Shown here: positions 1 to 64,000 of the stretch, piece after piece
How positions within the stretch are numbered: the first letter of the stretch is position 1
How the letters are laid out: each line of letters starts with the position of its first letter
NCBI GenBank assembly: GCA_036804025.1
Contig: DAIRTE010000001.1
Span: 2,542 to 66,541 of the forward strand
Reading direction: 5' to 3'
DNA from: Clostridia bacterium
GTDB taxonomy: Bacteria > Bacillota > Clostridia > Christensenellales > CAG-138
DNA length: 64,000 nt
Notes under the pieces: generated by a model
What the model saw: the letters and a program-made list of their open reading frames with translations, nothing else
Told to the model about the DNA's origin: nothing
Database searches by the model: none
Position numbers and translations under genes: made by a program

Positions 1-7
1 AGGAGCT

Positions 8-835
8 ATGAAAAAACGAAGCGTTCTTTCCATTGCCGTATACGTCTTTCTGGCGCTGGGTGCTCTGTTTACGCTCTCTCCGCTGATTCTGGCGCTGATC
101 AACTCCTTTAAGTCGAACGGAGAAATCCTCACCAACGTGCTTTCTCTGCCAACGGGCATCAGCGGCGAAAACTACGTGCGAAGCTTCGACAAAATGCACT
201 ATCTGCGTAGCCTGATCAACACCGTGATTCTCGCGGTGGGCAGCGTATCGCTAATCGTTCTGTTCTCCGCGCTCGCCGGATGGAAACTCTGCCGAACCAA
301 GACGAAGTTTTCGAAGTTCCTGCTCTCGCTGTTTATCTTCTCCATGTTGATTCCGTTTAACTCGATTATGATTCCGCTGTATAAGGTCGTGATGACGTTC
401 AACATCAAAAATTCGTTGATCGGGCTGTGTTTTGTGTATGCGGGGCTCGGCGTGAGCATGGCGATTTTTCTCTATCACGGGTTTGTAAAAGGGATTCCAA
501 AGGAGCTGGAGGAGGCCGCGGCTATCGACGGCTGTTCTCCGCTGCAAACCTTCTTTCGGATCGTTTTTCCAATGCTCAAGCCGGTTACGGCGACCATCTG
601 CATCACAAACGTGCTCTGGATTTGGAACGACTTTTTGCTGCCGCTGATCGTCATCTCGGACAACAAAAAGTACACGCTGCTGCTCTCGACCAATACGCTC
701 TTCGGGCAGTATAGTTCGGACTGGTCGGCGATTTTGAGCGCGCTGGTGATTGCCGCGCTGCCGGTGATCGTATTCTACGCACTGCTGCAAAAGCAGATTC
801 TGAAGGGAATTACGGATGGAGCGATGAAGGGATGA
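8..835 (+). CDS. carbohydrate ABC transporter permease (CUT1/MalG-like)
   Basis: 275-aa ORF preceded by aggag at 1-5. Polytopic hydrophobic profile with the EAA-loop signature EEAAAIDGCSPLQTFFRIVFP. Its stop overlaps the next start (ATGA at 832). Confidence 0.9.
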   Translation: MKKRSVLSIAVYVFLALGALFTLSPLILALINSFKSNGEILTNVLSLPTGISGENYVRSFDKMHYLRSLINTVILAVGSVSLIVLFSALAGWKLCRTKTKFSKFLLSLFIFSMLIPFNSIMIPLYKVVMTFNIKNSLIGLCFVYAGLGVSMAIFLYHGFVKGIPKELEEAAAIDGCSPLQTFFRIVFPMLKPVTATICITNVLWIWNDFLLPLIVISDNKKYTLLLSTNTLFGQYSSDWSAILSALVIAALPVIVFYALLQKQILKGITDGAMKG

Positions 836-2385
836 AGCATACGTTTTTACAGTGTCGCGCGGGAGAAATCTTTTGCGGGGAAACGCCGGTTCTGCTGCGC
901 GGGTTTGGCCTGAACGGCTGGCTGCTGCCGGAGGGTTATATGTGGCAAATGGAGGGGGCATACGACCGTCCCCGCCGCATCGAGCAGTTGATTGAGTCGC
1001 TCTGCGGCGCGGAATACGCCGCGTCCTTCTGGGAGACTTATGAGAAGCACTACATTATGCAGACAGACATCTCGTGGATTGCGGGCAAGGGGTTCAACTC
1101 CGTTCGTCTGCCGCTCAATGCAAGAAGGCTGTTTCGATTTGAGCACGGAAAAGCCGAGTTTGTGCCGGGCACGCTCGCGTGCGTTGACCGGTTGATCGAC
1201 TGGTGCAGGGAGTTCGGCGTCTATGTGATTCTCGATACGCACGCGGCGCCGGGCGGGCAAACCGGGCAGAACATTGACGACTGCGAGCACGATCTGCCGG
1301 AACTGTTCACGAATGAAGTCTACCAAGATCAGCTTTGTCAGGGTTGGGAGCTTTTGGCAAAACGATACGCAGATGAGCCCGTTGTCGCGGCGTATGACCT
1401 GCTCAACGAGCCACTGCCGGACTTTTTTTGCCAGTACAATGATCGGTTGCTGCCCTTGTACAGGCGCTTGATCCGGCAGATTCGGGCGATCGATCCGAAC
1501 CACATGATTATGCTGGAGGGCGCGCACTGGGCAACGGATTTCTCCGTGCTCAACGACATGTCCCGCGCGGAAGCCGCGGAGAACATTGCGCTTCAGTTTC
1601 ACCGGTATTGGAGCGCGCCGGACGAAGAGAGCCTGGATGGCTATCGTCAGGCGGCAGACCGGCTGGGCGTTCCGCTCTATCTGGGCGAGAGCGGCGAGAA
1701 TAATCTGGAGTGGTATACCGCGATGTTTCCGCTCTGCGAGCGATTGCACATTGGCTGGTCGTTCTGGAGCTATAAGAAGATGGCCTGCGAAAATTCGCCG
1801 GTCACGTTCGCCCGGCCAGCCGGGTGGGATCTGCTGATGGAGCAGATTCGAACCGGCGCGGTCATGCTGAAAGAACAGGCGCAGAAAATCTTTGATGAGT
1901 TTTTATTCTGCATAAGCACGCCGATGTACAACGACCGCGTACTCGGCGCGCTGACTCGTACGCCGCCGTTTGTTCTGCCCTGCGAAGCGTTTGACGAGAG
2001 CCGCATTGTGAGCAGGCGCATGCCCGGCGCGAAACTGCGCCCGCGTGAACAGGCAACCCTGCTGTTTCAGGATGGGCACCAGGGAGAGCCGGATTACCGG
2101 CGACTGAAGGGCGAACCGCAGCCGCCGAGCGAGAACATTGTTGTGCGCCTCTATCAGGGCGACGAGATTCGCTTTCTCGTTCGAATGGAAAACGCGCCGG
2201 CTTGCGCCCGGTTCCACGTTTCCGGCGAAGGACGGTTCGAAGTGCGCTGCAACGATGCGCCGCTGGCCTGCGAACAGGAGTCGGACGGCGCATACGCTTT
2301 CTGCATCCATAGTACGGGAGAAAGCATTCTTTCTGTGCGTTGTACGGAAAAGAACGTCGATGCGGATTACTTTGAATTCCTTTGA
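832..2385 (+). CDS. glycoside hydrolase family 5-like (clan GH-A), cytoplasmic
   Basis: 517-aa ORF with GFNSVRLPL, an acid/base-type YDLLNEPL block and a nucleophile-type YLGESGEN block. No signal peptide. Translationally coupled to the permease. Confidence 0.75.
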   Translation: MKHTFLQCRAGEIFCGETPVLLRGFGLNGWLLPEGYMWQMEGAYDRPRRIEQLIESLCGAEYAASFWETYEKHYIMQTDISWIAGKGFNSVRLPLNARRLFRFEHGKAEFVPGTLACVDRLIDWCREFGVYVILDTHAAPGGQTGQNIDDCEHDLPELFTNEVYQDQLCQGWELLAKRYADEPVVAAYDLLNEPLPDFFCQYNDRLLPLYRRLIRQIRAIDPNHMIMLEGAHWATDFSVLNDMSRAEAAENIALQFHRYWSAPDEESLDGYRQAADRLGVPLYLGESGENNLEWYTAMFPLCERLHIGWSFWSYKKMACENSPVTFARPAGWDLLMEQIRTGAVMLKEQAQKIFDEFLFCISTPMYNDRVLGALTRTPPFVLPCEAFDESRIVSRRMPGAKLRPREQATLLFQDGHQGEPDYRRLKGEPQPPSENIVVRLYQGDEIRFLVRMENAPACARFHVSGEGRFEVRCNDAPLACEQESDGAYAFCIHSTGESILSVRCTEKNVDADYFEFL

Positions 2386-2444
2386 TCCGCCATTCTCAAT
2401 CAAACAGCTTCATTCGAGACAGAGTAAAACAGATTGATTCCATC

Positions 2445-2485
2445 AAAAAAGGCACACGAGATTCTACAATCTCGTGTGTCTTTTT
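2445..2485. terminator. bidirectional rho-independent terminator between convergent genes
   Basis: Perfect 10-bp stem cacacgagat(2453-2462)/atctcgtgtg(2469-2478) with a 6-nt loop. An A-run lies upstream and tcttttt downstream. Confidence 0.75.
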
Positions 2486-2522
2486 GGATGAACGTGACGT
2501 TAGATCCGGCTCGAACGGAACC

Positions 2523-3713
2523 TTACTCCGGCCAGACCTCAATCGTCAGGTCGCCGAGCGGATAGGCGCAGCAGGGGTGGATGTACCCTGCCGCCGCGTC
2601 CGCCATGCGCCGGTGATCGAGCGCCTCCGGCAGAAATACCTCGCCGGAAATGACTCTGGAGTGGCAGAATCCGCATTCCCCGCCCCGGCAGCGGCTCGGC
2701 ACCGCGATGCCCGCGCGCTCCAGCGCGGCAAGTACCGTTTCGGATGCCGCCATGGGTATGGCCTTCGTTTCCCCGTACAGGCGAACGTTCAGTGTGAAGC
2801 TCTGGTTCGCGACGCCCGGATAGCCCGCAAGCTTCGCGGGTGAGGCGGGCGCGGGGTAGAGTTCGTGGCGGATGTACTTTCGCTCGAGACCGAGCTTTTC
2901 CAACTCACGATCCACAAACGCATACATCGCCGCAGGACCGCAGAGGAACACGCTGCAATCTTCGCCGCCGCAAGCGGCGCGGATGCGCTCCGCGGTGATA
3001 AGGCCATACTCGTAGCCTTCCTTTTGCTCGTCGCTGAGGATGTTGACGATCTTAACCTTTCCGGTTGCCTTCGCAATGTCCGCAAGCTCGCTGTGGTAGA
3101 GAATGTCGCATTCCTTGCGGCTGCCATAGAGCAGGGTGAGTTCGAAATCCTCAATTCCGTCGCGAATGGCATACGCCATCGAAAGAAACGGCGTAATGCC
3201 GCATCCGCCCGCGAGGCCGATCACGCGCTTTGAATCCCGCAGCGGCTCATAATAAAACGTTCCTTCCGGGCCGGAGGCGGTGACGACGTCGCCCACCTTC
3301 CAGTGGTCGAGAATCCATGGCGAGGCAAACCCGTCCATCTGGCGCTTGATCGTAACCGCGTACTTTCCTTCGGTTGCCCACTTGGGCGAACTGGAGATCG
3401 AGTACGGACGCGTCAGCACGGAGGAGCCGATGGTCAGGCGAAACGAGAGATACTGCCCCGCACGAAACGGCGCGAGGTGTTCACCCGTGAGCACAAACGA
3501 CTTTGCGTCCGCGCCGTGCTCAATCACCTCGGCAATCGTGAGCTTTTGCTCCTTCGGGTGCAGCAAATTTGCGAGCTTGTTTGCGCCGCGCTCAGCGCTC
3601 AGCGGCGCGGTTGACCCGCAGGCGAGCGCCTTTTGGCGCGCGGGCACCATCTTTTTAAAATAGAGCATGTCCAGTAAGCCGAGGGGCTTTACATGAAAGT
3701 TGAAGTCGTTCAT
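2523..3713 (-). CDS. ferredoxin-NAD(P)H reductase-like flavoprotein with C-terminal plant-type [2Fe-2S] domain (Hcr-like)
   Basis: FAD-binding RPYSISS, NAD-binding GLAGGCGITPF, and C-terminal CRGGECGFC...C. Start set at ATG 3713 (MNDFNF), because the longer ORF to 3881 overlaps the upstream CDS. ATGA overlap with that CDS. Confidence 0.8.
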   Translation of the reverse strand: MNDFNFHVKPLGLLDMLYFKKMVPARQKALACGSTAPLSAERGANKLANLLHPKEQKLTIAEVIEHGADAKSFVLTGEHLAPFRAGQYLSFRLTIGSSVLTRPYSISSSPKWATEGKYAVTIKRQMDGFASPWILDHWKVGDVVTASGPEGTFYYEPLRDSKRVIGLAGGCGITPFLSMAYAIRDGIEDFELTLLYGSRKECDILYHSELADIAKATGKVKIVNILSDEQKEGYEYGLITAERIRAACGGEDCSVFLCGPAAMYAFVDRELEKLGLERKYIRHELYPAPASPAKLAGYPGVANQSFTLNVRLYGETKAIPMAASETVLAALERAGIAVPSRCRGGECGFCHSRVISGEVFLPEALDHRRMADAAAGYIHPCCAYPLGDLTIEVWPE

Positions 3714-5287
3714 TCTCCCGCCTCCTTCATGTCTGCAAGGGTGAGCTTCGCGGTGAGTTCGCCGTTGAGATAGGTCGAGCTGTAGCCGTAGATGCGCGGC
3801 CCGTAGCCGCCCGCAAAGCGGATGCCGGGCACGAGCTGATCCTCCTTGAGCATCATCAGCCGCGGCAGCATCGTATCCCAATCCCCGCAGGAGTAGGCGT
3901 ACATCGCGCCTTCCGGATTGAGCGTATAGCGCGCCATGGTCGCAGGCGTCGCAATCTCGATCTCCTCAATATAGGGCGTGAGGCGCACGCCGACCTGCTG
4001 CTCGAAGTCGCGAATCATGTGCTCCGCAACCTCGCGTTTCTTCGCGACATAGTCCTCGGGGAAGACCGTTCCCCAGACGTCCGTATTGTAAAGCGTTGTA
4101 AAGCTCATGATGCAGGTACCCGGAGGCGAGCAGTCCGGATTCGCACGGTTGAGGCAGACGGTTGCCTGCATCGGGTGGTCGTTGAACCCGTCCGCGCGCG
4201 CGGCCTCCTTGACGGTATCCATCGATTCGTAGATGAAGTAGCTGTAGTCCTTGAGCCCCAGCTCGTCCGCCGTCCGGTTTAAACCGAGATATAAGACGAA
4301 CCCGCGCGCGCCGATGCGCCGCGCGTTGACCATGCGCGTCTGCCGCTCCGGCACGTCGCTTGCGTCCATCATGTCCCCGAAGACGGCGTTCGGCGAGCAG
4401 CAGGCGAGCACGTGTGCGGTCTTCACGATCCCACGCGACGTCTTTACCCCGACCACGCGACCGTTTTCCATCAGGATTTTCTCCGCGCGGGTGTTGTACC
4501 AGATGTCCCCGCCGAGTTCGCGAACGCGGGTTTCGAGCGCGGTGGAAAGCTCGTGGGAACGCATGCGCGGAATCCACGCGCCCTTGGTCAGGTATTTATA
4601 GAGCATGGCCGCAAACAGCGCAAAGTTCAGCTCCTTGGCGCTGACGCCTGTATAGCACCAGTAGGCGCAGAGAATGCGTTGCGCTTTCTTGGGCATATGG
4701 AGCGCGTTCAGCACACGGTTGACGCTGTAGCCGCCACATTTGAGGAAGTTTGCGTGCTCCTTCATGAGCACCTTGGAGTCCGCCTTGCCGCCGGAAGCGC
4801 CAATATACGCCAGCGCCGCCATAATGCTTTCGCAGAGCGAAACGAAGCGCTCCATCGACTTCCGGCTGCCGTGCACATACGCTTCCATTTGATCGACGAA
4901 TTCCGAAACGCCAAACGGCATCACGATGTTGAGGTTGTCCTTTCCCTCGGCGGTTGTGATGAGGCGGTAAGCCTCCGGCACCGGCAGGAATTCGACCTCT
5001 GCGCCCAACGTTTCGACCAGTAGACGACGGACTTCGCCGGGGTTTTCCGGCGAGCCGACGTCGCAGAGCTCGTGCAGTGACGGTTCGAATTCAAACCGCC
5101 CCCGAACGAAGCTCGTTGCAAATCCGCCGGGCAGGTTATGCTGCTCAAGCAGCAGCACGCTCTTTCCGGCTTTCGCCATGGACGCCGCGGCGGTGAGCCC
5201 GCCGTTGCCCGCGCCGATGACGACCGCGTCATACGCGTGTTCCAAGAATCCAACACCCCTTTCCAATTTGACAATGCGAGAGATCAT
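3710..5287 (-). CDS. NAD(P)/FAD-dependent oxidoreductase, phytoene-desaturase (CrtI)/amine-oxidase-like family
   Basis: 525-aa ORF with N-terminal Rossmann motif DAVVIGAGNGGLTAAASMAKAGKSVLLLEQHNLPGG. An alternative TTG start at about 5242 follows a GGAAAGGGG RBS. Confidence 0.75.
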   Translation of the reverse strand: MISRIVKLERGVGFLEHAYDAVVIGAGNGGLTAAASMAKAGKSVLLLEQHNLPGGFATSFVRGRFEFEPSLHELCDVGSPENPGEVRRLLVETLGAEVEFLPVPEAYRLITTAEGKDNLNIVMPFGVSEFVDQMEAYVHGSRKSMERFVSLCESIMAALAYIGASGGKADSKVLMKEHANFLKCGGYSVNRVLNALHMPKKAQRILCAYWCYTGVSAKELNFALFAAMLYKYLTKGAWIPRMRSHELSTALETRVRELGGDIWYNTRAEKILMENGRVVGVKTSRGIVKTAHVLACCSPNAVFGDMMDASDVPERQTRMVNARRIGARGFVLYLGLNRTADELGLKDYSYFIYESMDTVKEAARADGFNDHPMQATVCLNRANPDCSPPGTCIMSFTTLYNTDVWGTVFPEDYVAKKREVAEHMIRDFEQQVGVRLTPYIEEIEIATPATMARYTLNPEGAMYAYSCGDWDTMLPRLMMLKEDQLVPGIRFAGGYGPRIYGYSSTYLNGELTAKLTLADMKEAGE

Positions 5288-5478
5288 GCAGAACGAATCA
5301 ATCGAAATGCGGAATAAGATGAAATGATCGTGGCATGGCCACCAACCAAATCATATCTTGATTTATCAACAAATACAAGAAGATTTTGAACAAAATGCAA
5401 TTGCAAATTCAGAAGGAATCGTAGTATGATTTGACCAGTGGCCATGCCATGAACGGAAGAACGGAGCAACGAACGACG

Positions 5479-6219
5479 ATGAAGCAAAATTCGATCACAA
5501 AGTTTCAGCCGGAGAGCATTCGCGCGCAGGTTGTGCGGGAAATGGAGAACCGGATCTTCTCCGGCGAGCTGGCCATTGGCGAGCGGCTTCCGCCGGAGCG
5601 GGAGCTGGCGCTACAGCTTGGCGTGAGCCGCAGCCTTGTGAACCTCGCGATTCTGGATCTGGAAAATATGGGGTTTCTGCGCATTGTTCCGCGGCAGGGG
5701 ACGTTTGTTGCGGACTATAAAAACGAGAGCACGCCGCAAATGCTGCTTTCGCTCATGACAAGCGGTGCGGCGGATCACTCCGGCGCGGAGCTGTTCTCGA
5801 GCATGATGCAAACGCGCCGCCTGCTGGAGAGCGAATGCGCGTGCCTCGCGGCGGAGCATGCGACCGAGGAGGAGCTGGGCCGCCTTTCGTCCATTCTGGA
5901 GGAGATGCGCGCGGCGACGGAGTCCGAACGGTTCTCGGACGCGAACTTCCGCTTCCACCGGACGATGATGGCCGCCTCCGGCAACATCGTATACGCCATG
6001 ATCTTTCAGTCGTTTGGTGAGGTCGTTCGGTATTACGTTTCGCATTATTTCACCACGCCCGCGCGCATGCGGCTCTCCGTTTCCCAGCATGAGAATCTGT
6101 TTGCCGCTTTGTCCGCGCGCGACGCAGAGCGCGCCGGGGAAGCGATTGGCGTCATCATGGACGAGGGCATTCAAAAATTGACCGAGCTGTTTGGAAAAGG
6201 GCGTTCCCGCCGCGGCTGA
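5479..6219 (+). CDS. GntR-family transcriptional regulator (FadR/FCD-type C-terminal domain)
   Basis: N-terminal wHTH pattern (GERLPPERELALQLGVSRSLV) followed by a helical FCD-like C-terminus. Divergent from the flavoprotein pair. The ORF opens at 5431; ATG 5479 is preferred because acggag lies upstream. Confidence 0.85.
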   Translation: MKQNSITKFQPESIRAQVVREMENRIFSGELAIGERLPPERELALQLGVSRSLVNLAILDLENMGFLRIVPRQGTFVADYKNESTPQMLLSLMTSGAADHSGAELFSSMMQTRRLLESECACLAAEHATEEELGRLSSILEEMRAATESERFSDANFRFHRTMMAASGNIVYAMIFQSFGEVVRYYVSHYFTTPARMRLSVSQHENLFAALSARDAERAGEAIGVIMDEGIQKLTELFGKGRSRRG

Positions 6220-6293
6220 GCGCGCAGCAAACACACACTTCTTTCTTTTGGATTAGCATTTCGTATCAACTTCATAACGGGAGGGTTCGAGCC

Positions 6294-8246
6294 ATGAAAC
6301 GGAAACCAAATCTTCCGCTGATCGCGTGGATCGGCTGCCTATGCGTGATGCTGGCGGCGATGTCGCTTGCCGCCGGAATTCAGAACGATTTCGGCAACAT
6401 CGAGATCACGACCGGCACTCTGGAGGTAAATGGCGGCAGTATTACCTACAAGCTTTACCGCCCCGTTTCGGCGACGGCGGATACGCCCGCGCCCGCGGTG
6501 CTGCTGATGCACGGCTATCAGAACGACCGGGACACCTCCGCCGCCTACGCGCTGGAGCTCGCGCGGCGCGGTGTCGTCGCGCTGACCATCGACTCCTACG
6601 GCCACGGTTCCACGGACATTGACATGCTTGCGCGCGGATACACGCACCACAAACTGCCGAACTGGGACAAGACCGTCAACGGACCGGAACGCTACCTCTT
6701 GATGATGAACTTCAACACGAGTGATTTTTACACGAACCTTGCGGACGTACCGGGCGACACGCTGGGGGACACTTCCATGGGCGGGCGGGAGATGTATGCC
6801 TACCTTGGTACGCTGCCGTTTGTGGACGCGGAGAATCTCGGCGTTACAGGCCACTCCATGGGCACCTGGTCGAGCTGGAGCGTCGCTTCGAGCTTTCCGA
6901 ACCACAAGGCGATTGTGCTGCAATGCGGCGAGCTCTTCCCGAAGTCGTATTACGACAGCGAAGCGATTGACTTTCACAATGTGCTGCTGCTGCAGGCGCG
7001 TTATGACGAGTTTGTCTGCTTTCTGGACTACACCAAAGCCGTTCCGGACGAACTGGTCAACACGGAACTGCGCTACGGAGAGTTTGCAAACCAGAGCGGG
7101 CCGATCGACTGGAACACCACCTACGGCTCGTTTGCGGACGGCACCGCGCGGCGCATGGAGCTGCTCACCAACGCGAACCACCGGCTGGTGACGATCAACA
7201 AGCATGCCATCGCAACCGCAATGGACTGGTTCTTCGATTCGTTTGGTGAAACCGCGCCAATCGATTCCGGCAACCAGACCGCGCTGCTGCTGGAGACCAT
7301 GCAGTTTGTCGGCCTGCTCGCCGCGCTGGCAAGCACGCTGCCGCTGTTGCTCCTGCTGCTCAAGACGAAGTTCTTCGCGCCCTGCGCGCAGAAGATGCCG
7401 AGTCGTCCGGAAACCCTGCTGCCAAGGAAAAAGTGGTGGGGCGCGGCGCTGACGGCGATTTTGATCAGCGGGCTCTCCTATCCGTTCTTGACGCAGTTGG
7501 GGCACGGGCTCATGCCCCTGCCGGAGAGCATTTTCCGCATGACGATTGGCGACGGGGTGATCACCTGGTTTGTCTTCCTCGCGCTTGTCGCGTTCTTCAT
7601 GCTGCGGCATTGGTTCCGGCGTGGCGCGGGCAAGCGCATGGGCGAAACGCTCTACGATCTCGGCCTCGCTTCGGAAGCGGAGCCCAACCGCCTTCCATGG
7701 GGTGTGATTGGCAAGTCCGCGCTGCTCGCCGTCCTTCTTATTGGTAGCGTCTATGCGTATGCGGAGCTGTTCCAGCGGCTGTTTGCGCTGGACTTCCGGT
7801 TCGTCTGGCCGCTGCTCAAGCCCTTCACCGGGGAGCGGCTGCTGCAGTTCTTCCTCTACTTGCCGTTCTACCTCGTGTTCTTCCTGATCAACGGCGGCGC
7901 AAAGCTCTACGGGCAGCTCCGCCAGCCGGAGTGCAAGCATCCGGCGGCAACGCAGCTGGTCTGGTGGCTCAAGGGCAGCCTCGTGATGATTGGCGGCTTG
8001 CTGCTCGTTTGCCTGATCGAGTACATTCCGTTCTTTGCGGGGATCGGGCCGGGCATGGACATCCTGTTTTCGTCCACCTTTGGCGGGCCGTTCATCTCGT
8101 TTTTGATCGTGATCATTCCGCAGTTCATTCTGTTCTTCTTCCTCTCGACCTATGCGTTCCGCAAGACGGGGCGCGTGTATGTTGGCTCGGTGATGCTGGC
8201 GCTGCTGGCCACCTGGGCGGTAACCGCGGGTTCGAGCATGCTGTAA
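6294..8246 (+). CDS. membrane-anchored alpha/beta-hydrolase fused to a polytopic membrane domain
   Basis: 650 aa. N-terminal TM/signal segment, then PAVLLMHGY and the nucleophile elbow GHSMG. The C-terminal ~300 aa form multiple hydrophobic helices. Confidence 0.7.
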   Translation: MKRKPNLPLIAWIGCLCVMLAAMSLAAGIQNDFGNIEITTGTLEVNGGSITYKLYRPVSATADTPAPAVLLMHGYQNDRDTSAAYALELARRGVVALTIDSYGHGSTDIDMLARGYTHHKLPNWDKTVNGPERYLLMMNFNTSDFYTNLADVPGDTLGDTSMGGREMYAYLGTLPFVDAENLGVTGHSMGTWSSWSVASSFPNHKAIVLQCGELFPKSYYDSEAIDFHNVLLLQARYDEFVCFLDYTKAVPDELVNTELRYGEFANQSGPIDWNTTYGSFADGTARRMELLTNANHRLVTINKHAIATAMDWFFDSFGETAPIDSGNQTALLLETMQFVGLLAALASTLPLLLLLLKTKFFAPCAQKMPSRPETLLPRKKWWGAALTAILISGLSYPFLTQLGHGLMPLPESIFRMTIGDGVITWFVFLALVAFFMLRHWFRRGAGKRMGETLYDLGLASEAEPNRLPWGVIGKSALLAVLLIGSVYAYAELFQRLFALDFRFVWPLLKPFTGERLLQFFLYLPFYLVFFLINGGAKLYGQLRQPECKHPAATQLVWWLKGSLVMIGGLLLVCLIEYIPFFAGIGPGMDILFSSTFGGPFISFLIVIIPQFILFFFLSTYAFRKTGRVYVGSVMLALLATWAVTAGSSML

Positions 8247-8332
8247 CGGAACTTTGCTGATTACCTGCCGCAAGAATCTGCGCGAAAACGGCGGCAAGAA
8301 CTGACTTACTTTCGAACGTTCGGCTGAACAAC

Positions 8333-8370
8333 AAAAAAAGCCTGCGTGGTAGATACCATGCAGGCTTTTT
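8333..8370. terminator. bidirectional rho-independent terminator
   Basis: About 15-bp stem (aaaagcctgcgtggt / accatgcaggctttt, one G-U pair) with a 4-nt loop. Flanked by an A-run (8333-8339) and a T-run (8366-8370), between convergent genes. Confidence 0.8.
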
Positions 8371-8411
8371 GATGTTGTAGACGAAGAAGATTTCGATTAA
8401 GTTAAAGTTTG

Positions 8412-9353
8412 TCAGGAAACTGTCTTGAGCACCACGATGACGAAGAACGCGGCGATGGAGAGCGCCGTATACATCGAAAGATACGTGGAGAGCTTCCGCA
8501 CGTCGCGTTCCTCCGGCAGGAAAAACGGAATGATATACGACGGCGGGAGTAAAAACAGAATCACAAACGCCCAGAGCATCGCAGGCTCGATTGGCAAAAA
8601 CAGCTTGAGAACGGAGACGAGCGCAAAGCAGGCGAGCGCGAGAAAACCGGCTCGACCGAGCGTGGTGCGCGCGGTAAAGCGCCAGTCGATTCCGCGAAAG
8701 GCCAGCCCGAAACCGATTACAATCAGCATGAGCGCGGCGGTCGGCGCGGAGGCAAACTCCATGACGCTGTAGACGACCTCGCCCGCGGCGGAACGGTTGA
8801 GCAGCGCGCCGAGTCCGACGAGGCTGCCGAGCATACCCGCAAAGATGCCGATCAGGATCGGGTTTTTCGCGATGGAGAGAGCGGCGTCCTTTAGCGTCGG
8901 CTTCTTTCCGTCGGAGATCTGCAGCGCGGGCACCATGATCAGGAACACGTACAGCTCCTGCCCAAAGGCGGCGGTTGCGAAGTTCGCGATTTGGGCGTTG
9001 CCATAGAGAATGATGTAGAGCGCATACCCCAGCATGCCTGCCTCGAAGCTCGTGTAGAGAAAGCGCTCGTAGCTCTCCGCCCGGGGAAACACCTTGAGCG
9101 ACATTCTGCCGACAAAAAGCCCCAACAGACAAACGAGAAACACGCCGAGCGTGATAAACAGCATGTCCGTGCCGATGTGCACCTGCAAAAACGCGCGGAA
9201 CTGAACGATTGGCAGCATGACCTTGAGTACGATGGATTTCAGCCCGTCCACGCCGTCCTGCGTCAAGATTTTCCAGCGTCTCGAAAAATGCCCCACCAGC
9301 AGTAAAAAGAACACGGGGAGCACGGTTTTTAAGATGGCGGTCAGCTGCGTCAT
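8412..9353 (-). CDS. AEC (auxin efflux carrier) family transporter
   Basis: 313-aa polytopic protein with the typical AEC N-terminus MTQLTAILKTVLPVFFLLLVGHF. RBS aggaggg upstream. Confidence 0.8.
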   Translation of the reverse strand: MTQLTAILKTVLPVFFLLLVGHFSRRWKILTQDGVDGLKSIVLKVMLPIVQFRAFLQVHIGTDMLFITLGVFLVCLLGLFVGRMSLKVFPRAESYERFLYTSFEAGMLGYALYIILYGNAQIANFATAAFGQELYVFLIMVPALQISDGKKPTLKDAALSIAKNPILIGIFAGMLGSLVGLGALLNRSAAGEVVYSVMEFASAPTAALMLIVIGFGLAFRGIDWRFTARTTLGRAGFLALACFALVSVLKLFLPIEPAMLWAFVILFLLPPSYIIPFFLPEERDVRKLSTYLSMYTALSIAAFFVIVVLKTVS

Positions 9354-9608
9354 GAACCCTCCTGATCGATCGATCTTACCATTGAACTATTGTGGATGAT
9401 TTCTGATTATATCATAGAAGCCCCAAAACGAGATCGCTTTGGGGCGTCGGATGGGTGAATTTGCCTCGGATGTTCTTTCTTCGGGTTGTTGCAGAACTCG
9501 CGTGTTTGCTTTCTATCCAATTCTCGTGCACGATTCCGCGAAACGTTGAAGCGTAGATTTCGACTGGGCAAAATCAAACGGACGATGGTATCATTTTTAT
9601 TATGCGCG

Positions 9609-10058
9609 TCAGGCGTTGGTGATGTCGGAAAATACGAAGCCTTTTCGAATGATAATATCCCCCATGACGCGCGGGTCGGAGGTCTGTATGGTTGCATAGG
9701 CGTCTCTGGTGCGCTGGTAGAACTCCTTGCGGGATACTCGATTGAGGATCAGCGGGGTAGAAGAAGGGACGTTTTTGAGCACGTTCTGATAATCGTTCCA
9801 AATCTGCGGTTCTTCATAAATCCCATAATCGAGAGACATGATCGTAACCGGGAACTCTTCGTCATTGTCCAACGGGAAATATTTCAAAATCTCGGCCAAC
9901 AGCTTGTGATTTTCCTTCGTATAGGAATATACGACCTTTTTGCTCATGGCCGACGCCATATAGTTCGCATCCGCGATTACCAACTCGTCAAGATGCCCCA
10001 TACGGTAAATCACTTCATAGATTTCGGGTGTGATCAGATTCGATATCTTTATCAACAT
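9609..10058 (-). CDS. RbsD/FucU-family sugar mutarotase (pyranase)
   Basis: 149 aa. Aligns by eye with E. coli FucU along its length (LITPEIYEVIYRMGHLDELVIADANY vs [26 protein letters not shown]). Divergent from the PTS operon. Confidence 0.8.
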   Translation of the reverse strand: MLIKISNLITPEIYEVIYRMGHLDELVIADANYMASAMSKKVVYSYTKENHKLLAEILKYFPLDNDEEFPVTIMSLDYGIYEEPQIWNDYQNVLKNVPSSTPLILNRVSRKEFYQRTRDAYATIQTSDPRVMGDIIIRKGFVFSDITNA

Positions 10059-10303
10059 AATGGCATTTCCTCGAAAGACGGTTTATTTGTTCTAATAGAG
10101 AATTGTGCGAAATGATTACGGCTGTAATTATATGCCGATCCTGTTTTCTGTCAAGGCTAGCGGCAATTTGCCATCCAAAACCGGCGAGATATCTGCCAAA
10201 GTTGCATCATATTTGTGTGAAGAGAAAGGAACTATGGATCGGATGTATGGGATGTTATATTAAATATAAGTGCATGCGCGAAATAAAAACGGAGGTGGGT
10301 TTT

Positions 10304-11563
10304 GTGGAATTTTTACAGTCGGCTCTGAACTGGTATGCTGCTCTCCCCGCGGCGGTCATGATTATGATCGGCATCTTTCTCGTGGGACTCTTACTTGCTC
10401 GATTAAATCCCTTGCGGGCACTCAAAGCTTCAATTTATGTTGCGGCAGGCATCATCGGCCTGAACACGCTGGTTGGCATGTTCGCTAGCGCAATCATCCC
10501 GGTGCTGGTGAAGGTCATCAGCGCGACCGGTATGAAACTCGACGTGATTGACCTGGGGGTTGCATCCGCCCAGTCTTTTGTCATCTTCCCGCTCAAGTTT
10601 TATGCGATCCTGTTGATTGTCGGCCTTGGGGTCAACATTCTGATGATTGCATTAAAGCTGACCAAGACGTTTGACGTTGATATTTTCAACTACTATGTAT
10701 GGGCGCTGTCCTCCGCGTTTGTTTATGTTCTGACGAACAGCGTTGGTTGGGCAATCGCCGCGTTTGTTGTAACGGAGGTAGTCATCCTCAAGTTGGCGGA
10801 TCTCACACAGCCGGCAATTGCCAGAGAATACGGTTTGGAAGGCGTATCCGTTCCGCATGGCAACGCGGTCGTCTTCGCACCGGTTGGTATGCTGGTGAAC
10901 TGGATCATCGAAAAGATTCCGAAGGTAAGAGACATCAACTGGAGCCCGGAAGCGATTGAAAAGAAGTTCGGCGGCATTGTCGAACCGTCCACATTGGGCT
11001 TTGTCATGGGCATCGTCCTTGGCATCATCGCAAAGTCTTCGGCCGGTGAAGTGATTCAGCTGGGCCTGATCACGGCGGCGTTCATGATTATCTTCCCGAA
11101 GGTACTGAATATCCTGATCGAAGGCATTACGCCGGTTGCGGACGGCATGCGAGAATTTACGGAGAAAAAACTGCACAGACAGCTTCACATCGGTCTGGAT
11201 GCTGCGATTCTGGTTGGCATGCCGGACGTCATGGCGACCGGTATTCTCCTTGTGCCCGTTATCCTGCTTCTTGCGTTCATTCTCCCCGGAAACCGGGTAC
11301 TGCCGATGGCCGACCTAGCGATTGCGGCGCCCTTCCTGGTGAGCTGCGCGATGCCCTACTGTAAAAAGAACATCTTCAGAGGGTTTATCAGCGGCATCAT
11401 CATCTTTATCATTGCGCTCTATATGTGCACCGGTACTGCCGCGCTGTATACGCAAGCGGCGGCGTTGAATGGCGTTCCGTTTGAATCGACGTCTACCTCG
11501 CTGGGCATCTGCTCGACGCCGGTCAGCTGGATCATCGCCAAGATTACAGCACTGTTTTCGTAA
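10304..11563 (+). CDS. PTS galactitol-family EIIC permease
   Basis: Collinear by eye with E. coli GatC (VDIFNYYVW, VSVPHGNAVVFAPVGMLVNWIIEKIPKV, GIVEPSTLGFVMGIVLGIIA). Start set at GTG 10304, 8 nt after ggagg (10291-10295). The ORF is open from 10103. Confidence 0.9.
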   Translation: MEFLQSALNWYAALPAAVMIMIGIFLVGLLLARLNPLRALKASIYVAAGIIGLNTLVGMFASAIIPVLVKVISATGMKLDVIDLGVASAQSFVIFPLKFYAILLIVGLGVNILMIALKLTKTFDVDIFNYYVWALSSAFVYVLTNSVGWAIAAFVVTEVVILKLADLTQPAIAREYGLEGVSVPHGNAVVFAPVGMLVNWIIEKIPKVRDINWSPEAIEKKFGGIVEPSTLGFVMGIVLGIIAKSSAGEVIQLGLITAAFMIIFPKVLNILIEGITPVADGMREFTEKKLHRQLHIGLDAAILVGMPDVMATGILLVPVILLLAFILPGNRVLPMADLAIAAPFLVSCAMPYCKKNIFRGFISGIIIFIIALYMCTGTAALYTQAAALNGVPFESTSTSLGICSTPVSWIIAKITALFS

Positions 11564-11584
11564 GAACCAAACGATCCATGATCT

Positions 11585-11621
11585 CGCCAGTACAGCCGCA
11601 AGTTCTGTGGCTGTACTGGCG
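11585..11621 (+). promoter_or_regulatory. intercistronic RNA stem-loop between EIIC and EIIB
   Basis: Perfect 13-bp inverted repeat cgccagtacagcc / ggctgtactggcg with an 11-nt loop. No U-tract follows. Confidence 0.5.
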
Positions 11622-11638
11622 AATAGAAAGGTGAACAT

Positions 11639-11926
11639 ATGGACAAAAAGAGAATCATCGTTGCTTGCGGCACTGGCGGTGTAACGTCAAAAAACGTGGC
11701 GATGAAGATTGAGAAGTTTCTCAAAGAGAAGAACGTGGACTGCTTTATTGATACGTGCAAAGTGGTTGAAGTACGCGAAAAGGCGAAGCTTCTCAAGCCG
11801 GATCTGGTCGTATCCCCCACGCAATTGCCGGAAGTTGGAGTGCCGAAAGTGGTTGCAACCGCGCTGCTGACGGGCGTTGGGGCGGATAAAGTTTACAACG
11901 AAATATACGACATCCTCATGAAATGA
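11639..11926 (+). CDS. PTS EIIB component (galactitol/lactose-type PTS_IIB)
   Basis: 95 aa. MDKKRIIVACGTGGVTS carries the phospho-Cys at residue 10, as in GatB. Confidence 0.9.
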   Translation: MDKKRIIVACGTGGVTSKNVAMKIEKFLKEKNVDCFIDTCKVVEVREKAKLLKPDLVVSPTQLPEVGVPKVVATALLTGVGADKVYNEIYDILMK

Positions 11927-11945
11927 GGGAGGTAGGAGAAGAAGC

Positions 11946-12977
11946 GTGTTGATTGAGTGTGATAGCAGATTGTGGTTTGGGAAATACGGCGGATGCTTTA
12001 TTGCCGATGCGTTTACGCTGGGCTGTGACCGATATTATGATGAATACCGCAAAGCGGTTGCGGACCCTGAGTTCATTCGGGTGTATGAACAGCTCAAGAA
12101 ACAGTTTGTCGATGATTCCTTTCGGTTTGTTGCAACAGAGAAAGGAAATCTGACACTCTGTTTTGCACCGGAGAACGTATACTCCATATTGGGAACGGCG
12201 CTACTGGTAAAAAAGCTGAACAAGAAGAAAGCGGTGTCCGGTGTTCGTTATGCCGATGAGGCGATTTGCTGCGCGCGCGTTTGTGCCGAGCTGGGCGTAC
12301 CCCTCAAGCTGTATCTGGCGCACGATATTGCCGGGATCTCTTCTTTGCGCACAAGGCTTGCCTCGCTTGGCGCGGAGTATGACGCCGAAATCTGCGGCGA
12401 GCTGTTTAATCTGCCCGAAATGTATGCGTTCCAGGAGTGGGTTGCATCGCCGGACGAACTCGGAATCATCAACTGCAGAAGCAATGTTGGCGCATTTCCG
12501 CAGGTCAACATCGCTACCGATTTTTCAAAAGAATACGGGGAGAAGTTCCGTGAGTCTTTGGAAAAAGAATGCGCCGACGGATACAACCGAATCGTAGTGC
12601 CGAGCATCAGCGGTTCGCTCGCGTTGGCGGTATGGAAAGCGTTTGAAGATTCCGCTGTGCGCCTGATCAGCGTGGAGTGCGATCCAGTCGATGATTTAAC
12701 CGAGGAGCTGGACAGCTACTGTGGAACGTTTACGAAGGTCATGCGCAATCGTTTTGTCGACCGGGTACCGGCCCCGGAATGGATGGCCGTGGTGGAGGAA
12801 GGCAAGGCTGAGCGGGTGATCGTCGGCTTCGATCAGGCAACTAAGACGGCCGATCCTCGCGCCATAGCCGAAACCGTTTCCCTGCAAAGTCTGGCGGCGC
12901 TTTGCCACAGTGAATCCCTGAAGAACGAGAAGGTAATCTGCGTTGTCAGGGGCATGCGGTGGGGTGTGGAGCTATGA
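11946..12977 (+). CDS. tryptophan synthase beta (TrpB)-like protein, degenerate; PLP-lysine block and GGGSN loop not conserved
   Basis: 343 aa, GTG start 7 nt after aggag. The TrpB N-terminal signature WFGKYGGCFIADAF...DPEF and later collinear blocks are present. HTGAHK, ETGAGQHG and GGGSN are replaced. Confidence 0.7.
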   Translation: MLIECDSRLWFGKYGGCFIADAFTLGCDRYYDEYRKAVADPEFIRVYEQLKKQFVDDSFRFVATEKGNLTLCFAPENVYSILGTALLVKKLNKKKAVSGVRYADEAICCARVCAELGVPLKLYLAHDIAGISSLRTRLASLGAEYDAEICGELFNLPEMYAFQEWVASPDELGIINCRSNVGAFPQVNIATDFSKEYGEKFRESLEKECADGYNRIVVPSISGSLALAVWKAFEDSAVRLISVECDPVDDLTEELDSYCGTFTKVMRNRFVDRVPAPEWMAVVEEGKAERVIVGFDQATKTADPRAIAETVSLQSLAALCHSESLKNEKVICVVRGMRWGVEL

Positions 12978-13840
12978 CGGACAGAATTACAGATACCATT
13001 CGAAGAGCCCAGGCGAACGGGCGCGTGGCTTTCATCGGACTGGTGCCGATTGAACCGGACAGCATGGCGCATTCGCTTCGAATTGCCGACGCGATGGTTC
13101 AATCGGGCGTCGACATTCTGATGGCGCACATCCCAAACTGGATTCCCTGGATGGAGGGCAAGGCGCTTCAGCGAGCGGCGCAGGAACCAAGAAACGCCGG
13201 TATTTCGCGAGAGCAGATTTTCGATTTTATTAAGGCGCTGCGTAACCAACATCCGCAAGTGCCGATTATCAACATGACGCTCTACGACACGGCGCTTACC
13301 ATGGGCCAGGATACGTTTTTCCGGCTCTCGGAGGAAGCGGATGTAGATGGTTTCGATATCCCGAACTATCCGCTGGTCAGTACCGAAGATAAATTCGGCT
13401 TTTATGAACAGTGCCTCAAGCAAGGCAGACACCTGATTCTCGCCATTTCTTATGAGATTGCTACGGCAAAGGAGGGTACACAGGAGTATCAAATGCTCCT
13501 TGAGATGGCTAAGAGAGCGAGAGGCTTTGCGTTTATCATGAACGCGCCGGGCGGAAAGTCCGGGTCGGATGTGAAGCTGTCGAATGAGGAACTGCGTTCC
13601 GCCGTGCAGCGCGTAAAATCGGTGATGAAGGCACAGGGGAATGACTGCTATACCTCTATTGTGTGCGGGATTTCCGGAAAAGAAGACTTAATAAAAGTGA
13701 AGCATTCCGGGGCGGAGAGCTTCATGATCGGCAGCGCATATATTCAAATGCTGCAGGACGGAAAATCACTGGAAGAGGTTTCAAGCTATCTGCAAGGAAT
13801 CCGAAACATGTGCAATCTTGACTGCGAGGTGTCCGGATGA
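12974..13840 (+). CDS. tryptophan synthase alpha (TrpA)-like TIM-barrel protein, paralogue 1 (catalytic Glu/Asp positions substituted)
   Basis: Full-length collinearity with TrpA (AFIGLVP.., DILMAHIPNWIPWMEGK, VPIINMTLY, VDGFDIPNYP, VCGIS, IGSAYI). ATGA overlap with the TrpB-like gene. Confidence 0.75.
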   Translation: MTDRITDTIRRAQANGRVAFIGLVPIEPDSMAHSLRIADAMVQSGVDILMAHIPNWIPWMEGKALQRAAQEPRNAGISREQIFDFIKALRNQHPQVPIINMTLYDTALTMGQDTFFRLSEEADVDGFDIPNYPLVSTEDKFGFYEQCLKQGRHLILAISYEIATAKEGTQEYQMLLEMAKRARGFAFIMNAPGGKSGSDVKLSNEELRSAVQRVKSVMKAQGNDCYTSIVCGISGKEDLIKVKHSGAESFMIGSAYIQMLQDGKSLEEVSSYLQGIRNMCNLDCEVSG

Positions 13841-14682
13841 ACGCGGTTGAGCAAAAATTTCTGGACTATGAGGCGAAGAACAAAGGCGCCATCATCGTAG
13901 AAATCCCGCTTCTAGCGCCCATTCCGCAGACGCAGCTGGACGTAGCGGAGGTTCTGGTAAAAGCCGGAGTCGACGTGATTCAGGTGCCGATTCCGGTGCG
14001 ATTTCCCTGGATGTACGGCGCGCGGATACAGACCATCCAGAAGATGGCGGCGCAGAACGATGTTTGCTATCGCCAGTCATTCCAGGTGCTTTCCATGTTG
14101 ATCGAGAAGTACAAGCAAACCGAGTTCATGCCGGTTGGATTCTACGGCGGACTGCAGCGCATGGGTCAGGAAAACTACGTGGAGCAATGCGCCCGATTGG
14201 GAATCAAGATGGTGGACGTGCCGGATTACCCGATTGTTCATGACGATGACCCGCAAGGACTGTTGAAAGCGCTTCAGGGCAAAGGCATATCGTTTGTTAC
14301 GGTCATCAGTACAGAGATGGCACTGGAACCGGAAGGAAGCCGCGGGTATCAACAGCTGGAGCGGTTGATCGCAGTATCGAGCGGATTCTGCTTTTTGCTG
14401 GCCGCGGCCGGTGGAAAAACCGGAGAAAAGAAAGCCTTTGATTATGGCACGCTGGCCAAAGCGAAGGCAAGGATACTAGAAGTTCAGAGTAAGGTGAATA
14501 GACGCTGCCCCATCGTCGCTGTTTGCGGCATATCGGAACCGGAGCAGGTTCGAATACTGGTGAAGGACATTGGCCTGCACGTCATGTTTGGCAGCGCGCT
14601 CTTCACCCGCATGATGCGGGGCGACAGCAGCGAAGAAATCTATCGATTCCTATTGGAAATGAAACAGGCTGCAAGCGAATAA
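13837..14682 (+). CDS. tryptophan synthase alpha (TrpA)-like TIM-barrel protein, paralogue 2 (catalytic Glu/Asp positions substituted)
   Basis: 281 aa. DVIQVPIPVRFPWMYGA, MVDVPDYP, AVCGIS and FGSALF are collinear with TrpA and with paralogue 1. ATGA overlap with paralogue 1. Confidence 0.75.
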   Translation: MNAVEQKFLDYEAKNKGAIIVEIPLLAPIPQTQLDVAEVLVKAGVDVIQVPIPVRFPWMYGARIQTIQKMAAQNDVCYRQSFQVLSMLIEKYKQTEFMPVGFYGGLQRMGQENYVEQCARLGIKMVDVPDYPIVHDDDPQGLLKALQGKGISFVTVISTEMALEPEGSRGYQQLERLIAVSSGFCFLLAAAGGKTGEKKAFDYGTLAKAKARILEVQSKVNRRCPIVAVCGISEPEQVRILVKDIGLHVMFGSALFTRMMRGDSSEEIYRFLLEMKQAASE

Positions 14683-14703
14683 TGCAAGTAAAAGGGAAAC
14701 AAC

Positions 14704-15180
14704 ATGGCTGGAGAGATTAAGATACTGGAATCGTGCATCGATTTAAACCTTGCCGCAGACACCAAGGAAGGCGTTATTACGAGCCTTGCCGGTAGGCTTG
14801 CGGAACAGGGCTTTGTTGATTCGAAATATGTTGATAAGGTTGTGCAGCGGGAGCAGGAGTATCCGACGGGGTTGATTTTCCCTGGAATTCAGATTGCTTT
14901 GCCGCACGGCAGCTCGGAACATGTGAAGACGTCTGCAATAGCGGTAGGACGATGTGTGAAGAAACCGGAATTTGCAAACATGGAAGACTTTTCACAAAAA
15001 ATCAAAGTGGATATGGTTGTTGTACTTGCGATAAAGGACCCGGACAGACACCTGATCATTCTAAATAATCTGATTGAGCTGTTCACCTCGAATGAAAACT
15101 GTAAGGTTCTTTTGGGATGCGACTCGAGCGCAGAAGTCTGCCGACTGTTTCGAAATTGCCTTTATCAGATGAACGAATAG
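14704..15180 (+). CDS. PTS EIIA component (PTS_EIIA_2, GatA/mannitol-fructose type)
   Basis: 158 aa. REQEYPTG and IALPHG (phospho-His) match GatA REAEFPTG and IAIPHC. Confidence 0.9.
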   Translation: MAGEIKILESCIDLNLAADTKEGVITSLAGRLAEQGFVDSKYVDKVVQREQEYPTGLIFPGIQIALPHGSSEHVKTSAIAVGRCVKKPEFANMEDFSQKIKVDMVVVLAIKDPDRHLIILNNLIELFTSNENCKVLLGCDSSAEVCRLFRNCLYQMNE

Positions 15181-15193
15181 AAGGAGAGAACAA

Positions 15194-15976
15194 ATGGCTG
15201 TGAATAGAATGGAACGAATACTCGGGGAAATGAAGCAGGCGGGCGAAAAGATATTGGTCGCCTATTATCCGCTATGCGATCCCCTGTTGGACGACCCGGT
15301 TGCATGGGCGGGCAAGTACTTTGAAAATGGTGCAACCGTTCTGGAGATGGGACTGCCATATGAGAATCCTTGCTTGGACGGAAAAATCGTTCGGGAATCG
15401 ATGGAACGCGCGCTGACGAAGCATACGGTTGACGATGCGTTCGACGTGATTGCGGAGCTTCGCCAAGCATATCCCAACAATATTCTGCAGGTGATGACCT
15501 ATTTCGAGATTATTGATAAAATGGGGATAGAGAATTTCGCAAAACGCTGCGCGGAGTGCGGCGCGGACGGCGTACTGACCCCCAACATCCCCCAATCTCG
15601 CGTAGCGGAGCTGGATCGGGCGCTTGGAGCTTATCATCTGCTGCAACTGCGCTTTGCCCCCTTCCATTTGAGCGGGGATGCCATAAACGACCTGAAGGCG
15701 AATGCCAAGGGGTATATCTTCCTGCAGGCGGTTGACGGCGCAACCGGGCCGCAGGAGAAGACCTCGCCGCAGGTTGGCGAAAATGTAAAAACGCTGAAGC
15801 AAAGCGGCATAGGCACCCCGGTCGTCGCCGGATTTGGCATTTCCAATGCGCAGCACGTACGAGAAATGAAGGCGATGGGCGCGGACGGCGTGATTGTTGG
15901 AAGCAAAATTATTTCGGAAATTCAGAACGGAAATGGCGAGGAGTTCATTCGACAGCTAAGGAGCGCATTGCAGTAA
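15194..15976 (+). CDS. tryptophan synthase alpha (TrpA)-like TIM-barrel protein, paralogue 3 (catalytic Glu/Asp retained)
   Basis: 260 aa. VLEMGLPYENPCLDGK matches TrpA ALELGxPFSDPLADGP. Also GADGVLTPNIP, GFGISNAQHV and VIVGSKII. RBS gaaggag. Confidence 0.8.
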   Translation: MAVNRMERILGEMKQAGEKILVAYYPLCDPLLDDPVAWAGKYFENGATVLEMGLPYENPCLDGKIVRESMERALTKHTVDDAFDVIAELRQAYPNNILQVMTYFEIIDKMGIENFAKRCAECGADGVLTPNIPQSRVAELDRALGAYHLLQLRFAPFHLSGDAINDLKANAKGYIFLQAVDGATGPQEKTSPQVGENVKTLKQSGIGTPVVAGFGISNAQHVREMKAMGADGVIVGSKIISEIQNGNGEEFIRQLRSALQ

Positions 15977-15990
15977 ACAAAAGGAGTAAT

Positions 15991-18162
15991 ATGGTCACCA
16001 TTACTCAACGTTGCCTGAACATGCTAAGACTCATCTGCAACAAACAAGGTCCAATCACGGCAAAACAAATTGCGAGCAATCTTGGAATCAGCGAAAGAAC
16101 TGCGCGATACGATCTTTCGCTCCTCCATGATTGGCTTGCGGAAAAAAACGTAACGTTGATGAGCGTTCCGAAAAAAGGCAGCTATTTCGAGGAAGACGAG
16201 AAAGCACGCGCACGGTTGCTACTCACGCAGTACAGCACGACGTATCAACCCTACGGGCTGTACCTGAATGTGGACGAGCGAGTCAACCGAATTATTCTTC
16301 AAATTCTGCACGGGCAGGAAGATAAAGCCATTGACGATCTTTCGGAGGAGCTCGGCATCAGTCGGGCAACGTTCGTTCGAGACATGGAGAAAGCGGAGAA
16401 CTGGTTTGAGCTGCATCAGGTGACCCTGCAGCGTGGGCAGAAGAAAGGCGTCCATCTGGACGTCGACGAGATTACCCGTCGCAGCCTAATGGTGGTGTTT
16501 CTCATCGAAAACACGAGCATCCATTCCTTTCTGGATTCTTACTGGGTGCGCGACTCTGGCGAGAATAAACCGGCTCAGCCATACTGCGCGTTTTCCGCCG
16601 TGCAACAGCTTCAGCAGTCGGTGAATTTTGACCGATTGTATCAGATCTTGGATGAATATCTGTCCAACATTCAGATCGTAGTATCGGACAATACGGTCAC
16701 TTGGCTTATCTATTATGTAGCGGTGATGGCGGCGCGAATAAAGGAAGGAAAGCACATCGAAACCCTTCCGAATCAATACGATCAGTTCGTTAATACGGAT
16801 GCATATGCAAAGATCAGAGAGGTATTGAAAGAGCAATTCTTTGGAAATATCGATGAAGCGCAATTGAGCAACGAAGCGTGCTTCATCGTCGGTCGGTTGT
16901 TTGCCGCCGCGACGAACATGAAGGACACCATCAACGAAGAGAACAGCGAGATCGCAAATCGCGTTTACCTATTCATTCTAAACAAAATCCGCCAGCACAT
17001 TGGTTATGATATGCGGGGCAGCGCGGAGCTGGCGGACGGTTTGAAGACGCATTTGCAGGCTTCTCTGGTGCGGGCGCAGCTGAACATTACGACGAGCAAC
17101 GCCATGCTCGACGAGATCAAGCGCAAATTCTCGGATCTGTTTGAAACATGCAGCTTTATTGCGGACGAAGTCAACGAGACATTTGACCTGCATTTTGATG
17201 AGAACGAAGTTGGATTCATTGTGTTATACATCGTGGCGGCTATGGAGCAAATGCACAAAACGGTCTTGAAACCAACAATGGTGCGCGCCGTGCTGGTCTG
17301 TGGATATGGGTTGGGTACCGTGTCGCTGCTGATGAATTCGCTGGAGAAGCACTTTCCGAGCATTGAGATCGTGGATAAACTGTCGATTTTTACGTTGAAC
17401 CGGTATGATTTTTCGGATGTGGACGTGGTGCTCTCAACAGTTGATATTCCGCTGACACTGCTTAAGCCAACCATCAAAGTGAGCCCGATTCTCACGAAGC
17501 TCGACGAGCGAAAGATCGATTCCTTTTTAAGAAATGGTCGAATGACGGCGAAAAACAATCTGCAGGATGTTCAAATGACGGAGTTGCTGAATATCATTGG
17601 CAACAACTGCGAGATTCGAAACAACAAGAAACTGCTGGAAGATCTGGATCGCATGCTGCGCACGTTTGCCGACGTACCCCAAACGCTCACAAGCCTGCCT
17701 GCGCTGCCGGATGTTTTGCTGAAGAAATATATCGTCGCCCAGATCGAAGCGGATACCTGGGAAGAGGCGGTTCTGAAGGCGGCCCAACCCTTGCTGGAGA
17801 ACGGCTGCATCACCATGGAGTATATCGACCAGATCTTCGGAATGAAGAATCGATTCGGGCAGTATTCCATCATTGCGCCCGGCGTGTGCATGCCGCATGC
17901 GACGCCAGGCGAGAGCGGAAAGCTGGCCATGTCGCTGGCTACACTGAAAAGGCCGGTTCGAGTTGTCGTGGAAGGCGAAGCGGTCGACATCCATGTATTT
18001 ATGGTGCTCTCGCTCGTGGATTCCATTTCGCACGCCAAAGCACTGGACGAGGTATTTCTGTTGCTGGACGAGTTCCCGAGCCTGGTGGATGAGCTAAAGT
18101 CGGCAACCAAATCGACGGATATTTCCAACGTGTTTAAAACGTACTACAACAAGCTTTTTTGA
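15991..18162 (+). CDS. PRD-domain transcriptional activator of the MtlR/LicR/ManR type (HTH-HTH-PRD-PRD-EIIB(Gat)-like-EIIA(Mtl)-like)
   Basis: 723 aa. N-terminal HTH (ITAKQIASNLGISERTARYDL) and a second wHTH, then a central helical PRD region. An EIIB-like block (VLVCGYGLGT) and a C-terminal EIIA-like block (CMPHATPGE) follow. No AAA+/sigma-54 module. Confidence 0.85.
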   Translation: MVTITQRCLNMLRLICNKQGPITAKQIASNLGISERTARYDLSLLHDWLAEKNVTLMSVPKKGSYFEEDEKARARLLLTQYSTTYQPYGLYLNVDERVNRIILQILHGQEDKAIDDLSEELGISRATFVRDMEKAENWFELHQVTLQRGQKKGVHLDVDEITRRSLMVVFLIENTSIHSFLDSYWVRDSGENKPAQPYCAFSAVQQLQQSVNFDRLYQILDEYLSNIQIVVSDNTVTWLIYYVAVMAARIKEGKHIETLPNQYDQFVNTDAYAKIREVLKEQFFGNIDEAQLSNEACFIVGRLFAAATNMKDTINEENSEIANRVYLFILNKIRQHIGYDMRGSAELADGLKTHLQASLVRAQLNITTSNAMLDEIKRKFSDLFETCSFIADEVNETFDLHFDENEVGFIVLYIVAAMEQMHKTVLKPTMVRAVLVCGYGLGTVSLLMNSLEKHFPSIEIVDKLSIFTLNRYDFSDVDVVLSTVDIPLTLLKPTIKVSPILTKLDERKIDSFLRNGRMTAKNNLQDVQMTELLNIIGNNCEIRNNKKLLEDLDRMLRTFADVPQTLTSLPALPDVLLKKYIVAQIEADTWEEAVLKAAQPLLENGCITMEYIDQIFGMKNRFGQYSIIAPGVCMPHATPGESGKLAMSLATLKRPVRVVVEGEAVDIHVFMVLSLVDSISHAKALDEVFLLLDEFPSLVDELKSATKSTDISNVFKTYYNKLF

Positions 18163-18186
18163 AAAAACTTTATAAGGAGAACAACG

Positions 18187-18453
18187 GTGGTTCAGAAAGA
18201 ATTTACAATCTGCAATGAGGTTGGTCTGCACGCGCGGCCGGCGTCCGAGCTTTGCGCGTTATGCAAGCAGTTTGAAAGCGAAATCAAAGGGAACACGCAA
18301 AAGAAAGCGTTTAATCCGAAGAGCGTGATCAGCATTCTGACCGCCGAGATCAAAAAAGGCACGAGCATTACCATTGAGGTCAATGGCGCGGACGAAGAGC
18401 AGGCGATGATTCGACTCACGAAGTTTTTCGACGGGCTGGCCGGAGAGTGTTGA
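18187..18453 (+). CDS. ptsH: phosphocarrier protein HPr
   Basis: 88 aa, GTG start after aaggag. GLHARPA carries His15, and Ser46 is present (NPKSVIS). Confidence 0.92.
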   Translation: MVQKEFTICNEVGLHARPASELCALCKQFESEIKGNTQKKAFNPKSVISILTAEIKKGTSITIEVNGADEEQAMIRLTKFFDGLAGEC

Positions 18454-19196
18454 CGAGCGCACAAGGAGACGAAGGATTGACAGACGAAACAGATGCGGCT
18501 TTGACAAACCGCTATGCCATCTTTGATATGGATGGCACGCTGATAGACTCCAACCCTTGGCTGTCCAAGGTGAGCGGCCGATACCTGGCCAGACGGGGGC
18601 TGCCACCAAACGAAAAATACGAAAATCTAGCCGCCGGCATGGTCTTTGAAGATTTTTGCCTGGCCATACGGGACTATGCGGGCGATCATAACCCACTGGA
18701 AGCCACCATTGATGAAATCAACGGATATACGTCGGAAGTGTATACGAAGTGCGACATTCCGGCGAAACCATATGTGCGGGAGTATTTGGAACTGCTTCGG
18801 AAGAACGGCGTTCGCATGTGCGTTGGCTCGGCAACCGAGAGAGACCGCATTGAGTCCGTACTCCGGCGGCTGTCGCTAAGAGACTTTTTTGAGTTTGTCG
18901 TTACGACTGTCGACGTGGGATGCGGCAAGAATAAGCCGGATCTTTTTATCGAAGCGGCCAAACGATTTGGCGTGAATGACTACAGCGGCGTTACGGTGTA
19001 TGACGATCATCTGCCCGCCATGAAGGCCGCAAAGTCGGCGTGTTTTCGTGTGGTTGGTGTTTATGACAAAGTTGGGGAACAGCAGGTCGAAGTGGCAAAG
19101 GAAGTATGCGATATTTTTTCGTATGATTTTGAAGCGCTTACTAAAAGGATTGTCAGCCGAGAGCAAGGCGCAGATTCGAAACGACAAGAGGGATGA
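18447..19196 (+). CDS. HAD-IA family phosphatase (beta-phosphoglucomutase-like hydrolase)
   Basis: DxDGT motif (AIFDMDGTLIDS), GSAT, and GKNKPD...YDDH. The ORF opens at GTG 18447, overlapping the ptsH stop. TTG 18477, 8 nt after aaggag, is an alternative start. Confidence 0.85.
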   Translation: MLTSAQGDEGLTDETDAALTNRYAIFDMDGTLIDSNPWLSKVSGRYLARRGLPPNEKYENLAAGMVFEDFCLAIRDYAGDHNPLEATIDEINGYTSEVYTKCDIPAKPYVREYLELLRKNGVRMCVGSATERDRIESVLRRLSLRDFFEFVVTTVDVGCGKNKPDLFIEAAKRFGVNDYSGVTVYDDHLPAMKAAKSACFRVVGVYDKVGEQQVEVAKEVCDIFSYDFEALTKRIVSREQGADSKRQEG

Positions 19197-19210
19197 TAAG
19201 GAGAAGACAT

Positions 19211-20953
19211 ATGCGAACAGGGGTGGCGGCTTCGCCCGGCATAGCAATTGGGAGAGCCTATCGATATCTGAAAAATGCGATTGCCATCAATGAGAACACG
19301 CTTCGAGAGGATGAGATCGAAGCGCAAGTGCAGGTTCTGGACGAAGCGCTGGTCAAAACGAAATCGCAGCTGACCGACTTATGTGCATACGCTTCGGAAA
19401 AACTGGGGAACGACAAAGCGAAAATATTCGAAAGCCACCTGGACATGATCGAGGACGAGGAGCTGATGAATGATATTCGTCAGAACATCGTTGATAAGCG
19501 TATGTTTCCGGATGCGGCGGTTCAAGCTGCGGTAAAGAAATATACGGAACTCTTCGGCCAGATCGAGGATGCATACATCCGTGAGCGAATTGCAGATATT
19601 CAGGATGTCTGTTCCCGGTTGATGAATAACATCTGCGGCGTTCCAACGATGTCCCTCAACCAGGTGACGGAGGAATCGATTGTAATCGCGAAAGACCTCG
19701 CACCGTCGGATACGGTGCAACTCAACAAAGCCGTCGTCAAAGGATTCTGCACGGACGTAGGCGGATTTACATCGCACACGGCCATCATGGCAAGGACGCT
19801 TGGAATTCCGGCTGTCGTTGGCTTGCAGAACATTACAGACGACGTTTCAGATGGTGATATTATCATTGTTGACGGCGGCAAGGGGCAGGTACTGATCAAT
19901 CCGAATCAGGCGCTGCTTCGGCAATATGAAACGCGAAAGGCGACGGAAGAAGCGGAACAACAGGCGCTCAGAAAACTGATTCATTTCCCAGCTCAGACCA
20001 GCGATGGCGCACGAACGGTTGAGCTTGCAGCGAATATCGGATCGATTGAGGACTGCGAAGCAGCATTGGAGAACGGCGCAGAAGGTGTCGGTTTGCTCCG
20101 TACGGAGTTCTTTTACATGGGCAGAAGCACTCTGCCAAGCGAGGAAGAACAGTTCCGAATCTACAAGAGCATACTCCAGAAGATGGCGCCTCATGCGGTA
20201 AGCATTCGAACGCTGGATATCGGCGGCGATAAGAAAACCGCATGTATCGAGATTCCGGAGGAGGAAAATCCGTTTCTTGGTTGGCGCGCGATCCGAATCT
20301 GTCTGGAACGTACGGATATTTTTAAAACGCAGTTGCGCGCGATTTTGCGGGCCAGCCACTTTGGAAAAGCGCGAATCCTGTTTCCAATGATCTCTGATTT
20401 ATCCGAAATCAGAAGGGCGAAAGCAATCCTGAATAGCGTAATGCAAGAGCTGGACTCGCAGAAGATCGCATACAACAAAGAGATCGAAATTGGAATTATG
20501 ATCGAGGTGCCTGCGGCAGCAATCGCCGCGGATCTCCTGATTCAGGAGGTAGATTTCTTTAGCATTGGAACCAACGATCTGGTTCAGTACACGCTAGCAG
20601 TCGATCGGATGAACGGGAAGATTTCCAATCTTTATAAGCCTTTGAACATTGCCGTTTTGCGGTTGGTGAAAAACGTCGTTGCCGTTTCGCATGACGCGGG
20701 GAAATGGACCGGGATGTGCGGCGAACTGGCCGGATGCACCGAAGCGACCCCGATTCTGTTGGGACTCGGACTGGACGAACTATCGATGAGCAGCGCCTCC
20801 CTGTTGAAGGTGAAGAGCGCGATTCGCTCCTGCACTCTTGCGCAGGCACAAGCGATTACAAAAGAGGCGTTGAGCCTAAACGAAACGGAGAAGATTGAAG
20901 CTCTGCTGGCGCAAGTAAGCGAGCAACTTTCGCTTACGAAAGAACGGGATTAG
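19211..20953 (+). CDS. ptsI: phosphoenolpyruvate-protein phosphotransferase (PTS Enzyme I)
   Basis: N-terminus MRTGVAASPGIAIGRAY, active-site GGFTSHTAIMARTLGIP, and C-terminal PEP-utilising domain (GTNDLVQYTLAVDR). ATG 19211 follows aaggagaag; the ORF is open from 19193. Confidence 0.95.
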   Translation: MRTGVAASPGIAIGRAYRYLKNAIAINENTLREDEIEAQVQVLDEALVKTKSQLTDLCAYASEKLGNDKAKIFESHLDMIEDEELMNDIRQNIVDKRMFPDAAVQAAVKKYTELFGQIEDAYIRERIADIQDVCSRLMNNICGVPTMSLNQVTEESIVIAKDLAPSDTVQLNKAVVKGFCTDVGGFTSHTAIMARTLGIPAVVGLQNITDDVSDGDIIIVDGGKGQVLINPNQALLRQYETRKATEEAEQQALRKLIHFPAQTSDGARTVELAANIGSIEDCEAALENGAEGVGLLRTEFFYMGRSTLPSEEEQFRIYKSILQKMAPHAVSIRTLDIGGDKKTACIEIPEEENPFLGWRAIRICLERTDIFKTQLRAILRASHFGKARILFPMISDLSEIRRAKAILNSVMQELDSQKIAYNKEIEIGIMIEVPAAAIAADLLIQEVDFFSIGTNDLVQYTLAVDRMNGKISNLYKPLNIAVLRLVKNVVAVSHDAGKWTGMCGELAGCTEATPILLGLGLDELSMSSASLLKVKSAIRSCTLAQAQAITKEALSLNETEKIEALLAQVSEQLSLTKERD

Positions 20954-20984
20954 CCGTATCAACTGGGAATGAACTCGCTATTTT

Positions 20985-21009
20985 GCCGATGCAAGTGCGT
21001 CGGCTTTTT
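20985..21009 (+). terminator. rho-independent terminator ending the PTS operon
   Basis: 8-bp stem gccgatgc/gcgtcggc (one G-U pair) with an AAGT loop, followed by ttttt (21005-21009). Confidence 0.6.
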
Positions 21010-21090
21010 CCGTTTCTGAACTCAAAACCTCGCTTGGAAGCAAACAGCCATGATGTCGAAGAACACCGAAAGCATTGCCTGAAAGACGAT

Positions 21091-21711
21091 TTAATTCGGC
21101 GTGCAAATATACCAGGATGCGCGCGTGTCTACTTCGATTACGGTTACCTCCGAAAAGCATTTCTCCATTTCGGAAACACAGTTTTCCATTTCACTCTTTG
21201 GGTTTTTGATGAATTGAAAATAGTCGCCTCGTTCCAGCCATTCAACCAACGATGTCAAAAGCGACCGTTTCTGGTTATAATCGTAGAGGATCACCTTGCT
21301 TTTTGTCACCCGGCGCATTTCGGAATAGAGCTTGATCCGTTCGTTTTTCTGCATTCCATGGGCAACATAGGAAGCAATCGAAAGATCAAAAGACCGATCC
21401 GCGAACGGCAGCCCCTCCAGGGCGTTTGCTTGCAGAAACCGGATGCTCCCGTTCTCCGGCTGCCGCCTGGCTATCGCGAGCATCTTCTGCGCGGGATCAA
21501 CACCCGTAACCGCCAAACCGGATTCGGAGAGGACGGAACAAAGGGAACCCGTGCCGCAGCCGACGTCAAGAATGCTGCCGAACGACGCGAGGTCGAATTC
21601 TGTCGCCATGTTGCGAATCACTTCGCGATAGCGCTTCTTCTGCCGGTTGTAAAACAAGCCGTAGACCGGTGCTATGGCATTAAACAGAAAGTTGCTATTC
21701 TTTTTGCTCAT
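21091..21711 (-). CDS. class I SAM-dependent methyltransferase
   Basis: SAM motif I ILDVGCGTGSL and a post-I acidic residue. Start set at ATG 21711 (MSKKNS), preceded by gaggtg. The ORF is open to 21798. Confidence 0.85.
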   Translation of the reverse strand: MSKKNSNFLFNAIAPVYGLFYNRQKKRYREVIRNMATEFDLASFGSILDVGCGTGSLCSVLSESGLAVTGVDPAQKMLAIARRQPENGSIRFLQANALEGLPFADRSFDLSIASYVAHGMQKNERIKLYSEMRRVTKSKVILYDYNQKRSLLTSLVEWLERGDYFQFIKNPKSEMENCVSEMEKCFSEVTVIEVDTRASWYICTPN

Positions 21712-21886
21712 AGAAACGCACCTCTTTTTAACGTTTGCTCGTAATACGCCGTCGTCTGTCCTCATTCTAGCAGAATCGATCAAAAGAAGAAAACGCAAAC
21801 CATTTCATTCAAGCGTTGAGTTGCCCCTCAAAAGAGAATCGAACCCCGAATACGGGTATTGAAAGAACGAAACCTGCCAGGAAGCG

Positions 21887-23092
21887 TTATTTTTCCACGC
21901 TGGCGCCCGCGCGTTGGCTTCTGCAAGCGCCCGGCGTTTGCCCGACAATCTTTCGAAAGCACTGCACAAAGTGGCTTTGCGAACAAAATTGATAGAATGC
22001 GGCAATATCCGCAATTGGTTCGCTGCTGTGACGAACAAAATACTCCGCCTCTTCAATTCGCCTGCGCACGATATAGTTGTGAATGGTTTCGCCCGTTTCG
22101 CGCTTAAACAGCCCGGAAAGATAGTTTGCGTTGTGATAGACGGCGGAGGCAATGTCGGAGATGGAAAGCGGCTCGCTCAGGTGCGCATCGATGTATTCCA
22201 TCGCCTGGTTTACGGTTGCCGAGTGGCGGCTGCCGCGCGCGGTTTGGACGCGCGTGGTAAAACACTCGATCATCTCCGCTTCGAAGTCGGCGAGGTGATT
22301 TGTCGTTGGCGCCGCTTCGATGCGCTGGATGAACGCATCGCTGAGCGTGAAGGCTTCGTCCGGCTTGACCCCGCCGGAGATGGCGGCGCGCGCCATAAAC
22401 GTGCAGCTGCAAATCAAAGAATTCTTCAGGGAACGCACCGGCGTGTTGGCAAGCTTTGCGCGTGGGAGGCGATTGATATCCCGCAGAATGTGCTTTGAGC
22501 TGACGGTGTCCCCGTTTGCAATCATGCGGCAGATTTCCAGCTCGATGGCATAGGGAACATGTTGAAACTGACGCGTGCGGTAGTCCATTGTCTGAGAATA
22601 GTATCGGTCGTCAATCGGCGCTCCGGTGTCCGGCTCGACTTCGGTTAAATCGGAGAGCGTTTGTTCGCTGGAGAACAGCGTCTCGAGTAACTTGCCGGAG
22701 TAAAAGAGGGTTCGGTCGTCCAGCAATGGACAGGACGGGTAGTACGCCGCCAGTTCCGCCTTGCAGCGAAAAGGCAGAACGCCCGCGCGAATCAGCCGGG
22801 CGAGCCACTCCGGCTGGATGGGCTTTTGCAGCACGGGGCCGGCGCGCAGCAGGATATCGTCCTGCGCGGCCAACAAAAAAAAGGTTTCGAACGCGGGGGT
22901 GCTCAGATATTGCACCGTTCGATCGTTTGGGTACGGCACGGGAAAAAGCGACAGGTCGTTTGCAATTCTTGCGGCGCAGGGAATCGTCTCCGGCAGGCTG
23001 TAAACGACGTCGTCACGAACCAACATTTCAACCGGAATACCGGTCGCATAGTGAAACATGCGCAGCAGATGAATCCGCGTTTCCGTATTCAT
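21887..23092 (-). CDS. AraC-family transcriptional regulator
   Basis: 401 aa. The C-terminus has the double HTH of the AraC/XylS type (ISDIASAVYHNANYLSGLFKRETGETIHNYI...FCSQSHFVQCFRKIVGQTP). Divergent from the ABC/GH65 locus. Confidence 0.88.
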   Translation of the reverse strand: MNTETRIHLLRMFHYATGIPVEMLVRDDVVYSLPETIPCAARIANDLSLFPVPYPNDRTVQYLSTPAFETFFLLAAQDDILLRAGPVLQKPIQPEWLARLIRAGVLPFRCKAELAAYYPSCPLLDDRTLFYSGKLLETLFSSEQTLSDLTEVEPDTGAPIDDRYYSQTMDYRTRQFQHVPYAIELEICRMIANGDTVSSKHILRDINRLPRAKLANTPVRSLKNSLICSCTFMARAAISGGVKPDEAFTLSDAFIQRIEAAPTTNHLADFEAEMIECFTTRVQTARGSRHSATVNQAMEYIDAHLSEPLSISDIASAVYHNANYLSGLFKRETGETIHNYIVRRRIEEAEYFVRHSSEPIADIAAFYQFCSQSHFVQCFRKIVGQTPGACRSQRAGASVEK

Positions 23093-23264
23093 GATCGAAT
23101 TCCTTTCCGGATATAGTGAATATTATAATACAAAAGTGATAATATTAATAGAACAGATGTATCGACAACCCATATAATGAGTGTATCAACCAGTCGCCCG
23201 GCTCAACATTTCAACGGGCAGAATCATCCAACCATACAGACAATTGAACAAGGAGGAAGAGAAG

Positions 23265-24536
23265 TTGAAAAAGATTCTTGGTATTTCACTGATGCTGATG
23301 ATGGTGTTTGCGTTGCTGACAGGCTGCGCTACGACACCGGCAACCACCGCGCCTGCCGCCACCGAAGCGCCCGCGGTGACCGAAGCGCCCGCGGCGACCG
23401 AGCAGATGCCGGCGGAACGCACCGTCATCAAATTTGCCGCGCAGGCGGATAGCACCCCTGCGACGCAGGCTGTGGTCGACGCCTATAACGCTTCACAGGA
23501 GCTCTATACCGTGGAGTGGATTGACATGACGAACGACTCCGGCGCAATGCGGGAGCAGATTCTGACCAGCATGCAGGCGGGTTCCAGCGACTACGACGTG
23601 CTCTCCATGGACGTGGTCTGGGCGGGCGAGTTCGCGGCGGCCGGCTACATTGCCCCGATCGACCAACTCATGCAGGCGGATGGACTCAAGATTTCTCAGT
23701 TCAACGCCGGTTCCATGACCGCCGGCAACTATAGCGCAAAGCAATATACGCTGCCATTCTTCCCCGATCTGGGCCTGCTCTATTTCCGTAAGGACATCGT
23801 CTCGGCGGAAGACGCCGCGAAGCTCGTCGCTGGCGACTACACCTATGCGGACTTGCAGGCAATGGCCGAAAAGTATATGGGCCAGGGCGGCACCACCGAC
23901 GGCATCGTCTTCCAGGCGAAGCTGTATGAAGGCCTCGTTTGCAACCTGACCGAGTACACCGCCGGTTGGACGGATGTGGAAGGCGGCCTCGTCGCGCTCA
24001 AGGCGATGGTGGATTCCCCCGCGTCGCCGGTTGACATTCTCAACTATTCCGAAGGCGAAACGCACAACAGCTTTATCAAAGGCGCAAGCGTGTTTGCCCG
24101 CAACTGGCCGTACCAATGGGGCATGATTGCTTCGGAAGGCACGATTTCGCAGGACGTTGTGGACGTTGCTCCGCTGCCCGGCGGTTCAACGGTCGGCGGC
24201 TGGCTGCTTGGCATCAACAAGAACTCCGTCAATCAGGAAGGCGCCTGGGACTTCATGAAGTTTGTTGCGACGGATGGACAGAAGATCATGTCCGTTCAGG
24301 GCGGCTATCTGCCGGGTTATAACGAGATGCTGACCGATGCGGACGTCATTGCCGCAAACGCCATGCTCTCCATGACCGGGTTCCAGAACGCGCTGGCAAC
24401 CACGATTTCCAGACCGGTTTCGGCGCATTACTCCGAAACTTCGGACGCGATCATGAATGCGGCGCATGCTTACCTCTCCGGTGAGATGGAGCTTGCCGCA
24501 ACGGTGGATGCGATTACCACCGCTCTGGCGAACTAA
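23265..24536 (+). CDS. ABC transporter sugar-binding lipoprotein (family 1 SBP)
   Basis: TTG start after aaggagg. Signal peptide with lipobox LLTGC, then a T/A/P/E-rich linker and an SBP fold pattern. The ORF is open from 23181. Confidence 0.88.
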   Translation: MKKILGISLMLMMVFALLTGCATTPATTAPAATEAPAVTEAPAATEQMPAERTVIKFAAQADSTPATQAVVDAYNASQELYTVEWIDMTNDSGAMREQILTSMQAGSSDYDVLSMDVVWAGEFAAAGYIAPIDQLMQADGLKISQFNAGSMTAGNYSAKQYTLPFFPDLGLLYFRKDIVSAEDAAKLVAGDYTYADLQAMAEKYMGQGGTTDGIVFQAKLYEGLVCNLTEYTAGWTDVEGGLVALKAMVDSPASPVDILNYSEGETHNSFIKGASVFARNWPYQWGMIASEGTISQDVVDVAPLPGGSTVGGWLLGINKNSVNQEGAWDFMKFVATDGQKIMSVQGGYLPGYNEMLTDADVIAANAMLSMTGFQNALATTISRPVSAHYSETSDAIMNAAHAYLSGEMELAATVDAITTALAN

Positions 24537-24550
24537 CGTTTCGAACAAAG

Positions 24551-24590
24551 GCGGCGCTCCACCAATGCGGGTGCGAGCGCCGCTCTTTCT
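24551..24590 (+). promoter_or_regulatory. stem-loop after the SBP gene (attenuating terminator or mRNA stabiliser)
   Basis: 9-bp stem gcggcgctc/gagcgccgc plus inner cacc/ggtg pairing, followed by tctttct. Sits between the SBP and permease genes. Confidence 0.4.
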
Positions 24591-24628
24591 GCAAAGACTT
24601 CCGTGGAGACCGGAAAGGGAGGCTGCCT

Positions 24629-25849
24629 ATGCGAAAGACCATAACGGCAAAGCAAGCGGCATTTTTACTGCCCTTGTTTCTGCTTCTGGCCGTATTCGCG
24701 CTATATCCGATTATCTCGTCTGCCGTCTACTCGCTCTTTGACTACCGTACCAACGACCAGCAGGTTGCCGGACTCTATACAAGCGGAAACTTCAACGCGC
24801 CGCTCTTTACAGAGGACTGCGGGTACATCAACTGGTTTTTGGAGGACGACATCACCCTCTTGAACGAGGCGGATCAGGCCGAGCTGCGCGCCGCAATGGC
24901 GAGGGTGGATGAACTCTCTCTGCGATACGCCGCCATCGGGGAGGTTACGAAGCTCTCCGCTGCGGAGGCGAACCAGATAGCGGGCGAAGTCGAGGGGATC
25001 AAAGTCGCCATGCAGGCGGTGTATGAACGAAACGACGGGGTCTCGTTTTACAACGGCTGGGATAAGCTCAACACGATTTTTACCGAGATGGACAGCTGCC
25101 TGATCAAGAGTAACTTTACCGGGTTGGCTGCCTATGGAAAGCTCTTGAGCGATACGCGCTTTTTCCATTCCCTCAAGAGCACGGCAATCTTTACGGCCAT
25201 CTCCGTGACGCTGGAACTGATCTTTGGCATGGCGCTTGCGCTGATTATGAATCAAGCGATCAAGGGAATTGGCGGCATTCGAACGACCGCGCTGATTCCC
25301 TGGGCAATTCCAACCGCCGTCTCCGCGCTCATGTGGAGCTATATGTATGACGGCAGCAGCGGAATCGTCGCAAAGATCTTTACCGATATCGGGCTGATTG
25401 CCTCGCCAGAGCTGATGCTACTCTCGGCAGGCGGCGCAATGACCGCGGCCATACTGGCGGACGTTTGGAAAACAACACCCTATATGGCACTGCTGTTGCT
25501 GGCGGGACTGCAAATCATCGATAAGGTGTTGTACGAAAGCGCAAAGATCGACGGCGCGGGCCCTGTAAAAACGTTCTTCAAAATCACGCTGCCGCTGCTC
25601 AAGCCCTCGCTGCTTGTTGCGCTGTTGTTTCGAACGCTGGACGCCTTCCGCGTGTATGACCTCATTGCGGTCTTAACCGGAGGGGCGCAGGGAACGGAAA
25701 CGCTCTCCATCTACGCGTATAAGCTCATGATTGCGCAGAACAACTATGGCTATGGATCGGTCGTTGTGTTGACCATGGCGCTTTGCGTAGGGGCAATTGC
25801 GTTCCTGTTTGTCAAGGTGCTCGGCGCGGAAATCGTGAAGGATGATTGA
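24629..25849 (+). CDS. carbohydrate ABC transporter permease (MalF-like, with a large extracytoplasmic loop after TM1)
   Basis: 406 aa. TM1, then ~130 hydrophilic residues, then a typical 5-TM core with the EAA loop (YESAKIDGAGPVKTFFKITLP). Confidence 0.88.
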   Translation: MRKTITAKQAAFLLPLFLLLAVFALYPIISSAVYSLFDYRTNDQQVAGLYTSGNFNAPLFTEDCGYINWFLEDDITLLNEADQAELRAAMARVDELSLRYAAIGEVTKLSAAEANQIAGEVEGIKVAMQAVYERNDGVSFYNGWDKLNTIFTEMDSCLIKSNFTGLAAYGKLLSDTRFFHSLKSTAIFTAISVTLELIFGMALALIMNQAIKGIGGIRTTALIPWAIPTAVSALMWSYMYDGSSGIVAKIFTDIGLIASPELMLLSAGGAMTAAILADVWKTTPYMALLLLAGLQIIDKVLYESAKIDGAGPVKTFFKITLPLLKPSLLVALLFRTLDAFRVYDLIAVLTGGAQGTETLSIYAYKLMIAQNNYGYGSVVVLTMALCVGAIAFLFVKVLGAEIVKDD

Positions 25850-25864
25850 GGGGAGGGAAAGCGA

Positions 25865-26695
25865 ATGAAACCGAATCGAATGACTAAAATTACCTCAACC
25901 ATCATTATTACGGCGTTTCTCATGGTGATGGTATTCCCGTTTTTCTGGATTCTCATCACGTCCTTCAAGCCTTCCAGCGAAATCTTCGGCAAGGACACGG
26001 CGTTCAACATCATCGCCAACAACCCGACGCTGATCAACTATAAAGCGGTGCTCGACAAAGGCATTCTCAACTCGGTGAAAAACAGCTTTATCGTCGCAAC
26101 GGTGACAACGATCTATGTTGTCAGCGTCGCAACCCTGAGCGCCTATATTCTGGCTCGTGTGCGCTTTAAGGGAAAAGGGCTGGTGCTGGGGCTGATTTTG
26201 AGCGTTTCCATGTTTCCGCAGATGGTTGTTGTCGGCCCGATCTTCAATATGTTTTACAAGCTCGATTTGCTCAACAGCTATTTTGTGACGCTGGCCTATT
26301 CCTCTATTACGCTTCCGGCGGCGGTCTGGATTATGGTTGCGCATTTCAAGCGGATTCCGCTTTCCATTGAGGAGGCCGCAAACATAGACGGATGCTCCCA
26401 GTGGCAGACGCTCTGGAAGGTGATCTTTCCAATTGCGCTGCCGGGCGTTTTTACGAGCGCCATCATGACGTTTATCGCGGCTTGGAATGAATACCTGCTG
26501 ACCATGACGCTGAATTCGGACAAGCAGTTTCAAACGGTGCCGGTGGCCATCAACGCGCTGCGGACGCAGTTTTCAATCCTCTGGGGGGAGATTACCGCCG
26601 CAACCGTCGTGGTCGTCATTCCGACGCTGATCATCGTGTTGCTGTTCCAAAAACAGATCGTTTCCGGCATGACGTCCGGCGCGGTCAAAGAGTAA
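25865..26695 (+). CDS. carbohydrate ABC transporter permease (MalG-like)
   Basis: 276 aa. EAA loop EEAANIDGCSQWQTLWKVIFP and a polytopic profile. Confidence 0.9.
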   Translation: MKPNRMTKITSTIIITAFLMVMVFPFFWILITSFKPSSEIFGKDTAFNIIANNPTLINYKAVLDKGILNSVKNSFIVATVTTIYVVSVATLSAYILARVRFKGKGLVLGLILSVSMFPQMVVVGPIFNMFYKLDLLNSYFVTLAYSSITLPAAVWIMVAHFKRIPLSIEEAANIDGCSQWQTLWKVIFPIALPGVFTSAIMTFIAAWNEYLLTMTLNSDKQFQTVPVAINALRTQFSILWGEITAATVVVVIPTLIIVLLFQKQIVSGMTSGAVKE

Positions 26696-26714
26696 AGACG
26701 CATCGTTTCAGCGC

Positions 26715-29672
26715 ATGCGGTTCACGCGAAAAATACCCCGGAATGGTTCCGGCAAAGTCAAGGAGTACACAAGGTTGAATGAACTGGAGTTTGTAACAAG
26801 CGGATACGCCGATGAAACGCTCTCGCGCGACGAAACACTGTTTCATTGCGCAAATGGCTATCTCGGCGTGAGGGGCTGCCTGGAAGAAGGCGCAAAAGGC
26901 GGCGTGCTCACCGTCCGCGGGGCATATATCAACGGGTTTTGCGAAGAAGAAGAAATCAACTATGGCGAGCGGCTATACGGCTTTCCCGAAAGCAAGCAGG
27001 TAATCGTTAACCTGCCGGACGCGCAGAGCGTGCATCTCTGGGCGGGCGGCGTGAAAGCCGCCGCGTGGAGCGACGCCGCAGAGGGGATGACCAGACGGTT
27101 GGACCTTCGGGCGGGGGTTGCTAAACGCGACTACCAATTTCATACCACGCGCGGATCGCTCCGGCTCTCGGTGACGCGCATGGCAAGCTTTGCGCTCAAA
27201 GAGCTGTTTGTGCTGCGCTTTTGCGTGACCTCTATGGATTATTCCGGGGAGATTCGGCTGGACTCGCTGCTCAACGGCGACGTAACGAACTTTAGCGACC
27301 CGGACGACCCGCGCGTCGCCTCGGAGACCAAGCCAAAGCTCGTAATCACCCGTCGGCGGCTCGAGGGCGGTTGCATTGCGTTGCAAGCGGAGACGCTGGC
27401 GAGCAAACGCTCGCTTGGGTGTGCGGTGCTGCACGAGATGGAGGGCAGCGCGCCGGAGCTCTATGGGCAGGGAAACCTGCTCGCCGCGCGGTTTCAGCGC
27501 GACATCCATCCGGGAGAAACGGTTACACTGATCAAGTATTGCGTCTATGCGGAAGCGCCGGAGGGGAAAGACCCCGTCGACGCGGCGATTTCGCTGGTGG
27601 AACACGCGCGCGAGAAGGGATATGAACATTGGGCGAAGCTCCAGCGGTCGTATCTGGAGGATTTCTGGCACAAATCCCGCGTGCGGATACAGGGCGATGA
27701 CCGCACACAGGCGTATCTGGATCTATGCGTCTACGAGCTGCTCTGCGCGGCGGGACAGAACGGGCGCAGCAGCGTGGCGGCCAAGGGACTCAGCGGCGAA
27801 GGATATGAGGGGCATTACTTCTGGGATTGCGAAACCTATGCATTTCCGTTCTTTCTCATGAGTGCGCCCGAAATGGCGAAAAAGCTGCTGGATTACCGAT
27901 ATGAACATCTCGATGCGGCGCGCCGGAACGCGCGGATGCTTGGGCACGAACGCGGCGCGCTCTATCCCTGGCGTACGATTACGGGGTCCGAGTGCTCTTC
28001 GTATTATCCCTCCGGCTCGGCGCAGTATCACATCAACGCGGATATTGCGCATGCGTTTATTCAGTATTGGTACGCAACGAAGGATATCGGCTATCTGCCG
28101 CGCATCTGCGAGGTGCTGGTTGAGACCGCGCGGCTGTATCTGGACGTTGGACATATGCGAGACGGGGAGTTTCGCATTGACGGTGTGACCGGGCCGGACG
28201 AATACACCTGCATCGTAGACAACAACTATTATACGAACGCGGGCGCGGCCAAAACGTTTCTGGAAGCGGATGCGCTTTGCCGCTTGCTGGATCAAAACGG
28301 CGGACTGGACGCGCTCCGCACGAAAATTGGCGTAACCGCGGAAGAGCTGGCGGCGTTTTCTGCCGCCGGAAACGCCATGTATCTGCCAATGGACGAGCGG
28401 CTGGGCATCTGCAAGCAGGACGACAGCTTTCTTAATAAGAAACGATGGGAATTGAGCGAAATTCCGCCGGAACATTTTCCGCTGCTGATGCACTATCACC
28501 CGCTCTATATCAATCGTAGACAGGTTTGCAAGCAGGCGGATACCGTGCTGGCGCATTTTCTCTACCGCGAGGAGAGCACGCTGATCATGCGCCGCAGCTA
28601 TGCGTACTATGAGCAGGTGACCACGCATGACTCCAGCCTTTCGGCGTGCGTGTTTTCCATGATGGCGGCGCGGCTGGGCGATCTCGCGAGCGCCAAACGC
28701 TATTTTGAGATGACCGTCGGCATCGATATTGAAGACCAGAGCGGCAACACGCGGGACGGTCTCCACATCGCCAACATGGGCGGCGCTTACCTCTCCATGA
28801 TTGCCGGATTTGGCGGAATGCGGTTGGACAACGCCGGGTTGCGCCTGTTTCCGCTCTTGCCGGACGGCTGGGCGGGCTATTCGTTTTTGCTGGCATTCCG
28901 TGGCAGCCGGATATCCGTTTCGGTCAACGCGGAGGGCTGCGCCGTTCGCATGCTGGAAGGCGAAAATCAGGAAGTGCTGGTCTACGACAAAAGCATTTGC
29001 GTCGAAAAGACGGAAACGCAAATCAACCGTCCCATACGCGCAGTCATATTTGATCTGGACGGGGTTGTGACGGACACCGCGCGCTATCACTACGCGGCAT
29101 GGAAGCGGATTGCCGACGAGCTGGAGATTCCGTTTGATCAAACAGGCAACGAGCGCTTTAAGGGCGTTTCCCGTGCGGAATGCATGCATCTGCTGCTGGA
29201 AATGGGCGGACGTACCATGCCGCAGGAGCAGATGGCAATCTGGCTAAACAAGAAGAATCTATACTATCTGGAAGAGCTGTCTTCGTTGTCCCCCGAGGAT
29301 ATTTTGCCGGGCGTTGCGGAAACCCTGACGGATCTAAAAGAACGAAACATTCCCTGCGCGCTGTTTTCGGTCAGCAAAAATACAAAGTTCATTCTGGAGC
29401 GAATCGGGTTGCAGGATGCGTTTGGCGCAGTCGTCGACGGAAATGACATCACGCACTCGAAGCCGCATTTTGAGGGCTACCTGCTGGCGGCCGAGCGACT
29501 GGGCGTCGATCCGCGGCTTTGCCTGATGATTGAGGATGCGGAAATGGGGCTTGCCGGCGCAAAAGCGCTCTCCATGCGGACGATTGGAATCGGCACAAAG
29601 TACGCGGCGGACTACAATCTGGCCGATACGCAGAGACTGCCGGAATGGATTGGGCGGATAACATCCAAATAG
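26715..29672 (+). CDS. GH65 glycoside (disaccharide) phosphorylase fused to a C-terminal beta-phosphoglucomutase (HAD) domain
   Basis: 985 aa. GH65 N-terminal pattern (ETLFHCANGYLGVRG) and a catalytic-domain region (GEGYEGHYFWDCETY). The C-terminal ~215 aa are beta-PGM-like (AVIFDLDGVVTDTARYHY...). An alternative TTG start lies at 26775. Confidence 0.85.
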   Translation: MRFTRKIPRNGSGKVKEYTRLNELEFVTSGYADETLSRDETLFHCANGYLGVRGCLEEGAKGGVLTVRGAYINGFCEEEEINYGERLYGFPESKQVIVNLPDAQSVHLWAGGVKAAAWSDAAEGMTRRLDLRAGVAKRDYQFHTTRGSLRLSVTRMASFALKELFVLRFCVTSMDYSGEIRLDSLLNGDVTNFSDPDDPRVASETKPKLVITRRRLEGGCIALQAETLASKRSLGCAVLHEMEGSAPELYGQGNLLAARFQRDIHPGETVTLIKYCVYAEAPEGKDPVDAAISLVEHAREKGYEHWAKLQRSYLEDFWHKSRVRIQGDDRTQAYLDLCVYELLCAAGQNGRSSVAAKGLSGEGYEGHYFWDCETYAFPFFLMSAPEMAKKLLDYRYEHLDAARRNARMLGHERGALYPWRTITGSECSSYYPSGSAQYHINADIAHAFIQYWYATKDIGYLPRICEVLVETARLYLDVGHMRDGEFRIDGVTGPDEYTCIVDNNYYTNAGAAKTFLEADALCRLLDQNGGLDALRTKIGVTAEELAAFSAAGNAMYLPMDERLGICKQDDSFLNKKRWELSEIPPEHFPLLMHYHPLYINRRQVCKQADTVLAHFLYREESTLIMRRSYAYYEQVTTHDSSLSACVFSMMAARLGDLASAKRYFEMTVGIDIEDQSGNTRDGLHIANMGGAYLSMIAGFGGMRLDNAGLRLFPLLPDGWAGYSFLLAFRGSRISVSVNAEGCAVRMLEGENQEVLVYDKSICVEKTETQINRPIRAVIFDLDGVVTDTARYHYAAWKRIADELEIPFDQTGNERFKGVSRAECMHLLLEMGGRTMPQEQMAIWLNKKNLYYLEELSSLSPEDILPGVAETLTDLKERNIPCALFSVSKNTKFILERIGLQDAFGAVVDGNDITHSKPHFEGYLLAAERLGVDPRLCLMIEDAEMGLAGAKALSMRTIGIGTKYAADYNLADTQRLPEWIGRITSK

Positions 29673-29766
29673 GATTAGCGGCAGATCGGGCGAAAAGGAA
29701 CGCTTGCGGCCGAGATCAATCGAAGCGTTTTTGGATCATCTGTGAAGGAATAAAGCGAATGCAACG

Positions 29767-29791
29767 AAAGCCCTATGAGAGGGCTTTTTTT
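29767..29791 (+). terminator. rho-independent terminator after the GH65 gene
   Basis: 8-bp stem aaagccct/agggcttt with a 5-nt loop, then a T-run to 29791. Confidence 0.75.
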
Positions 29792-30065
29792 GTATTGGTT
29801 CTTGTTTTCCGTGTTCTGCAAAAATAGCATGCTGAAAAGGGAACACCGCCGACATGAAATTTATAACGTCGCAACGGGGTAATTTGTGTGCAAATTATGT
29901 GGCAAGAGCAGCTAAAATGGGCAGAAAACGCGAAAAAAGCAGGAAGAAAGAGGAGAATTTTTCTTACATGCACATTAATTGATGACATTTGTTTGATACG
30001 ATGGTTGTGGTCAAATCAGAGAACGCACTTCCGAACCGACTTACAACTGAAAAGAGGGCAGTGAA

Positions 30066-30563
30066 ATGAACAACGCACAATCGCATTGTACTTGCTGTCA
30101 ATTGGACGGCGCGGGACCTTTCGCCGAACTCGATCTCATCATCGATCTCTATCGAGACAAAGAGGGGAATCTCATTCAGATTCTGCACATCGCACAGGAA
30201 CTCTACGGTTTTTTATCGCTCGAATTACAACAGCATATTGCACAAGCACTGCAAAAACCGCTCTCCGAGGTTTCGGGTGTGGTTACGTTCTACTCGTTCT
30301 TCTCCACAAAACCGCGCGGCGAGCATACCATTCGCGTGTGCCTCGGCACGGCCTGCTATGTGCGCGGCGGAAAAAAGATTGTCGATGCGCTGCAGAAGAC
30401 GCTGAATGTGGACATCGGGGAAACGACCGCGGACGGAAAGTTCACCTTCGAGGTTGCGCGTTGTATTGGCGCCTGCGGACTAGCGCCGGCAATGATGATT
30501 GACGACGTCGTCTACAAACAGGTGAACATCAACAAACTCAACGCGATTCTTTCGCGTTATTGA
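30066..30563 (+). CDS. NuoE/HydC-like [2Fe-2S] thioredoxin-fold subunit
   Basis: 165 aa. CLGTACYVRG...CIGACGLAP cysteine pattern typical of NuoE/HydC/HndA. Confidence 0.88.
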   Translation: MNNAQSHCTCCQLDGAGPFAELDLIIDLYRDKEGNLIQILHIAQELYGFLSLELQQHIAQALQKPLSEVSGVVTFYSFFSTKPRGEHTIRVCLGTACYVRGGKKIVDALQKTLNVDIGETTADGKFTFEVARCIGACGLAPAMMIDDVVYKQVNINKLNAILSRY

Positions 30564-30567
30564 GGGG

Positions 30568-33500
30568 GTGAAGAATTTGAGCGAGACCATGGTGAAAACG
30601 ATTCAGGATCTGGAGCAGATTAAACAGGCGTATCTCGACGAGACCGCGAAGAGCCGCTACCAGATTCTTGTTTGCAGCGGCGCGGGTTGCGTCTCCTCCA
30701 ACTGCGCGGAGGTTCGCGACGCCGTGCGCGACGAACTGAGCCGCATTGGCATGAGCGAGCAGGTCATCGTCCGCGAGACGGGCTGCATTGGCACCTGCGC
30801 GGTGGGGCCGGTCATGCTGGTTCTGCCGGAGCGCATCTTCTACACGAAACTGACCCCGCAGATTGCGCGCACAATCGTGCAAAAGCACATTGGCCACGGC
30901 GAGATTGCGGAAGCGTATACCTTCTACGACGAGTCGCTGAAGAAGCGGATTCCGAAGATCGACGACATCGACTTCTTCAAAGAACAGGTGCGCATTGCGC
31001 TGCGCAACTGCGGCGTGATTGAATACAACAGCCTGGATGCCTACATCAGCCGGGACGGGTACCTCGCCGCGGCAAAGGCGCTCAACGAACGCTCGGCGCA
31101 AGAGGTAATCGACGAGGTCAAGCGCAGCGGAATGCGCGGCCGCGGCGGCGCGGGCTTCCCAACCGGCGTGAAATGGCAGGCGGGGCACGACGCGCCGGGC
31201 GGACAGAAGTACATCGTCTGCAACGCGGACGAGGGCGACCCGGGCGCGTTTATGGATCGCAGCATTCTGGAAGGCGACCCGCACACGGTCATCGAGGGCA
31301 TGCTGATTGGCGCCTATGCCATCGGCGCGAGCAAGGGCTATGTCTACGTACGCGCGGAGTATCCGCTGGCCATTGAGCGGCTGGAAAAAGCGCTGGAGGA
31401 AGCGCGCTCTCGCGGCGTTCTGGGGCAGAACGTGTTCAATAGCGGGTTCGATTTTGATCTGGAGATTCGCATTGGCGCGGGCGCGTTTGTCTGCGGCGAA
31501 GAGACGGCGCTGATGGCGTCCATCGAGGGCTGCCGCGGCGAGCCGAGGCAAAAGCCGCCGTTCCCGTTCCAGAGCGGACTGTTTCAAAAGCCGACGATCA
31601 TCAATAACGTGGAAACCTACGCGAGCATTCCCGAAATTCTACTCAAGGGCGGGGAATGGTACTCCGGCTTCGGAACCGAGAAGAGCAAGGGCACGAAGGT
31701 GTTTGCGCTCGCCGGGGACGTGGTGAACACCGGCATCATCGAGGTGCCGATTGGAAAACCGCTTGGGGACATTCTCTTTAACATTGGCGGCGGGCTGCGG
31801 GATCGAAAGAAGTTCAAGGCGGCGCAGATTGGCGGGCCTTCCGGCGGCTGTGTTACGCGGGACAACCTGAACACCCCTACGGACTATGAGTCCCTGCAGT
31901 CGCTCGGCGCGATTATGGGCTCCGGCGGACTGATCGCGATGAACGAGGACGCTTGCATGGTGGATACGGCGCGCTTCTTCATGGACTTCATTCGCGACGA
32001 GTCCTGCGGAAAGTGCGCGGCCTGCCGCATCGGCACCACGCGCATGCTCGAGATATTGGAGCGCATTACGCGCGGTGAGGGCGAGAAAGGCGACATCGAG
32101 CTGCTGGAAGAACTCGGCGAAACGATTAAGGACACCGCCATGTGCGGCCTTGGTCAAACCGCGCCGAACCCGGTGCTCTCGACCATTCGCTACTTCCGCG
32201 AGGAATACGAGGAGCACATTCGCGACAAATACTGCCGCTCCAGCGTCTGCTCGCCGCTGTTCATCTCCCCCTGCGAGAACACCTGCCCGGCAAACATCAA
32301 CGTGCCGGGGTATATGAGCCTGGTGGCGGCGGGGCGGTTCATCGACGCGTATAACCTGATTCGGCAGGAGAACCCCTTCCCGGCGGTCTGCGGGCGCATC
32401 TGCACGCACCCCTGCGAAACCAAGTGCCGCCGCCGCACGCTGGACGAAGCGGTTTCCATCTGCGAAATCAAGCGCTTTGTCGCGGACTATGCCTATAAAC
32501 ACGAGGAACCATTCAACGCGGAACTCGTGTTCCCGAAGAACGGGAAAAAGGTCGCCATCGTCGGCGCGGGTACTTCCGGCCTGACCTGCGGGTATTATCT
32601 CGTGAAGATTGGCTACGAGGTGGACGTGTACGAGTCCGAGGCGGTTGCGGGCGGCGTTCTTGCGTTCGGCATACCGGAATACCGGCTGCCCAAGAAGGTG
32701 CTTCAGCACGAGATCGACCTGATTGCGCAGGCGGGCGTGAACATTCACCTGAACACGCAGGTGGGCAAGGATATTACCTTCAAAGCGCTGCAGGCGCAGT
32801 ACGACGCGGTCTACATTGCAACCGGCACGCAGTTTCCGGAGAAGGTCAACATCTCCGGCGAGGGGTTGACCGGCGTGATTCACGGCATTGACTTCCTCAA
32901 AAACGTGAACCTCCAGCGCGAGATGTCGCTGGGTGCCACGGTCGCGATTATCGGCGGCGGCAACACCGCAATCGACTCCGCGCGCACGGCACTGCGCCTG
33001 GGCGCGGACCGCGTGATGATTCTCTACCGGCGGACGCGGGACGCGATGCCCGCGAGCGTGGAGGAGGTGCAGGCGGCGCTGGACGAAGGGGTTGAGCTAC
33101 ATGAGCTCGTTGCTCCGGTTCGGTTCCTCGCAAACCGCGCGGGCAAGGTCTGCAAGATTGAGTGCCAGACCATGAAGCTAGGGGAATTCGACAAGAACGG
33201 CCGCCGCAGGGCGGTTCCCATTGAGGATTCCAACTATACCATCGAGGTGGACGCGGTGATTCCGGCCGTGAGCCAGTATTCCGACCTGCCGTTCATCAAA
33301 AAGAGCGAGATTGGCGTAACCAGCTGGGGTACGTTCGTGGTGGACTACGATACCATGATGACGACCATGCCGGGCGTGTTTGCCGGCGGCGACGTCGTCC
33401 GCGGGCCGGACACCGTGATTCAGGCAATTGCGGACGGCAAGAACGCGGCGGTCTCGATTGACAAATATCTGGGCGGAAAAGGAAAGCTGAACAAAGGCGC

Positions 33501-33678
33501 GCCAATTGAGATTCCCGACCAGTTCAGCGACGATGAGATTGTCGAGCACAAGCGCTTTGAGATAGAAGAGCTCGACATCGAAAAGCGCAAGACCTCGTTT
33601 GACGAAGTCGTGCTGGGTTACCACAAACTCAGGGCGATGGCCGAGGCGATGCGCTGCCTGCACTGCGACAGGAGGTAG
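30568..33678 (+). CDS. NuoF/HydB-like flavoprotein fused to a GltD/NfnB-like NADPH-dependent FAD/Fe-S oxidoreductase module
   Basis: 1036 aa. N-terminal Trx-like 2Fe-2S (CSGAGC...CIGTC). NuoF core (GRGGAGFPTGVKW, CNADEGDPGAFMDR, CGKCAACRIG). From ~32230 a GltD-like part (CPANINVPGY, CGRICTHPCETKC, VAIVGAGTSGL, VAIIGGGNTAIDSAR). The start (GTG 30568, TTG 30577 or ATG 30589) is uncertain. Confidence 0.85.
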   Translation: MKNLSETMVKTIQDLEQIKQAYLDETAKSRYQILVCSGAGCVSSNCAEVRDAVRDELSRIGMSEQVIVRETGCIGTCAVGPVMLVLPERIFYTKLTPQIARTIVQKHIGHGEIAEAYTFYDESLKKRIPKIDDIDFFKEQVRIALRNCGVIEYNSLDAYISRDGYLAAAKALNERSAQEVIDEVKRSGMRGRGGAGFPTGVKWQAGHDAPGGQKYIVCNADEGDPGAFMDRSILEGDPHTVIEGMLIGAYAIGASKGYVYVRAEYPLAIERLEKALEEARSRGVLGQNVFNSGFDFDLEIRIGAGAFVCGEETALMASIEGCRGEPRQKPPFPFQSGLFQKPTIINNVETYASIPEILLKGGEWYSGFGTEKSKGTKVFALAGDVVNTGIIEVPIGKPLGDILFNIGGGLRDRKKFKAAQIGGPSGGCVTRDNLNTPTDYESLQSLGAIMGSGGLIAMNEDACMVDTARFFMDFIRDESCGKCAACRIGTTRMLEILERITRGEGEKGDIELLEELGETIKDTAMCGLGQTAPNPVLSTIRYFREEYEEHIRDKYCRSSVCSPLFISPCENTCPANINVPGYMSLVAAGRFIDAYNLIRQENPFPAVCGRICTHPCETKCRRRTLDEAVSICEIKRFVADYAYKHEEPFNAELVFPKNGKKVAIVGAGTSGLTCGYYLVKIGYEVDVYESEAVAGGVLAFGIPEYRLPKKVLQHEIDLIAQAGVNIHLNTQVGKDITFKALQAQYDAVYIATGTQFPEKVNISGEGLTGVIHGIDFLKNVNLQREMSLGATVAIIGGGNTAIDSARTALRLGADRVMILYRRTRDAMPASVEEVQAALDEGVELHELVAPVRFLANRAGKVCKIECQTMKLGEFDKNGRRRAVPIEDSNYTIEVDAVIPAVSQYSDLPFIKKSEIGVTSWGTFVVDYDTMMTTMPGVFAGGDVVRGPDTVIQAIADGKNAAVSIDKYLGGKGKLNKGAPIEIPDQFSDDEIVEHKRFEIEELDIEKRKTSFDEVVLGYHKLRAMAEAMRCLHCDRR

Positions 33679-33687
33679 GTGACCAGC

Positions 33688-35700
33688 ATGAAGCATATTA
33701 CGATCAACGGCAAGCCATATGAGGTGGAGGACGGCCTCACCATCATTGAGGCGGCGAAGCAAAACGGCATACAGATTCCGAGCCTTTGCTATCTTGCGGG
33801 CGTGCACGAATTCGGCTCCTGCCGAATCTGCGTGGTCGAGGTGGAAGGGGCCAAGACGCTGGTGCCTTCCTGCATGACCAAGGTGTCCGAGGGAATGGTG
33901 ATTCAAACGAATTCGGAGCGCGTGCGCCGCGCGCGCAAGGTGCTCTACGAGCTGCTGCTCTCCGACCACTCCAAGGACTGCCTGAGCTGCAAGCGAAACC
34001 AGAGCTGCGAGTTGCAGGCGCTGGGCAAGCAGCTCGGCGTGGAGGCAACCCGCTTTGAGGGCGCGCGGAGCGAATGCGTCATTGACGTTTCCACCTCCAT
34101 TACGCGGGACATGTCCAAGTGCATTCTCTGCCGCCGCTGCGTGACCGCCTGCAATGAGATTCAGGGTGTCGGCATCATCAACGCGCAGAATCGCGGTTTC
34201 CAAACCGTCATCAGTCCCGCCATGGAGCTCGCCATCGGTTCGGTCAACTGCGCGTTCTGCGGGCAGTGCACGGTCGTTTGCCCGGTTGGCGCGCTCAAGG
34301 AGACGGACTCGATTCAGGCCGTTTGGGAAGCGATCAACGACAAGAACAAGCGCGTGATCGTCCAGACCGCGCCCGCCATCCGCGTGGCGATTGGCGAGGA
34401 GTTTGGCAACGAGCCGGGCGCGCGCGTCACCGGAAAACTGGCCGCGGCGCTGCGGCGGTTGGGCTTTGACGATGTGTTTGACACAAACTTCACCGCCGAC
34501 CTGACCATTCTGGAGGAGGGGACGGAGCTGCTCTCCCGCGTGAAGAGCGCGTTGACCGGCGGCGAGGCGGTACTCCCGATGATTACGAGCTGCAGTCCGG
34601 GCTGGATTAAGTATGTGGAACACACCTATCCGGACGAACTGGATCATCTCTCCACCTGCAAATCGCCGCATACCATGCTCGGCGCGCTCGCGAAGAGCTA
34701 CTACGCGGGCAAGATCAAGCGCGAGCCGAAGGATCTCTTCGTGGTTTCCATTATGCCCTGCACGGCGAAGAAGAGCGAAATCATCCGCCCGGAGATGCAA
34801 AACGACGGACTGGCAAACGTGGACGCGGTGCTGACCACGCGCGAACTGGCAAACATGATCCGCGAGATGGGCATTGACTTCAACAACCTGCCGGACGAGG
34901 AATTCGACAACCCCTTGGGCATGTCCACGGGCGCGGCGGATATCTTCGGGTTGACCGGCGGCGTTATGGAGGCGGCTCTGCGCACCGTCTACGAGCTGGT
35001 TACGGGGCGCGAGCTGCCGTTTGAAGGGCTGCACGTAACGCCCATCGTCGGGCTCGATCAGGTCAAGGAAGCCGCGCTGACCATTACGGACACGCTGCCG
35101 GACTATCGCTTCCTCGAAGGCGTTACGGTGCGCATTGCGGTCACCAGCGGGCTTGCGGGCGCGAACAAGCTCATGGAGCAGATTGCCAACGGCACCTCGC
35201 CCTACCACTTTATCGAGGTGATGGGTTGCCCGGGCGGCTGCATCATGGGCGGCGGTCAGCCGCGGTCGGACGACCCGGACGTGCGCAGCAAGCGCCTGCG
35301 AGGGTTGTATACGGAGGACGAGGAAAAGGTGCTCCGTAAGTCGCACGAAAACCCGTTTGTGGTGCAGCTCTACGCGGAGTATCTGGAGCACCCCAACGGC
35401 CACAAGGCGCACGAGCTGCTGCATACGCACTATGTGCGCCGCGGCAAGTACAACGAATACACGAAGGAGCGGTTTGACCTGGGCGTCCGTCCGGCGGAGA
35501 AGAAGCGGGACACTGCCGCACAGGCGATCAACGCCGCCGCGAAGGCGGAGGCCGCGAAATCGCGCGAGGAGATGGAGTCCGTTCGCGTGCTGGCGCTGGA
35601 GGCGGAGAACCAACGCCTCAAGGCGGAACTGGCGGATGTGAACGAGACGGTCGGCTTCTTTAAGAGCGTGATTGCGGATTACGCGAGCCGGGGAAAATAA
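33688..35700 (+). CDS. hydA: [FeFe]-hydrogenase catalytic subunit (M3-type N-terminus, variant L1 motif, C-terminal coiled-coil extension)
   Basis: N-terminal 2Fe-2S, His-ligated 4Fe-4S (HSKDCLSCKRNQSC) and two ferredoxin-type 4Fe-4S clusters. H-cluster motifs are L1 TSCSPGW (34585-34605), L2 MPCTAKKSE (34753-34779) and L3 EVMGCPGGCIMGGGQP (35215-35262). ATG 33688 follows aggagg; the ORF is open from 33679. Confidence 0.9.
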   Translation: MKHITINGKPYEVEDGLTIIEAAKQNGIQIPSLCYLAGVHEFGSCRICVVEVEGAKTLVPSCMTKVSEGMVIQTNSERVRRARKVLYELLLSDHSKDCLSCKRNQSCELQALGKQLGVEATRFEGARSECVIDVSTSITRDMSKCILCRRCVTACNEIQGVGIINAQNRGFQTVISPAMELAIGSVNCAFCGQCTVVCPVGALKETDSIQAVWEAINDKNKRVIVQTAPAIRVAIGEEFGNEPGARVTGKLAAALRRLGFDDVFDTNFTADLTILEEGTELLSRVKSALTGGEAVLPMITSCSPGWIKYVEHTYPDELDHLSTCKSPHTMLGALAKSYYAGKIKREPKDLFVVSIMPCTAKKSEIIRPEMQNDGLANVDAVLTTRELANMIREMGIDFNNLPDEEFDNPLGMSTGAADIFGLTGGVMEAALRTVYELVTGRELPFEGLHVTPIVGLDQVKEAALTITDTLPDYRFLEGVTVRIAVTSGLAGANKLMEQIANGTSPYHFIEVMGCPGGCIMGGGQPRSDDPDVRSKRLRGLYTEDEEKVLRKSHENPFVVQLYAEYLEHPNGHKAHELLHTHYVRRGKYNEYTKERFDLGVRPAEKKRDTAAQAINAAAKAEAAKSREEMESVRVLALEAENQRLKAELADVNETVGFFKSVIADYASRGK

Positions 35701-35730
35701 AACCCCACGCGGCAAAGATGCCAAAGTAAG

Positions 35731-35767
35731 CATCGCGGGAGCTGCAATTGTACCAGCTCCCGCGATG
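35731..35767 (+). terminator. strong hairpin after hydA (putative terminator, weak U-tract)
   Basis: Perfect 14-bp stem catcgcgggagctg / cagctcccgcgatg with a 9-nt loop. Only ttat follows. Confidence 0.45.
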
Positions 35768-35905
35768 TTATGTCCGGCCGTCGGGCGCTTGCATCGGGTC
35801 TCGATTGCGCGGAATAAACACAAAACCAGAAAGTGTCTTGAAACGCCGGACAAAGCCGGATAGAATGATACTAGGCGCGCTGTTTCAACCATCGGAGGAT
35901 ACCAC

Positions 35906-36586
35906 ATGAAATCGGATATCCGGCTGTTGATTGTCGATTCCAGTAGCACGATACGTGCGGAAATCCGCCAGCTCGCCGTTTCGCAGGGGTACTCCTTTGA
36001 CGAGGCGGCGGATGGCATTGCCGCGCTCAAACTCTTCCGCCGCAACGACTATCACCTGATTCTGCTGGATACCGACCTGCCGGAGCTGGACGGCGGAAAC
36101 GTCTGCCGCCAGATGCGTAAGGTGTCCGACGTGCCAATTCTGTTTCTCAGCACCAGAACGGCGGAGCAGGACCGGCTCTGCGCGTTTGAAATTGGCGCGG
36201 ACGACTTTATCATCAAACCGTTCTATCCGCGCGAGCTGCTGGCGCGCATCAAGGTGTTTCTCTACCGAACGGGCAGCCAGACCAAGTGCGTTGCCGACAA
36301 GATTGCGTTCAACGGGCTGTTCATCAACACCGTTTCGCGCGAGGTCACGGTGGACGACCGTCCCGTGTCGCTCACGCCGAAGGAATATGACCTGCTGTTC
36401 TTTCTTTCGCAGAATCCGAACAAAGCCTATTCGCGCGAGTCGCTGCTCAACGAGGTTTGGGGGTACTGCTTTACGGGCTCGGACCGCACAATCGACACGC
36501 ACATCCGCTCGCTGCGGGACAATATCCGTCCGTATGACGGCTATATCGTAACGGTTTGGGGATTTGGCTATAAGTTCGTTCTTTGA
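35906..36586 (+). CDS. OmpR/PhoB-family response regulator (no cognate kinase adjacent)
   Basis: 226 aa. Receiver domain (LILLDTDLPELDG, KPF) plus a winged-helix trans_reg_C domain (LTPKEYDLLFFLSQNPNKAYSRESLL...VWGFGYKF). RBS ggagga. Confidence 0.9.
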   Translation: MKSDIRLLIVDSSSTIRAEIRQLAVSQGYSFDEAADGIAALKLFRRNDYHLILLDTDLPELDGGNVCRQMRKVSDVPILFLSTRTAEQDRLCAFEIGADDFIIKPFYPRELLARIKVFLYRTGSQTKCVADKIAFNGLFINTVSREVTVDDRPVSLTPKEYDLLFFLSQNPNKAYSRESLLNEVWGYCFTGSDRTIDTHIRSLRDNIRPYDGYIVTVWGFGYKFVL

Positions 36587-36598
36587 GTGAATTGACGA

Positions 36599-36628
36599 GA
36601 GTCTATCGGAAGATAGGCTCTTGTTTTT
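36599..36628 (+). terminator. rho-independent terminator after the response regulator
   Basis: 9-bp stem gagtctatc/gataggctc (one G-U pair) with a GGAA loop, then ttgttttt. Confidence 0.75.
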
Positions 36629-36793
36629 GGGCGAAACCCGAATAAGATGGCAAAATCGCGCGAATCGTATGTCGGGTGTAAACTACGAGCAAATTGGGGA
36701 ACCGATCACATTCTCCAAAGTCGGTTTGCTTTTTTCAGACGGAACATATTATAATATGAAAAATTCTATTTTAGCGGCTCGAAAGGAACCCAA

Positions 36794-38305
36794 ATGGCAC
36801 ACTATTTTGATGAACCGTCCCATACTTTTTCGGAATATCTGCTTGTACCGAGTTACTCCTCCGCTCTATGCGCGCCGCAGAGCGTTTCGTTAAAGACGCC
36901 GGTGTGCAAGTTCCGCGCGGGCGAGACCAGTTCACTCAACATGAGTATCCCCCTTGTTTCGGCGGTTATGCAGTCCGTTTCCGGCGAAAAACTCTCCACG
37001 GCGCTCGCGCGCGAGGGCGGTATCTCCTTTGTATTTGTTTCGCAGCCCATCGAATCCCAGGCGGCGATGGTGCGGAACGTAAAAAAATCAAAATCGGGTT
37101 TTGTCCGCAGTGACAGTAACGTAACTCCACAGAACACCATGGCGGACGTAATGGCACTGAAGGCGGAAACAGGACATTCAACCATCGCCGTCACCGAAGA
37201 CGGAACGCCGACGGGAAAGCTCCTCGGCATCGTGACAAGCCGTGATTACCGCCCGAGCCGCATGGACCCCGCCACACCGGTCAAAGACTTCATGACCCCC
37301 ATTGAGCGGCTGATTACCGGCACAGAAGGCATCACCCTAACCGAGGCGAACGACATCATCTGGGAGCATAAACTGAACGCGCTTCCGATTATCACAAAGG
37401 AAGGCAATATATCATCCTTTGTGTTTCGCAAGGATTATGACTCCCATAAAGAAAATCCCGGCGAACTGCTGGACCAGCAAAAGCGCTACGTCGTCGGGGC
37501 GGGCATCAATACGCGGGATTATGAGGAGCGCGTTCCGGCGCTGGTGGAGGCCGGCGCAGATATTCTCTGCATCGATTCTTCGGAAGGATTCACGGAGTGG
37601 CAGGCGCGCACCATCGCGTTCATCCGCTCCCGCTATGGAGACAGCGTAAAAGTTGGCGCAGGCAACGTGGTGGATGGAGATGGATTCCGCTTTCTGGCGG
37701 ATGCGGGCGCGGACTTCGTCAAGGTGGGCATCGGTGGAGGATCCATCTGTATCACCCGCGAGGCAAAGGGCATTGGCCGCGGGCAGGCGACCGCCGTTCG
37801 CGACGTCGCCGCAGCGCGGGACGCCTATTTAAAAGAGACGGGATTTTATGTTCCCATCTGTTCGGACGGGGGCATCGTTCTGGATTATCACATCACGCTC
37901 GCGCTTGCCATGGGCGCGGATTTCTGCATGCTCGGACGGTACTTTGCACGGTGTGACGAGAGCCCGACGAGCAAGGTGCTCATCAACGGCAGCTATATGA
38001 AGGAATATTGGGGCGAGGGTAGCGCGCGCGCGCGCAACTGGCAGCGCTATGACAGCGGCGGCGAGGCAAAACTCACCTTCGAAGAAGGCGTGGACAGTTA
38101 TGTTCCTTACGCAGGCAGCCTGCATCACAACGTGGAGCAGACGCTGAGCAAAGTGCGCTCGACGATGTGCAACTGCGGCGCGTTGACCATACCGGAACTG
38201 CGCGAGAAGGCACGGCTCACGCTCGTCTCCGCCGCAACGCTCGCCGAAGGCGGCGCGCATGACGTTCTGCTCAAAGACAGAGGCTATTTCCGTTCGCTCG
38301 AATGA
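36794..38305 (+). CDS. guaB: IMP dehydrogenase
   Basis: 503 aa. N-terminus collinear with GuaB ([12 protein letters not shown]..., [28 protein letters not shown]). CBS insert present. Catalytic Cys loop [24 protein letters not shown]. Confidence 0.85.
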
Positions 38306-38376
38306 ATTCCGTTCATTCAAACATTCAAGTATAAATGGCACGCGTAAAAGCGCACCGTTTTGTCTCACAACCCGTT

Positions 38377-38736
38377 CTACCTTTGGGGGATGATTTCAAT
38401 CCAGTATCCATCCGGATCGGCGATGAAATAGATCCCCATGGCTTCGTTGACGAACACCACGACGCCCATCTCTTCGTGTTTCTTCCGTGCTGCGTCCATA
38501 TTCTCTGCCGTAAACGCAAGATGATACTCGCCCTCGCCGAGGTCGTATGGCGCGGTGCGGTTCTTGAGGTAAGTCAACTCAAGCGAGAAATTGCCCGAAC
38601 CGTCACCCAAAAATACCAAGGTAAAATCGTCATTTTCAACCGTTCGAATCGGAGACAGTCCCAACGCCTCACGATAAAACGCAAGACTTTTATCCAAATT
38701 GAACACGTTAAAGTTGAAATGGTTAAATCGATACAT
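38377..38736 (-). CDS. VOC-family protein (glyoxalase I-like)
   Basis: 119 aa. The N-terminus MYRFNHFNFNVFNLDKSLAFYREALGL is typical of small lactoylglutathione-lyase-like proteins. Confidence 0.8.
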   Translation of the reverse strand: MYRFNHFNFNVFNLDKSLAFYREALGLSPIRTVENDDFTLVFLGDGSGNFSLELTYLKNRTAPYDLGEGEYHLAFTAENMDAARKKHEEMGVVVFVNEAMGIYFIADPDGYWIEIIPQR

Positions 38737-38967
38737 TTCCAGCGTCTCCTTTGCATTTTACTCAGTATTATATCATCCTATGTATGAACGGTTCCCGCAC
38801 CGTTTCTGGCGAATAAGGGCAAGTACCTTCTTCATGATGTGCATAGATCGCGCCTGTTTGTGTTTGCACACGTTTTAAGGTACAATGAAGTCCATTCTTA
38901 AAATGAAATCGAAATCAACGGCACATCAGGATCCTGACTACTATTTTAAGAATCAGTGAGGAGCAGC

Positions 38968-39813
38968 ATGATGGAAAAAATTTGTATATCGGCAGACAGC
39001 ACATTTGACATGACGCCCGAGATGGTGCAGGAATATGGCATCGCGGTCGTGGCATCCTATGTTCGAATGGATGACAAGGATTTTCTCGATTACCCGGATC
39101 TCAAACAGAGTGAGTTATTCGACTATTTCCGCCGCGCGCGGAAACTGCCGCAGACCGCGGCGGCCAATCCGCAGGACTATGAGACGTTCTTTCAACAATG
39201 CCTGGTTAGGCACGACGCGGTGGTTCATATTGCGAAGAGCTCCGGCATGTCGAGTTGCTATGACAATGCGGTCATCGCGGCCAACGGCATGGAGCATGTT
39301 TACGTTGTCGATTCACAGTCCATCTCCAGCGGCAGCGCGCTCCTGGCGATGGAAGCGGTACGGCAAAAGGAGTCCATGGGCGCGAAGGAACTGGAAACAT
39401 ATCTTTGCGGGTATCGTGAAAAAATCATCGGAAACTTCATCATCGAAACGCTGGAATATCTCCATGAGGGCGGCCGCTGTTCAACGCTCGCCTTCCTCGG
39501 CGCGAGCACGTTGCAGATTCGGCAGAGCATCAACATCCGCGAAGGCAAGCTTGTCGTCGGAAAGAAGTATATGGGCACCTACAAGCGCAGCCTGCGGGAC
39601 TATATCGACACAACCCTGGCACAGCATGAGCAGATGAAGCCGGACATGATCCTGATCTCGCATGCCATACAGGACGAAGCGCTGCTCAACAGCCTCATCG
39701 CACAAATTGACTCGATTCATTATTTTGAAAAGATCATTCCGCTTTCTGTCTGCGCGGCAGTTGCCTGCCACGGCGGCCCCAACGCATTCGGGTTGTTCAC
39801 CGTCACGAAATAA
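38968..39813 (+). CDS. DegV-family fatty-acid-binding protein
   Basis: ISADSTFDM...EYGIAVV N-terminus and overall DegV length and pattern. ATG 38968 or 38971 follows gaggag; the ORF is open from 38956. Confidence 0.85.
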   Translation: MMEKICISADSTFDMTPEMVQEYGIAVVASYVRMDDKDFLDYPDLKQSELFDYFRRARKLPQTAAANPQDYETFFQQCLVRHDAVVHIAKSSGMSSCYDNAVIAANGMEHVYVVDSQSISSGSALLAMEAVRQKESMGAKELETYLCGYREKIIGNFIIETLEYLHEGGRCSTLAFLGASTLQIRQSINIREGKLVVGKKYMGTYKRSLRDYIDTTLAQHEQMKPDMILISHAIQDEALLNSLIAQIDSIHYFEKIIPLSVCAAVACHGGPNAFGLFTVTK

Positions 39814-39893
39814 TCCGGCGGTTCGATTCGGAATCGTCTGAATTATCTATTATCAAATGGAATAGTTTTGAAACCAAATAGCATGGCTTAAAC

Positions 39894-39929
39894 AAAAAAA
39901 GTGGGCAGTTTGTTTGAACTGTCCACTTT
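39894..39929 (-). terminator. rho-independent terminator for the AraC gene (minus strand), possibly bidirectional
   Basis: 13-bp stem aaagtgggcagtt/aactgtccacttt (one G-U pair). The A7 run on the plus strand reads as a U-tract on the minus strand. Confidence 0.7.
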
Positions 39930-40081
39930 GCTTGGCTTTGTCCTCGCGAAGTGATACACTCGCGCGAATCGTAGAGGCGAGAGCGTAAGGAGAGTGTAGA
40001 ACCGATTGCGCGGAATACAATCTGCTGCAGAGTATTCTCGAGATGCAAAATTATCTTCTGCATATCTTGTAATACAGTTCG

Positions 40082-40948
40082 TTACTTGGTGTGGGTAATC
40101 ATAGCCTCCCGGAATTTGCTGGGAGAAAGGCCGGTGATTTTCTTAAAAGAACGATTGAAGGAAGAAATACTGGAAAAGCCCGAGTCAAAGGCGATATCGA
40201 TGATATGCACGTCGGGATTCAAAAACTGCGTTTGAGCGCGCTTTACCCGCTCCTCCGTGAGAAAGTCGACAAATGTGGAGTTGGTGTATTGCTTGAATAA
40301 GTGCGCAAAGTAGGATTTGCTGACCCCCATAAAACGAGCGGCGTCGTCCAAAGTCAGAGGGGAAGCATAGTTTTCTGAAATATACAGGCAGGCATCCGCC
40401 ATTTTTTTCGTCATGTTTTGCTTCGGGTTTTCAATTCCGGGCATAGCTTCATTGCGTTGGCTGATGCAGTTTTGTCCGACTTTCTCGAAAAAGCTTAAAA
40501 GCGACGCATACATGTGCACCTCTTTCCAGCGGCTATCGGCGTTTCGAGCGGCAAATAACTCCTTTAGAATCAGAACAATATGGTCGCAGTCCGTACTGGA
40601 GGAATTGTATTTCAGATAAGGATATTGCGAAAGCAGCGCCATTTGGCTGTTCAGCTCATTGAGAATAGAAAGCATTTCACTGGAAAACTGGGCAACCCAT
40701 AAAGTGGCCCCCGCGCATTTGTTGATTGCGTGAAGATCGCCGGGGTATATGATTAAAATGTCATTGAGGTTCATGGGGTACTTGTTGAAATTGATTTCCA
40801 CTTCATTTCCATCAGCCACACTGATTAGGATTTCGACAAAGGGATGCCAGTGGACCTTGTTGATAAAGGACATATCGATTTCTTTGGAAATGATAAAATT
40901 ACTGCCGCCGTTTATGTCGATTGATTCGTAATATCCGTTTCTGAGCAT
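40082..40948 (-). CDS. AraC-family transcriptional regulator (cupin-type sensor + HTH)
   Basis: 288 aa. N-terminal cupin-like segment (HWHPFVEILISVADGNE) and C-terminal AraC double HTH (LTLDDAARFMGVSKSYFAHLFKQYT...FSSISSFNRSFKKITGLSP). Confidence 0.88.
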   Translation of the reverse strand: MLRNGYYESIDINGGSNFIISKEIDMSFINKVHWHPFVEILISVADGNEVEINFNKYPMNLNDILIIYPGDLHAINKCAGATLWVAQFSSEMLSILNELNSQMALLSQYPYLKYNSSSTDCDHIVLILKELFAARNADSRWKEVHMYASLLSFFEKVGQNCISQRNEAMPGIENPKQNMTKKMADACLYISENYASPLTLDDAARFMGVSKSYFAHLFKQYTNSTFVDFLTEERVKRAQTQFLNPDVHIIDIAFDSGFSSISSFNRSFKKITGLSPSKFREAMITHTK

Positions 40949-42217
40949 ATAGTCATTCCTTTGATTCTATAATCTACACGATCTGACTTACTTTGCTGAT
41001 ATCATAATAAATAACGCGAAAAAACTCAATATCTGAACAGTTATTCTTTTTTTCGGACAGAATTGCGACCGAATGATGCGGAGTACCGGATCCTTCGGTA
41101 ATTTGTATGGAAGAATTTTGCAGCCCGACGGCCGAAATACGGGCCGGTGACGGGGCATTTTGAGAACGTTGGCAGCCGACCAACAATCATCGGATAGCAG
41201 AAATTCAGCATTGGAAACACATCGTTTGCTCACGAAATCGCAGGATTTTCTGGTTTGGTCAATCCGTCTTGTTCACTTTTGATGGCTCTTGCGAACTCGC
41301 ATTGAGAAGCAAAAGAAGACAAACGAACGGTTCCATATCCTATCTTTACGGCGATGGTTACAGGATGCTTGATTATGCTACTGCCTGACGCGCTCGCGCA
41401 CCGTCTTGCGGTGGTTGTATTGGCGTTTGTATTTTTTGATGGCGCTTGACCCCGAATGTCAGCCTGCTCGTTACAGGACGAGTGCCCAAATCACCAGATT
41501 GAAATTCCGATTTTCCTCTGCCGGAACGCAAGGGGAATCGCTGATATCCCCAACAACGCCCGCTTTGGACGGCCAATATTGGCCACAAAAGCGCAGTCAG
41601 ACTCGTTTTTGAGCAGTTTGTACGCATCCAACCGGATTTTTCGCGGCTTCTTCCTGCCGGACGCTGCGCCGGAGCTTACACCACCTAACTAGTTTATGCC
41701 GCCTCGCGGCGCTTCTATTTCGCGGGACAAAAGGGGGTGGGTCGCCATCTTCTTCGTCTGGAACACCAAATGCAAGGTTCCTGTTGGGGTACTCTCGTCC
41801 GACTCGATGGCCCCGACTGCAACTTAATCCATAGATACTAGGCATATTCCATTCTGCCTTGAGTGCGTTTGAACCGTCGATGTTCAACGGATGCGCGAAA
41901 AATCATGCCAGTAGGCCAAGCACGAGCCTGATCTTACGACGCGGTTCTCCGGTAACTTGGCCTGATTTTGATGTCCTTCTATTTGCGTTTCCATTTCTCT
42001 CAATTCGAATTGGGTTTGCGGCATGCAACCATGCGGCGCCCGTACGGTTGTTTAGCGTCCTCGATCGATAGCAAATATTCCTTAACTTTACCCGGTATTT
42101 ATTAAAAAAATAGCAATATCTGCATAGTCACAGTAACAATTCTGATAAGCAAAACAGGAAAAGCATTGATATGATGGTTACACAAAGCAGCGAAAGACAC
42201 TTCAATAGCAAGAGCAT

Positions 42218-43399
42218 ATGCGAGTTTTCATGAAGGCGGTGGCAAAAATGCATAAACACAGAGTGGGAATCGTTGGCTCCGGCGTCATCAGCCGGACATA
42301 TCTTTCCGACATCAAGGCATTTTACAGGGATCTGGAAATAGTCGCCTGCGCAGATATCGATATTGCGCTAGCACAGAAGCTGGCTTCGGAATTTGATGTT
42401 CCCAAGGCGTATGTTACGGAGGATTTACTAAAGGACCCGGACATCGATATCGTGATCAATCTCACGCCTCCGCAGTTTCACGTGGCGCTGGACCGGCAGA
42501 TCATTCAGGCGGGGAAGCATCTGTTCAGCGAAAAACCCTTTGCCCCGACTTTGCAGGAAGCCAAAGAAATTCTGGCGCTGGCAGAGAAGGCGGGCGTTCG
42601 GGTTGGCTGCGCGCCGGATACATTCCTTGCCTCCGGCTTACAGAGCATGCGCTACTATCTGGACGCCGGTATCATTGGCACTCCGTTCTTTGTCACGGCG
42701 AACATGACGACATTTGGCGTTGAAACCTGGCATCCCAATCCTGTTACGTACTACAAAAAAGGTTCCGGCCCCATCATGGAAATGGCACCCTATTACCTGG
42801 CGGCTATTGTATCCTTGTTGGGACCCATTGAGAGCTTGTTGGCTTTCGCGGCGCAGCCCGTCGATACGCGCCGGGTATATGTGGGGCCAAAAGCCGGAAC
42901 GGATATTCCGGTGGAAACACCTACCCATTACACGGCCATTCTTCGACTTAGAAGCGGCGTGGTTGTGAACCTGAATGTAAGTTTCGATATTTACAAATCG
43001 AGTCTGCCAATGTTTGAGATCTATGGTGACGGCGGAACGCTTGCGTATCCAGATCCCAACTTTGGCGGCGGTACGCCCCGAGTATACCGCAAAGAGCAGT
43101 ATACCGATGTGATCTATCAGAACAATGAGGCATCCCAGACCCGAAGGGAACGGTTCCATGAGCTTCCTGAGCTGTTCCCTCGGGTGAAGGACTATTCCCG
43201 CGGCATTGGCGTTCTGGATTTGGCAAAATCCATTGAGAATGGTGAGGAAAACCGAACAAACGGGCCGTTCATCCTGCACGTTACCGAGGCGATGGAAGGG
43301 TTAATCCGTTCCAGCGAGACCGAGGAGCTGTATCGGATGACCACGACCTGCCAAAGGCCCCGTCCCATTGCTGCTGGCGGTTTCCCGGAGCAGGTCTGA
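42218..43399 (+). CDS. Gfo/Idh/MocA-family NAD(P)-dependent oxidoreductase
   Basis: Rossmann motif VGIVGSGVIS and the EKP motif (LFSEKPFA). 393-aa ORF. The true start may be an internal Met (MKAVAKMHKH). Confidence 0.85.
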   Translation: MRVFMKAVAKMHKHRVGIVGSGVISRTYLSDIKAFYRDLEIVACADIDIALAQKLASEFDVPKAYVTEDLLKDPDIDIVINLTPPQFHVALDRQIIQAGKHLFSEKPFAPTLQEAKEILALAEKAGVRVGCAPDTFLASGLQSMRYYLDAGIIGTPFFVTANMTTFGVETWHPNPVTYYKKGSGPIMEMAPYYLAAIVSLLGPIESLLAFAAQPVDTRRVYVGPKAGTDIPVETPTHYTAILRLRSGVVVNLNVSFDIYKSSLPMFEIYGDGGTLAYPDPNFGGGTPRVYRKEQYTDVIYQNNEASQTRRERFHELPELFPRVKDYSRGIGVLDLAKSIENGEENRTNGPFILHVTEAMEGLIRSSETEELYRMTTTCQRPRPIAAGGFPEQV

Positions 43400-43455
43400 A
43401 CAGGACAACGCGTTCTCACTCAATTTTTGCGGTAAAACCGAAAGGAGTTATAGAT

Positions 43456-43920
43456 ATGGAAGGCATGATTGGCACACATCTTGTTGCACAGGTTGGCCTC
43501 ATCGTAAAGGACGTAGAGGCGACCAAGAAGAAATGGGCAGAGTTACTGGGGTTGGATGTTCCGCCCACGCAGCCAATTGGAGACTACGAAATCATACAGA
43601 CACAGTATCAGGGAAAACCCGCGCCGGAGGCTTATTGTTGGATCGCTTTCTTTGATGTTGGCCCCGGCCTGCAATTGGAGCTGATTCAGCCCAATGACAA
43701 GCCATCCACCTGGAGGGATTTTCTGGTTGAGCACGGCGAGGGCATCCACCATGTGGCATTTCAGGTGAAGGATTCCAAGGCGTGCGTTGCGAGAGCGGAA
43801 GCCGCCGGTCTGAAGCTTGTGCAGAGAGGCGTTTACGGCGACGGCAGCGGTGAGTATAACTATCTGGACGCGCCGGAGCTGAAGTGCATTGTAGAATTGT
43901 TGGAAAGCTACAAGAAGTAG
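43456..43920 (+). CDS. VOC-family (glyoxalase/bleomycin-resistance/dioxygenase fold) protein
   Basis: 154 aa. Paired beta-alpha-beta-beta-beta pattern with a metal-ligand-type HHVAF and a C-terminal E. RBS aaaggag. Confidence 0.75.
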   Translation: MEGMIGTHLVAQVGLIVKDVEATKKKWAELLGLDVPPTQPIGDYEIIQTQYQGKPAPEAYCWIAFFDVGPGLQLELIQPNDKPSTWRDFLVEHGEGIHHVAFQVKDSKACVARAEAAGLKLVQRGVYGDGSGEYNYLDAPELKCIVELLESYKK

Positions 43921-44418
43921 TTCATCGATCAGGCTTGGCATATCATTGGCTATGCGGCCAAGCAGTCCCGTGGAGCGCCAAAGAGCACATGGGACTGCAC
44001 CCGCCGCGAGCAGGAATTGGCCGTTATCAAGGCTGATTTGACACGAATGGATCTCTTCTTACGGAAGCTGGCACCCAGGCAGTGACAAAGCAGAGAGAGA
44101 ACATAGCTTATCATCATAACCAATAGAACCGTATCACCGCGTACCTGCGGAAACACGACGAAGCATATCAACTGAGCGTATTACTAATTTCAAATGGAAT
44201 GAATCCGTATCATCTCTGAATTACGGATCAATAAGACAGAGCGATTGAAACAAAAGATTTATATTGCGTTTCTGAATTCAGAATCTCGAAACGGTATCTC
44301 CGTAAAAAATGCGGATTGATAGGACGAAGCACCTGAAAGAAGTGTATCTTGCTTCAGCGTCCTCAAAAAGCGATATATTCGCTGAGAAGCGAGTAAATAA
44401 AAGAGAAGGAGAACAAAC

Positions 44419-45813
44419 ATGAAAAAAACATTTGCTGTTGTATTGGCCCTAGTCCTGACCATGTCCGTGCTCTTGGCAGGCTGCGCCAGCAGCGCGCCCG
44501 CGGCAACCACCGAAACTGCCGCGGCAACCACCGAAACCACCGCGGCGCCCGCCACCGGTACGGACATCTCCGGTGAAGTTGTGTGGTGGGGCTGGACCCC
44601 CGGCTCTCCGATCAATGAACAGTACATCGCTGCATTCAACAAGGTATATCCCAACATCAAGGTGACCTGGAAGCAGGCTACCGTTGCCGACTATGATGCG
44701 GTTCTGAAGCCTGCTCTGGCAAACGGCGAAGGCGTTGACGCGTTCGAAGTTTCCGCCGGTTCCGCCAACGGCGGTATTGCGATCTTCGGCGGCCAGGCGA
44801 TCGACCTGACCGATGCGGTCAAGGCAGCATTGGGCGATGACTGGCAAAGCAAGCTGACGGAGTCCTCCATCAAAACCATGACGATTGACGGTCAGCTGAA
44901 GGGCCTGGGTGTTGGAGCGGTTTACTCCGGCAACCTGTGGATCAACCAGGATCTGTTCGACAAGTACAATGTGGCGATTCCCACGAACATGGAAGAGTGG
45001 AAAACCGCCTGCGAAACCTTCAAAGCCAACGGTATCATCGGCTTCGTTCAGGGCGCAGGGATGGGCGCGTTCAACATGGACACCTATCATGCGATTTGCG
45101 ACAACGTGTCTCCCGGCGTCTTCACCCAGGCATGCAGAGGCGAAGTTGCCTGGACCGATCCCTCTCTGGTCAGAGGTTTGGAACTGTGGAAGAGCCTGTT
45201 TGACGAAGGCATTATGCAGGACGGCGCACTTGGCCTGATGCAGTATCCCGATGCAAACAACCTCTTCATGTCCCAGCAGGCGGCTATGGTCATGATGGGT
45301 TCCTGGTATACCATGAACACCCTGCCCGATACCATGAAGGCGGCCATGGAATCTGCATCCTCCACCGCAGAGCCTTTCACCATGATCCCCGTCAATTTCC
45401 CCGACATCGCGGGCACCGGCAATGTTGGCTCCATGTTCGGCGATCTGGACTACGGCACTGCCGTTGCAGCCAATTCTAAGAATTTGGATGCTGCTATCGC
45501 CTTTGCTGTATGGCTGTGTACTTCTCCGGAAGGCACGTCGACGATTGCGAACTCCCTGAACGTGGTTCCCTCTCTGAAGTCCGCAACGCCCGATTGGAGT
45601 GTTGTGAAACTGGTTAACCCCGAGAAGCAGGAAGCGGCAATCAAGGCATACCCGCAGAATGCATCTGCTGGCGGCGATAACCCCCGTTTCGCCGACATCA
45701 ACGCAGACCTGAACCAGGCGATGATGGATGTTCTGGCTGGTGTTGCCTCCGGCACACTGACGCCCGATGCAGGCGCAGCTCAGCTGCAGCAAGCCTACGA
45801 AGACAGCCTGTGA
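44419..45813 (+). CDS. ABC transporter sugar-binding lipoprotein (family 1 SBP)
   Basis: 464 aa. Signal peptide with lipobox LLAGC and a T/A/E-rich repeat linker. RBS aaggag. Confidence 0.88.
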   Translation: MKKTFAVVLALVLTMSVLLAGCASSAPAATTETAAATTETTAAPATGTDISGEVVWWGWTPGSPINEQYIAAFNKVYPNIKVTWKQATVADYDAVLKPALANGEGVDAFEVSAGSANGGIAIFGGQAIDLTDAVKAALGDDWQSKLTESSIKTMTIDGQLKGLGVGAVYSGNLWINQDLFDKYNVAIPTNMEEWKTACETFKANGIIGFVQGAGMGAFNMDTYHAICDNVSPGVFTQACRGEVAWTDPSLVRGLELWKSLFDEGIMQDGALGLMQYPDANNLFMSQQAAMVMMGSWYTMNTLPDTMKAAMESASSTAEPFTMIPVNFPDIAGTGNVGSMFGDLDYGTAVAANSKNLDAAIAFAVWLCTSPEGTSTIANSLNVVPSLKSATPDWSVVKLVNPEKQEAAIKAYPQNASAGGDNPRFADINADLNQAMMDVLAGVASGTLTPDAGAAQLQQAYEDSL

Positions 45814-45868
45814 GAACGAACCGACCAACCATTTTTGTCTGAGTGACACAGGTAAGACTTAAGGGAAC

Positions 45869-45897
45869 GGATAGGGGCATAGTCACTGTGCCCCTAT
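45869..45897 (+). promoter_or_regulatory. intercistronic stem-loop between SBP and permease genes
   Basis: Perfect 11-bp stem ggataggggca / tgcccctatcc with a 7-nt loop. No U-tract follows. Confidence 0.5.
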
Positions 45898-45939
45898 CCT
45901 TACATAAGGATTCATATCTGGTTATGAGGTGATCGTACT

Positions 45940-46815
45940 GTGAAAGATAAGAAAAAGAAGTCTTCCACTTATATCAGCGGCATGCCCTGGGTTCTTCCAG
46001 CACTCTTGTTCCTGGTGGCTATTGTTTATTATTCCATGTGTGATACGTTCGTTCTCTCAACGCTGAACTGGAACGGACTGGATCCAATTCGGACCAGCGT
46101 GGGGCTGAAGAATTTTGTGAAGATGTTTGGTGATCGCGTGTTTTGGATCTGCCTGAAGAACACGGTGATCTATTTTGCCATTACCTTCGTTGTGCAGAAC
46201 ACCCTCGGCTTTGTGTTCGCTGCCATTCTGCACTCCCAGGTAAAACTGTCTACCCTGCATAAGTGCATTATATTTATCCCGACGATTCTGGCGCCTGCGA
46301 CGATGGCTCCTGTATTCCGTCTCCTGTTCTCTCCGCAGGGTCTACTGCAGTCTACTTTCAATTTTCTGCACCTGCAGATTACAGTAGACTGGCTGGCAGA
46401 CCCCAATGCAGCGCTCTTTGTGTTGATGGCTGTAGCAATCTGGGAATTCACCGGCATGAGCTTTATTCTGTACTATGCGGCTATGAGCCAGGTGGATAAG
46501 CAGATTCTGGAAGCGGCGCGGATTGACGGAGCTGGAAATATCCGCACCCTGATTACCATGGTATTCCCGCATTGCAAGGGCACCACGGTTTCCCTGGCTA
46601 TGCTGGGTATTATCGGCGCGCTGAAGACATTCGACATCCCTTACTTAATCACGACCGGCGGCCCCAACCATGCGACGGAGTTTCTCGGCACCTATATATA
46701 CCGGCAGGGTATTCGCCAGTCCCATCTGGGCTATGCGGCGGCTCTGTCTGTGACGCTACTGGTTCTGGCAATCGGAGGTGCGCTTGCCACCAACTATTCG
46801 AGCAAGGGGGACTGA
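45940..46815 (+). CDS. carbohydrate ABC transporter permease (MalF-like)
   Basis: 291 aa, GTG start after gaggtg. EAA loop LEAARIDGAGNIRTLITMVFP. Confidence 0.9.
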   Translation: MKDKKKKSSTYISGMPWVLPALLFLVAIVYYSMCDTFVLSTLNWNGLDPIRTSVGLKNFVKMFGDRVFWICLKNTVIYFAITFVVQNTLGFVFAAILHSQVKLSTLHKCIIFIPTILAPATMAPVFRLLFSPQGLLQSTFNFLHLQITVDWLADPNAALFVLMAVAIWEFTGMSFILYYAAMSQVDKQILEAARIDGAGNIRTLITMVFPHCKGTTVSLAMLGIIGALKTFDIPYLITTGGPNHATEFLGTYIYRQGIRQSHLGYAAALSVTLLVLAIGGALATNYSSKGD

Positions 46816-46819
46816 TGGT

Positions 46820-47608
46820 ATGTTTGAAGTACGTGGTAAGAAAAACAAGATTCTGCTCCAACTGATTTTGTTTATCATGACGATTCCTTATCTGATTCCG
46901 CTGGTACAGATGGTACTGGGTAGTCTGGGCGGACGTGGTTTATATAACTACAAGGCGGTTTGGGATACGGGCATTGTTCCTATCGTTTTCCGCAACACGG
47001 CGATTATTTCCGCCAGTGTGATTGCTCTTGTATATGCGTTTAGTATGACTGCCGGTTTTGGCTTTGCAAAGCTGCATATCAAGGGGAAAGAATATTTTTT
47101 CTGGATGATTCTGATTGCGCTGACATTGCCGGAGGTCATATTGCTGACTCCGCTGTTTGTTACCTTTCAGAAGCTGCATATGTATGATACTTTGTTGGCG
47201 GTCATCCTGCCGACTGCTGCGTTGCAACTGCCGTTCACCATTCTATTGGCCAGAAAGTTTAACGAGGGCATTCCCGGAGAGCTAATGGAAGCGGCGAGAA
47301 TTGACGGCGCCAGCATCTGGCAGGTATTCACACAAGTGATTCTGCCAATGACGAAGCCGATTGCCTCTGCAATCATTGTGTTGACGCTGATCAACGCTTG
47401 GAATGCCTATTTGCTGCCGCTGCTGTTCTTACAGAGTCCCAATCTGCAGGTGGTTACCCTGCTGCCGCAGTATTTCCAGGGCGAGTTTACCAACGACCAG
47501 ACCAAGATTCTGGCGGCAGCGGTCATGACGGCCATTCCCGAAATTACGGCCTATCTGCTGTTGCAGAAAAATTTTGAAAAGGGCATGATCGCCGGAGCGC
47601 TCAAGTAA
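46820..47608 (+). CDS. carbohydrate ABC transporter permease (MalG-like)
   Basis: ATG 46820 follows aaggggg; the ORF is open from 46778. EAA loop MEAARIDGASIWQVFTQVILP. Confidence 0.9.
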   Translation: MFEVRGKKNKILLQLILFIMTIPYLIPLVQMVLGSLGGRGLYNYKAVWDTGIVPIVFRNTAIISASVIALVYAFSMTAGFGFAKLHIKGKEYFFWMILIALTLPEVILLTPLFVTFQKLHMYDTLLAVILPTAALQLPFTILLARKFNEGIPGELMEAARIDGASIWQVFTQVILPMTKPIASAIIVLTLINAWNAYLLPLLFLQSPNLQVVTLLPQYFQGEFTNDQTKILAAAVMTAIPEITAYLLLQKNFEKGMIAGALK

Positions 47609-47697
47609 AATCGATCGACTCCGCTTGAGTCGGACATCCACCCGACCCTTCCACAGGCCGGGTGTAGCGAAGCTGTCGAATCAGAAAGGAAAATTAT

Positions 47698-48441
47698 ATG
47701 GAAAAGCTGTTAAATCACGAGTTGTGCGTGGTCACAGGCGCAGGCAACGGCATTGGAAGAGCCATTGCCGAGCGCTTTCTGGCGGAGGGTGCAGATGTGA
47801 TTGTGGGCGAGTACGATCTGGAACATGCGCGGAAGGTCTATGGCGGCAATCCACAGGTGCTGGAAATTGTGCAGATGGATGCCACAAAGATAGAGGATCT
47901 GGAGCGGTTGGGGGAAGCGGTGCGCCTGACCGGTCGAAAGGTGAAAGCGGTTGTACCGGTGGTGGGCAATGGCCCCCAGAACCCAATCCCGGAAATCACG
48001 CCGGAGCTTTTTAACCGCACCATGAATCTGAACGTGTTTTCCGCATTTTTTACGGTGCAAAAAATACTGCCCAACATGGCGGAGAAATCCTCGATTGTGC
48101 TGATTTCTTCCATTGCCGGGTTCCAGGGCGGTAAAAACGCACTTGTCTATAATGCAGCCAAGGCCGCGGTCCGGTCTATGGCCCGTTCGTTTGCCGGAGA
48201 GCTGGCGGAGCGCGGCATTCGCGCCAATGCGATCAGCCCCGGCCCGACGGAAACAAAGGCATTTACCGATTTCGTCCATGGCGACGCAGACGCTTACCGC
48301 GCTGTGGTGTCCCAGATTCCGCTGGGACATATTGGCCAGCCGGAAGAAATTGCCGCGATTGCGCTGTTTCTGGCATCCGACCAGTCCTCTTATGTGACCG
48401 GCGCGGAGATCATAGCAGACGGCGGCTTTACAAACAAATAA
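47698..48441 (+). CDS. SDR-family oxidoreductase
   Basis: 247 aa. TGAGNGIGRAIA cofactor motif, catalytic YNAAKAAV, and PG motif ISPGPTET. Confidence 0.9.
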   Translation: MEKLLNHELCVVTGAGNGIGRAIAERFLAEGADVIVGEYDLEHARKVYGGNPQVLEIVQMDATKIEDLERLGEAVRLTGRKVKAVVPVVGNGPQNPIPEITPELFNRTMNLNVFSAFFTVQKILPNMAEKSSIVLISSIAGFQGGKNALVYNAAKAAVRSMARSFAGELAERGIRANAISPGPTETKAFTDFVHGDADAYRAVVSQIPLGHIGQPEEIAAIALFLASDQSSYVTGAEIIADGGFTNK

Positions 48442-48472
48442 ACAAAACAAAAAAAACAGGAGATTGAACACA

Positions 48473-48934
48473 ATGGCGCTCTCTTCAACAAGCATCGTGA
48501 AGGTAATCGTCGTAACCGATGATCTGGACAAAACGGCAGCCGGCTATAAAACATTGCTGGGAACCGGTACTGCCCCCGCTGAGGATGGGGAACACAAGAT
48601 GGTAAGAACACCTTTTACCAAGTACATGGGCAAGGATATTTCCGATATGCCCATGCGCGTGGAGAGTGTTTTTTGCGATAATTTCTGGTTTGAAATCATT
48701 CAGCCAATGGGCGGAAACGACCCCTGGGCTGCATGGTTAAAGGAGCATGGCACCTCCATTTGCTCGGTATGCCTCATGTCCGGCGGGCTTTTGGAGGCAG
48801 ACGAGGACGTTATGCAACAGGCCGGATATGCCTCCATCTTCAAGCAGGAGAAGGGTTACGAAGCCTATGAGTATTTTGACACTTCCAAGGATCTGGGCGT
48901 ACTGGTGGAAGTGAAGGAACACTACAAAGACTAA
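48473..48934 (+). CDS. VOC-family protein
   Basis: About 153 aa with a glyoxalase-fold pattern. ATG 48473 lies 10 nt after aggag; the ORF is open from TTG 48464. Confidence 0.65.
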   Translation: MALSSTSIVKVIVVTDDLDKTAAGYKTLLGTGTAPAEDGEHKMVRTPFTKYMGKDISDMPMRVESVFCDNFWFEIIQPMGGNDPWAAWLKEHGTSICSVCLMSGGLLEADEDVMQQAGYASIFKQEKGYEAYEYFDTSKDLGVLVEVKEHYKD

Positions 48935-48974
48935 AAATCGATCACAAACGATGTTGGAAGTACGGGTGGAGAGA

Positions 48975-49688
48975 ATGGGACAGAATGTATTGATTACCGG
49001 CACGGGCAGAAAGCAGGCGCTGGGCTATAATCTGGTGCTGCGGTATCTGCAGCAGGGCGACACGGTGTTTGCCGGCGTTCGCAAACCATCGGAGGCGCTG
49101 AATTCACTGCAGGCGGAATATCCCAAAACGCTGCATATCCTGACCATGGACATCGGCAGCACCGCTTCCGTAGAGGCGGCGGTGCAAGCGGTGGCGGCAA
49201 AGGTAGCTTGCGTGGATCTTTTGATTAACAATGCCGTGATCGTATCGCCGGACTATGATAAAACGCTGGAACAGGCGAATTTGGATTACATTGCCGGCGT
49301 GGTGGATGTGGACGCGGTTGGCCCCCTGCGGGTTACGAAGGCGCTGCTGCCGCTTTTGCGAAAGAGCGAGGCTGCCCTTGTTGTCAACATTTCCTCCGAA
49401 GCGGGCAGCATCGGCAGATGCTACCGTACCGATATGATTGATTACGGCATGGCAAAGGCGGCGCTGAACATGGCAACGATGGTTCTGCGCAATACCTTTC
49501 GAAATGACGGCAATCTGAACGCCATCAGTCTCCATCCCGGTTGGGTTCGCACGAATGAAGGTAATGCAGGCGCTCCATTGATTCCCTATGACCATGCGGA
49601 GCTCTTGCGGCTGTTGTTTGAAGAGAGACGGCGCGACAAAGCGGGAGACGCGTTTATCACCTATGAAGGGGAAGCTTATCCCTGGTAA
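48975..49688 (+). CDS. SDR-family oxidoreductase (atypical glycine motif)
   Basis: VLITGTGRKQALGYNL, NNAV, and catalytic YGMAKAAL. ATG 48975 follows ggtggagag. Confidence 0.85.
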   Translation: MGQNVLITGTGRKQALGYNLVLRYLQQGDTVFAGVRKPSEALNSLQAEYPKTLHILTMDIGSTASVEAAVQAVAAKVACVDLLINNAVIVSPDYDKTLEQANLDYIAGVVDVDAVGPLRVTKALLPLLRKSEAALVVNISSEAGSIGRCYRTDMIDYGMAKAALNMATMVLRNTFRNDGNLNAISLHPGWVRTNEGNAGAPLIPYDHAELLRLLFEERRRDKAGDAFITYEGEAYPW

Positions 49689-49708
49689 CTGGAAAGGACG
49701 ATTGGCAG

Positions 49709-50974
49709 ATGGAGAATAAAACGTATCCGCACAGAATTGCATCTCAAATGCTCCGAATTACGGACAGGGAAGGGAAGCCTCTGACCAATGCTGCGGTGGA
49801 ATATCGCCTGGTGAATCATGAATTTCTGTTTGGCAGCGGCGCGTTTGACAGCCTGCCTGCTACGGCGCCGGGGCAATTCGGGCACATCGACTTCTATCAG
49901 GATCGGATCAACCCGGATCAGCAATTCTACCGGGATCGGATGGACAAGTGGCTGCAGGTGTTCAATTACGGGACAATTCCCTTTTACTGGGGTGGATTCG
50001 AACCCAGGGAAGGCGAAGCGCTGACGCAAAGCCGGTTGTCCGCGGCCCGTTTTTTAAAGGAGCGGAAGGTACGGGTTAAGGGGCATCCCCTGTGCTGGCA
50101 TAGCATTTGCGCAGATTGGCTGATGGAGTACGACAACGCTACCATTCTAAAGAAGCAGATCGACCGGATTCATAGAGAAGTATCCGCTTTTCGTGGCGTG
50201 ATCGATCTGTGGGACGTCATCAACGAAGTGGTGATTATGCCCGTATATGACCGTTACGATAATGCGATTACCCGTATTTGCAAGGAATATGGTCGGGTTC
50301 CGCTCGTCAAGACCGTATTTAAAGCGGCGAAGGAAGCAAATCCGGACGCGGTACTATTGATCAACGATTTCAATCTGTCGGAAAAATACCGGGATTTGAT
50401 CGCCGCCTGTCTGGACGCCGGAGTGCCCATCTCGGCAATCGGCCTGCAGACCCACCAGCATCAGGGGTATATGGGCCGGGAACGGCTCGAGGAAATTTTA
50501 GAACGATTCTCCTGCTTCGATCTTCCGCTGCATTTTACGGAGAATACCCTGCTTTCCGGAGATCTCATGCCGCCGGAGATTGTGGACCTGAACGATTATC
50601 AGGTGGAACGATGGCCGTCTACCCCGGAAGGGGAAGAGCGCCAGTGCCGGGAATGGAAGGAAATGTATCAGGTTCTCTTTGGTCACCCCTTGGTGGAGGC
50701 GGTTACCGGCTGGGATTTTGCGGACGGCGCCTGGCTCCATGCACCCAGCGGTGTGATTCGGGAGGACAACTCGATCAAGCCTGCCTATCGAGAGTTAAAG
50801 CGGCTGATTCATGAAGAGTGGACATCCTCCGGTGTGCTGCATACGGATGCAGACGGAATGGCGCAACTCCGGGGATACCGGGGCACGTATGCCATTTCAC
50901 AAGCAGACGCAAAAGCAGAATACACACTGAAAAAAGGCGAGGGACTCTCCGCTCAAACAATAAGACTGAACTAG
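49709..50974 (+). CDS. GH10-like glycoside hydrolase (clan GH-A), cytoplasmic
   Basis: 421 aa. Collinear GH10 blocks: GHPLCWHS, WDVINEV (acid/base), INDFN, IGLQTHQH, HFTEN (nucleophile position). No signal peptide. Confidence 0.7.
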   Translation: MENKTYPHRIASQMLRITDREGKPLTNAAVEYRLVNHEFLFGSGAFDSLPATAPGQFGHIDFYQDRINPDQQFYRDRMDKWLQVFNYGTIPFYWGGFEPREGEALTQSRLSAARFLKERKVRVKGHPLCWHSICADWLMEYDNATILKKQIDRIHREVSAFRGVIDLWDVINEVVIMPVYDRYDNAITRICKEYGRVPLVKTVFKAAKEANPDAVLLINDFNLSEKYRDLIAACLDAGVPISAIGLQTHQHQGYMGRERLEEILERFSCFDLPLHFTENTLLSGDLMPPEIVDLNDYQVERWPSTPEGEERQCREWKEMYQVLFGHPLVEAVTGWDFADGAWLHAPSGVIREDNSIKPAYRELKRLIHEEWTSSGVLHTDADGMAQLRGYRGTYAISQADAKAEYTLKKGEGLSAQTIRLN

Positions 50975-51054
50975 CTTCTTTTTCGAAAGTGTGAATCAGA
51001 TTAGACGATCATACCGGAACGCATTTAAAAATATAGAAGAAAGAGGTTGATTTG

Positions 51055-52449
51055 ATGTTGCAGAGAATGAAACCAAGAATTGGTATTCTTGCGCTGATGC
51101 AGGGCTTGTACGATCATTCGCAGCCGGAAATCCCGGCAAATCAGACGAAGTTTGTTCAAGATGTGATCCGTCGGCTGGCCGAAGTCGTAGACGTTGATTT
51201 TCCGGGTCTCTCAAAAGAACGACCGGACGCAGAACGCATCGTGAAGCATTTCAACGAAGCGAATCTCGACGGTATTATGGTCATCAACACCCTATACTCG
51301 CCGGGGCTACGGATCGTTCAAGCATTCAAGCAAAACAATCTGCCGGTATTGCTCGCGAATATCCAGCCGTTACCCGATGTGACGGATGACTGGAATTGGA
51401 GTCGCTTGACAACCAATCAGGGGATTCACGGCATACAGGATACCGCCAACATGCTCATGCGGCTTGGCTATCAGCCCGCAATTATCACGGAGGACTGGAA
51501 GAGCGACCGCTTCAAAACGTTCGTGAAAGATTGGGCGTTAGCGGCCGGTACAGCGCGGCGCCTGAAGAGCTGCCGCCTGGCACTGATGCAAAAAATGCAA
51601 AACATGGGCGACATTCTGGGCGACGAGGTGGCTTATTTCCAGAAATTTGGGATTGAGGTATTGCACGAAGGCGTAGGCCAAATCGTGTCCTACATGGATC
51701 AGGTTTCGGAGTCCGAAGTCGATGCGCAGATTGCGGAAGACAAACGGAATTTCGAAGTCCGGAATGTGCCTGAAAAGAATCACCGCTATGCTGCCAAACT
51801 ACAGTTGGCATTCGAGAAGTTCTTGGAAGCAAAGAAGTACGACGGCTTTTCCGCCAATTTCATGATCTATGAAGAAGACGGACGATTGGATCAGCTCCCG
51901 ATTCTGGGCGCCTGCAACATGATGGCGAAGGGATACGCCTATTCCGCAGAAGGCGACGTTCATATTTTGGCATTGATGGCAGCCGGACATCTGTTGATTG
52001 GCAATCCGCATTTCACGGAGATGTATTCGCTCGATTTTGGTCGTGACGCCTGTATGTTTGCCCATATGGGCGAGGGGAACTGGAAGATCGCGCGCAAGGA
52101 CCGGCCGGTTGTGCTGATTGACCGTCCTCTGGACATCGGCAACAAGGACAACCCACCAACACCCATTTTTGGCGCCGAGCTGGGAACAACCACGGTCGCT
52201 TCACTGGTACCGATTTGCGGCGATCAATATCGCTTGGTTGCGATGCGCGGCGAAGTGCTGGATACGCCAATGATTGCGGGCATTCCGATGAACCATACGT
52301 TCTTTCGGCCGGACAGCGGCGTAAAATCCGCAATGGATTGCTGGCTGAAGTACGGCGGCACGCATCATCAGGTGATGTGGACCGGAGATCACCTGAGTCG
52401 ATTGGAGCAGCTGAGCCATATTTGGGGAATTGAGTTCGTGACGGTTTGA
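51055..52449 (+). CDS. L-arabinose isomerase (AraA)-family sugar isomerase
   Basis: Collinear with E. coli AraA. Metal-site blocks: AEGD (vs GEGD), FTEMY (vs FMEDY), AHMGE (vs SHMLE), GGTHHQV (vs GGAHHTV). ATG 51055 follows aagagg. Confidence 0.8.
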   Translation: MLQRMKPRIGILALMQGLYDHSQPEIPANQTKFVQDVIRRLAEVVDVDFPGLSKERPDAERIVKHFNEANLDGIMVINTLYSPGLRIVQAFKQNNLPVLLANIQPLPDVTDDWNWSRLTTNQGIHGIQDTANMLMRLGYQPAIITEDWKSDRFKTFVKDWALAAGTARRLKSCRLALMQKMQNMGDILGDEVAYFQKFGIEVLHEGVGQIVSYMDQVSESEVDAQIAEDKRNFEVRNVPEKNHRYAAKLQLAFEKFLEAKKYDGFSANFMIYEEDGRLDQLPILGACNMMAKGYAYSAEGDVHILALMAAGHLLIGNPHFTEMYSLDFGRDACMFAHMGEGNWKIARKDRPVVLIDRPLDIGNKDNPPTPIFGAELGTTTVASLVPICGDQYRLVAMRGEVLDTPMIAGIPMNHTFFRPDSGVKSAMDCWLKYGGTHHQVMWTGDHLSRLEQLSHIWGIEFVTV

Positions 52450-52572
52450 CACCAAGCTCAAAATCGAAACATTCCACCCAATAACGGGGTGCTGATACGG
52501 CAGGGCCATAACAGATACCTGCTATGGCCCTTTTTTCACGCAAGAAGCTTGGGGGAACGAAAGGAGAATTCC

Positions 52573-52968
52573 ATGAAAATCACCGCAGTAGACCATATCA
52601 CAATCAATTGTTACAAGCTTCCGGAAAGCATCGATTTCTACGAAAATGTGCTTGGACTGAGCCTGATCCAGATCGTTGACTTGGGGGATCACGTGCTCCA
52701 CCTATACCAGCTGCCCGGGGTAAAGCTTGAGCTGATTGAGTACAAGGATGAACAAAAGCACATCGTTACTGGAAAGACGGATATCGGGATTTACCGGCAT
52801 TTTGCGATTCGCGTGGATGACATCGAAGAAGCGTATCGGCGCTGTCGGGAGGCGGGCTGCCCCATCAATCTACCGCCCACAAAAATCAAACAACTGAACG
52901 ACATGCTCATTATGCTGATTGTCGATCCAAACGGTGTTGAAGTTGAGATAATTCAGGAGAAGGATTGA
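52573..52968 (+). CDS. VOC-family protein (glyoxalase I-like)
   Basis: 131 aa. MKITAVDHITINCYKLPESIDFYENVLGL, HFAIRVDD, and a C-terminal VEVEII. ATG 52573 follows aaggag; the ORF is open from 52489. Confidence 0.8.
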   Translation: MKITAVDHITINCYKLPESIDFYENVLGLSLIQIVDLGDHVLHLYQLPGVKLELIEYKDEQKHIVTGKTDIGIYRHFAIRVDDIEEAYRRCREAGCPINLPPTKIKQLNDMLIMLIVDPNGVEVEIIQEKD

Positions 52969-53061
52969 TTCGCCGTCTTGTCTTGACGGAGAAACGGATC
53001 GATTGTGCCGAAATACTTCTTGAATGATCTTGCCAAAGAGGTCGCCAAAGGAGAAATCAAA

Positions 53062-54591
53062 ATGAAAGACATATTGCTGATGTCGGTAGACCTGGGGACC
53101 AGTTTTATAAAAGTTGGCGTATATAATACGGATAGTAGATGCGTCGCATCCGAAATCGAGCCGGTAAAGGATTACCGCCCAAGCCCCGGTGTGTTTATAC
53201 AAAAGGGCGAGGAATTATTCGCATCCGTGCTTGCCTGTATCAAGAAGACGGCGCATACGCTAGTGGCGCGCGCGCAAACGATAGAAGCAATTGCCTTTAC
53301 CGGCCAGATGTCCGGCTTTATGGGCGTTGACGAACACTGGAATGATATCACGACGTGGTCCTGCTCGCTGGACAGCCGTTATATGCCTTATGCGGAGCGT
53401 CAAATGGCGCAGCTTCGGGACCCGTTTTTGGAGATTGGCGGAACGAACTTTCCGCAAATGGCGCCAAAGTTCGAGTGGTTTTTAAAAGAGTTTCCACTTG
53501 AAAGCAAGAAGATTGCGAAGTATTTGATGATCTCCGGGTATGTCATTGGCAAGCTGGGTGATCTGCCGATTGAAGAAGCGGTGATCGACCGAACGTTCAC
53601 GCAATGGACCGGCCTCGCGAATGTCAGAAACGACAGCTGGTCCGAACAACTATGCGATGCCATTGAGCTAGATCGAAGATTTCTGCCGAGAATTGTGAGG
53701 TCAAATGACATCTGCGGTTATCTTTCTGCAAGCAGCGCAAGAGAGACCGGATTGAAAGCGGGGATTCCGCTGGTTTCGGGTGCTGGGGATAAACCCGCGG
53801 GCTGTCTTGGCGCGGCAATCGTGACGCCGGGAGACATGATTTTTGAAGCATCGTCCTACGGCGAAATCAGCTGCTGTGTGGAGGAATACCGGCCGGACTT
53901 TATCGAAAGACGTCTGGATGTGATCCCGTCTGCGATCCCCGGCGAGTTTTACGCGACGCATTTTGTGGCCGGATCGGGCATTACGCTGGACTGGTTCATG
54001 AATACGTTTGTCCGGCAGGACGGCGTTCGTACAAAGGAAATGTTTGCAGACATGGAGGAAAAAGTTGCAGGCATTGAACCCGGATGCGATGGAGTAATGG
54101 CCCTTGGATTATTGGGCGGCAGCAGTATGCCGCTGGACGGAACACTAAGAGGACTCTGGATGGGCCACGACTGGAGCCATAAGAAAGAGCATTTCTATCG
54201 TGCGTTGCTCGAGAGCTTTTCGTATGACTTTGCGCTCTGCATTCGAAGCATAGAGAGACTATACCCGGAATATCAACTCAACGATATTCGCATGATCGGC
54301 GGCGGCGCCAAATCATCCGTTTGGCCGCAGATGTGCGCCGATGTTCAAGGGAAAACGTATCAATTGCTCAACAGGGAAGATGTTGCCATGTGGGGCGCGG
54401 CAATGCTCGCGGGGAACGCGATTGGCGTGTTTGGCGATTTGAAACAGACCGCAAAAACACATGTAAAAGTGGAGAAGGAATTCAAGCCGGACTTCATCAA
54501 AAAAGCGAAGTACGACAGGTATTTGTCTATCTATGAAACGTACATGGTCGAGCTACATGATTTCTTTGCCCGATTACAGAGCATTCAATAA
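53062..54591 (+). CDS. FGGY-family carbohydrate kinase (xylulokinase-like)
   Basis: DLGTSFIKVGVY phosphate-1 motif and MIGGGAKSSVWPQM. ATG 53062 follows aaaggag. Confidence 0.88.
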   Translation: MKDILLMSVDLGTSFIKVGVYNTDSRCVASEIEPVKDYRPSPGVFIQKGEELFASVLACIKKTAHTLVARAQTIEAIAFTGQMSGFMGVDEHWNDITTWSCSLDSRYMPYAERQMAQLRDPFLEIGGTNFPQMAPKFEWFLKEFPLESKKIAKYLMISGYVIGKLGDLPIEEAVIDRTFTQWTGLANVRNDSWSEQLCDAIELDRRFLPRIVRSNDICGYLSASSARETGLKAGIPLVSGAGDKPAGCLGAAIVTPGDMIFEASSYGEISCCVEEYRPDFIERRLDVIPSAIPGEFYATHFVAGSGITLDWFMNTFVRQDGVRTKEMFADMEEKVAGIEPGCDGVMALGLLGGSSMPLDGTLRGLWMGHDWSHKKEHFYRALLESFSYDFALCIRSIERLYPEYQLNDIRMIGGGAKSSVWPQMCADVQGKTYQLLNREDVAMWGAAMLAGNAIGVFGDLKQTAKTHVKVEKEFKPDFIKKAKYDRYLSIYETYMVELHDFFARLQSIQ

Positions 54592-54661
54592 AGCAGTTTT
54601 ACCGTCAAATTAGATTTTTAGAAACATCCTTGCAGGAAAGCGGAGAAAAAGAGAGTTTAAC

Positions 54662-55720
54662 ATGAACAATACGATGAAAGCCATTCGAATGTATGCGCCG
54701 CGGGATCTTCGATTGGAACAGGTGCCGATTCCCCAAATAAAGGAGAATGAAGCGCTGGTTCAGATTATGGCAGTGGGCATTTGCGGCTCGGATATTCCGC
54801 GCATCAACCAATATGGCGCGCATATCTCCCCGATCATCCCGGGACACGAATTCTCCGGTGTGCTTGTGGAAGCGGGGAAGGACGTCCGGAATTTCAAAAT
54901 CGGCGACCGCGTGACCGTTCCGCCGCTTCTGCCTTGCTTTTCGTGCGAATTTTGTCATCAGGGTCACTATTCGCTTTGCAAAAACTACCTATATTTCGGT
55001 TCACGCAACGACGGAGCCTTTGCCCAGTACCTTGCCGTGCCCGAAACAAACCTGCTCAAGGTCGCGGACAACGTTTCCTTTGAGGCGGCGGCAACGGCCG
55101 ACCCGTTGGCAAACGCACTGCATGCGGTTGAGCGCGGCGGCTTTCAACCGGGCCATACGGTATGCGTATTCGGCGTCGGTGCAATCGGGCTGTATGCAAT
55201 TCAGTATATGAAGGCGAAGGGCGCCACCGTTGCTGTCGCAGTGGACGTGGATGAAAGAAAACTCGAAGTGGCGCGAAATTGCGGCGCCGACGTAACGATT
55301 GACGGACGGCTGGAAAATGTAGCCGAGAAGGTGTTGGAAGCGACGGACGGCGGAGCGGATGTATGCATAGATGCCTCCGGATTTCCAACGGCGCAGCAAA
55401 ACGCAATTCTGTCGACGGCAAAGCACGGAACCATGGTATTCCTTGGCATATCACATAAGCCTCTGACACTATCGGAGCAGTGCTTGGATTGGGTCATGCG
55501 AGGCGAAAAAACGATTCTGGGGTCCTGGAACTCGTTTTCCAAGCCGTTTCCCGGCTGGGAATGGGAGCTTGCGGTAAAAGCCCTTTCAGACGGAACGGTG
55601 GATGCAGAGAAGGTAATTACCCACAAACTGTCGCTGGAAGAAGCACCAGAAATATTTGAGAAGATCTATCGAAAAGAACTGTTCTTTAACAAAGTTCTAT
55701 TTCTGCCATGGATGGAATGA
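54662..55720 (+). CDS. zinc-dependent medium-chain dehydrogenase (polyol/threonine dehydrogenase-like)
   Basis: 352 aa. GICGSDIPR, GHEFSG, structural-Zn Cys cluster CFSCEFCHQGHYSLC, and Rossmann motif VFGVGAIG. Confidence 0.88.
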   Translation: MNNTMKAIRMYAPRDLRLEQVPIPQIKENEALVQIMAVGICGSDIPRINQYGAHISPIIPGHEFSGVLVEAGKDVRNFKIGDRVTVPPLLPCFSCEFCHQGHYSLCKNYLYFGSRNDGAFAQYLAVPETNLLKVADNVSFEAAATADPLANALHAVERGGFQPGHTVCVFGVGAIGLYAIQYMKAKGATVAVAVDVDERKLEVARNCGADVTIDGRLENVAEKVLEATDGGADVCIDASGFPTAQQNAILSTAKHGTMVFLGISHKPLTLSEQCLDWVMRGEKTILGSWNSFSKPFPGWEWELAVKALSDGTVDAEKVITHKLSLEEAPEIFEKIYRKELFFNKVLFLPWME

Positions 55721-55729
55721 GGAGTGGAT

Positions 55730-56755
55730 ATGAAAGCGTTTGTTTATAACGGCGGCAAGGATTTTGCGATTCAGGAACTGCCAATTCCCGAAGCAGAGGC
55801 TGGGGAAGCGATCGCAAGAATACTTTGCGCTTCAATCTGCGGCACGGACCTCAGGACATACCGCTTCGGCAACGAGAAACTGAAAACGCCGATTACGATT
55901 GGTCATGAGGCGTGCTATCAGATCGTTGATAGCGGAAAGAACGCCAGCCTCTCCGGCAGATACATCGTTGCGCCGGCGATTGGCTGCGGCCGGTGCAGAA
56001 GCTGCAAGAAAGGGCGCACGAACATGTGCGACTCGCTGCAGACCATCGGGTTCCAATATCCGGGTACGTTTGCGGAATATATCAGGATTCCGGCCGAAGC
56101 GATCGATCGGGGACATTTGATTCGCGTGCCGGACCATGTTTCGAACCAGGCGGCCAGCGTAGTGGAACCGGTTGCGTGTGCAATCAATGCGCAGAGCTAT
56201 CTCAAAATTGAGGATGGGGACAGTGTACTCATTTACGGCGCGGGATATTTGGGATGCATTCATGCGGAACTGGCAAGGATGCAGGGCGCTCGAACGGTCA
56301 TGATCGCTGAGGTATCCGAAAACAGGCGCAACAGAGCGAAAGAACTCGTGCCCGATGCGGATGTGATCAACTCGTATGACAAAGCGTATATGGATCAAGT
56401 GAGAGACAATGTCGGCGGGTCCGGCGTGGATGTTGTGATTACGGCATGCCCGGCTGGCATTACGCATCGCCAGGGGCTGGAATTGTTGAACAAGAATGGT
56501 CGAATGAGTCTTTTTGGCGGGCTGCCTGGCGGGAACAACTTCCATTTGGACAGCAATTTAATCCATTATAAAGAAGCGGGTGTGTTTGGCGCGCATGCTT
56601 CGACGGTAGAGCAAAACAGGCAGGCGTTGGAACTGGTGGCTAGCGGTCGACTGAACGTTGAGAAGTACATTACGGAGTTTGCGCTGGAAGATGTGGACAA
56701 AGCGTTTCGCAGCCTGATTGACGAGACAGCGGAAAAAGCCGTACTCATCCCGTAA
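55730..56755 (+). CDS. zinc-dependent medium-chain dehydrogenase
   Basis: ICGTDLRTY, GHEACY, CGRCRSCKKGRTNMC, and IYGAGYLG. ATG 55730 follows gaggag. Confidence 0.88.
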   Translation: MKAFVYNGGKDFAIQELPIPEAEAGEAIARILCASICGTDLRTYRFGNEKLKTPITIGHEACYQIVDSGKNASLSGRYIVAPAIGCGRCRSCKKGRTNMCDSLQTIGFQYPGTFAEYIRIPAEAIDRGHLIRVPDHVSNQAASVVEPVACAINAQSYLKIEDGDSVLIYGAGYLGCIHAELARMQGARTVMIAEVSENRRNRAKELVPDADVINSYDKAYMDQVRDNVGGSGVDVVITACPAGITHRQGLELLNKNGRMSLFGGLPGGNNFHLDSNLIHYKEAGVFGAHASTVEQNRQALELVASGRLNVEKYITEFALEDVDKAFRSLIDETAEKAVLIP

Positions 56756-56950
56756 ACTGCGTATAAGAGCGTGTTGAGACTTCGGGCGGCGCGGGAAAGG
56801 AAGAGAGCAAAAACAGAAGAAATCTGTTAAGATGGGGACAACGAGAAGCAGTTCTTGCTCCATTGATCGCACTTATGTTTTCTCAAGACGGCTTATAAAA
56901 AGCAGCAGGCTCGTCACACAACACAACACCGGAAATCAGGAGGAAACGCC

Positions 56951-58951
56951 ATGAAACTTTTTGTCAACGGTAGCGCGGCGCCCAACGGCGACGGCAGTCA
57001 GGCGCATCCGTTTCGAACCATCCAACAGGCAGCGGCAATTGCCATGCCCGGAGATGAAGTCGTGGTCGCTCCGGGCATATACCCGGAAGATGTCAGCCCG
57101 GTATTTGCGGGAACCGAGCGGAAGCCGATTGTGTATCGCAGCGCAGAGCCAAGGGGCGCTGTCATCACCGGCGCAGATCGCTTTACCAACTGGGAGCACT
57201 ATGATGGCGATGTTTGGAAGCTCACCGTTCCGAACGTATCTTTTCACGGTTACAATCCCTATACCACTTTGGTATTCGGTGACTGGCTGGACCAGAATAT
57301 TCCCGCCCATACCGGGGACGTATTTCTCAATGGCAAGTCCCTGTACGAAATGGATTCTCTTCAAAAGGTTCTTGCGCCAGAATTTCTGAGCAGTTCCTGG
57401 GATCGCGAATTTACGAAGCACACCTGGTATACCTGCCAGTCGGAAGATCGTGATGAAACTCTGATTTATGCCAACTTCCAAGGCAAAGACCCCAACGAAG
57501 CGTGTGCCGAGATCAGCGTTCGCGCCCACTGTTTTTATCCGGAACAGGAGCGCGTCAACTACATTACCCTAAGCGGGTTTGTGGTTACCAAGGCCGCAAC
57601 CCAGTGGGCGCCGCCCACCGCGCTGCAGGAAGGGATGATTGGGCCTCATTGGTCGAAGGGATGGGTCATCGAAAACTGTGAGGTATCCCATTCCAAATGC
57701 TCCGGCATCTCGCTTGGCAAATATCGCCAGCAGAACAACGACAACAAGTGGTCGCGGCAGAAGTATAAAGACGGCTCACAGACGCAGAGGGACTGCTCCT
57801 TCATTGCACAGTTGGACGGCTGGAGCAAGGAAACCATCGGTTCCCACACCGTTCGAAACTGCGACATTCACGACTGCGGGCAAACCGGCGTCGTCGGCAA
57901 TCTGGGTTGCGTGTTCTCCCTGATTGAAAACAACCATATTCATCATATCAACAATAAGGGAAACCTTGCGGGGGCTGAAATCGGCGGCATAAAATTCCAC
58001 GCCGCCATCGACGTTATCATTCGCAACAACCATTTCCATCACTGCACGCGCGGCATTTGGCTGGACTGGCAGACCCAGGGCACCCGCGTATCCTGCAACC
58101 TGTTTCACGACAACTGCCTGGCCAGGGACTACTCTCTGACGCCGGAGAATGGCTCCGGCTTGAGCATGGGCGAAGATCTGTTTATTGAAATTGCCCATGG
58201 CCCGTGCCTGGTGGACAACAACATCCTATTATCCGAACGGGCGGTTAAGCTGCCCACGCAAGGCGTTGCCTTTGTCCACAATCTGTTCGCCGGAGCAATC
58301 ACAGCCGTGGGTTGCGGCGTAAAAAATGGCACCAAGCAATATGATTCTACCCGATACACACCGATTCACAAGCCCCATAGCACGGATATCACCGGCGTCA
58401 TGTCCATTCTCCACGGGGATGTTCGTTTCTACAACAACGTGTTTGTGCAGCAGCCTGTCCGGCCGGGAATGGCAGAGCTGTGCGGCGGTTTTTCGGATCA
58501 CGAATGGGATGACTTTAACCTGACGGTCGGCACAATTCCCTACAGCGGCTACATGACAGAGGAAGCCTGGAAACGCTGCTTTGATGGCTACTGCGGCGAA
58601 GGTGCCGCCAACACGCGGGACAAATACTATATGCCACTGCCCGTTTGGACCGGCGGCAACGTATATTTCAACGGCGCTCGTCCCTGCGACATAGAAACTG
58701 ACGGCACGGTAGATACCGAGCACACGATTATGCTGGAGCTGCTGGAAGAGGACGGTACATACCGTGTCGTCACCAATCTTTTGGACTATCTGCCTGAGGC
58801 AAAGACCATTTCATCCGATACGCTGGGCATGGCCTTTGAGCCGGAGGAACGCTTTGAAGAACCCAACGGCGCAGATATCGTGTTTGATACGGACTATCAC
58901 GGTGTCCGGCGACCCGAAAAACCCGTAGCCGGACCTTTCAGCAAAACATAA
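56951..58951 (+). CDS. right-handed parallel beta-helix protein (DUF1565/pectate-lyase-fold), no signal peptide
   Basis: 666 aa. N-terminus NGDGSQAHPFRTIQQAAAIAMPGDEVVVAPGIYPE, then repeated NN/H-rich beta-helix turns (IENNHIHHINN, IIRNNHFHHC). Confidence 0.75.
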   Translation: MKLFVNGSAAPNGDGSQAHPFRTIQQAAAIAMPGDEVVVAPGIYPEDVSPVFAGTERKPIVYRSAEPRGAVITGADRFTNWEHYDGDVWKLTVPNVSFHGYNPYTTLVFGDWLDQNIPAHTGDVFLNGKSLYEMDSLQKVLAPEFLSSSWDREFTKHTWYTCQSEDRDETLIYANFQGKDPNEACAEISVRAHCFYPEQERVNYITLSGFVVTKAATQWAPPTALQEGMIGPHWSKGWVIENCEVSHSKCSGISLGKYRQQNNDNKWSRQKYKDGSQTQRDCSFIAQLDGWSKETIGSHTVRNCDIHDCGQTGVVGNLGCVFSLIENNHIHHINNKGNLAGAEIGGIKFHAAIDVIIRNNHFHHCTRGIWLDWQTQGTRVSCNLFHDNCLARDYSLTPENGSGLSMGEDLFIEIAHGPCLVDNNILLSERAVKLPTQGVAFVHNLFAGAITAVGCGVKNGTKQYDSTRYTPIHKPHSTDITGVMSILHGDVRFYNNVFVQQPVRPGMAELCGGFSDHEWDDFNLTVGTIPYSGYMTEEAWKRCFDGYCGEGAANTRDKYYMPLPVWTGGNVYFNGARPCDIETDGTVDTEHTIMLELLEEDGTYRVVTNLLDYLPEAKTISSDTLGMAFEPEERFEEPNGADIVFDTDYHGVRRPEKPVAGPFSKT

Positions 58952-58974
58952 CAGCATCATCGTTCGAAATGGCG

Positions 58975-59007
58975 GTGCCGATCCGGAAATTCGGCACTGC
59001 TTTATTT
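58975..59007 (+). terminator. putative rho-independent terminator after the beta-helix gene
   Basis: 7-bp stem gtgccga/tcggcac with a 9-nt loop, then the T-rich tgctttatttctt. Confidence 0.5.
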
Positions 59008-59053
59008 CTTGCTGTCTTTTTCCAATCATGTAAAGATTTAGAGGTGTAAGTGG

Positions 59054-60094
59054 ATGAAAAATCAAGCGGCATATCTGCACGGGACCAATCATATGTTCAT
59101 AAAAGAGATTCCCATGCCGATACCAAAGGAAAACGAAGCGCTGGTGAAGGTGAAGGTAGTCGGCATCTGCGGCTCGGACGTACACTATTACCAGCACGGC
59201 AGAATCGGCGACTTCGTGGTGACGGGCGACCTCGTTCTCGGTCACGAATGTGCGGGCGAGGTGGTCGCGGTCGGGAGTGCGGTCAAGACGCTCTCCGTCG
59301 GGGATCGCGTCGCGCTGGAGCCGGGCAAAACCTGCGGCAAATGCAAGTATTGCAAGACCGGTAAATACAATCTCTGCCCGGAGGTGGAGTTTTTCGCAAC
59401 CCCGCCTTATCATGGCGTGTTTGCCAACTACGTTACACATCCGGAGGATATGTGCTTCAAGCTGCCGGATCACGTTTCCTATTTGGAAGGCGCGCTCGTG
59501 GAGCCGCTCTCGGTTGGCCTGCACGCTTCCGGAATTGGCGAGGTGAAGCTCGGCGACACGGTCGTGATCTTCGGCGCGGGCTGCATCGGACTTGTAACGC
59601 TGCTTTCCTGTAAGGCGAGGGGCGCATCTAAGGTCCATGTTGTGGACGTGCTGGAAAACCGTCTTGAAACCGCGCGCAGGCTGGGGGCAACGGAGACGAT
59701 CCATGCACAAGAATGCAACGTGGCAGATCGAATTGCCGCGCTAACCGCGGGGCAGGGCGCAGATGTCGTCATCGAGACCGCAGGCTCCGAGGTCACGGTC
59801 AGGCAGACGGCGGACGTTGTCTCCCGCGGCGGCACAATCGTGCTCGTCGGCATGACGGCGAAGGATGAGTCGTCGTTTAACTTCATGAAGCTCATGGGAA
59901 AAGAAGGTCAAATCAAGACGATCTTCCGCTATCGCAACCTGTATCCCGTGGCGATCAGCGCCATCGCGAGCGGGGCGATCGATGTGAAGAGCATCGTGAG
60001 CCACGAGTTTGATTTTGACCACGTGAAAGAAGCGTTCGACTTTGTTGTAAGCAACGCAAGAGACGTCGTCAAAGCGGTCATTCGAATCGATTGA
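59054..60094 (+). CDS. zinc-dependent sorbitol/L-iditol-type dehydrogenase
   Basis: 346 aa. GICGSDVHYYQHGRIGDFVV, GHECAGEV, CGKCKYCKTGKYNLC, and IFGAGCIG. Confidence 0.88.
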   Translation: MKNQAAYLHGTNHMFIKEIPMPIPKENEALVKVKVVGICGSDVHYYQHGRIGDFVVTGDLVLGHECAGEVVAVGSAVKTLSVGDRVALEPGKTCGKCKYCKTGKYNLCPEVEFFATPPYHGVFANYVTHPEDMCFKLPDHVSYLEGALVEPLSVGLHASGIGEVKLGDTVVIFGAGCIGLVTLLSCKARGASKVHVVDVLENRLETARRLGATETIHAQECNVADRIAALTAGQGADVVIETAGSEVTVRQTADVVSRGGTIVLVGMTAKDESSFNFMKLMGKEGQIKTIFRYRNLYPVAISAIASGAIDVKSIVSHEFDFDHVKEAFDFVVSNARDVVKAVIRID

Positions 60095-60221
60095 TCCGAT
60101 TCGCGCCTGAAGGCCCTAATATTCCTTGCGGCGCATGAGAAGCGCCAATACACAAGAGCTTGAGTTTTCTGAAGATATGCCCCGAAAGAGCAATTTGGAT
60201 TGAATGCGTAATCAACCAATA

Positions 60222-61097
60222 TTACTGCGCATCTTTATAGATGCGCTCGATTGACAACTCCCAGTTGCTGCCGTAATGATTCGCTACAAATATCAAAGGC
60301 ACACCATCTGAGGCAGCACCTTCTATGCGCACATTTTGTTCGTCTATTTTAAAATCATCCACACCTAAAAGCTGTTTCGCGTAATGCTGCACCAGCTGAT
60401 TTGCTTGTGTATCGTTCAAACCCCAATCAAGCGAGAGAAAGATCGAACCATCTTCGCTGTAGTTGATTGTATGTGATGGATCCGGGATTCCATATTCTTT
60501 CAGAATGTCTTGCGTCAACACAAACTTGTCATAGGATGAAAAGTACTCCTTGTCAAGCTCGTGTATTTTTGACGCTGTTTCTATACTGGAAAGTTCAAAT
60601 CCAATATTCAGCGTGCCATCTTCTTCCGCTTCTTGGAAACTTATATAATCACCATCACCGCTGAACCCTTCGGACACTTTGGAAATCTGCGAACCGTAAC
60701 CTTGCTGTAACACGCGGTTCATATTACGAATTACATCATCTGTTAATGCGCAGTCGTAATGTAAAAAGATAAAATACTCTCCCGATGAAATGCTGATCGT
60801 ACCTGCTGAAAACCGATCATCCAGACCATCCATTACGTTCGCCTTACCCAGCAAATATCGAATGGTTTCATAAGAAAGTTCGCGCTTTGCTTCCGGTGAA
60901 TATGTTGGAGCGGGCTCCGGCGTTTCAGTTGCAGTTGGAGGAATCTCCGGAGAGGCATTCAGCGCCTCGACGGTTTTGTTGAGTTGCGCAACCTGACTTT
61001 CCAGCACAGTAAGACGTTCCAGCATTTCCTGATTACCGCACCCATGTAGTAACAAAGCAATACAGAAACAGAAGCAGAGAAGTGTAATCCTTTTCAT
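60222..61097 (-). CDS. hypothetical lipoprotein
   Basis: ATG 61097 follows ggagga. Signal peptide with lipobox LLHGC, then a short coiled-coil-like segment and a P/T/E linker. No family recognised. Confidence 0.6.
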   Translation of the reverse strand: MKRITLLCFCFCIALLLHGCGNQEMLERLTVLESQVAQLNKTVEALNASPEIPPTATETPEPAPTYSPEAKRELSYETIRYLLGKANVMDGLDDRFSAGTISISSGEYFIFLHYDCALTDDVIRNMNRVLQQGYGSQISKVSEGFSGDGDYISFQEAEEDGTLNIGFELSSIETASKIHELDKEYFSSYDKFVLTQDILKEYGIPDPSHTINYSEDGSIFLSLDWGLNDTQANQLVQHYAKQLLGVDDFKIDEQNVRIEGAASDGVPLIFVANHYGSNWELSIERIYKDAQ

Positions 61098-61336
61098 TTT
61101 TCCTCCTGTGGTTCTTAGTCTCATGCAAAGAATGGGAAGCATAAGCAGATACAAATTTCGATGTATTACCTAATACTTTATCCCTGCTCGTATTATTCGT
61201 CAACGCATCGAGGGTAAGAACCGGCATGAAAAGGCTCGGATTTATAGTCGGGGGCGGATCAGTTGTATATAGACAAGCCGATATTAAATATAGCTAATGA
61301 TGGAATTGGGCCATTTGGAGTTCAAATAAGGATGGG

Positions 61337-62032
61337 TCACATACGTCTAAATTCCGAAGGCGTGCAACCGTAGTTCCTTCGAAATTGCTTGGTAAAGTAG
61401 GAAACACTTTCAAAACTCAGCAAAGCCGTAATTTCGGAGATACTACGATCTGTGTTTTCCAGAAGTGACTTTGCTTCGGCCATTTTTTCATTCAAAATAT
61501 AAGAGGTGACGGTTGTTCCCGTTTCTTTTTTGAATCTTGCGGAAAGATAGTTTGGGTGAACCGCAATCGCATCTGCGACGCGTTTGAGGCTGCATTTCTC
61601 GTAGATGTGTTGTCGAATAAACTTTACGGCGCGGGTAACAGGCAACGAGTATGATTGCGTTTGACTTTCGCTGACCAGCTCTCGATAATGGGAGAATATT
61701 TCGTTTAAAAAGGCTTCCCAGTCACATGTGTTCTTTTTGCGCTCAATTTCGTTGATATAGTAATCTGAAAGAGCATAGCACTTATGATCGTCAGCACCGA
61801 GATCGGCGGCAGCCCGACAAACGATAGCGACACAGCAGATCAGGCCGTTTTTGATGTTGCGTATATTGTTGTCTGCTAACGGAAATTGTTCCGGTTTTTC
61901 ATAGTTCTTTCTGTCAACAATCTCTCCTTTTAACAGCTCCTCGAAGAAGGTCTTCTCATATTTTCGTGAATAGTGGTCATATCCGATCATCAGAGCTTCT
62001 TTCACTTCCTGATTGGCGATGCGCTTGCTCAC
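61337..62032 (-). CDS. AraC-family transcriptional regulator
   Basis: 231 aa. C-terminal double HTH (SLKRVADAIAVHPNYLSARFKKETG...FESVSYFTKQFRRNYGCTPSEFRR). Divergent from the symporter/GH2 genes. Confidence 0.85.
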   Translation of the reverse strand: MSKRIANQEVKEALMIGYDHYSRKYEKTFFEELLKGEIVDRKNYEKPEQFPLADNNIRNIKNGLICCVAIVCRAAADLGADDHKCYALSDYYINEIERKKNTCDWEAFLNEIFSHYRELVSESQTQSYSLPVTRAVKFIRQHIYEKCSLKRVADAIAVHPNYLSARFKKETGTTVTSYILNEKMAEAKSLLENTDRSISEITALLSFESVSYFTKQFRRNYGCTPSEFRRM

Positions 62033-62175
62033 ATTTTAACCTCCTTAACAATGGTATTATAATCCTTTTGAAAAGATTAATATCGTATTAGCATCATATC
62101 TTAAAAAAAACTAAGATTCAAATATAGTCTTTCAAACACATCAACACATCAAATAATTGCAAAGAGAGAATGATT

Positions 62176-63534
62176 ATGAAAATTGGAAGAAAACTCGGTT
62201 ACGGAATTGGCGATATGGGTGCCGGTATCATCTGGGGCATGGTGAGCAGCTATGTGCTCGTGTATTTGACCGATTCCGTCGGCATGGCAGCGGCAGTTGT
62301 CGGCACCATCATCCTGATCGCGAGAGTTTTTGACGGAATATCTGACGCGCTGATGGGTATTGTAATCGATAAAACACATACAAAGTTTGGCAAGGCGAAA
62401 CCGTGGTACTTGGTCAGCATCCTTCCGCTCGTCATCAATTTTCTTTTGCTGTTCAACATTCCAAAAACAATGTCTGGCACGGCTCAGACGGTTTATGTCT
62501 TTGTACTGTACTTCATGATTACCGCGGTCATATACACCATAAAAGACGTATCCTACAATACGCTGCCTGCCCTGGTCGCAGACAATACAAAAGATCGGGT
62601 CAGCATGACTGTCATTCGGTTTGCATTCAGTTTAACGACGGCAATCATCATTGGAGTCATCACCGTGCCTGCGTTAAATAGCATGGGTGGACTGCAAAAT
62701 CAACAAGCCTGGTCGAACCTTTCTTATATTTTTGCCGCAGTTGGACTTGCGACTCTTCTGATCTCTGCATTTTCGGTAAAAGAGCTTCATGTGGGCAAAA
62801 AAACAACATCTGCTAAGAAAAAGGAAAACTCGCTTCCGATTTACAAATCGATTGCTTATGTGTTTTCGAACAAATACTTTATTCTTGCTCTCACCGCAAC
62901 GCTCGCGGGTATGACGAGAATCGCGCTGATGGGTGCGAGTGTGTACTATGCCAGAGATGTGGTGGGAGATTCGAATTTGGTTGGAATCATTACAATCGCT
63001 TCGCTGTTTCCGATGATCATCGGAATGCTGATCTCAAACCGGCTCGTAAACAAATTGGGAATGCAAAAAGCCAGAACGATTGGGAACGTTGTGAGCGTAG
63101 CTGGTGCACTGCTTGCAGCAATCTTCTCGGATAATTTTACGCTTGTCATCACCGGACTCGCGGTTCTTGGCGTGGGAATGGGTCCATCGACGGCAACGGG
63201 CGCTGCGATGCTGTCACATATCGCCGATTATGGTGAATGGAAGCATCATGTTAAGCTCCAGGGTGTAACGTTCTCATGCAATAGTGTGGCAACAAAAGTG
63301 GGAACTGGCTTGGGCGGCGCGCTGATTGGCTGGGCGTTGTCGGCGGGGGGCTATATTGCCGGGGCGGCCGCGCAAAGCGCACAAACGATATTCATGATAA
63401 AAGGTGTCTTCTTATACGTTCCAGTATTCCTTTGCGCGGTTTCGTTCGTGACGAATTTATTCATGGATATTGAGTATAAAATGCCGGCGATTCACGAAGA
63501 GCTGAAGCAAAGATCAGAAGAACCTGCTGTTTGA
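62176..63534 (+). CDS. glycoside-pentoside-hexuronide (GPH):cation symporter
   Basis: 12-TM profile with an N-terminal GYGIGDMG motif and DGISDALMGIVID, typical of the MelB/GPH family. ATG 62176 lies 7 nt after aaagagag. Confidence 0.85.
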   Translation: MKIGRKLGYGIGDMGAGIIWGMVSSYVLVYLTDSVGMAAAVVGTIILIARVFDGISDALMGIVIDKTHTKFGKAKPWYLVSILPLVINFLLLFNIPKTMSGTAQTVYVFVLYFMITAVIYTIKDVSYNTLPALVADNTKDRVSMTVIRFAFSLTTAIIIGVITVPALNSMGGLQNQQAWSNLSYIFAAVGLATLLISAFSVKELHVGKKTTSAKKKENSLPIYKSIAYVFSNKYFILALTATLAGMTRIALMGASVYYARDVVGDSNLVGIITIASLFPMIIGMLISNRLVNKLGMQKARTIGNVVSVAGALLAAIFSDNFTLVITGLAVLGVGMGPSTATGAAMLSHIADYGEWKHHVKLQGVTFSCNSVATKVGTGLGGALIGWALSAGGYIAGAAAQSAQTIFMIKGVFLYVPVFLCAVSFVTNLFMDIEYKMPAIHEELKQRSEEPAV

Positions 63535-63552
63535 GCATATAAGGAGAGAAAA

Positions 63553-64000
63553 ATGTCGACGATTCAATTAAATGGGATTTGGCTTTTAAAGGATACCAGT
63601 TCGAGTGAATCCATCCAGGCAAATGTACCCGGAACGGTCTTTTCCGCGCTTAGAAGCGCAGGTTTGGCACCGGACCCTTATTATCGGGATCATGAAGATG
63701 CAATTCAAGTTCTGTTTGAGAGCGATTATGAGTATACCAGAGAGTTTCAAGTATGCGCGGACGATCTAAACAGCGATCAACTGACGCTGATCCTCGAGGG
63801 AATTGATACGCTGGGAGAAATCTATCTCAACGACAAACTGCTCGGTCACACCGAAAACATGCATCGCACCTACCGGTTTGATGTCCGGAATCTCCTGTTC
63901 TTCGGAACGAACAAAATTAAGGTCATACTGCATTCGACGAAGAAGCACATGAAAGAACTAGCCCCAAATTCCCCTTTACCAAGTATACTGGGCAACACGG
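63553..64000 (+). CDS. GH2 beta-mannosidase-like glycoside hydrolase (5' part only; truncated by window end)
   Basis: ATG 63553 follows aaggagag. The frame stays open to the window end. The N-terminus (LNGIWLLKD...VPGTVFSAL...PDPYYRDHE...LILEGIDTLGEIYLN) resembles the GH2 sugar-binding domain. Confidence 0.7.
   Translation, partial: MSTIQLNGIWLLKDTSSSESIQANVPGTVFSALRSAGLAPDPYYRDHEDAIQVLFESDYEYTREFQVCADDLNSDQLTLILEGIDTLGEIYLNDKLLGHTENMHRTYRFDVRNLLFFGTNKIKVILHSTKKHMKELAPNSPLPSILGNT

What the first reader, a model, noticed from the sequence alone, without database searches (positions are those of the whole stretch)
9609..20953. Self-contained Gat-family PTS operon whose only candidate catabolic enzymes are one TrpB-like and three TrpA-like proteins
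Seen: eleven co-directional genes with 4-nt overlaps or gaps mostly under 30 nt (largest ~75 nt, EIIC-EIIB). The order is EIIC(Gat), EIIB, TrpB-like, TrpA-like 1, TrpA-like 2, EIIA, TrpA-like 3, PRD/MtlR-type activator, HPr, HAD phosphatase, Enzyme I. An RbsD/FucU mutarotase is transcribed divergently. There is no trpC/D/E/F/G, kinase, class I/II aldolase or dehydrogenase in the unit. Established: TrpA is a ribulose-phosphate-binding (beta/alpha)8 barrel that cleaves indole-3-glycerol phosphate to indole plus glyceraldehyde-3-P. Other barrels of that superfamily (KGPDC UlaD/SgbH, RPE-like SgcE, HPS) process PTS-generated sugar phosphates in the ula/sgb/sgc operons. Inference: these TrpA/TrpB homologues were recruited to convert the phosphorylated PTS product. 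They could act as a C-C lyase releasing a triose-P, or as an isomerase/epimerase. This would be an undescribed catabolic route rather than Trp biosynthesis. I know of no characterised PTS with this enzyme set.
Basis: partly seen in the sequence, partly recalled or inferred. Interest (0 to 1): 0.88.

Follow-up and report, generated by a model that had tools for sequence, protein, structure and literature searches.

The report
Sugar-uptake operon built on tryptophan-synthase relatives
A group of uncultured gut bacteria carries a conserved sugar-import (PTS) operon whose only enzymes are diverged copies of the two tryptophan synthase subunits. One copy keeps the indole-releasing active site and the others have lost theirs, which points to an undescribed pathway that probably splits an imported indole-bearing polyol into indole and a glycolytic triose phosphate.

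Summary
Eleven co-directional genes (about 10274-20953) encode a Gat-type PTS, a PRD activator, HPr, Enzyme I, a HAD phosphatase, one TrpB-like protein and three TrpA-like proteins.

The eight-gene core EIIC-IIB-TrpBL-AL1-AL2-EIIA-AL3-regulator keeps the same order wherever the contig covers it: about 15 distinct loci from MAGs and metagenome contigs, at 29-87% identity.

- **AL3** keeps every TrpA catalytic, phosphate-site and indole-pocket residue I checked, but forms its own clade.
- **AL1 and AL2** lack Glu49 and Asp60 and carry a new invariant Asp.
- **TrpBL** has a TrpB fold but lacks the PLP lysine across its whole family, so it is a pseudoenzyme or a repurposed protein.

Variant loci use AL3 alone with the same PTS. 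Others use the same enzyme types with MFS plus kinase or ABC plus FGGY kinase. So AL3 acts on an imported, phosphorylated substrate.

Three separate loci place tryptophan genes next to the system: T-box(UGG)-trpB, trpS and trpBA.

Best reading: the PTS phosphorylates an indolyl-glycerol-like polyol and AL3 cleaves it to indole plus glyceraldehyde-3-P. The substrate and the role of TrpBL/AL1/AL2 remain unproven. I found no literature on this system.

The parts
10274..11563 (+). PTS EIIC, Gat family. The alternative start at 10304 gives 419 aa, as in the orthologues.
   Evidence: Pfam EIIC-GAT 195 bits. TIGR00827 gives 308 bits, full length but below the equivalog cut-off. Identity is 51-87% in type I loci and 68-72% in type III loci.
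11639..11926 (+). PTS EIIB (Gat/Lac type), with a VACGTG motif. By my recollection of GatB, this motif holds the phosphorylated Cys.
   Evidence: Pfam PTS_IIB 39 bits. The best NCBIfam match is galactitol IIB.
11946..12977 (+). TrpBL: a protein with a TrpB fold that lacks the PLP-binding lysine. It is a pseudoenzyme or a repurposed protein.
   Evidence: TIGR00263 gives 51 bits against a cut-off of 392. The AF2 model has pLDDT 90.9, and all top 50 PDB matches are TrpB at TM 0.82. Lys87 is absent in the family and a short deletion (6-8 residues, depending on the alignment) removes the preceding HGG(A) stretch. The carboxylate loop is gone and Ser377 is not conserved.
12974..13840 (+). AL1: a TrpA-like barrel without the TrpA catalytic pair (E49M, D60E) but with the phosphate site kept. 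It is translationally coupled to TrpBL.
   Evidence: Trp_syntA 89 bits. Residue table over 13 orthologues. The family is isolated: 49% identity or more, then 27% or less.
13837..14682 (+). AL2: a TrpA-like barrel grouping with AL1 and the type II AL in a 99% clade. It has E49Q, D60Y, F22E and L127D, and keeps the phosphate site.
   Evidence: Trp_syntA 78 bits. Residue table. It shares insertions with AL1 and sits in the AL clade at 99% bootstrap.
14704..15180 (+). PTS EIIA (Fru/Mtl/Gat type)
   Evidence: Pfam PTS_EIIA_2 104 bits.
15194..15976 (+). AL3: a TrpA-type lyase with a complete catalytic site and an indole-type pocket. It is the predicted key enzyme acting on the PTS product.
   Evidence: Trp_syntA 175 bits. 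TIGR00262 gives 179 bits, above the cut-off of 102. E49, D60, T183, G184, GFG and GS are present in 13 of 13 orthologues. Pocket comparison with orthodox TrpA. It forms its own clade at 80% bootstrap. In type III loci it is the only enzyme present.
15991..18162 (+). PRD-containing transcriptional activator (HTH_11-Mga-PRD-IIB-like-EIIA_2; MtlR/LicR type)
   Evidence: Pfam PRD 72 bits, EIIA_2 67 bits, HTH_11 55 bits. It is conserved at this position in all type I and type III loci whose contigs reach it.
18187..18453 (+). HPr phosphocarrier
   Evidence: TIGR01003 gives 77 bits, above its cut-off. It is present in about half of the type I loci.
18447..19196 (+). HAD-IA phosphatase (HxpB / beta-PGM-like)
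   Evidence: Pfam Hydrolase 75 bits. The best NCBIfam matches are the bPGM family and hexitol phosphatase HxpB, both below cut-off. Other loci carry a non-orthologous Cof-type phosphatase at the equivalent place.
19193..20953 (+). PTS Enzyme I
   Evidence: TIGR01417 gives 667 bits, above its cut-off.
20985..21004 (+). Terminator-like hairpin that closes the operon
   Evidence: Eight pairs (six G-C) followed by a T run. It is the best-scoring site in the scan.
9609..10058 (-). Divergent RbsD/FucU mutarotase. It is a neighbour, not a conserved part of the system.
   Evidence: Pfam 88 bits. It is absent next to the operon in all other loci except the same-species contig L022.

Best explanation
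The operon is a substrate-inducible uptake-and-cleavage system for an exogenous polyol that carries an aromatic, most likely indole, group. The prime candidate is indole-3-glycerol or a close analogue.

Proposed steps:
1. EI, HPr, EIIA and EIIB pass phosphate to the Gat-type EIIC. EIIC imports the compound and phosphorylates its terminal primary hydroxyl, making an indole-3-glycerol-phosphate-like product.
2. AL3, a stand-alone TrpA-type retro-aldol lyase comparable to plant BX1/IGL, cleaves that product.
3. One product is D-glyceraldehyde-3-phosphate, which enters glycolysis. The other is free indole, which is released or converted to tryptophan by a separate TrpB.
4. TrpBL (a lysine-less TrpB fold) and AL1/AL2 (TrpA barrels that keep the phosphate site but lack Glu49/Asp60 and have a new invariant Asp127/Tyr131) descend from a coupled trpB-trpA pair. 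They probably form a tryptophan-synthase-like complex. That complex is an accessory: either an allosteric or scaffolding partner, or an additional isomerase or lyase that widens the substrate range.
5. The HAD phosphatase is a relief valve, or a dephosphorylation step, for the phosphorylated intermediate.
6. The PRD activator couples expression to substrate transport.

Shown here: the gene content, the conservation, the residue patterns, the TrpB fold of TrpBL and the genomic associations.
Inferred: the substrate, the reaction, the complexes and the role of the phosphatase.
For: 1. The core order is conserved wherever the contig covers it, in about 15 distinct loci from Christensenellaceae, Oscillospiraceae, Lachnospiraceae, Erysipelotrichaceae and others.

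2. AL3 keeps E49, D60, T183, G184, G211-F212-G213 and G234-S235 in 13 of 13 orthologues. Its pocket positions 22, 100, 102, 127, 129 and 232 match those of orthodox TrpAs. It passes the TrpA equivalog cut-off.

3. The AL3 clade is specifically tied to uptake plus phosphorylation.
- Type III loci are PTS + AL3 + regulator only, with an EIIC 68-72% identical to the window's.
- L027 and L115 use MFS + an APH-family kinase.
- L026 and L040 use ABC + a FGGY kinase.
- Of 74 control loci with orthodox-range TrpA, at least 49 have trpB adjacent and none has a PTS.

4. Links to tryptophan.
- A T-box with a UGG specifier plus a genuine trpB (541 bits) sits directly upstream of the closest relative's operon.
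- trpS lies 4 nt after the phosphatase in L018 and L019.
- trpB-trpA follow the FGGY kinase in L040.

5. TrpBL has a TrpB fold but no conserved lysine in about 50 family representatives. A published precedent exists: the plant TSB-like pseudoenzyme activates TSA so that it releases free indole (PMC12727527).

6. The trpBL-AL gene pair is adjacent or overlapping in every architecture, like trpB-trpA.
Against: - No environmental source of indole-3-glycerol in the gut is established, and nothing here identifies the substrate directly.
- If AL3 alone is enough, the strongly conserved AL1, AL2 and TrpBL (40-75% identity, many invariant residues) remain unexplained.
- The recurrent phosphatase is not needed for a simple import-cleave scheme.
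- The canonical alpha-Asp56 / beta-Lys167 contact is absent, so an allosteric TrpB-TrpA-type interaction cannot be assumed.
- Some variant loci carry an SDR, a XylB-like kinase or FrlB/FrlD-like neighbours. These hint at ketose or Amadori-type substrates instead.
- The tryptophan-gene adjacency rests on 3 of about 25 loci.
- The list of TrpA pocket residues comes from my recollection of Salmonella TrpA structures, not from a structure analysed here.
Confidence: 0.45

Rival explanations
1. The operon catabolises a non-aromatic sugar, polyol or sugar-acid phosphate. The PTS product would be an ordinary carbohydrate phosphate, for example a deoxy-ketose, an Amadori compound or a pentitol/hexitol derivative. 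AL1 and AL2 would act as new isomerases or epimerases, and AL3 as a new aldolase releasing triose-P.
For: - The transporter is Gat-type, and the regulation is typical of sugar operons: a PRD activator, or a SorC regulator in type II.
- AL1 and AL2 have a new invariant Asp127/Tyr131 at the barrel's catalytic face and keep the phosphate site.
- Variant loci carry an SDR plus a XylB-like FGGY kinase, FrlB/FrlD-like genes or GH3 plus a GPH transporter.
- Sugar-phosphate phosphatases recur.
Against: - AL3 keeps Asp60 and a hydrophobic, aromatic pocket. In TrpA these serve only to bind and activate indole.
- TrpA chemistry has no Schiff-base lysine or metal to cleave an ordinary ketose phosphate.
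- Three independent adjacencies to trpB, trpS and trpBA are unexplained by this reading.
Confidence: 0.3
2. The TrpA/TrpB-like proteins process the imported compound into a product that is finally dephosphorylated by the HAD enzyme. Under this reading the route is a conversion or salvage pathway to a free metabolite such as an indole derivative or a cofactor precursor, not an energy-yielding cleavage.
For: - Non-orthologous phosphatases (HAD-IA or Cof-type) recur in at least 8 loci across all architectures, including the kinase-based L115.
- trpS is co-transcribed in L018.
- PTS products are known to be dephosphorylated inside the cell in other systems, for example maltose-6'-P phosphatase MapP (my own knowledge).
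Against: - The phosphatase is absent from several complete loci (L003, L020, type III).
- All three TrpA-like barrels keep phosphate-binding loops, and AL3 looks like a lyase.
- No aminotransferase, oxidoreductase or ligase is present in the core.
Confidence: 0.12
3. AL3 with TrpBL makes free indole from endogenous indole-3-glycerol phosphate as a signal or toxin, as in the plant TSA/TSB-like system. The PTS would only provide regulation.
For: Plant precedent (PMC12727527). TrpBL is a catalytically dead TrpB fold.
Against: - The enzymes are always linked to an uptake-plus-phosphorylation module (PTS, MFS + kinase, or ABC + kinase), which argues for an exogenous substrate.
- No trpC-F genes lie nearby.
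- Type III loci lack TrpBL altogether.
Confidence: 0.05
4. These are ordinary tryptophan-synthase genes that happen to lie in a PTS operon.
For: NCBI and JGI annotate AL1 and AL3 as 'tryptophan synthase subunit alpha'. AL3 passes the TIGR00262 cut-off.
Against: - TrpBL has no PLP lysine, and AL1/AL2 lack E49 and D60.
- AL3 is 34% identical or less to orthodox TrpAs and falls in a separate clade.
- The PTS linkage is conserved.
- L040 carries an orthodox trpBA pair as well.
Confidence: 0.02

Closest known systems
Tryptophan synthase alpha2-beta2 (TrpA/TrpB)
   Same: - TrpBL has the TrpB fold (TM 0.82 to TrpB structures).
- AL1, AL2 and AL3 match Trp_syntA.
- The trpB-like gene comes before the trpA-like gene with overlapping stop and start codons.
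- AL3 keeps the catalytic Glu49/Asp60, the phosphate site and the indole pocket.
   Different: - There is no PLP lysine, no carboxylate loop and no conserved Ser377 in TrpBL.
- AL1 and AL2 lack the catalytic pair.
- The alpha-Asp56 / beta-Lys167 contact is lost.
- There are no trpC-G genes.
- The genes sit inside a PTS operon under a PRD activator.
Plant stand-alone IGP lyases (BX1, IGL) and the TSB-like pseudoenzyme that activates TSA (Florean et al. 2025, PMC12727527)
   Same: - These are TrpA-family lyases that release free indole outside tryptophan synthesis.
- A catalytically dead TrpB paralogue is kept as a partner.
   Different: - By that paper's account, plant TSB-like differs from TSB at two key residues.
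- Here the lysine is lost together with a deletion just before it.
- The bacterial system is linked to import and phosphorylation of an external substrate.
- It contains one or two extra TrpA-like proteins that lack the TrpA catalytic pair.
- Whether TrpBL pairs with AL3 or with AL1/AL2 is untested.
Gat / Ula / Sgc-type PTS operons that use phosphate-binding (beta/alpha)8 enzymes (UlaD, SgbH, SgcE; galactitol gatYZABCD)
   Same: - Gat-superfamily EIIC/IIB/EIIA.
- The product is processed by ribulose-phosphate-binding barrels encoded in the same operon.
   Different: - The barrels here belong to the TrpA family.
- There is no dehydrogenase, no kinase and no class I or II aldolase.
- The EIIC falls below the galactitol equivalog cut-off (308 against 542 bits), so the substrate is different.
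MtlR/LicR/ManR-type PRD activators
   Same: The HTH-Mga-PRD-EIIB-like-EIIA architecture, encoded within the regulated PTS operon.
   Different: Type II and the kinase variants use a SorC-family regulator instead. L040 uses a GntR/UTRA regulator. No operator or cre site was identified.

Membership tests
TrpA (tryptophan synthase alpha / IGP lyase) | Matches the family HMM above the curated cut-off | tested here: met
   AL3 gives 179 bits on TIGR00262, above the cut-off of 102. AL1 (93 bits) and AL2 (77 bits) fall below the equivalog cut-off but above the Pfam gathering score.
TrpA (tryptophan synthase alpha / IGP lyase) | Catalytic Glu49 and Asp60, with Thr183 | tested here: met
   Met for AL3 in 13 of 13 orthologues and in all type II, III and X relatives. 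Not met for AL1 (Met/Glu) or AL2 (Gln/Tyr).
TrpA (tryptophan synthase alpha / IGP lyase) | Phosphate-binding loops (Gly184, Gly213, Gly234-Ser235) | tested here: met
   Kept in AL1, AL2 and AL3, 13 of 13 each.
TrpA (tryptophan synthase alpha / IGP lyase) | Belongs to the orthodox TrpA clade and is encoded next to a functional trpB in a trp operon | tested here: not met
   AL3 is 34% identical or less to orthodox TrpAs. It forms a separate clade at 80% bootstrap, or 87% with the X group. Its neighbours are PTS genes. Among control orthodox TrpAs, at least 49 of 74 have trpB adjacent and none has a PTS.
TrpA (tryptophan synthase alpha / IGP lyase) | Cleaves indole-3-glycerol phosphate to indole plus G3P | not testable with these tools
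   An enzyme assay is needed.
TrpB (tryptophan synthase beta, PLP fold type II) | TrpB fold | tested here: met
   The AF2 model has pLDDT 90.9. All top 50 Foldseek PDB matches are TrpB, at TM 0.78-0.84 and 18-22% identity.
TrpB (tryptophan synthase beta, PLP fold type II) | Schiff-base lysine (Lys87) | tested here: not met
   A 6-8-residue deletion precedes the Lys87 column. That column reads Asn or Val in type I and Arg, Lys, Trp, Leu and others in 43 further representatives. No lysine-rich column exists anywhere in the alignment.
TrpB (tryptophan synthase beta, PLP fold type II) | Substrate carboxylate loop (Thr110-His115), PLP phosphate loop GGGSN, Ser377 | tested here: not met
   The carboxylate loop is replaced by RYADEA in type I. 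Only Gly234-Ser/Thr235 remain of the phosphate loop. Ser377 is not conserved.
TrpB (tryptophan synthase beta, PLP fold type II) | Family HMM above the curated cut-off | tested here: not met
   TIGR00263 gives 51 bits against 392. PALP gives 19 bits against 35.
Gat-family PTS (EIIC-GAT + IIB + EIIA_2) | All three components present, with matching HMMs | tested here: met
   EIIC-GAT 195 bits, PTS_IIB 39 bits, EIIA_2 104 bits.
Gat-family PTS (EIIC-GAT + IIB + EIIA_2) | Galactitol specificity (equivalog-level match) | tested here: not met
   TIGR00827 gives 308 bits, below 542. GatB and GatA equivalogs are far below their cut-offs.
PRD-containing PTS activator (MtlR/LicR type) | N-terminal HTH/Mga domain, PRD, and EIIB-like plus EIIA domains | tested here: met
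   HTH_11, Mga, PRD, PTS_IIB (weak) and EIIA_2, in that order.
Plant TSB-like pseudoenzyme system | A dead TrpB paralogue that binds and allosterically activates a TrpA-type lyase | not testable with these tools
   Only the loss of catalytic residues was tested, and it was met. Complex formation and activation need biochemistry.

The most novel reading that the evidence does not exclude
Gut Clostridia and Erysipelotrichia have a previously unknown route. It imports indole-3-glycerol-type compounds through a dedicated PTS (or a transporter plus kinase), regenerates indole-3-glycerol phosphate and splits it into glyceraldehyde-3-P and indole. A bacterial 'pseudo-tryptophan synthase' (lysine-less TrpB plus TrpA paralogues lacking the TrpA catalytic pair) acts as an allosteric or new catalytic partner. 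This would be the first bacterial counterpart of the plant TSB-like system, the first catabolic or salvage use of tryptophan-synthase paralogues, and a new source of gut indole and tryptophan.
Probability: 0.3. Interest if true: 0.88.

Novelty: new variant of a known kind. Interest (0 to 1): 0.8.

Why it matters
1. It defines a conserved, uncharacterised pathway in abundant but mostly uncultured gut Firmicutes. The building blocks were thought to be confined to tryptophan biosynthesis.

2. Indole and tryptophan are central host-microbe signalling molecules. A sugar-regulated system that releases indole would be a new source of them.

3. It would provide a bacterial family of TrpB-derived pseudoenzymes, and of TrpA paralogues that lack the TrpA catalytic pair. 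Both are useful for studying allostery and enzyme repurposing.

4. AL1 and AL3 are currently annotated as 'tryptophan synthase subunit alpha'. This can wrongly make these MAGs look like tryptophan prototrophs in metabolic reconstructions.

5. A related PTS-TrpA-like cluster on a plasmid of a cultured Jeotgalibaca strain offers an experimental entry point.

Tried and rejected
- **AL1-AL2 fusion in L015.** My ORF-extension script suggested one. Translation shows a stop codon at 11842-11844, so I rejected it.
- **Lysine in the type II TrpB-like protein of L027.** A lysine aligns with Lys87, but other type II members have Trp or Gly there, and only 7 of 43 representatives have Lys. It is not conserved.
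- **Riboswitch or T-box upstream of the PTS genes.** Rfam found nothing in the window, L018, L003 or L005. The only hit is the T-box in front of trpB in L017.
- **cre site in the promoter region.** No match between RbsD and EIIC. The promoter scan found no convincing plus-strand promoter upstream of EIIC.
- **Plasmid search with AL3.** Hits were orthodox trpA at 31% identity or less. The Enterococcus raffinosus hit is a normal trpEGDCFBA operon. Only the Jeotgalibaca plasmid was relevant.
- **Metagenome scan with the AL3 profile.** One of the two patterns was too general. 74 of the 80 loci were orthodox trpA, which I then used as a control set.
- **tblastn of Salmonella TrpA against the whole window.** It failed to report AL3, although BLASTP gives E = 3e-29. 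I treated this as a search artefact.
- **Organism identity.** I could not establish it. The closest reference genome is a Christensenellaceae MAG at 72% identity for TrpBL.
- **Literature.** Four full-text searches found no description of a PTS linked to TrpA-like genes. The Mycoplasma californicum orphan-trpB paper was irrelevant.
- **First phylogeny script.** It timed out, and I re-ran it with a faster distance calculation.

Full report
**1.

ORF listing and HMM scans confirm eleven co-directional genes between about 10274 and 20953. In order they are:
- EIIC of the Gat family
- EIIB
- a TrpB-like protein (TrpBL)
- two TrpA-like proteins (AL1, AL2)
- EIIA
- a third TrpA-like protein (AL3)
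- an HTH-Mga-PRD-EIIB-EIIA activator
- HPr
- a HAD-IA phosphatase
- Enzyme I

Intergenic distances are 75 nt or less, and three or four junctions overlap. The best terminator-like hairpin in the region lies 32 nt after EI, at 20985-21004. A perfect sigma-70 promoter on the other strand serves the divergent RbsD/FucU gene.

Minor coordinate corrections:
- EIIC probably starts at 10274 or 10304, not 10103.
- AL1 probably starts at the ATG at 12974, overlapping the TrpBL stop codon.

No other trp gene, kinase, aldolase or dehydrogenase lies in the unit. There is no trpB anywhere in the 64-kb window.

**2. The arrangement is conserved, not a strain oddity**

TrpBL has only 47 clusters at 90% identity among 5.8 billion proteins. 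In 185,579 species-representative genomes it occurs in 10 loci. All are MAGs of Bacillota: Christensenellaceae, Oscillospiraceae, Pseudoflavonifractor, Lachnospiraceae, Ca. Mediterraneibacter, Erysipelotrichaceae and others. Several carry gut-catalogue names.

In every locus whose contig covers it, the order EIIC-IIB-TrpBL-AL1-AL2-EIIA-AL3-PRD regulator is identical. Identity to the window proteins runs from 29% to 87%.

Some elements are facultative:
- HPr appears in about half of the loci.
- EI appears in three or four.
- A phosphatase appears in most loci, but as two non-orthologous types, HAD-IA or Cof.
- The RbsD/FucU gene is a neighbour only in the window's own species.

**3. The four tryptophan-synthase relatives are not equivalent**

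I aligned 13 orthologues of each TrpA-like protein with Salmonella TrpA.

| Protein | Position 49 (Glu in TrpA) | Position 60 (Asp in TrpA) | Other changes | Phosphate loops |
|---|---|---|---|---|
| AL3 | Glu | Asp | Thr183, Gly184, Gly211-Phe212-Gly213 and Gly234-Ser235 all kept | kept |
| AL1 | Met | Glu | Leu127 to Asp; Gly211-Phe212 to Val-Cys | kept |
| AL2 | Gln | Tyr (11 of 13) | Phe22 to Glu; Leu127 to Asp; Val-Cys | kept |

AL1 and AL2 share insertions and an invariant Asp127 plus 'P-x-Y' motif, which the single AL protein of type II loci also carries. Together with that type II AL protein they form a clade with 99% bootstrap support.

The positions that line the indole pocket in TrpA, as I recall them from the Salmonella structures, are the same in AL3 as in orthodox TrpAs. 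These are Tyr22, Met100, Tyr102, Leu127, Pro129, Phe212 and Ile232. Differences sit at positions 153, 175, 177 and 180 and in loop 2. One of them is the loss of Asp56, which contacts the beta subunit in tryptophan synthase.

AL3 is nevertheless not an orthodox TrpA. Its family shows a sharp identity gap: about 95 clusters at 47% or more, two at 35%, and orthodox TrpAs at 34% or less. It forms its own clade in a neighbour-joining tree, at 80% bootstrap alone and 87% with the kinase-linked 'X' group.

**4. TrpBL has a TrpB fold without TrpB chemistry**

- The AlphaFold model is confident (pLDDT 90.9, pTM 0.91).
- All top 50 PDB matches are TrpB, at TM about 0.82 and 18-22% identity.
- A 6-8-residue deletion precedes the Lys87 position, and Lys87 itself is missing.
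- The carboxylate-binding loop is replaced, and Ser377 is not conserved.

A profile search of 1.84 billion representatives finds three tiers:
- 7 type I representatives
- about 43 further proteins of 300-352 aa
- orthodox TrpBs, which score below both

In this extended family the Lys87 column holds Asn, Arg, Lys, Trp, Leu and other residues. No column anywhere is rich in lysine. The family has its own invariant motifs: YGGCF(I/V)(A/S)DAF, NLPEMYAFQ, NCRSNVGAFPQ, ELDSYCGTFTK and four near-invariant cysteines. So it is constrained for some function other than PLP catalysis.

**5. Other architectures show which part does what**

| Architecture | Content |
|---|---|
| Type III (L036, L037) | EIIC-IIB-EIIA-AL3-PRD regulator only. 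EIIC is 68-72% identical to the window's. |
| Type II (L028-L032) | A more distant Gat PTS, one AL, a TrpBL, an AL3 and a SorC regulator. L031 and L032 also carry EI, HPr and a Cof phosphatase within the cluster. L028-L030 have EI and HPr nearby. One member is recorded in 65 index blocks. |
| Kinase variants (L027, L115) | AL3, TrpBL and AL with an MFS transporter and an APH-family kinase. L115 also has a HAD-IA phosphatase. |
| X group (L026, L040) | An AL3-like protein (35% identity, Glu49 and Asp60 kept) with a XylB-like FGGY kinase and a NitT/TauT-type ABC importer. |
| Cultured strain | The Jeotgalibaca sp. MA1X17-3 plasmid carries PRD regulator, IIB, an unannotated EIIC-like ORF and a TrpA-like gene with Glu49 and Asp60. 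|

Type I therefore looks like type III with a TrpBL-AL1-AL2 cassette inserted between IIB and EIIA.

The common denominator of all architectures is uptake, phosphorylation and an AL3-type lyase. As a control, 74 metagenome loci carrying orthodox-range TrpA have trpB adjacent in at least 49 cases and a PTS in none.

This places AL3 as the enzyme acting on the imported, phosphorylated compound. TrpBL-AL is always an adjacent, usually overlapping gene pair like trpB-trpA, and it behaves as an accessory module.

**6. Links to tryptophan**

- In the closest relative of the window (Christensenellaceae MAG, L007/L017), a T-box leader (119 bits) with a UGG specifier and a genuine trpB lie directly upstream of EIIC. 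That trpB scores 541 bits and carries the HTGAHK lysine motif.
- In L018 and L019, a tryptophanyl-tRNA synthetase gene starts 4 nt after the operon's phosphatase gene.
- In L040, the FGGY kinase is followed by an orthodox trpB-trpA pair.

That is three such neighbours among about 25 distinct loci. My rough estimate of the number expected by chance is well below one. I treat this as suggestive evidence that the aromatic product is indole.

**7. Most likely mechanism (inference)**

1. The PTS phosphorylates the terminal hydroxyl of an indolyl-glycerol-type polyol.
2. AL3 performs the TrpA retro-aldol reaction. It releases glyceraldehyde-3-P for glycolysis and free indole, which a separate TrpB can turn into tryptophan.
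3. AL3 probably works as a stand-alone lyase like plant BX1 or IGL. It occurs without TrpBL in some loci and lacks Asp56.
4. TrpBL with AL1 and AL2 probably forms a tryptophan-synthase-like assembly, possibly AL1-beta-beta-AL2. Its role is open.

Two roles for TrpBL-AL1-AL2 seem possible:
- An allosteric or scaffolding partner. The published precedent is the plant TSB-like pseudoenzyme, which activates TSA to release indole (PMC12727527).
- A new catalyst using Asp127 and Tyr131.

The recurrent phosphatase may relieve accumulation of the phosphorylated intermediate, or it may be a real pathway step. I cannot decide between these.

**8. Weak points**

- The substrate is not identified.
- I know of no established gut source of indole-3-glycerol.
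- AL1, AL2 and TrpBL are too well conserved to be dismissed, yet they are unexplained.
- Some variant loci carry an SDR, a XylB-like kinase, FrlB/FrlD-like genes or GH3. These would fit ketose, Amadori or glycoside substrates.

I therefore give the indolyl-polyol lyase model about 0.45 and the generic non-aromatic carbohydrate model about 0.3. Smaller weight goes to a conversion-and-dephosphorylation route, to endogenous indole production and, at essentially nil, to orthodox tryptophan synthesis.

**9. Comparison with known systems, and novelty**

| Component | Membership status |
|---|---|
| PTS, PRD regulator, HPr, EI, HAD | Ordinary members of their families |
| AL3 | Meets the sequence-level definition of TrpA, but not the phylogenetic or genomic-context criteria |
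| TrpBL | Meets only the fold criterion for TrpB |
| AL1 and AL2 | Fail the catalytic-residue criterion for TrpA |

Four full-text literature searches found no description of a PTS, or any catabolic operon, built on TrpA/TrpB paralogues. Public annotations call the proteins 'tryptophan synthase subunit alpha' or 'hypothetical protein'.

I classify the system as a new variant of a known kind: a substrate-specific PTS operon with phosphate-binding-barrel enzymes. Its enzymology is undescribed.

I set interest at 0.8. A specialist would be surprised by a conserved bacterial pseudo-tryptophan-synthase inside a sugar operon. The hypothesis can be tested directly with a handful of enzyme assays.

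Noticed in passing
L017 6488-8086 (Christensenellaceae MAG CAXXNY010000009.1): A T-box leader with a UGG (Trp) specifier sits in front of an apparently orphan trpB. No other trp gene lies in the 21 kb fetched. The pair is directly upstream of the PTS operon. It suggests indole-to-tryptophan salvage in that organism.
   Followed up: partly
L114 4391-8693 (Jeotgalibaca sp. MA1X17-3 plasmid NZ_CP090984.1): A cultured Carnobacteriaceae strain carries a PRD-type regulator, PTS IIB, an unannotated EIIC-like ORF of about 430 aa (possibly disrupted near its start) and a 233-aa TrpA-like gene with Glu49 and Asp60. This is a possible experimental handle.
   Followed up: partly
L040 6416-14105: A high-GC metagenome contig carries GntR/UTRA regulator, NMT1-type binding protein, permease, ATPase, AL3-like TrpA, XylB-like FGGY kinase, genuine trpB and orthodox trpA in one direction. 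Two different TrpA types sit side by side.
   Followed up: partly
L037 3367-5231: FrlD-like (fructoselysine kinase-like) and FrlB-like (deglycase-like) genes lie divergently upstream of a minimal PTS + AL3 cluster. This could be coincidence or a hint at Amadori-type substrates.
   Followed up: no
L115 1609-5304 and 11364-12647; L020 14994-16781: A GH3 glycosidase with a GPH-type transporter and a PHB-depolymerase-like esterase flank the kinase-type variant. Two PF00756 esterases lie beside a type I locus. Esterases recurring near the system might point to an esterified natural substrate.
   Followed up: no
window 26715-29672: A 985-aa protein fuses a complete GH65 glycoside phosphorylase (N, catalytic and C domains) to a C-terminal HAD domain of the beta-phosphoglucomutase type. 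It lies downstream of an AraC regulator and an ABC sugar importer (21887-26695).
   Followed up: no
window 30568-35700: A large NADH/FMN/Fe-S protein (Complex1_51K + NADH_4Fe-4S + Pyr_redox_2, 1036 aa) is followed by an [FeFe]-hydrogenase large subunit. This fits a strict anaerobe with an electron-bifurcating-type hydrogenase.
   Followed up: no
window 6294-8246: A 650-aa ORF with an N-terminal signal-like segment and a hydrophobic C-terminal half has no Pfam match at E of 1e-5 or better.
   Followed up: no
window 11946-12977 (TrpBL family): Four cysteines (Cys17, Cys27, Cys150, Cys259) are invariant across type I TrpBL proteins.
   Followed up: no
window 15194-15976: tblastn of Salmonella TrpA against the whole window failed to report AL3, although BLASTP of the same pair gives E = 3e-29. 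This is a reminder that the local tblastn screens used here can miss hits.
   Followed up: yes

Follow-up and report, generated by a model that had tools for sequence, protein, structure and literature searches.

We found that TrpBL, encoded in a 64,000-nucleotide stretch of Clostridia DNA (the window), is a TrpB homologue that has the TrpB fold along its entire chain and has lost the Schiff-base lysine. Because this lysine-less protein is always encoded beside TrpA-like proteins in a PTS operon, the architecture of tryptophan synthase has apparently been recruited to a catabolic pathway not previously described. We put at about even the chance that TrpBL, working without PLP, is the beta-type member of an alpha/beta assembly resembling tryptophan synthase and does not carry out beta-replacement, and we favor such a role, as a scaffold or allosteric partner, over the acquisition of new chemistry. 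Substrate channelling and allostery between subunits have their textbook example in tryptophan synthase, and TrpB has, to our knowledge, been regarded as an obligate PLP enzyme. If our proposal holds, the alpha/beta architecture lives on outside tryptophan synthesis, with the fold, the COMM domain and the docking segments kept and the lysine discarded, and TrpBL would offer a natural system for studying the contribution of beta to alpha catalysis apart from beta's own chemistry. It would also bring to light new TrpA-type C–C lyases and partners that may find use in biocatalysis.

The TrpBL ORF starts with GTG and encodes a product of 343 amino acids. It matched TIGR00263 (NCBIfam) with an E-value of 9e-14 and 51.3 bits, below the curated cut-off of 392.45, and PF00291 with 19.2 bits, again below the cut-off (35). 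PDB chains of TrpB were matched at 4e-12 by the single sequence and at 9e-22 by a profile of the TrpBL family, and hhalign aligned 322 columns with the TrpB alignment (probability 99.75%, E 3e-27). The AF2 model had a pLDDT of 92.7, and its top Foldseek matches in the PDB were all TrpB (E ~1e-20, TMq 0.80–0.84, TM 0.83). The preliminary description had proposed, from alignments made by eye, a TrpB homologue some 50 residues short. HMMER and hhalign recovered each of these alignments, in which WFGKYGGCFIADAF pairs with FGxFGGxYVPE, ILGTALLVKKLNKKKAVSGVRYADE with LGQALLAKRMGKxxIIAETGAGQHG, VVPSISGSLALAV with VACVGGGSNAIG and VRLISVE with VxLIGVE, and the homology is borne out by the HMM, PDB, hhalign and Foldseek matches alike; the measured shortfall is 54 residues relative to E. 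coli TrpB (397 aa; the reference sequence was identical to 2dh5_A). TrpBL shares with TrpB, a fold-type II PLP enzyme, the fold, the FGxxGG N-terminal strand, the LGxALLAK helix, an uninterrupted COMM domain, W177, a GxHP-like loop and the VE motif, and its gene is translationally coupled to adjoining TrpA-type genes. It differs in lacking the K87 segment, the 258–270 and 294–306 loops and about 25 C-terminal residues, in reading GVRYADE for E109/T110–H115 and SGS for GGGSN, and in having its gene in a sugar operon of the PTS instead of a trp operon. The features of the locus are listed in Table 1.

Table 1 Features of the PTS cassette in the window, including segments within TrpBL
Feature	Position	Strand	Basis
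PTS EIIC, galactitol/ascorbate (GAT) family	10274..11563	+	PF03611 E 3e-57; TIGR00827 308 bits (cut-off 542)
PTS EIIB	11639..11926	+	PF02302 E 1e-9
TrpBL, TrpB-fold protein without PLP lysine	11946..12977	+	ORF, HMM, AF2, Foldseek, hhalign, conservation
TrpBL residues 9–23, LWFGKYGGCFIADAF; TrpB 7–21, including alpha-contact I20	11970..12014	+	Alignments, conservation, PMC8187860
TrpBL residues 72–83, CFAPENVYSILG; remnant of REDLxHxGAHKxNxxLG	12159..12194	+	HMMER and hhalign alignments
TrpBL residues 99–105, GVRYADE; replaces E109-TGAGQH115	12240..12260	+	Alignment, conservation
TrpBL residues 150–165, CGELFNLPEMYAFQEW; TrpB S5-H6 loop and COMM helix 6 (G162–W177)	12393..12440	+	Alignment, conservation, PMC8187860
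TrpBL residues 176–186, NCRSNVGAFPQ; TrpB 187–197, PLP-site floor	12471..12503	+	hhalign, conservation
TrpBL residues 219–226, PSISGSLA; remnant of PLP-phosphate loop CVGGGSNA	12600..12623	+	Alignments, conservation
TrpBL residues 253–273, EELDSYCGTFTKVMRNRFVDR; beta-hairpin, TrpB 275–293	12702..12764	+	AF2, hhalign, conservation, PMC8187860
TrpAL1, TrpA-like barrel	12974..13840	+	PF00290 89 bits; alignment to LBCA TrpA
TrpAL2, TrpA-like barrel	13837..14682	+	PF00290 78 bits
PTS EIIA (type 2)	14704..15180	+	PF00359 E 8e-30
TrpAL3, TrpA-type lyase	15194..15976	+	TIGR00262 178.8 bits (above cut-off 102)
PRD-containing transcriptional regulator (HTH, Mga, PRD, EIIB-like and EIIA domains)	15991..18162	+	Domain search
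HPr	18187..18453	+	PF00381 in orthologues
HAD-IA sugar-phosphate phosphatase-like	18447..19196	+	PF00702/PF13419; weakly similar to HxpB, beta-PGM
PTS Enzyme I	19193..20953	+	PEP-utilizers domains in orthologues
Terminator-like hairpin then T-run, closing the 11-gene cassette	20985..21004	+	Sequence scan

The segment REDLxHxGAHK, which carries the lysine in TrpB, has lost 8–12 residues in TrpBL, such that K87 falls opposite N77 or a gap. The best-kept lysine of the family, K264, is present in 28 of the 31 sequences and is replaced by R, R and L in the others; in the wider clade of short TrpB-likes, no lysine is conserved in at least 50% of the sequences. Accordingly, a check by HMMER, hhalign and family conservation for a conserved lysine in the PLP site found none, and the loss of the Schiff-base lysine, first read from the sequence by eye, stands: the segment that bore it is missing, and neither the family nor the wider clade has a conserved lysine. 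The same holds for the reported replacement of ETGAGQHG. At the position of E109, the indole-activating Glu of TrpB, and of T110–H115, its serine-carboxylate loop, TrpBL reads G99-V-R101-Y-A-D104-E105, with R101, D104 and E105 each conserved in at least 94% of the family. The equivalents of H86, T110–H115 and E350 are all replaced, and the 294–306 loop (D305/F306) is missing as a 13-residue deletion by hhalign, the alignment of D305 being ambiguous. Since the Schiff-base lysine is absent and the E109/T110–H115 loop is replaced, these alignments make covalent PLP chemistry by TrpBL very unlikely. The idea that TrpBL is still a TrpB-type enzyme dependent on PLP, with its catalytic lysine moved elsewhere in the chain, could draw on the frequency of K264 and on the partial survival of the phosphate loop, and we regard it as highly improbable: K264 is absent from the wider clade besides varying within the family, it falls on a hairpin position equivalent to P285 and outside the cofactor site, the other catalytic equivalents listed above are gone, and the protein scores far under the PF00291 and TIGR00263 cut-offs. 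With no lysine conserved, a relocated catalytic lysine was rejected.

The remainder of the cofactor site is altered. In the family, the phosphate loop GGGSN (232–236) has become (I/V)-S-G-S-x, with G232, G233 and N236 replaced. Across the clade, G223 (G234 in TrpB) is invariant and S/T224 (S235) is present in 100% of the sequences; S222 is found in 94%. The earlier view that this loop was lost is thus right as to the altered GGGSN and wrong as to the Gly-Ser/Thr helix cap, which survives clade-wide. On the floor of the site, R178 and N180 are invariant in the family, and N180 occurs in 86% of wider-clade sequences. Former PLP and substrate positions have a mean conservation of 0.83 in the family, as compared with 0.585 overall; the conserved pocket set consists of N77, R101, D104, E105, R178, N180, S222-G223-S224, Q314 and S315, and the invariant charged residues D272, R267 and R273 were counted with it. 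There are also four invariant cysteines in the family, C17, C27, C150 and C259, and in the wider clade C150 is found in 83% and C259 in about 31%, while C17 is not kept. The designation of TrpBL as a candidate pseudoenzyme agrees with the absence of the PLP lysine and less well with the pocket, which, unlike a decayed site, is more conserved than average.

The TrpBL family comprises 47 clusters with 37–95% identity and intact ORFs in all; 31 sequences, with identity down to 37%, share 36 invariant columns. The dN/dS values were 0.10–0.12 for TrpBL as compared with 0.07–0.09 for TrpAL1–3, and the TrpBL gene is under purifying selection. A decaying, functionless trpB relic would explain the vanished catalytic motifs and the shortened chain; we give it practically no chance, as the dN/dS values, the invariant columns, the intact ORFs at all loci and the confident fold all argue against it. 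A pseudogene was ruled out by dN/dS and conservation. The wider clade contains about 50 short TrpB-likes (seven representatives above 400 bits and about 45 more, of 302–352 aa, at 70–200 bits), and the lysine segment is absent from all members inspected. We defined the clade of short Lys-less TrpB-likes by a length of 320–352 aa and deletion of the K87 segment, and TrpBL falls within it. The invariant residues of the wider clade are limited to G15, G16 and G223 and its near-invariant polar residues to E244, E253 and R290, and no shared catalytic residue constellation was visible in the alignment. A profile search with this alignment against a set of 5.8 billion proteins returned essentially the same family again, tblastn against PLSDB plasmids gave no match, and a description of the TrpBL family was not found in the literature and family libraries searched. 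The carriers are gut and sediment anaerobes (Christensenellaceae, Oscillospiraceae, Lachnospiraceae, Erysipelotrichaceae and Bathyarchaeota), in which our proposal would imply a catabolic pathway that is probably new. At present, these genes carry the annotation "hypothetical protein" or the erroneous one "tryptophan synthase beta subunit", a label that could mislead reconstructions of tryptophan and indole metabolism from gut MAGs.

The COMM domain is the allosteric module of TrpB, and its counterpart in TrpBL is intact: residues 92–178 correspond to TrpB 102–189 with single-residue gaps only (HMMER, hhalign). W177 is kept, and the remaining residues of helix 6 are changed. In TrpB, betaI20 contacts alpha, COMM helix 6 (G162–W177) is the main TrpA-docking helix, and residues 275–293 include the tunnel gate Y279/F280 and the alpha contacts Q288/G292 (PMC8187860). 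We took the TrpA-contact and tunnel-gate set from the same source (I20, S161/G162, K167, D168, C170, N171, R175, Y279/F280, Q288 and G292, plus neighbours) and found that the corresponding TrpBL positions have a mean conservation of 0.89 as compared with 0.585 overall, a value reached by none of 20,000 random sets. The TrpA-contact and tunnel segments make up three of the four most conserved blocks of TrpBL. Residues 9–23 form the most conserved one, and C150, P157, M159, Y160, F162, Q163 and W165 are invariant within residues 150–165. The canonical alpha–beta contact residues themselves are changed (K167 to N/D, R175 to Q and N171 to M), and the tunnel-lining C170 and F280 of TrpB are E158 and C259 in TrpBL. 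We infer TrpA docking by TrpBL from this conservation rather than from retained contact chemistry.

Gene linkage argues for such a partnership. EIIC, EIIB, TrpBL, TrpAL1, TrpAL2, EIIA, TrpAL3 and the PRD regulator are encoded in an identical order in all loci recovered for the family, which come from 10 GTDB species plus metagenomes, and the genes for TrpBL and TrpAL1, like those for TrpAL1 and TrpAL2, overlap at an ATGA. The proposed link to three TrpA-like genes is thus upheld by conserved order and by stop/start overlaps. The TrpAL1 ATG overlaps the TrpBL stop by 4 nt, and gene callers use this start in orthologous loci; the mechanical ORF of TrpAL1 begins at 12959. According to the alignment to LBCA TrpA, the catalytic residues E49 and D60 are M and E in TrpAL1, and they are Q and Y in TrpAL2, which overlaps TrpAL1 by 4 nt. 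TrpAL3 retains E49, D60, Y102, T183, G184, F212-G213 and G234-S235 and is, by sequence, a bona fide TrpA-type lyase. For EIIC, which scored nearest GatC and not UlaA, the tabulated start is the likely one (orthologues have 419–438 aa), the mechanical ORF opening at 10103. In every wider-clade locus with enough context, the neighbours of the Lys-less TrpB-like gene are two TrpA-likes, a GAT-family PTS and a PRD regulator; Bathyarchaeota have a betaL-alphaL-betaL-alphaL array with 4-nt overlaps, adjoining a GAT PTS. The Lys-less TrpB-like gene lies next to at least two TrpA-likes and a GAT-family PTS in the window and in all loci with sufficient context, namely L001–L016, L017, L021, L022, L023/24 and L025–L030.

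TrpBL might instead serve as a ligand-sensing regulatory subunit: with a phospho-metabolite bound at the relic of the PLP-phosphate site, it would modulate the TrpA-likes, or else the PRD regulator or components of the PTS, and no tunnel-type complex would form. We give this only a slim chance. The helix cap retained clade-wide, the intact COMM domain and the PRD regulator encoded in the operon would all be compatible with sensing; against this, the TrpBL gene is always flanked by EIIB on one side and the TrpALs on the other, its stop overlapping the next start, and the overlap and fixed position point to a protein that assembles stoichiometrically with the TrpALs rather than one that regulates a regulator. 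A precedent for the sensing role was not found.

For the partner role that we prefer, we infer complex formation, activation, the reaction and the class of substrate as follows. The galactitol-family PTS would import and phosphorylate a polyol-type substrate, giving a product that bears a phosphorylated polyol tail, like indole-3-glycerol phosphate. TrpAL3, and the E49-bearing TrpALs of the wider clade, would then perform a retro-aldol-type cleavage to triose phosphate and an unphosphorylated fragment. TrpBL would be the docking and activating partner needed by TrpA-type enzymes, which have poor activity without a beta partner (PMC8187860, PMC11917138), and its polar pocket, with the surviving Gly-Ser/Thr anion hole, may bind a phospho-ligand or the released fragment. 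Several points count against a mere partner. The charged, conserved PLP pocket fits a passive scaffold no better than it fits an active or ligand-binding site. In minimal wider-clade cassettes, the possible enzymes are TrpBL, two TrpALs and the phosphatase only, and therefore TrpBL and both TrpALs may all have to be catalysts. Also, E49 is lost in TrpAL1 and TrpAL2, which leaves both without an explained role.

In the main competing explanation, which we consider tenable and on balance unlikely, TrpBL would be a true enzyme with new, PLP-independent chemistry in the rebuilt polar pocket. Its substrate would be either the phosphorylated product of the PTS or the fragment from the TrpA-like lyase, converted by isomerisation, dehydration or a Cys- or metal-dependent step. 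The new residue set at the former PLP and substrate positions, the four invariant cysteines, the composition of the minimal cassettes and a dN/dS of about 0.1 are in its favor, and the clade-wide persistence of the Gly-Ser/Thr cap and N180 would suit a phospho-substrate in a PTS pathway. On the other hand, the scarcity of near-invariant polar residues in the wider clade leaves no shared mechanism visible, whole active-site loops (the K87 and 294–306 loops) are deleted, among the four TrpA/TrpB-like proteins, TrpBL shows the lowest conservation throughout when loci are compared (40–72% as compared with 50–76%), and PLP-independent catalysis on the TrpB fold was not found in the literature searched.

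More speculatively, and in our view doubtfully, the whole channelling machine, with one or two Lys-less beta-likes and two or three alpha-likes, may have been re-purposed for PTS-coupled catabolism, long enough ago for Bacillota and Bathyarchaeota to share it. In this scheme, phosphorylation by the galactitol-type PTS would fall on the terminal hydroxyl of a C-substituted polyol, for which IGP-like compounds (indole-3-glycerol) or polyhydroxyalkyl heteroaromatics are candidates, and a TrpA-type subunit would split off triose phosphate. The remaining fragment would pass to the beta-like subunit through a polar tunnel, in which E158, C259 and R273 replace C170, F280 and the 306–307 wall, and would be processed by a cofactor-independent or Cys/metal-dependent site in the old PLP pocket.

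For the partner role, the best functional analogy appears to be a plant TSB-like pseudoenzyme, which activates TSA and makes no tryptophan (Florean et al. 2025, PMC12727527). It differs from TSB by two key substitutions, of the indole-activating E to A and of the D305 equivalent to E, its active site was modelled with PLP, and it works together with the housekeeping TSA on authentic IGP (PMC12727527). Like TrpBL as we propose it, it is a TrpB paralogue that partners a TrpA-type lyase whose product is released, not condensed with serine. TrpBL differs in lacking the lysine and whole loops, with E109 replaced by G99 and the D305 loop deleted or ambiguous, in belonging to an ancient prokaryotic clade while the plant protein is a recent duplicate, and in its pairing with dedicated divergent TrpA-likes and a PTS.

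Galactitol and GalNAc PTS operons themselves encode non-catalytic subunits of tagatose-bisphosphate aldolase, GatZ/KbaZ, which are needed for full lyase activity and stability of a class II aldolase partner. GatZ/KbaZ would resemble TrpBL as a catalytically inactive lyase partner from a galactitol-family PTS operon, and they differ from it in fold and family, having neither TrpA nor TrpB homology. UlaD and TrpA both belong to the ribulose-phosphate-binding-barrel superfamily, and the L-ascorbate (Ula) system likewise combines a GAT-family PTS with barrel-superfamily enzymes. The cassettes differ from it in lacking UlaG and UlaD homologues, the barrels are TrpA-like, and the TrpB-like protein has no Ula counterpart. 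AP_endonuc_2 and Aldolase_II genes, reminiscent of ulaE/ulaF, lie nearby in one wider-clade locus, L017; since such neighbours are not general and EIIC is nearer GatC, a Ula-like ascorbate pathway was rejected. We also set aside the possibility that the cassette feeds tryptophan salvage through TrpAL3 and a TrpB, as in L007, because TrpB occurs in one examined locus only. In L007, the genuine TrpB is encoded upstream of the cassette.

TrpBL, the 343-aa TrpB-like protein of the cassette, is a genuine yet very divergent TrpB homologue. The NCBIfam trpB model TIGR00263 matched it with an E value of 9e-14 and 51 bits (cut-off 392), and Pfam PALP scored 19 bits, under its cut-off of 35. Significant matches among PDB sequences were TrpB chains only, with LBCA TrpB at the top (E 4e-12), and the profile of the family, that is, TrpBL and its close relatives, found Francisella TrpB first (E 9e-22). 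Profile–profile comparison with 13 genuine TrpBs (hhalign) gave a probability of 99.75% and an E value of 3e-27 over 322 aligned columns. The AlphaFold2 model, with 31 family members as input, was confident (pLDDT 92.7, pTM 0.92), and its best 50 Foldseek matches in the PDB were all TrpB (TMq 0.80-0.84, identity 18-20%). The TrpB motif correspondences drawn by eye in the preliminary description were all recovered by the HMMER and hhalign alignments. TrpB numbering is that of E. coli/Salmonella, from a reference sequence identical to 2dh5_A and tied to the hhalign template.

The REDLxHxGAHK segment is 8-12 residues shorter in TrpBL, and the alignments place the catalytic lysine K87 on N77 or in a gap. 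A conserved lysine was sought across 31 family sequences and none was found; the best, K264 (28/31, otherwise R, R and L), occupies the hairpin equivalent of TrpB P285. In the wider clade of ~50 short Lys-less TrpB-like proteins to which the family belongs, no lysine is shared by at least 50% of the sequences. Since the segment is shortened and no lysine is conserved, an internal aldimine is very unlikely, and the loss of the PLP-lysine block proposed in the preliminary description is borne out. Its companion proposal, loss of the phosphate loop, holds only in part: GGGSN has become I/V-S222-G223-S224-x in the family, but G223 is retained throughout the wider clade and residue 224 is Ser or Thr in all. 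TrpB E109-TGAGQH115 is replaced by G99-V-R101-Y-A-D104-E105. The K87-segment deletion, an 8-aa deletion after VE256, a 13-aa deletion at TrpB 294-306 (the D305/F306 loop; gap placement somewhat ambiguous) and a shortened C-terminus together make TrpBL 54 residues shorter than TrpB. The COMM domain (TrpB 102-189) aligned with single-residue gaps only.

A search of 5.8 billion proteins yielded 47 TrpBL clusters (324-352 aa and one 240-aa fragment; identity 37-95%). Their database labels are uninformative, either 'hypothetical protein' or, for JGI entries, 'tryptophan synthase beta subunit'. Scored against Pfam and NCBIfam, the family stays below threshold for every model. The gene occurs in 10 of 185,579 GTDB species (one genome each), all Bacillota MAGs, the carrier taxa being Christensenellaceae, Oscillospiraceae, Pseudoflavonifractor, Lachnospiraceae, Mediterraneibacter and Erysipelotrichaceae. 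Exhaustive HMMER searching of 1.84 billion representatives gave 7 family representatives above 400 bits, ~45 further representatives, mostly 300-352 aa, at 70-200 bits, and genuine TrpBs at 80 bits or less; those inspected among the 70-200-bit proteins are likewise without the lysine segment. TrpBL dN/dS was 0.10 and 0.12 against two close relatives, with similar values for neighbouring genes. TrpBL is not a decayed relic, and we regard a pseudogene or residual PLP dependence as extremely improbable.

Columns of the family alignment have a mean conservation of 0.585, with the highest values in four blocks, residues 13-21, 156-163, 179-186 and 255-265. TrpB residues that contact TrpA or lie in the channel include I20, S161/G162, D168, N171, R175, S178/G179, Q288/G292 and Y279, with K167, C170, F280 and 306-308 as channel residues (PMC8187860). 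Their TrpBL equivalents, mapped by sequence alignment and pooled with immediate neighbours of our own choosing, average 0.89, a value reached by 0 of 20,000 random position sets. Several of these positions are altered but fixed: C150 (G162), N/D155 (K167), E158 (C170), M159 (N171), Q163 (R175), Y258-C259-G260 (Y279-F280-G281) and R267 (Q288). The old PLP/substrate positions average 0.83 and carry a new polar set (N77, R101, D104, E105, R178, N180, S222-G223-S224, Q314 and S315). TrpBL might be a new enzyme, its rebuilt polar pocket and surviving anion hole forming a new active or ligand-binding site. This reading is supported by how strongly the family conserves the pocket and by the minimal cassettes, which encode no other enzymes, and it is weakened in that no catalytic residue set is common to the wider clade; we consider it less likely than a partner role. 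A role as ligand sensor seems improbable. In the heterogeneous wider clade, neither the contact nor the PLP-site set exceeds the average (0.44-0.45 vs 0.43); only G15, G16 and G223 are invariant, and C150, D/N155, P157, N180, S/T224, E244, E253, R267 and R290 are frequent.

Four cysteines of TrpBL are invariant, three of which map to predicted alpha-docking and tunnel-mouth segments; within the family, conservation of C113 and C245 is at least 90%, and 83% of wider-clade sequences share C150. The four invariant cysteines are candidates for a possible metal or Fe-S site.

Features of the window and of recovered loci
Feature	Sequence	Position	Strand	Remark
650-aa ORF	window	6294-8246	+	upstream of cassette
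RbsD/FucU-family mutarotase	window	10058..9609		divergent
Sigma-70 promoter	window	10154-10127	-	12/12 consensus: TTGACA, 16 nt, TATAAT
Cassette	window	10100-21004		11 genes: EIIC (GAT family)-EIIB-TrpBL-TrpAL1-TrpAL2-EIIA-TrpAL3-PRD regulator-HPr-HAD phosphatase-Enzyme I
TrpBL ORF	window	11946..12977	+	GTG start, 343 aa
C17	window	11994-11996		invariant
C27	window	12024-12026		invariant
C150	window	12393-12395		invariant
C259	window	12720-12722		invariant
HPr	window	18187-18453
HAD phosphatase	window	18447-19196
Terminator-like hairpin	window	20985-21004		3' of cassette
HPr, closest relative	L025	16243-16509
Edge phosphatase	L001	16111-16914
Edge phosphatase	L023	8048-8782
Genuine TrpB	L007	6833-8062	+	409 aa
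Bathyarchaeota-type contig	L028	3516-12719		also L029, L030

ATGA-type overlaps join TrpBL to TrpAL1 and TrpAL1 to TrpAL2, two of the three TrpA-like barrels, and genes 1-8 are colinear in all recovered loci. A relative with 88% identity (L027) has the same 11 genes intact within unrelated flanks, adjoining an rve_3 transposase fragment. The cassette has a GC content of ~0.50 against 0.55-0.60 in the flanks and encodes its own HPr and Enzyme I. Given the lower GC and the intact recurrence in unrelated flanks, it behaves as a self-contained unit, with the look of a self-sufficient PTS island capable of horizontal transfer. HPr gave a dN/dS of 0.70 against its closest relative and 0.12 against L027; the sites are few, and the higher value could be noise or could reflect local recombination.

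In wider-clade loci with enough context, a Lys-less TrpB-like gene is followed by two TrpA-likes, with a GAT-family PTS and a PRD regulator, every time. Bathyarchaeota contigs have the order EIIC-EIIB-betaL-alphaL-betaL-alphaL (betaL, TrpB-like; alphaL, TrpA-like) with overlaps of 4 nt; no Pfam match is recorded for the first 345-aa protein there, and hhalign shows it to be a second TrpB-like without the lysine (99.85%). These contigs bear archaeal-type ribosomal genes (L18e, L13 and S9), and the galactitol-family PTS there comprises EIIA, EIIC, EIIB, HPr, EI-like and PPDK_N proteins; a PTS plus a duplicated alpha/beta-like pair is unusual in this lineage.

Aligned to LBCA TrpA, TrpAL3 retains the catalytic E49 as well as D60, Y102, T183, G184, F212-G213 and G234-S235, and it exceeds the trpA equivalog cut-off (179 bits vs 102). 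Positions 49 and 60 are M and E in TrpAL1, and Q and Y in TrpAL2; these two may in turn lack catalytic activity or serve a new function. In both, strand 5 is followed by a ~14-residue insertion, and alphaF212 is replaced by Cys (VCGIS). Most wider-clade loci keep E49 in both TrpA-likes and D60 in one, with the motif PW[LM][DE]G. At L022, a wider-clade locus, one TrpA-like copy is degenerate and the locus's own TrpBL is paired with a TrpAL3-type protein (57% identity).

Judged from sequence, TrpBL is a protein whose TrpB-defining chemistry is gone, whose predicted TrpA-communicating parts are retained and whose gene invariably accompanies those of TrpA-type barrels. We give about an even chance to the simplest model, a non-catalytic partner in a tryptophan-synthase-like alpha/beta assembly. 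The beta-like subunit would dock to and activate TrpA-type lyases, which would act on the phosphorylated product of the galactitol-type PTS. Such a PTS adds phosphate to the terminus of a polyol chain, and indole-3-glycerol phosphate, the TrpA substrate, bears such a phosphorylated tail; we infer the link between the two. At the cassette edge a sugar-phosphate phosphatase recurs, though of varying HAD subfamily: Cof-type Hydrolase_3 in Erysipelotrichaceae and HAD-IA in the other loci. This hints at a need to remove phosphate from an intermediate or product.

The closest functional precedent for the partner role is a plant TSB-like pseudoenzyme, which by activating TSA leads to indole release (PMC12727527). 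TrpBL differs from it in lacking the lysine itself, in belonging to an ancient prokaryotic clade and in its link to PTS catabolism. Full-text searching found no published description of a Lys-less TrpB-like family, which, with incomplete literature coverage, is absence of evidence only; the family would be a TrpB-derived partner of TrpA-type lyases that itself makes no tryptophan, apparently undescribed in this lysine-less form.

A genuine TrpB lies upstream of the cassette in only one of the examined loci, a Christensenellaceae MAG (L007), immediately ahead of the cassette's EIIC gene and in the same orientation. This protein shares 49% identity with E. coli TrpB and contains HTGAHK and GGGSN; the replacement of R175 and W177 in its helix 6, LKEAVDAAFEAY, suggests a stand-alone or indole-salvage type. 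In the window, the perfect minus-strand promoter precedes the mutarotase gene. The 650-aa ORF outside the cassette is conserved in L025 and L026, where its relatives have no recorded Pfam match; its C-terminal half is hydrophobic, and its N-terminal half is hydrolase-type by eye.

Follow-up and report, generated by a model that had tools for sequence, protein, structure and literature searches.

Which electron carriers does a HydABC-type [FeFe]-hydrogenase serve once the domain that hands electrons to ferredoxin has been exchanged for a flavin module? The question is raised by three packed open reading frames on the forward strand of the window (the whole stretch of 64,000 nucleotides analyzed here), which occupy positions 30066-35700 and encode HydC, a HydB subunit fused to a GltD module, and HydA. 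In canonical HydB, the C-terminal B3/B4 domain takes the low-potential electron from the mobile cluster C1 and passes it to ferredoxin (PMC12018979, PMC10482914, PMC10021017). A search of the open-access literature turned up no biochemical or structural study of the fused hydrogenase.

Results

A preliminary description had placed a HydABC-type operon of three frames here, and the ORF calls returned the same three at the same positions. The operon and its surroundings are as follows.

29766..29788, + strand: intrinsic terminator of the upstream GH65-HAD gene (terminator scan and sequence)
30066..30563, + strand: hydC, NuoE-like thioredoxin-fold [2Fe-2S] subunit, 165 aa (PF01257, E = 4e-50)
30568..33678, + strand: hydB::gltD fusion gene, 1036 aa from the first GTG, full-length in relatives
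33688..35700, + strand: hydA, M3-type [FeFe]-hydrogenase catalytic subunit (Pfam/NCBIfam and motifs)
35725..35765, + strand: GC-rich hairpin 3' of hydA (sequence reading)
35906..36586, + strand: OmpR-type response regulator (Pfam Response_reg and Trans_reg_C)

The upstream terminator delimits the hydrogenase unit on its 5' side, and a non-coding leader of about 275 nt lies between this terminator and hydC; no Rfam family was matched between 29000 and 37000. Hairpins flank the operon on both sides; a terminator score was obtained for the upstream one only. The one 3' of hydA has no clear T-run, was not called by the terminator scan, and is the probable 3' end of the transcript as judged from its sequence. 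The response regulator that follows has no adjoining kinase and has a promoter-like site of its own (35838-35866). Its orthologue follows hydA in 26 loci with otherwise differing flanks, and it was the only flanking gene conserved with the operon when related loci were compared, their flanks by clustering only; it is a possible regulator of the hydrogenase operon. As for partners of a GltD module, the glutamate synthase large-subunit (Glu_synthase) family was not found in the scanned window ORFs (most, not all, of them), and no FAD_binding_6/NAD_binding_1-type match came from the ORFs scanned on either side of the operon (about 23-41 kb). The sole protein of that type in the window is an unrelated 452-aa ORF at 2523-3881 (- strand), ~26 kb upstream, and no NfnA (PyrK-like)-type neighbor is conserved in the related loci.

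Depending on whether translation starts at GTG 30568, TTG 30577 or ATG 30589, the fused gene encodes about 1029-1036 aa and ends in TAG at 33676-33678. Pfam and NCBIfam agree on a NuoF-like subunit fused to a GltD-type FAD/NADPH module, as first proposed: the Pfam domains are thioredoxin-like 2Fe-2S (residues 24-106), Complex1_51K (184-355), NADH_4Fe-4S (466-550), Fer4_20 (562-645) and Pyr_redox_2 (660-957), and the family scores are 483 bits for TIGR01959 (nuoF_fam) and 512 bits for PRK12771. Pfam detected no ferredoxin-type Fer4 domain in the fusion, and the CxxCxxCxxxCP motif is likewise absent.

A frameshift or misassembly joining separate hydB and gltD genes could mimic such a fusion, a concern that the preliminary description had itself voiced. 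We found no evidence in favor of an artefact and give it next to no chance, since a single intact fused ORF, followed by hydA, is present in all 54 independent related loci (64-100% identity; Christensenellales, Oscillospiraceae and Lachnospiraceae; different species, assemblies and sequencing projects, closed chromosomes included), full-length relatives of ~1033 aa at 72-92% identity form more than 120 protein clusters (90% identity clustering), and the junction sits at a precise domain boundary. The fusion is conserved in gut and digester Clostridia, and the survey of its co-occurrence with HydA that had been called for can be completed with hydC, which lies directly 5' of the fused gene in 52/52 loci. 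Solitary NuoF-GltD fusions with no nearby partner genes also occur (L065, L069, L073 and L074), a distant fusion (L070) adjoins a gene with a Glu_synthase domain, and NuoF-GltD fusions appear to have more than one origin. The solitary fusions point to electron transfer between the two flavin sites as a general function of the architecture.

HydC is a NuoE-like BfuC subunit in which Cys92, 97, 133 and 137, the ligands of the [2Fe-2S] cluster C1, are present; in Bfu-type enzymes C1 on HydC is the mobile gate (PMC12018979, PMC10482914, PMC10021017). The part of the fusion that corresponds to HydB comprises three elements.

30637..30885, + strand: N-terminal thioredoxin-like [2Fe-2S] domain, the B5 site (PF01257, residues 24-106)
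31117..32217, + strand: NuoF core with FMN/NAD(H) site, SLBB domain and B1 [4Fe-4S] (domain profiles, motifs)
32215..32250, + strand: zinc (B2) hinge, H550, C556 and C561 with C463 (alignment to 8oh5_B, 7q4v_B, 9bov_B and 8a6t_B)

The B5 ligands C36, C41, C73 and C77 are kept in 49-52 of 57 sequences and are invariant within the hydrogenase-linked clade. The FMN/NAD(H) site displays GRGGAGFPTG at 31138-31176 (GRGGAGFPTGVKW, aa 191-203), and the B1 ligands are C480, C483, C486 and C526 (CGKCAACRIG at aa 480-489; 32005-32034). GDPGAFMDR, GAGAFVCGEE and GGPSG, at aa 223, 303 and 422, give the fusion the signature reported for bifurcating beta subunits, namely A/E232, M234, F367 and GGPSG in T. 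maritima numbering (Losey; PMC7311640), as expected of Bfu or group A3 enzymes. Of the hinge residues, H550 and C556 are found in 57/57 sequences, and the hinge His is conserved in virtually all Bfu-family B subunits (PMC12018979). The fusion aligns to Acetobacterium woodii HydB (7q4v_B) over residues 28-565 with 716 bits, and residue by residue the zinc hinge is the last element in common with canonical HydB. The FMN/NAD(H) site, B1, B5 and the zinc/B2 hinge with its His are in place as in Bfu and group A3 enzymes; the C-terminal B3/B4 domain of those enzymes (2x CX2CX2CX3CP; IPR017896) is missing, HydB homology ending at the hinge.

A junction with GltD had been placed at ~32230; it exists, and its exact position is aa 561/562 (nt 32250/32251). 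Beyond it lie the following.

32251..32502, + strand: FeS domain of the GltD module, Fer4_20 (Pfam; alignments)
32545..33438, + strand: FAD and NADP(H) Rossmann domains (Pyr_redox_2, E = 2e-26)
33550..33675, + strand: C-terminal helix and RCLHC (aligns to 4ylf_B residues 4-43)

The FeS residues of the module are C569, C573, C608, C612, C616, C620 and K635, the last taking the non-Cys ligand position in the FAD-proximal [4Fe-4S] and present in 53 of 57 sequences. The first of these ligands stands only 7 residues past the zinc hinge, and an unfused relative (L053) keeps B3/B4, with its 2x CxxCxxCxxxCP, at exactly the same point. The alignments agree with the earlier proposal that the GltD FeS domain occupies the place of the 2x[4Fe-4S] ferredoxin-like domain. 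The FAD motif GAGTSGL lies at 32551-32583 (VAIVGAGTSGL at aa 662-672), and the NADP(H) motifs are GGGNTAIDSAR at 32941-32985 (VAIIGGGNTAIDSAR, aa 792-806) and LYRRT at 33022-33036, in which YRR is conserved; all motifs quoted in the preliminary description are present. The two Cys of RCLHC, C1030 and C1033, are found in 56 of 57 sequences and complete the ligand set of the distal [4Fe-4S], so that the fusion protein ends at a natural domain boundary. The C-terminal helix with RCLHC also matches the last part of the GltD modules of 9bov_A and 8oh5_C and is, by these alignments, the circularly permuted equivalent of the NfnB/GltD N-terminus. The eight cluster Cys, K635 and the FAD/NADPH motifs are strongly conserved across the 57 sequences. 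Among solved structures the module best matches 9bov_A (410 bits, E = 1e-121), followed by 9n5u_A (389 bits) and 4ylf_B (352 bits). Four of the closest relatives with solved structures also have YRRT, namely StnC, the 9bov_A homologue and the NfnB proteins of T. maritima and P. furiosus; those with studied biochemistry use NADPH, and by its motifs the module would be specific for NADPH as well. The two nucleotide sites proposed earlier, for NADH at NuoF and NADPH at GltD, are intact and conserved at the motif level. The AlphaFold model was poor (pLDDT 65.7, pTM 0.46).

The hydA ORF spans 33679-35700, with a likely start at ATG 33688 following AGGAGG (33670-33675). Its product combines Fer2_4, NADH-G_4Fe-4S_3, a 2x[4Fe-4S] dicluster, Fe_hyd_lg_C and Fe_hyd_SSU, which is the M3 form that had been recognized before, and scores 880 bits against NF040763 (cut-off 765). 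The H-cluster motifs TSCSPGW (L1, 34585-34605), MPCTAKKSE (L2, 34753-34779) and EVMGCPGGCIMGGGQP (L3, 35215-35262) are kept in 51/51 HydA sequences, as in a Bfu or group A3 HydA. In L1 the second Cys is replaced by Ser, as in the active A. woodii HydA, whose Ser ligand is reported to be harmless (PMC10021017). By sequence, HydA is a complete A. woodii-type catalytic subunit, with 639 bits to A. woodii HydA1 (7q4v_A) over residues 4-586 and the same TSCSPGW. It ends in an additional element.

35443..35697, + strand: clade-specific C-terminal extension of HydA, low-complexity linker and amphipathic leucine-zipper-like helix (HydA ORF comparison)

The conserved helix of this extension (VRVLALEAENQRLKAELADVNETVGFFKSVIADY) is at 35581-35682. 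The extension is present in most of ~40 complete HydA ORFs from fused loci and missing in L032, L034 and L045, although these adjoin a fused HydB; it is also absent from the unfused relative L054 and from A. woodii and T. kivui HydA. No homologue was found in PDB or Pfam. The extension may dock the GltD module or drive oligomerization.

Among characterized systems, A. woodii HydABC (7Q4V/7Q4W; Katsyv et al. 2023, PMC10021017) is the best solved match for both HydA and the HydB core. It has the same three subunits, with FMN, B1, the N-terminal [2Fe-2S] and the zinc hinge in common, and the same unusual Ser ligand on the [4Fe-4S] subcluster of the H-cluster. However, its HydB ends in B3/B4 with a Lys-rich ferredoxin-docking loop where the fusion has a GltD module of ~470 aa, its HydA is without the ~85-aa extension of most fused-locus HydAs, and it has a HydD subunit, whereas none was seen at this operon. 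The Stn/Nfn-Bfu enzymes (StnABC of Sporomusa ovata, 8OH5; NfnABC of Caldicellulosiruptor saccharolyticus and Thermococcus sibiricus; and the related entries 9BOV and 9N5U) likewise combine a HydBC-like bifurcating core with a GltD module of the subtype seen in the fusion, in which the order is circularly permuted, CxxC follows the Rossmann domains, YRRT is present, and Lys (K170 in StnC, K635 in the fusion) takes the non-Cys ligand position. The alignments to 9bov_A, 9n5u_A and 8oh5_C, read with the published features (PMC10482914), identify the fused module as this permuted Lys type with its FAD and NADPH sites. In Stn/Nfn, however, the module is inserted as a mid-potential input in the NuoG-like BfuA, which has no H-cluster, and BfuB keeps B3/B4 for ferredoxin, whereas the fused hydrogenase has a true HydA as its BfuA and bears the module on BfuB, where B3/B4 would otherwise be. 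It also has the AVCGRIC Cys, which is absent from Stn. NfnB (4YLF, 5JCA) and GltD (2VDC, 6S6S) share the fold, the two [4Fe-4S], FAD and the NADPH site, with 352 and 337 bits. NfnB is unpermuted, has a Glu cluster ligand and a bifurcating FAD, and needs NfnA (PyrK-like); none of this is true of the fusion module, in which CxxC is C-terminal and Lys stands for Glu. The module, earlier labeled "GltD/NfnB-like", is of the GltD type but differs in detail from NfnB and is of the kind seen in StnC and in NfnA of NfnABC.

Two further groups were compared by description. HydDB group A2, functionally uncharacterized as is this operon, likewise has a group A HydA beside a GltD-domain protein. The distinction from A2 rests on the HydDB rule, under which the neighbor has a GltA/GltD domain but no NuoF, whereas NuoE, NuoF and GltD are all present here. 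Pipelines that test PRK12771/PRK12814 first, including a 2026 pipeline, would nevertheless label the operon A2, and the suggested link to "glutamate-synthase-linked" hydrogenases is one of classification rules only. A. woodii HydABC belongs to HydDB group A3, and the HydA match in NCBIfam is named "group A6". The operon falls under A2 or under A3 depending on the classification, and it lies outside the Bfu definition. The archaeal hybrid [FeFe]/[NiFe] group F complexes are known from models only; encoded by five genes and uniting the two types of hydrogenase, they have a HydB diaphorase fused to a "glutamate synthase (GltA) domain", which the authors took as a low-potential acceptor site (Greening et al. 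2024, PMC11216029).

Discussion

The features described above suggest that the hydrogenase probably couples H2 with both NADH and NADPH. The NADPH-linked or multi-substrate bifurcating enzyme that had been suggested at the outset would be compatible with all of these results. With only 7 residues between the hinge and the first module ligand, the GltD FeS clusters should occupy the B3/B4 site, at the end of the gated low-potential arm; how they lie relative to C1 and the HydA clusters is judged from the length of the linker only. We favor, at a probability of roughly 45%, that the gated arm ends in NADP(H), ferredoxin being replaced or optional. H2 would react at the H-cluster, NAD(H) at FMN and NADP(H) at FAD, according to 2 H2 + NAD+ + NADP+ <-> NADH + NADPH + 2 H+. 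In these fermenters the main direction would be toward H2, with the oxidation of NADPH (about -380 mV in cells) helping to drive the harder oxidation of NADH (about -280 mV), so that H2 formation would be feasible up to roughly 100-150 Pa H2 and ferredoxin would be dispensable or a secondary partner only. By analogy with StnC and NfnA, the FAD of the fused module would be a plain non-bifurcating NADPH port rather than a bifurcating flavin. This proposal should be interpreted with some caution, insofar as H2 oxidation by NAD+ and NADP+ is downhill on both arms and a bifurcating core is therefore not obviously needed. The bifurcating signature is strictly conserved nonetheless, perhaps because the enzyme continues to use a partner of low potential, e.g. 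ferredoxin.

That consideration leads to a second possibility, less probable than the first though still to be reckoned with, in which the enzyme is a four-port hybrid of hydrogenase and Nfn: ferredoxin would dock on the [4Fe-4S] pair of the GltD module, and FAD/NADP(H) would be an extra port. Such an enzyme could form H2 from NADH and reduced ferredoxin, make NADPH from reduced ferredoxin and NADH in an Nfn-like manner, and reduce NADP+ with H2. A remaining low-potential partner would most easily explain why both the bifurcating signature and the mobile-gate subunit are fully kept. The hosts, moreover, are sugar fermenters, which as a rule make reduced ferredoxin from pyruvate oxidation. NfnSL reduces ferredoxin via the two [4Fe-4S] of the homologous NfnB, which bears the ferredoxin-binding site; in T. 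sibiricus NfnABC ferredoxin is wedged between the HydC-like C-terminal domain and the B3/B4 domain (PMC12018979), and for the archaeal HydB fusions Greening et al. (2024, PMC11216029) proposed that ferredoxin binds at the equivalent, glutamate-synthase-like domain. However, the module is of the Stn type, whose clusters exchange with another protein domain and not with ferredoxin, and with an ungated FAD next to it, a ferredoxin site would lose its low-potential electrons to NADP+ in a short circuit.

Loss of B3/B4 could also have merely abolished ferredoxin coupling, as in Syntrophomonas wolfei Hyd1ABC, so that NADH at FMN and NADPH at FAD each exchange independently with the H-cluster via the FeS chain, uncoupled from one another. 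B3/B4 is the ferredoxin arm and is absent in the fusion as it is in HydB homologues of the non-bifurcating type, and solitary NuoF-GltD fusions exist with no NuoE partner. We nevertheless consider this reading improbable, because the beta subunits of the S. wolfei type differ at the four diagnostic positions (T/S232, K/S/A234, Y367, no GGPSG) and are without B2-B5, whereas the fusion shows the bifurcating pattern at those positions, retains B5 and the zinc hinge, and always occurs with HydC. From established physiology, moreover, an ungated path between NADH and NADPH would be a free transhydrogenase that collapses the NADPH/NADH disequilibrium. Hardly likely, finally, is that the GltD module serves as a sensor or regulator, in which NADPH/NADP+ tunes activity or conformation, or as a donor to a partner elsewhere, e.g. 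the glutamate synthase large subunit. Group A2 was named "glutamate synthase-linked" from such neighbors, and the distant fusion L070 adjoins a Glu_synthase-domain gene, but the cluster Cys, K635 and both cofactor motifs are strictly conserved as for an electron-transfer module, the window ORFs that were scanned gave no Glu_synthase family, and clustering of the flanks of related loci showed only the response regulator to be conserved.

In conclusion, the fused architecture is a variant of the HydABC plan in which the domain that hands electrons to ferredoxin has been swapped for an NADPH-type flavin module.

Results

Operon organization and distribution

The three hydrogenase genes are tightly packed on the + strand between 30066 and 35700, and all the motifs that the preliminary description had quoted were found in their places. 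Since they are preceded by the terminator of an upstream gene and followed by a GC-rich hairpin 3' of hydA, they constitute a discrete unit.

Features of the hydrogenase operon and its borders
29766-29788, intrinsic terminator of the upstream GH65-HAD gene
30066-30563, +, hydC; 165 aa, NuoE-like thioredoxin-fold [2Fe-2S] protein (PF01257, E = 4e-50)
30568-33678, +, hydB::gltD fusion gene; 1036 aa from the first GTG, stop TAG
33688-35700, +, hydA; most likely start ATG 33688, 12 nt past AGGAGG
35443-35697, C-terminal extension of HydA; residues 589-673, ~85 aa
35906-36586, +, OmpR-type response regulator 3' of hydA; no histidine kinase adjoining

Other possible starts of the fusion gene are TTG 30577 and ATG 30589, and the AGGAGG ahead of hydA lies within its 3' end. 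The leader and operon matched no Rfam family. The response regulator has a promoter-like site of its own (35838-35866) and was the sole conserved neighbor of the operon among the first 63 related loci; it follows hydA in 26 related loci with differing other flanks, and is a candidate regulator of the operon.

An assembly artefact, which the preliminary description named as the way in which the fusion could prove spurious, is excluded: more than 120 protein clusters (90% identity) contain relatives of ~1033 aa that are 72-92% identical to the fused protein, and intact hydC-fusion-hydA loci rule out a misjoined ORF. In all loci with DNA beyond the fused gene hydA follows 6-179 nt downstream (54/54), and hydC lies directly upstream in 52/52. 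When GTDB was scanned with each species represented by a single genome, 63 loci were obtained, hosted by Christensenellales, Oscillospiraceae (Sporobacter, Papillibacter), 'Limiplasma', Acetivibrionales and Lachnospiraceae (Mobilitalea). The same gene arrangement was displayed by a 62%-identical representative (P0121), and the same operon by a MAG labelled 'uncultured Christensenella sp.' (L001), whose fusion protein is 100% identical over 1036 residues. The MAG OH_CDB_252 carries two operon copies (L028, L048) on separate contigs, each ~75% identical to that of the window. Carriers are mostly MAGs, with complete genomes such as OY776633.1, OY764017.1, OW818651.1 and OY776214.1 among them. Carriers in culture include Mobilitalea sibirica DSM 26468 (L027) and Oscillospiraceae bacterium WX1/CM (L022), in both of which the fused protein has a generic annotation only. 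Its database names are 'NADH-quinone oxidoreductase subunit F' or 'FAD-dependent oxidoreductase'; the fused architecture is widespread but goes unremarked there.

Among 1.8 billion cluster representatives, full-length NuoF-GltD fusions of 35-45% identity accounted for ~12 further clusters at the 50%-identity level. HydA adjoins none of the seven distant fusions inspected. Four of the distant genes are solitary (L065, L069, L073, L074) and are candidates for soluble NADH:NADP+ oxidoreductases. In L064 (927-5697) the fusion adjoins NuoE and a NuoG-like protein of 403 aa devoid of a catalytic domain, and in L075 (3199-9393) beside a molybdopterin oxidoreductase. Locus L070 (JGI 3300045116, 5239-15156) has two tandem NuoE + NuoF-GltD pairs, at 35% identity to the window protein, then genes for a small [2Fe-2S]/Fer4 protein and for a GltB-like protein with a Glu_synthase domain; the cluster could be a NuoEF-driven glutamate synthase. 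A single origin of all NuoF-GltD fusions was rejected on sequence identity: the NuoF part of the window protein is 50-55% identical to unfused proteins and 27-44% to the NuoF parts of other fusions, and the GltD part 50-53% and 35-47%, respectively. The fusion linked to a hydrogenase therefore appears to have arisen independently. The closest unfused GltD relatives (P0164, P0170) are one gene within an unrelated operon and one fragment.

The junction of the fused protein

The domain composition of the fused protein, as assigned by Pfam/NCBIfam, is listed below. No ferredoxin-type Fer4 domain was found by Pfam, nor any CxxCxxCxxxCP motif.

Domains of the fused protein
Residues 24-106, N-terminal thioredoxin-like [2Fe-2S] domain
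Residues 184-355, NuoF FMN/NADH domain
Between the FMN/NADH domain and the NuoF [4Fe-4S] region, SLBB
Residues 466-550, NuoF [4Fe-4S] region
Residues 562-645, Fer4_20
Residues 660-957, two-Rossmann pyridine-nucleotide-disulphide oxidoreductase region

Residues 28-565 match Acetobacterium woodii HydB (7q4v_B, 716 bits), the match ending at residue 542 of the 599-residue A. woodii chain, and residues 566-1034 match the GltD modules of Stn/NfnABC A-type subunits (9bov_A, 9n5u_A, 8oh5_C) and NfnB (4ylf_B, 5jca_L). In residue-level alignments the HydB part is conserved through ...YFREEYEEHIRDKYCRSSVC. The zinc (B2) hinge consists of H550, C556 and C561 together with C463, and C569, the first cluster ligand of the GltD module, follows only 7 residues past it. 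An unfused Ruminiclostridium relative (L053; 61% identity over the NuoF part) has a canonical B3/B4 domain with two CxxCxxCxxxCP motifs 13 residues past the hinge. The alignments indicate that the junction is an exact domain swap after the zinc hinge. Structures and mutants have shown that the low-potential branch runs from FMN via C1 in the mobile domain of HydC to B3/B4 and ferredoxin (PMC12018979, PMC10482914, PMC10021017). Since B3/B4 is the end of this branch, the part replaced is precisely the ferredoxin exit. An AlphaFold2 model of the fusion (mean pLDDT 65.7, pTM 0.46, junction and tail <50), built on 56 sequences that are all at least 72% identical, was of poor quality and was kept out of geometry and fold search.

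The GltD module and the bifurcating core

The C-terminal 40 residues (...FDEVVLGYHKLRAMAEAMRCLHCDRR) correspond in alignments both to residues 4-43 of 4ylf_B, at the NfnB N-terminus, and to the end of the GltD module of StnC-type proteins. The module is therefore circularly permuted relative to NfnB/GltD, as it is in Stn/NfnABC, and the fused protein, which supplies the last two cluster cysteines at its C-terminus, stops at a natural boundary. Eight cysteines of the module (C569, C573, C608, C612, C616, C620, C1030 and C1033) are essentially invariant. At the non-Cys ligand position of the FAD-proximal cluster stands K635, a Lys in 53/57 sequences; StnC likewise has Lys there (K170), whereas NfnB has Glu. 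In StnC the Lys ligand accompanies loss of flavin-based bifurcation, the FAD being a plain NADPH port, and a bifurcating NfnB-type flavin in the module was rejected both for this ligand and for the permutation. As in NfnB, but unlike in Stn, AVCGRIC has its first Cys. The FAD GxGxxG, the second GGGNTAxDxAR and YRRT are conserved; YRRT is common to the fused protein, StnC, the 9bov_A homologue and the NfnB proteins of Thermotoga maritima and Pyrococcus furiosus, and those YRRT proteins whose substrate has been studied use NADPH. Judged by motifs, the two predicted nucleotide sites would be specific for NAD(H) at FMN and for NADP(H) at FAD.

Three signatures split bifurcating from non-bifurcating beta subunits (PMC7311640). 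All three are present (A and M in GDPGAFMDR, F in GAGAFVCGEE, and GGPSG), as are the N-terminal [2Fe-2S] domain and the four HydC cysteines, and by these features the HydB core is classed as the bifurcating type. In contrast, non-bifurcating enzymes of the Syntrophomonas wolfei type lack the signatures and other core elements found here.

HydA

HydA is of the M3 type (Fer2_4, His-ligated [4Fe-4S] domain, 2x[4Fe-4S] domain, H-domain and small-subunit-like domain), and scored 880 bits against a cut-off of 765 for the NCBIfam 'NADH-dependent [FeFe] hydrogenase, group A6'; its best solved match was A. woodii HydA1 (639 bits). L2 and L3 have canonical sequences, and L1 reads TSCSPGW in 51/51 clade sequences, with Ser at a cluster-ligand position. 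A. woodii HydA1 carries this substitution too: a Cys ligand of its [4Fe-4S] subcluster is exchanged for Ser, and the infrared signature of the H-cluster and activity are apparently unaffected. Judged by its motifs, HydA is expected to be competent.

An extra Cys lies in LS[ST]CKSP, ~20 residues past TSCSPGW (window 34585-34668, HydA residues 303-330). Both features occur in all 51 clade HydAs (loci L002-L062) and in A. woodii HydA1, which has SSCKSP, whereas in Thermoanaerobacter kivui HydA and in CpI the two motifs read TSCCP and S[ST]A[KR]SP. The extra Cys apparently co-varies with the L1 Ser; the A. woodii paper that describes the Ser makes no mention of it.

The C-terminal extension of HydA comprises a low-complexity linker, then a strongly conserved amphipathic helix (..VRVLALEAEN.RLK.EL.D..ET..FFK.VI.DY). 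It occurs in most HydAs adjoining a fused HydB, is missing in three (L032, L034, L045), and is also missing in the unfused Ruminiclostridium relative and in A. woodii and T. kivui HydA. Searches of PDB and Pfam gave no significant match, only chance-level leucine-zipper and nucleoporin repeat hits.

Other genes in the window

The Pfam scan took in ~32 window ORFs, some ORFs of at least 150 aa lying outside it, and in these ~32 we found no hydE/F/G, nfnAB, rnf, PFOR or member of the glutamate synthase large-subunit family, and no canonical hydABC. The operon is surrounded by sugar transport and glycoside hydrolase genes. Three other observations concern these surroundings.
26715-29672, +, 985 aa, 3' of a sugar ABC transporter; GH65 glycoside phosphorylase with its full set of N-terminal, catalytic and C-terminal domains, fused to a C-terminal HAD hydrolase domain
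12959-15976, +, three TrpA-like (PF00290) paralogues of 293, 281 and 260 aa within a PTS cluster (EIIC-GAT, EIIA, PRD-type regulator, Enzyme I), TrpB being absent nearby
6294-8246, +, and 6339-8297, -, overlapping opposite-strand ORFs of ~650 aa each (region 6294-8297)

The HAD domain may be a beta-phosphoglucomutase, in which case the protein would be a phosphorylase-mutase fusion, and the TrpA-like proteins are probably not tryptophan synthase subunits. The + strand ORF of the overlapping pair had zero Pfam matches at E <= 1e-5, the minus-strand ORF lying outside the scan.

Discussion

By sequence, the products of the operon are predicted to carry an H-cluster and A-cluster chain, C1, the B5 [2Fe-2S] cluster, B1, the zinc hinge and the two [4Fe-4S] clusters of the GltD module, with FMN/NAD(H) and FAD/NADP(H) as the nucleotide sites. 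Given the 7-residue tether, the GltD clusters should sit at the position of B3/B4. Our main model, to which we would assign a probability of roughly 45%, is that the gated arm ends in the FAD of the GltD module and couples H2 to both NAD(H) and NADP(H). The GltD clusters would take up or hand over an electron gated by the mobile C1 of HydC, and hydride would pass between NADP(H) and the FAD, a non-bifurcating flavin as in Stn, so that the net reaction would be 2 H2 + NAD+ + NADP+ <-> NADH + NADPH + 2 H+. More tentatively, we propose that an FMN center of the HydABC type has been rewired, its gated low-potential arm ending in FAD/NADP(H) and not in ferredoxin, for ferredoxin-independent confurcation of NADH and NADPH to H2 or the splitting of H2 between NAD+ and NADP+, or else, should ferredoxin dock, as hydrogenase and Nfn transhydrogenase in one complex. 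Cellular potentials are approximately -280 mV for NADH and -380 mV for NADPH (tabulated in PMC9304861). From E = -414 - 29.6 log pH2 mV at pH 7, we calculated that at their mean, -330 mV, H2 could be evolved up to ~1.4e-3 atm. This ceiling suits organisms growing beside H2 consumers, and Christensenellales are known to live alongside methanogens.

The main rival holds that ferredoxin was kept as a partner and docks on the GltD clusters, making the enzyme a combined hydrogenase and Nfn. It accounts for the strict retention of the bifurcating signature, and we regard it as rather unlikely, though the least so of the alternatives. That same retention argues against an uncoupled hydrogenase that merely uses both cofactors, which would in addition run the risk of free transhydrogenation; we consider such an enzyme improbable. 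A purely regulatory role of the GltD module is harder still to reconcile with the conservation of all its electron-transfer ligands, and we give it very little credence.

The fused enzyme falls into a gap in current classification. The published definition of the Bfu family requires a ferredoxin-type domain (IPR017896) in BfuB and derives from a survey that left out metagenomic sequences; in its working the enzyme would resemble a member of Bfu/HydABC, but it fails on this domain and is excluded. It shares the GltD subtype with Stn/NfnABC, but here the module resides on the other subunit and a true hydrogenase is retained. The rules for groups A2 and A3 place it inconsistently: the HydDB rule for A2 excludes proteins with NuoF, whereas the rule order of a 2026 gut survey would assign the window operon to A2. 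Our search of the open-access literature found no bacterial HydABC with a HydB-GltD fusion that had been studied biochemically or structurally; a single related remark turned up there, on archaeal hybrid complexes.

If true, either reading, a terminal NADP(H) site or a docking ferredoxin, would provide a natural experiment on how the low-potential branch of Bfu enzymes works. Anaerobes balance NADH, ferredoxin and H2 chiefly through HydABC/Bfu enzymes, and debate continues over the origin of the low-potential electron at the single FMN center of these enzymes. The exchange of the ferredoxin exit for an NADPH flavin module would be a direct test of what the low-potential arm needs, and should interest those who study electron bifurcation and H2 metabolism in gut and digester. 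The operon would also offer a compact three-gene scaffold for engineered H2-driven NADPH regeneration. If our reading is true, it might provide a function for some of the uncharacterized 'group A2' [FeFe]-hydrogenases of gut surveys. Such a hydrogenase may tie the anabolic NADPH pool to H2, which would affect redox models of gut and digester Clostridia, Christensenellales included.
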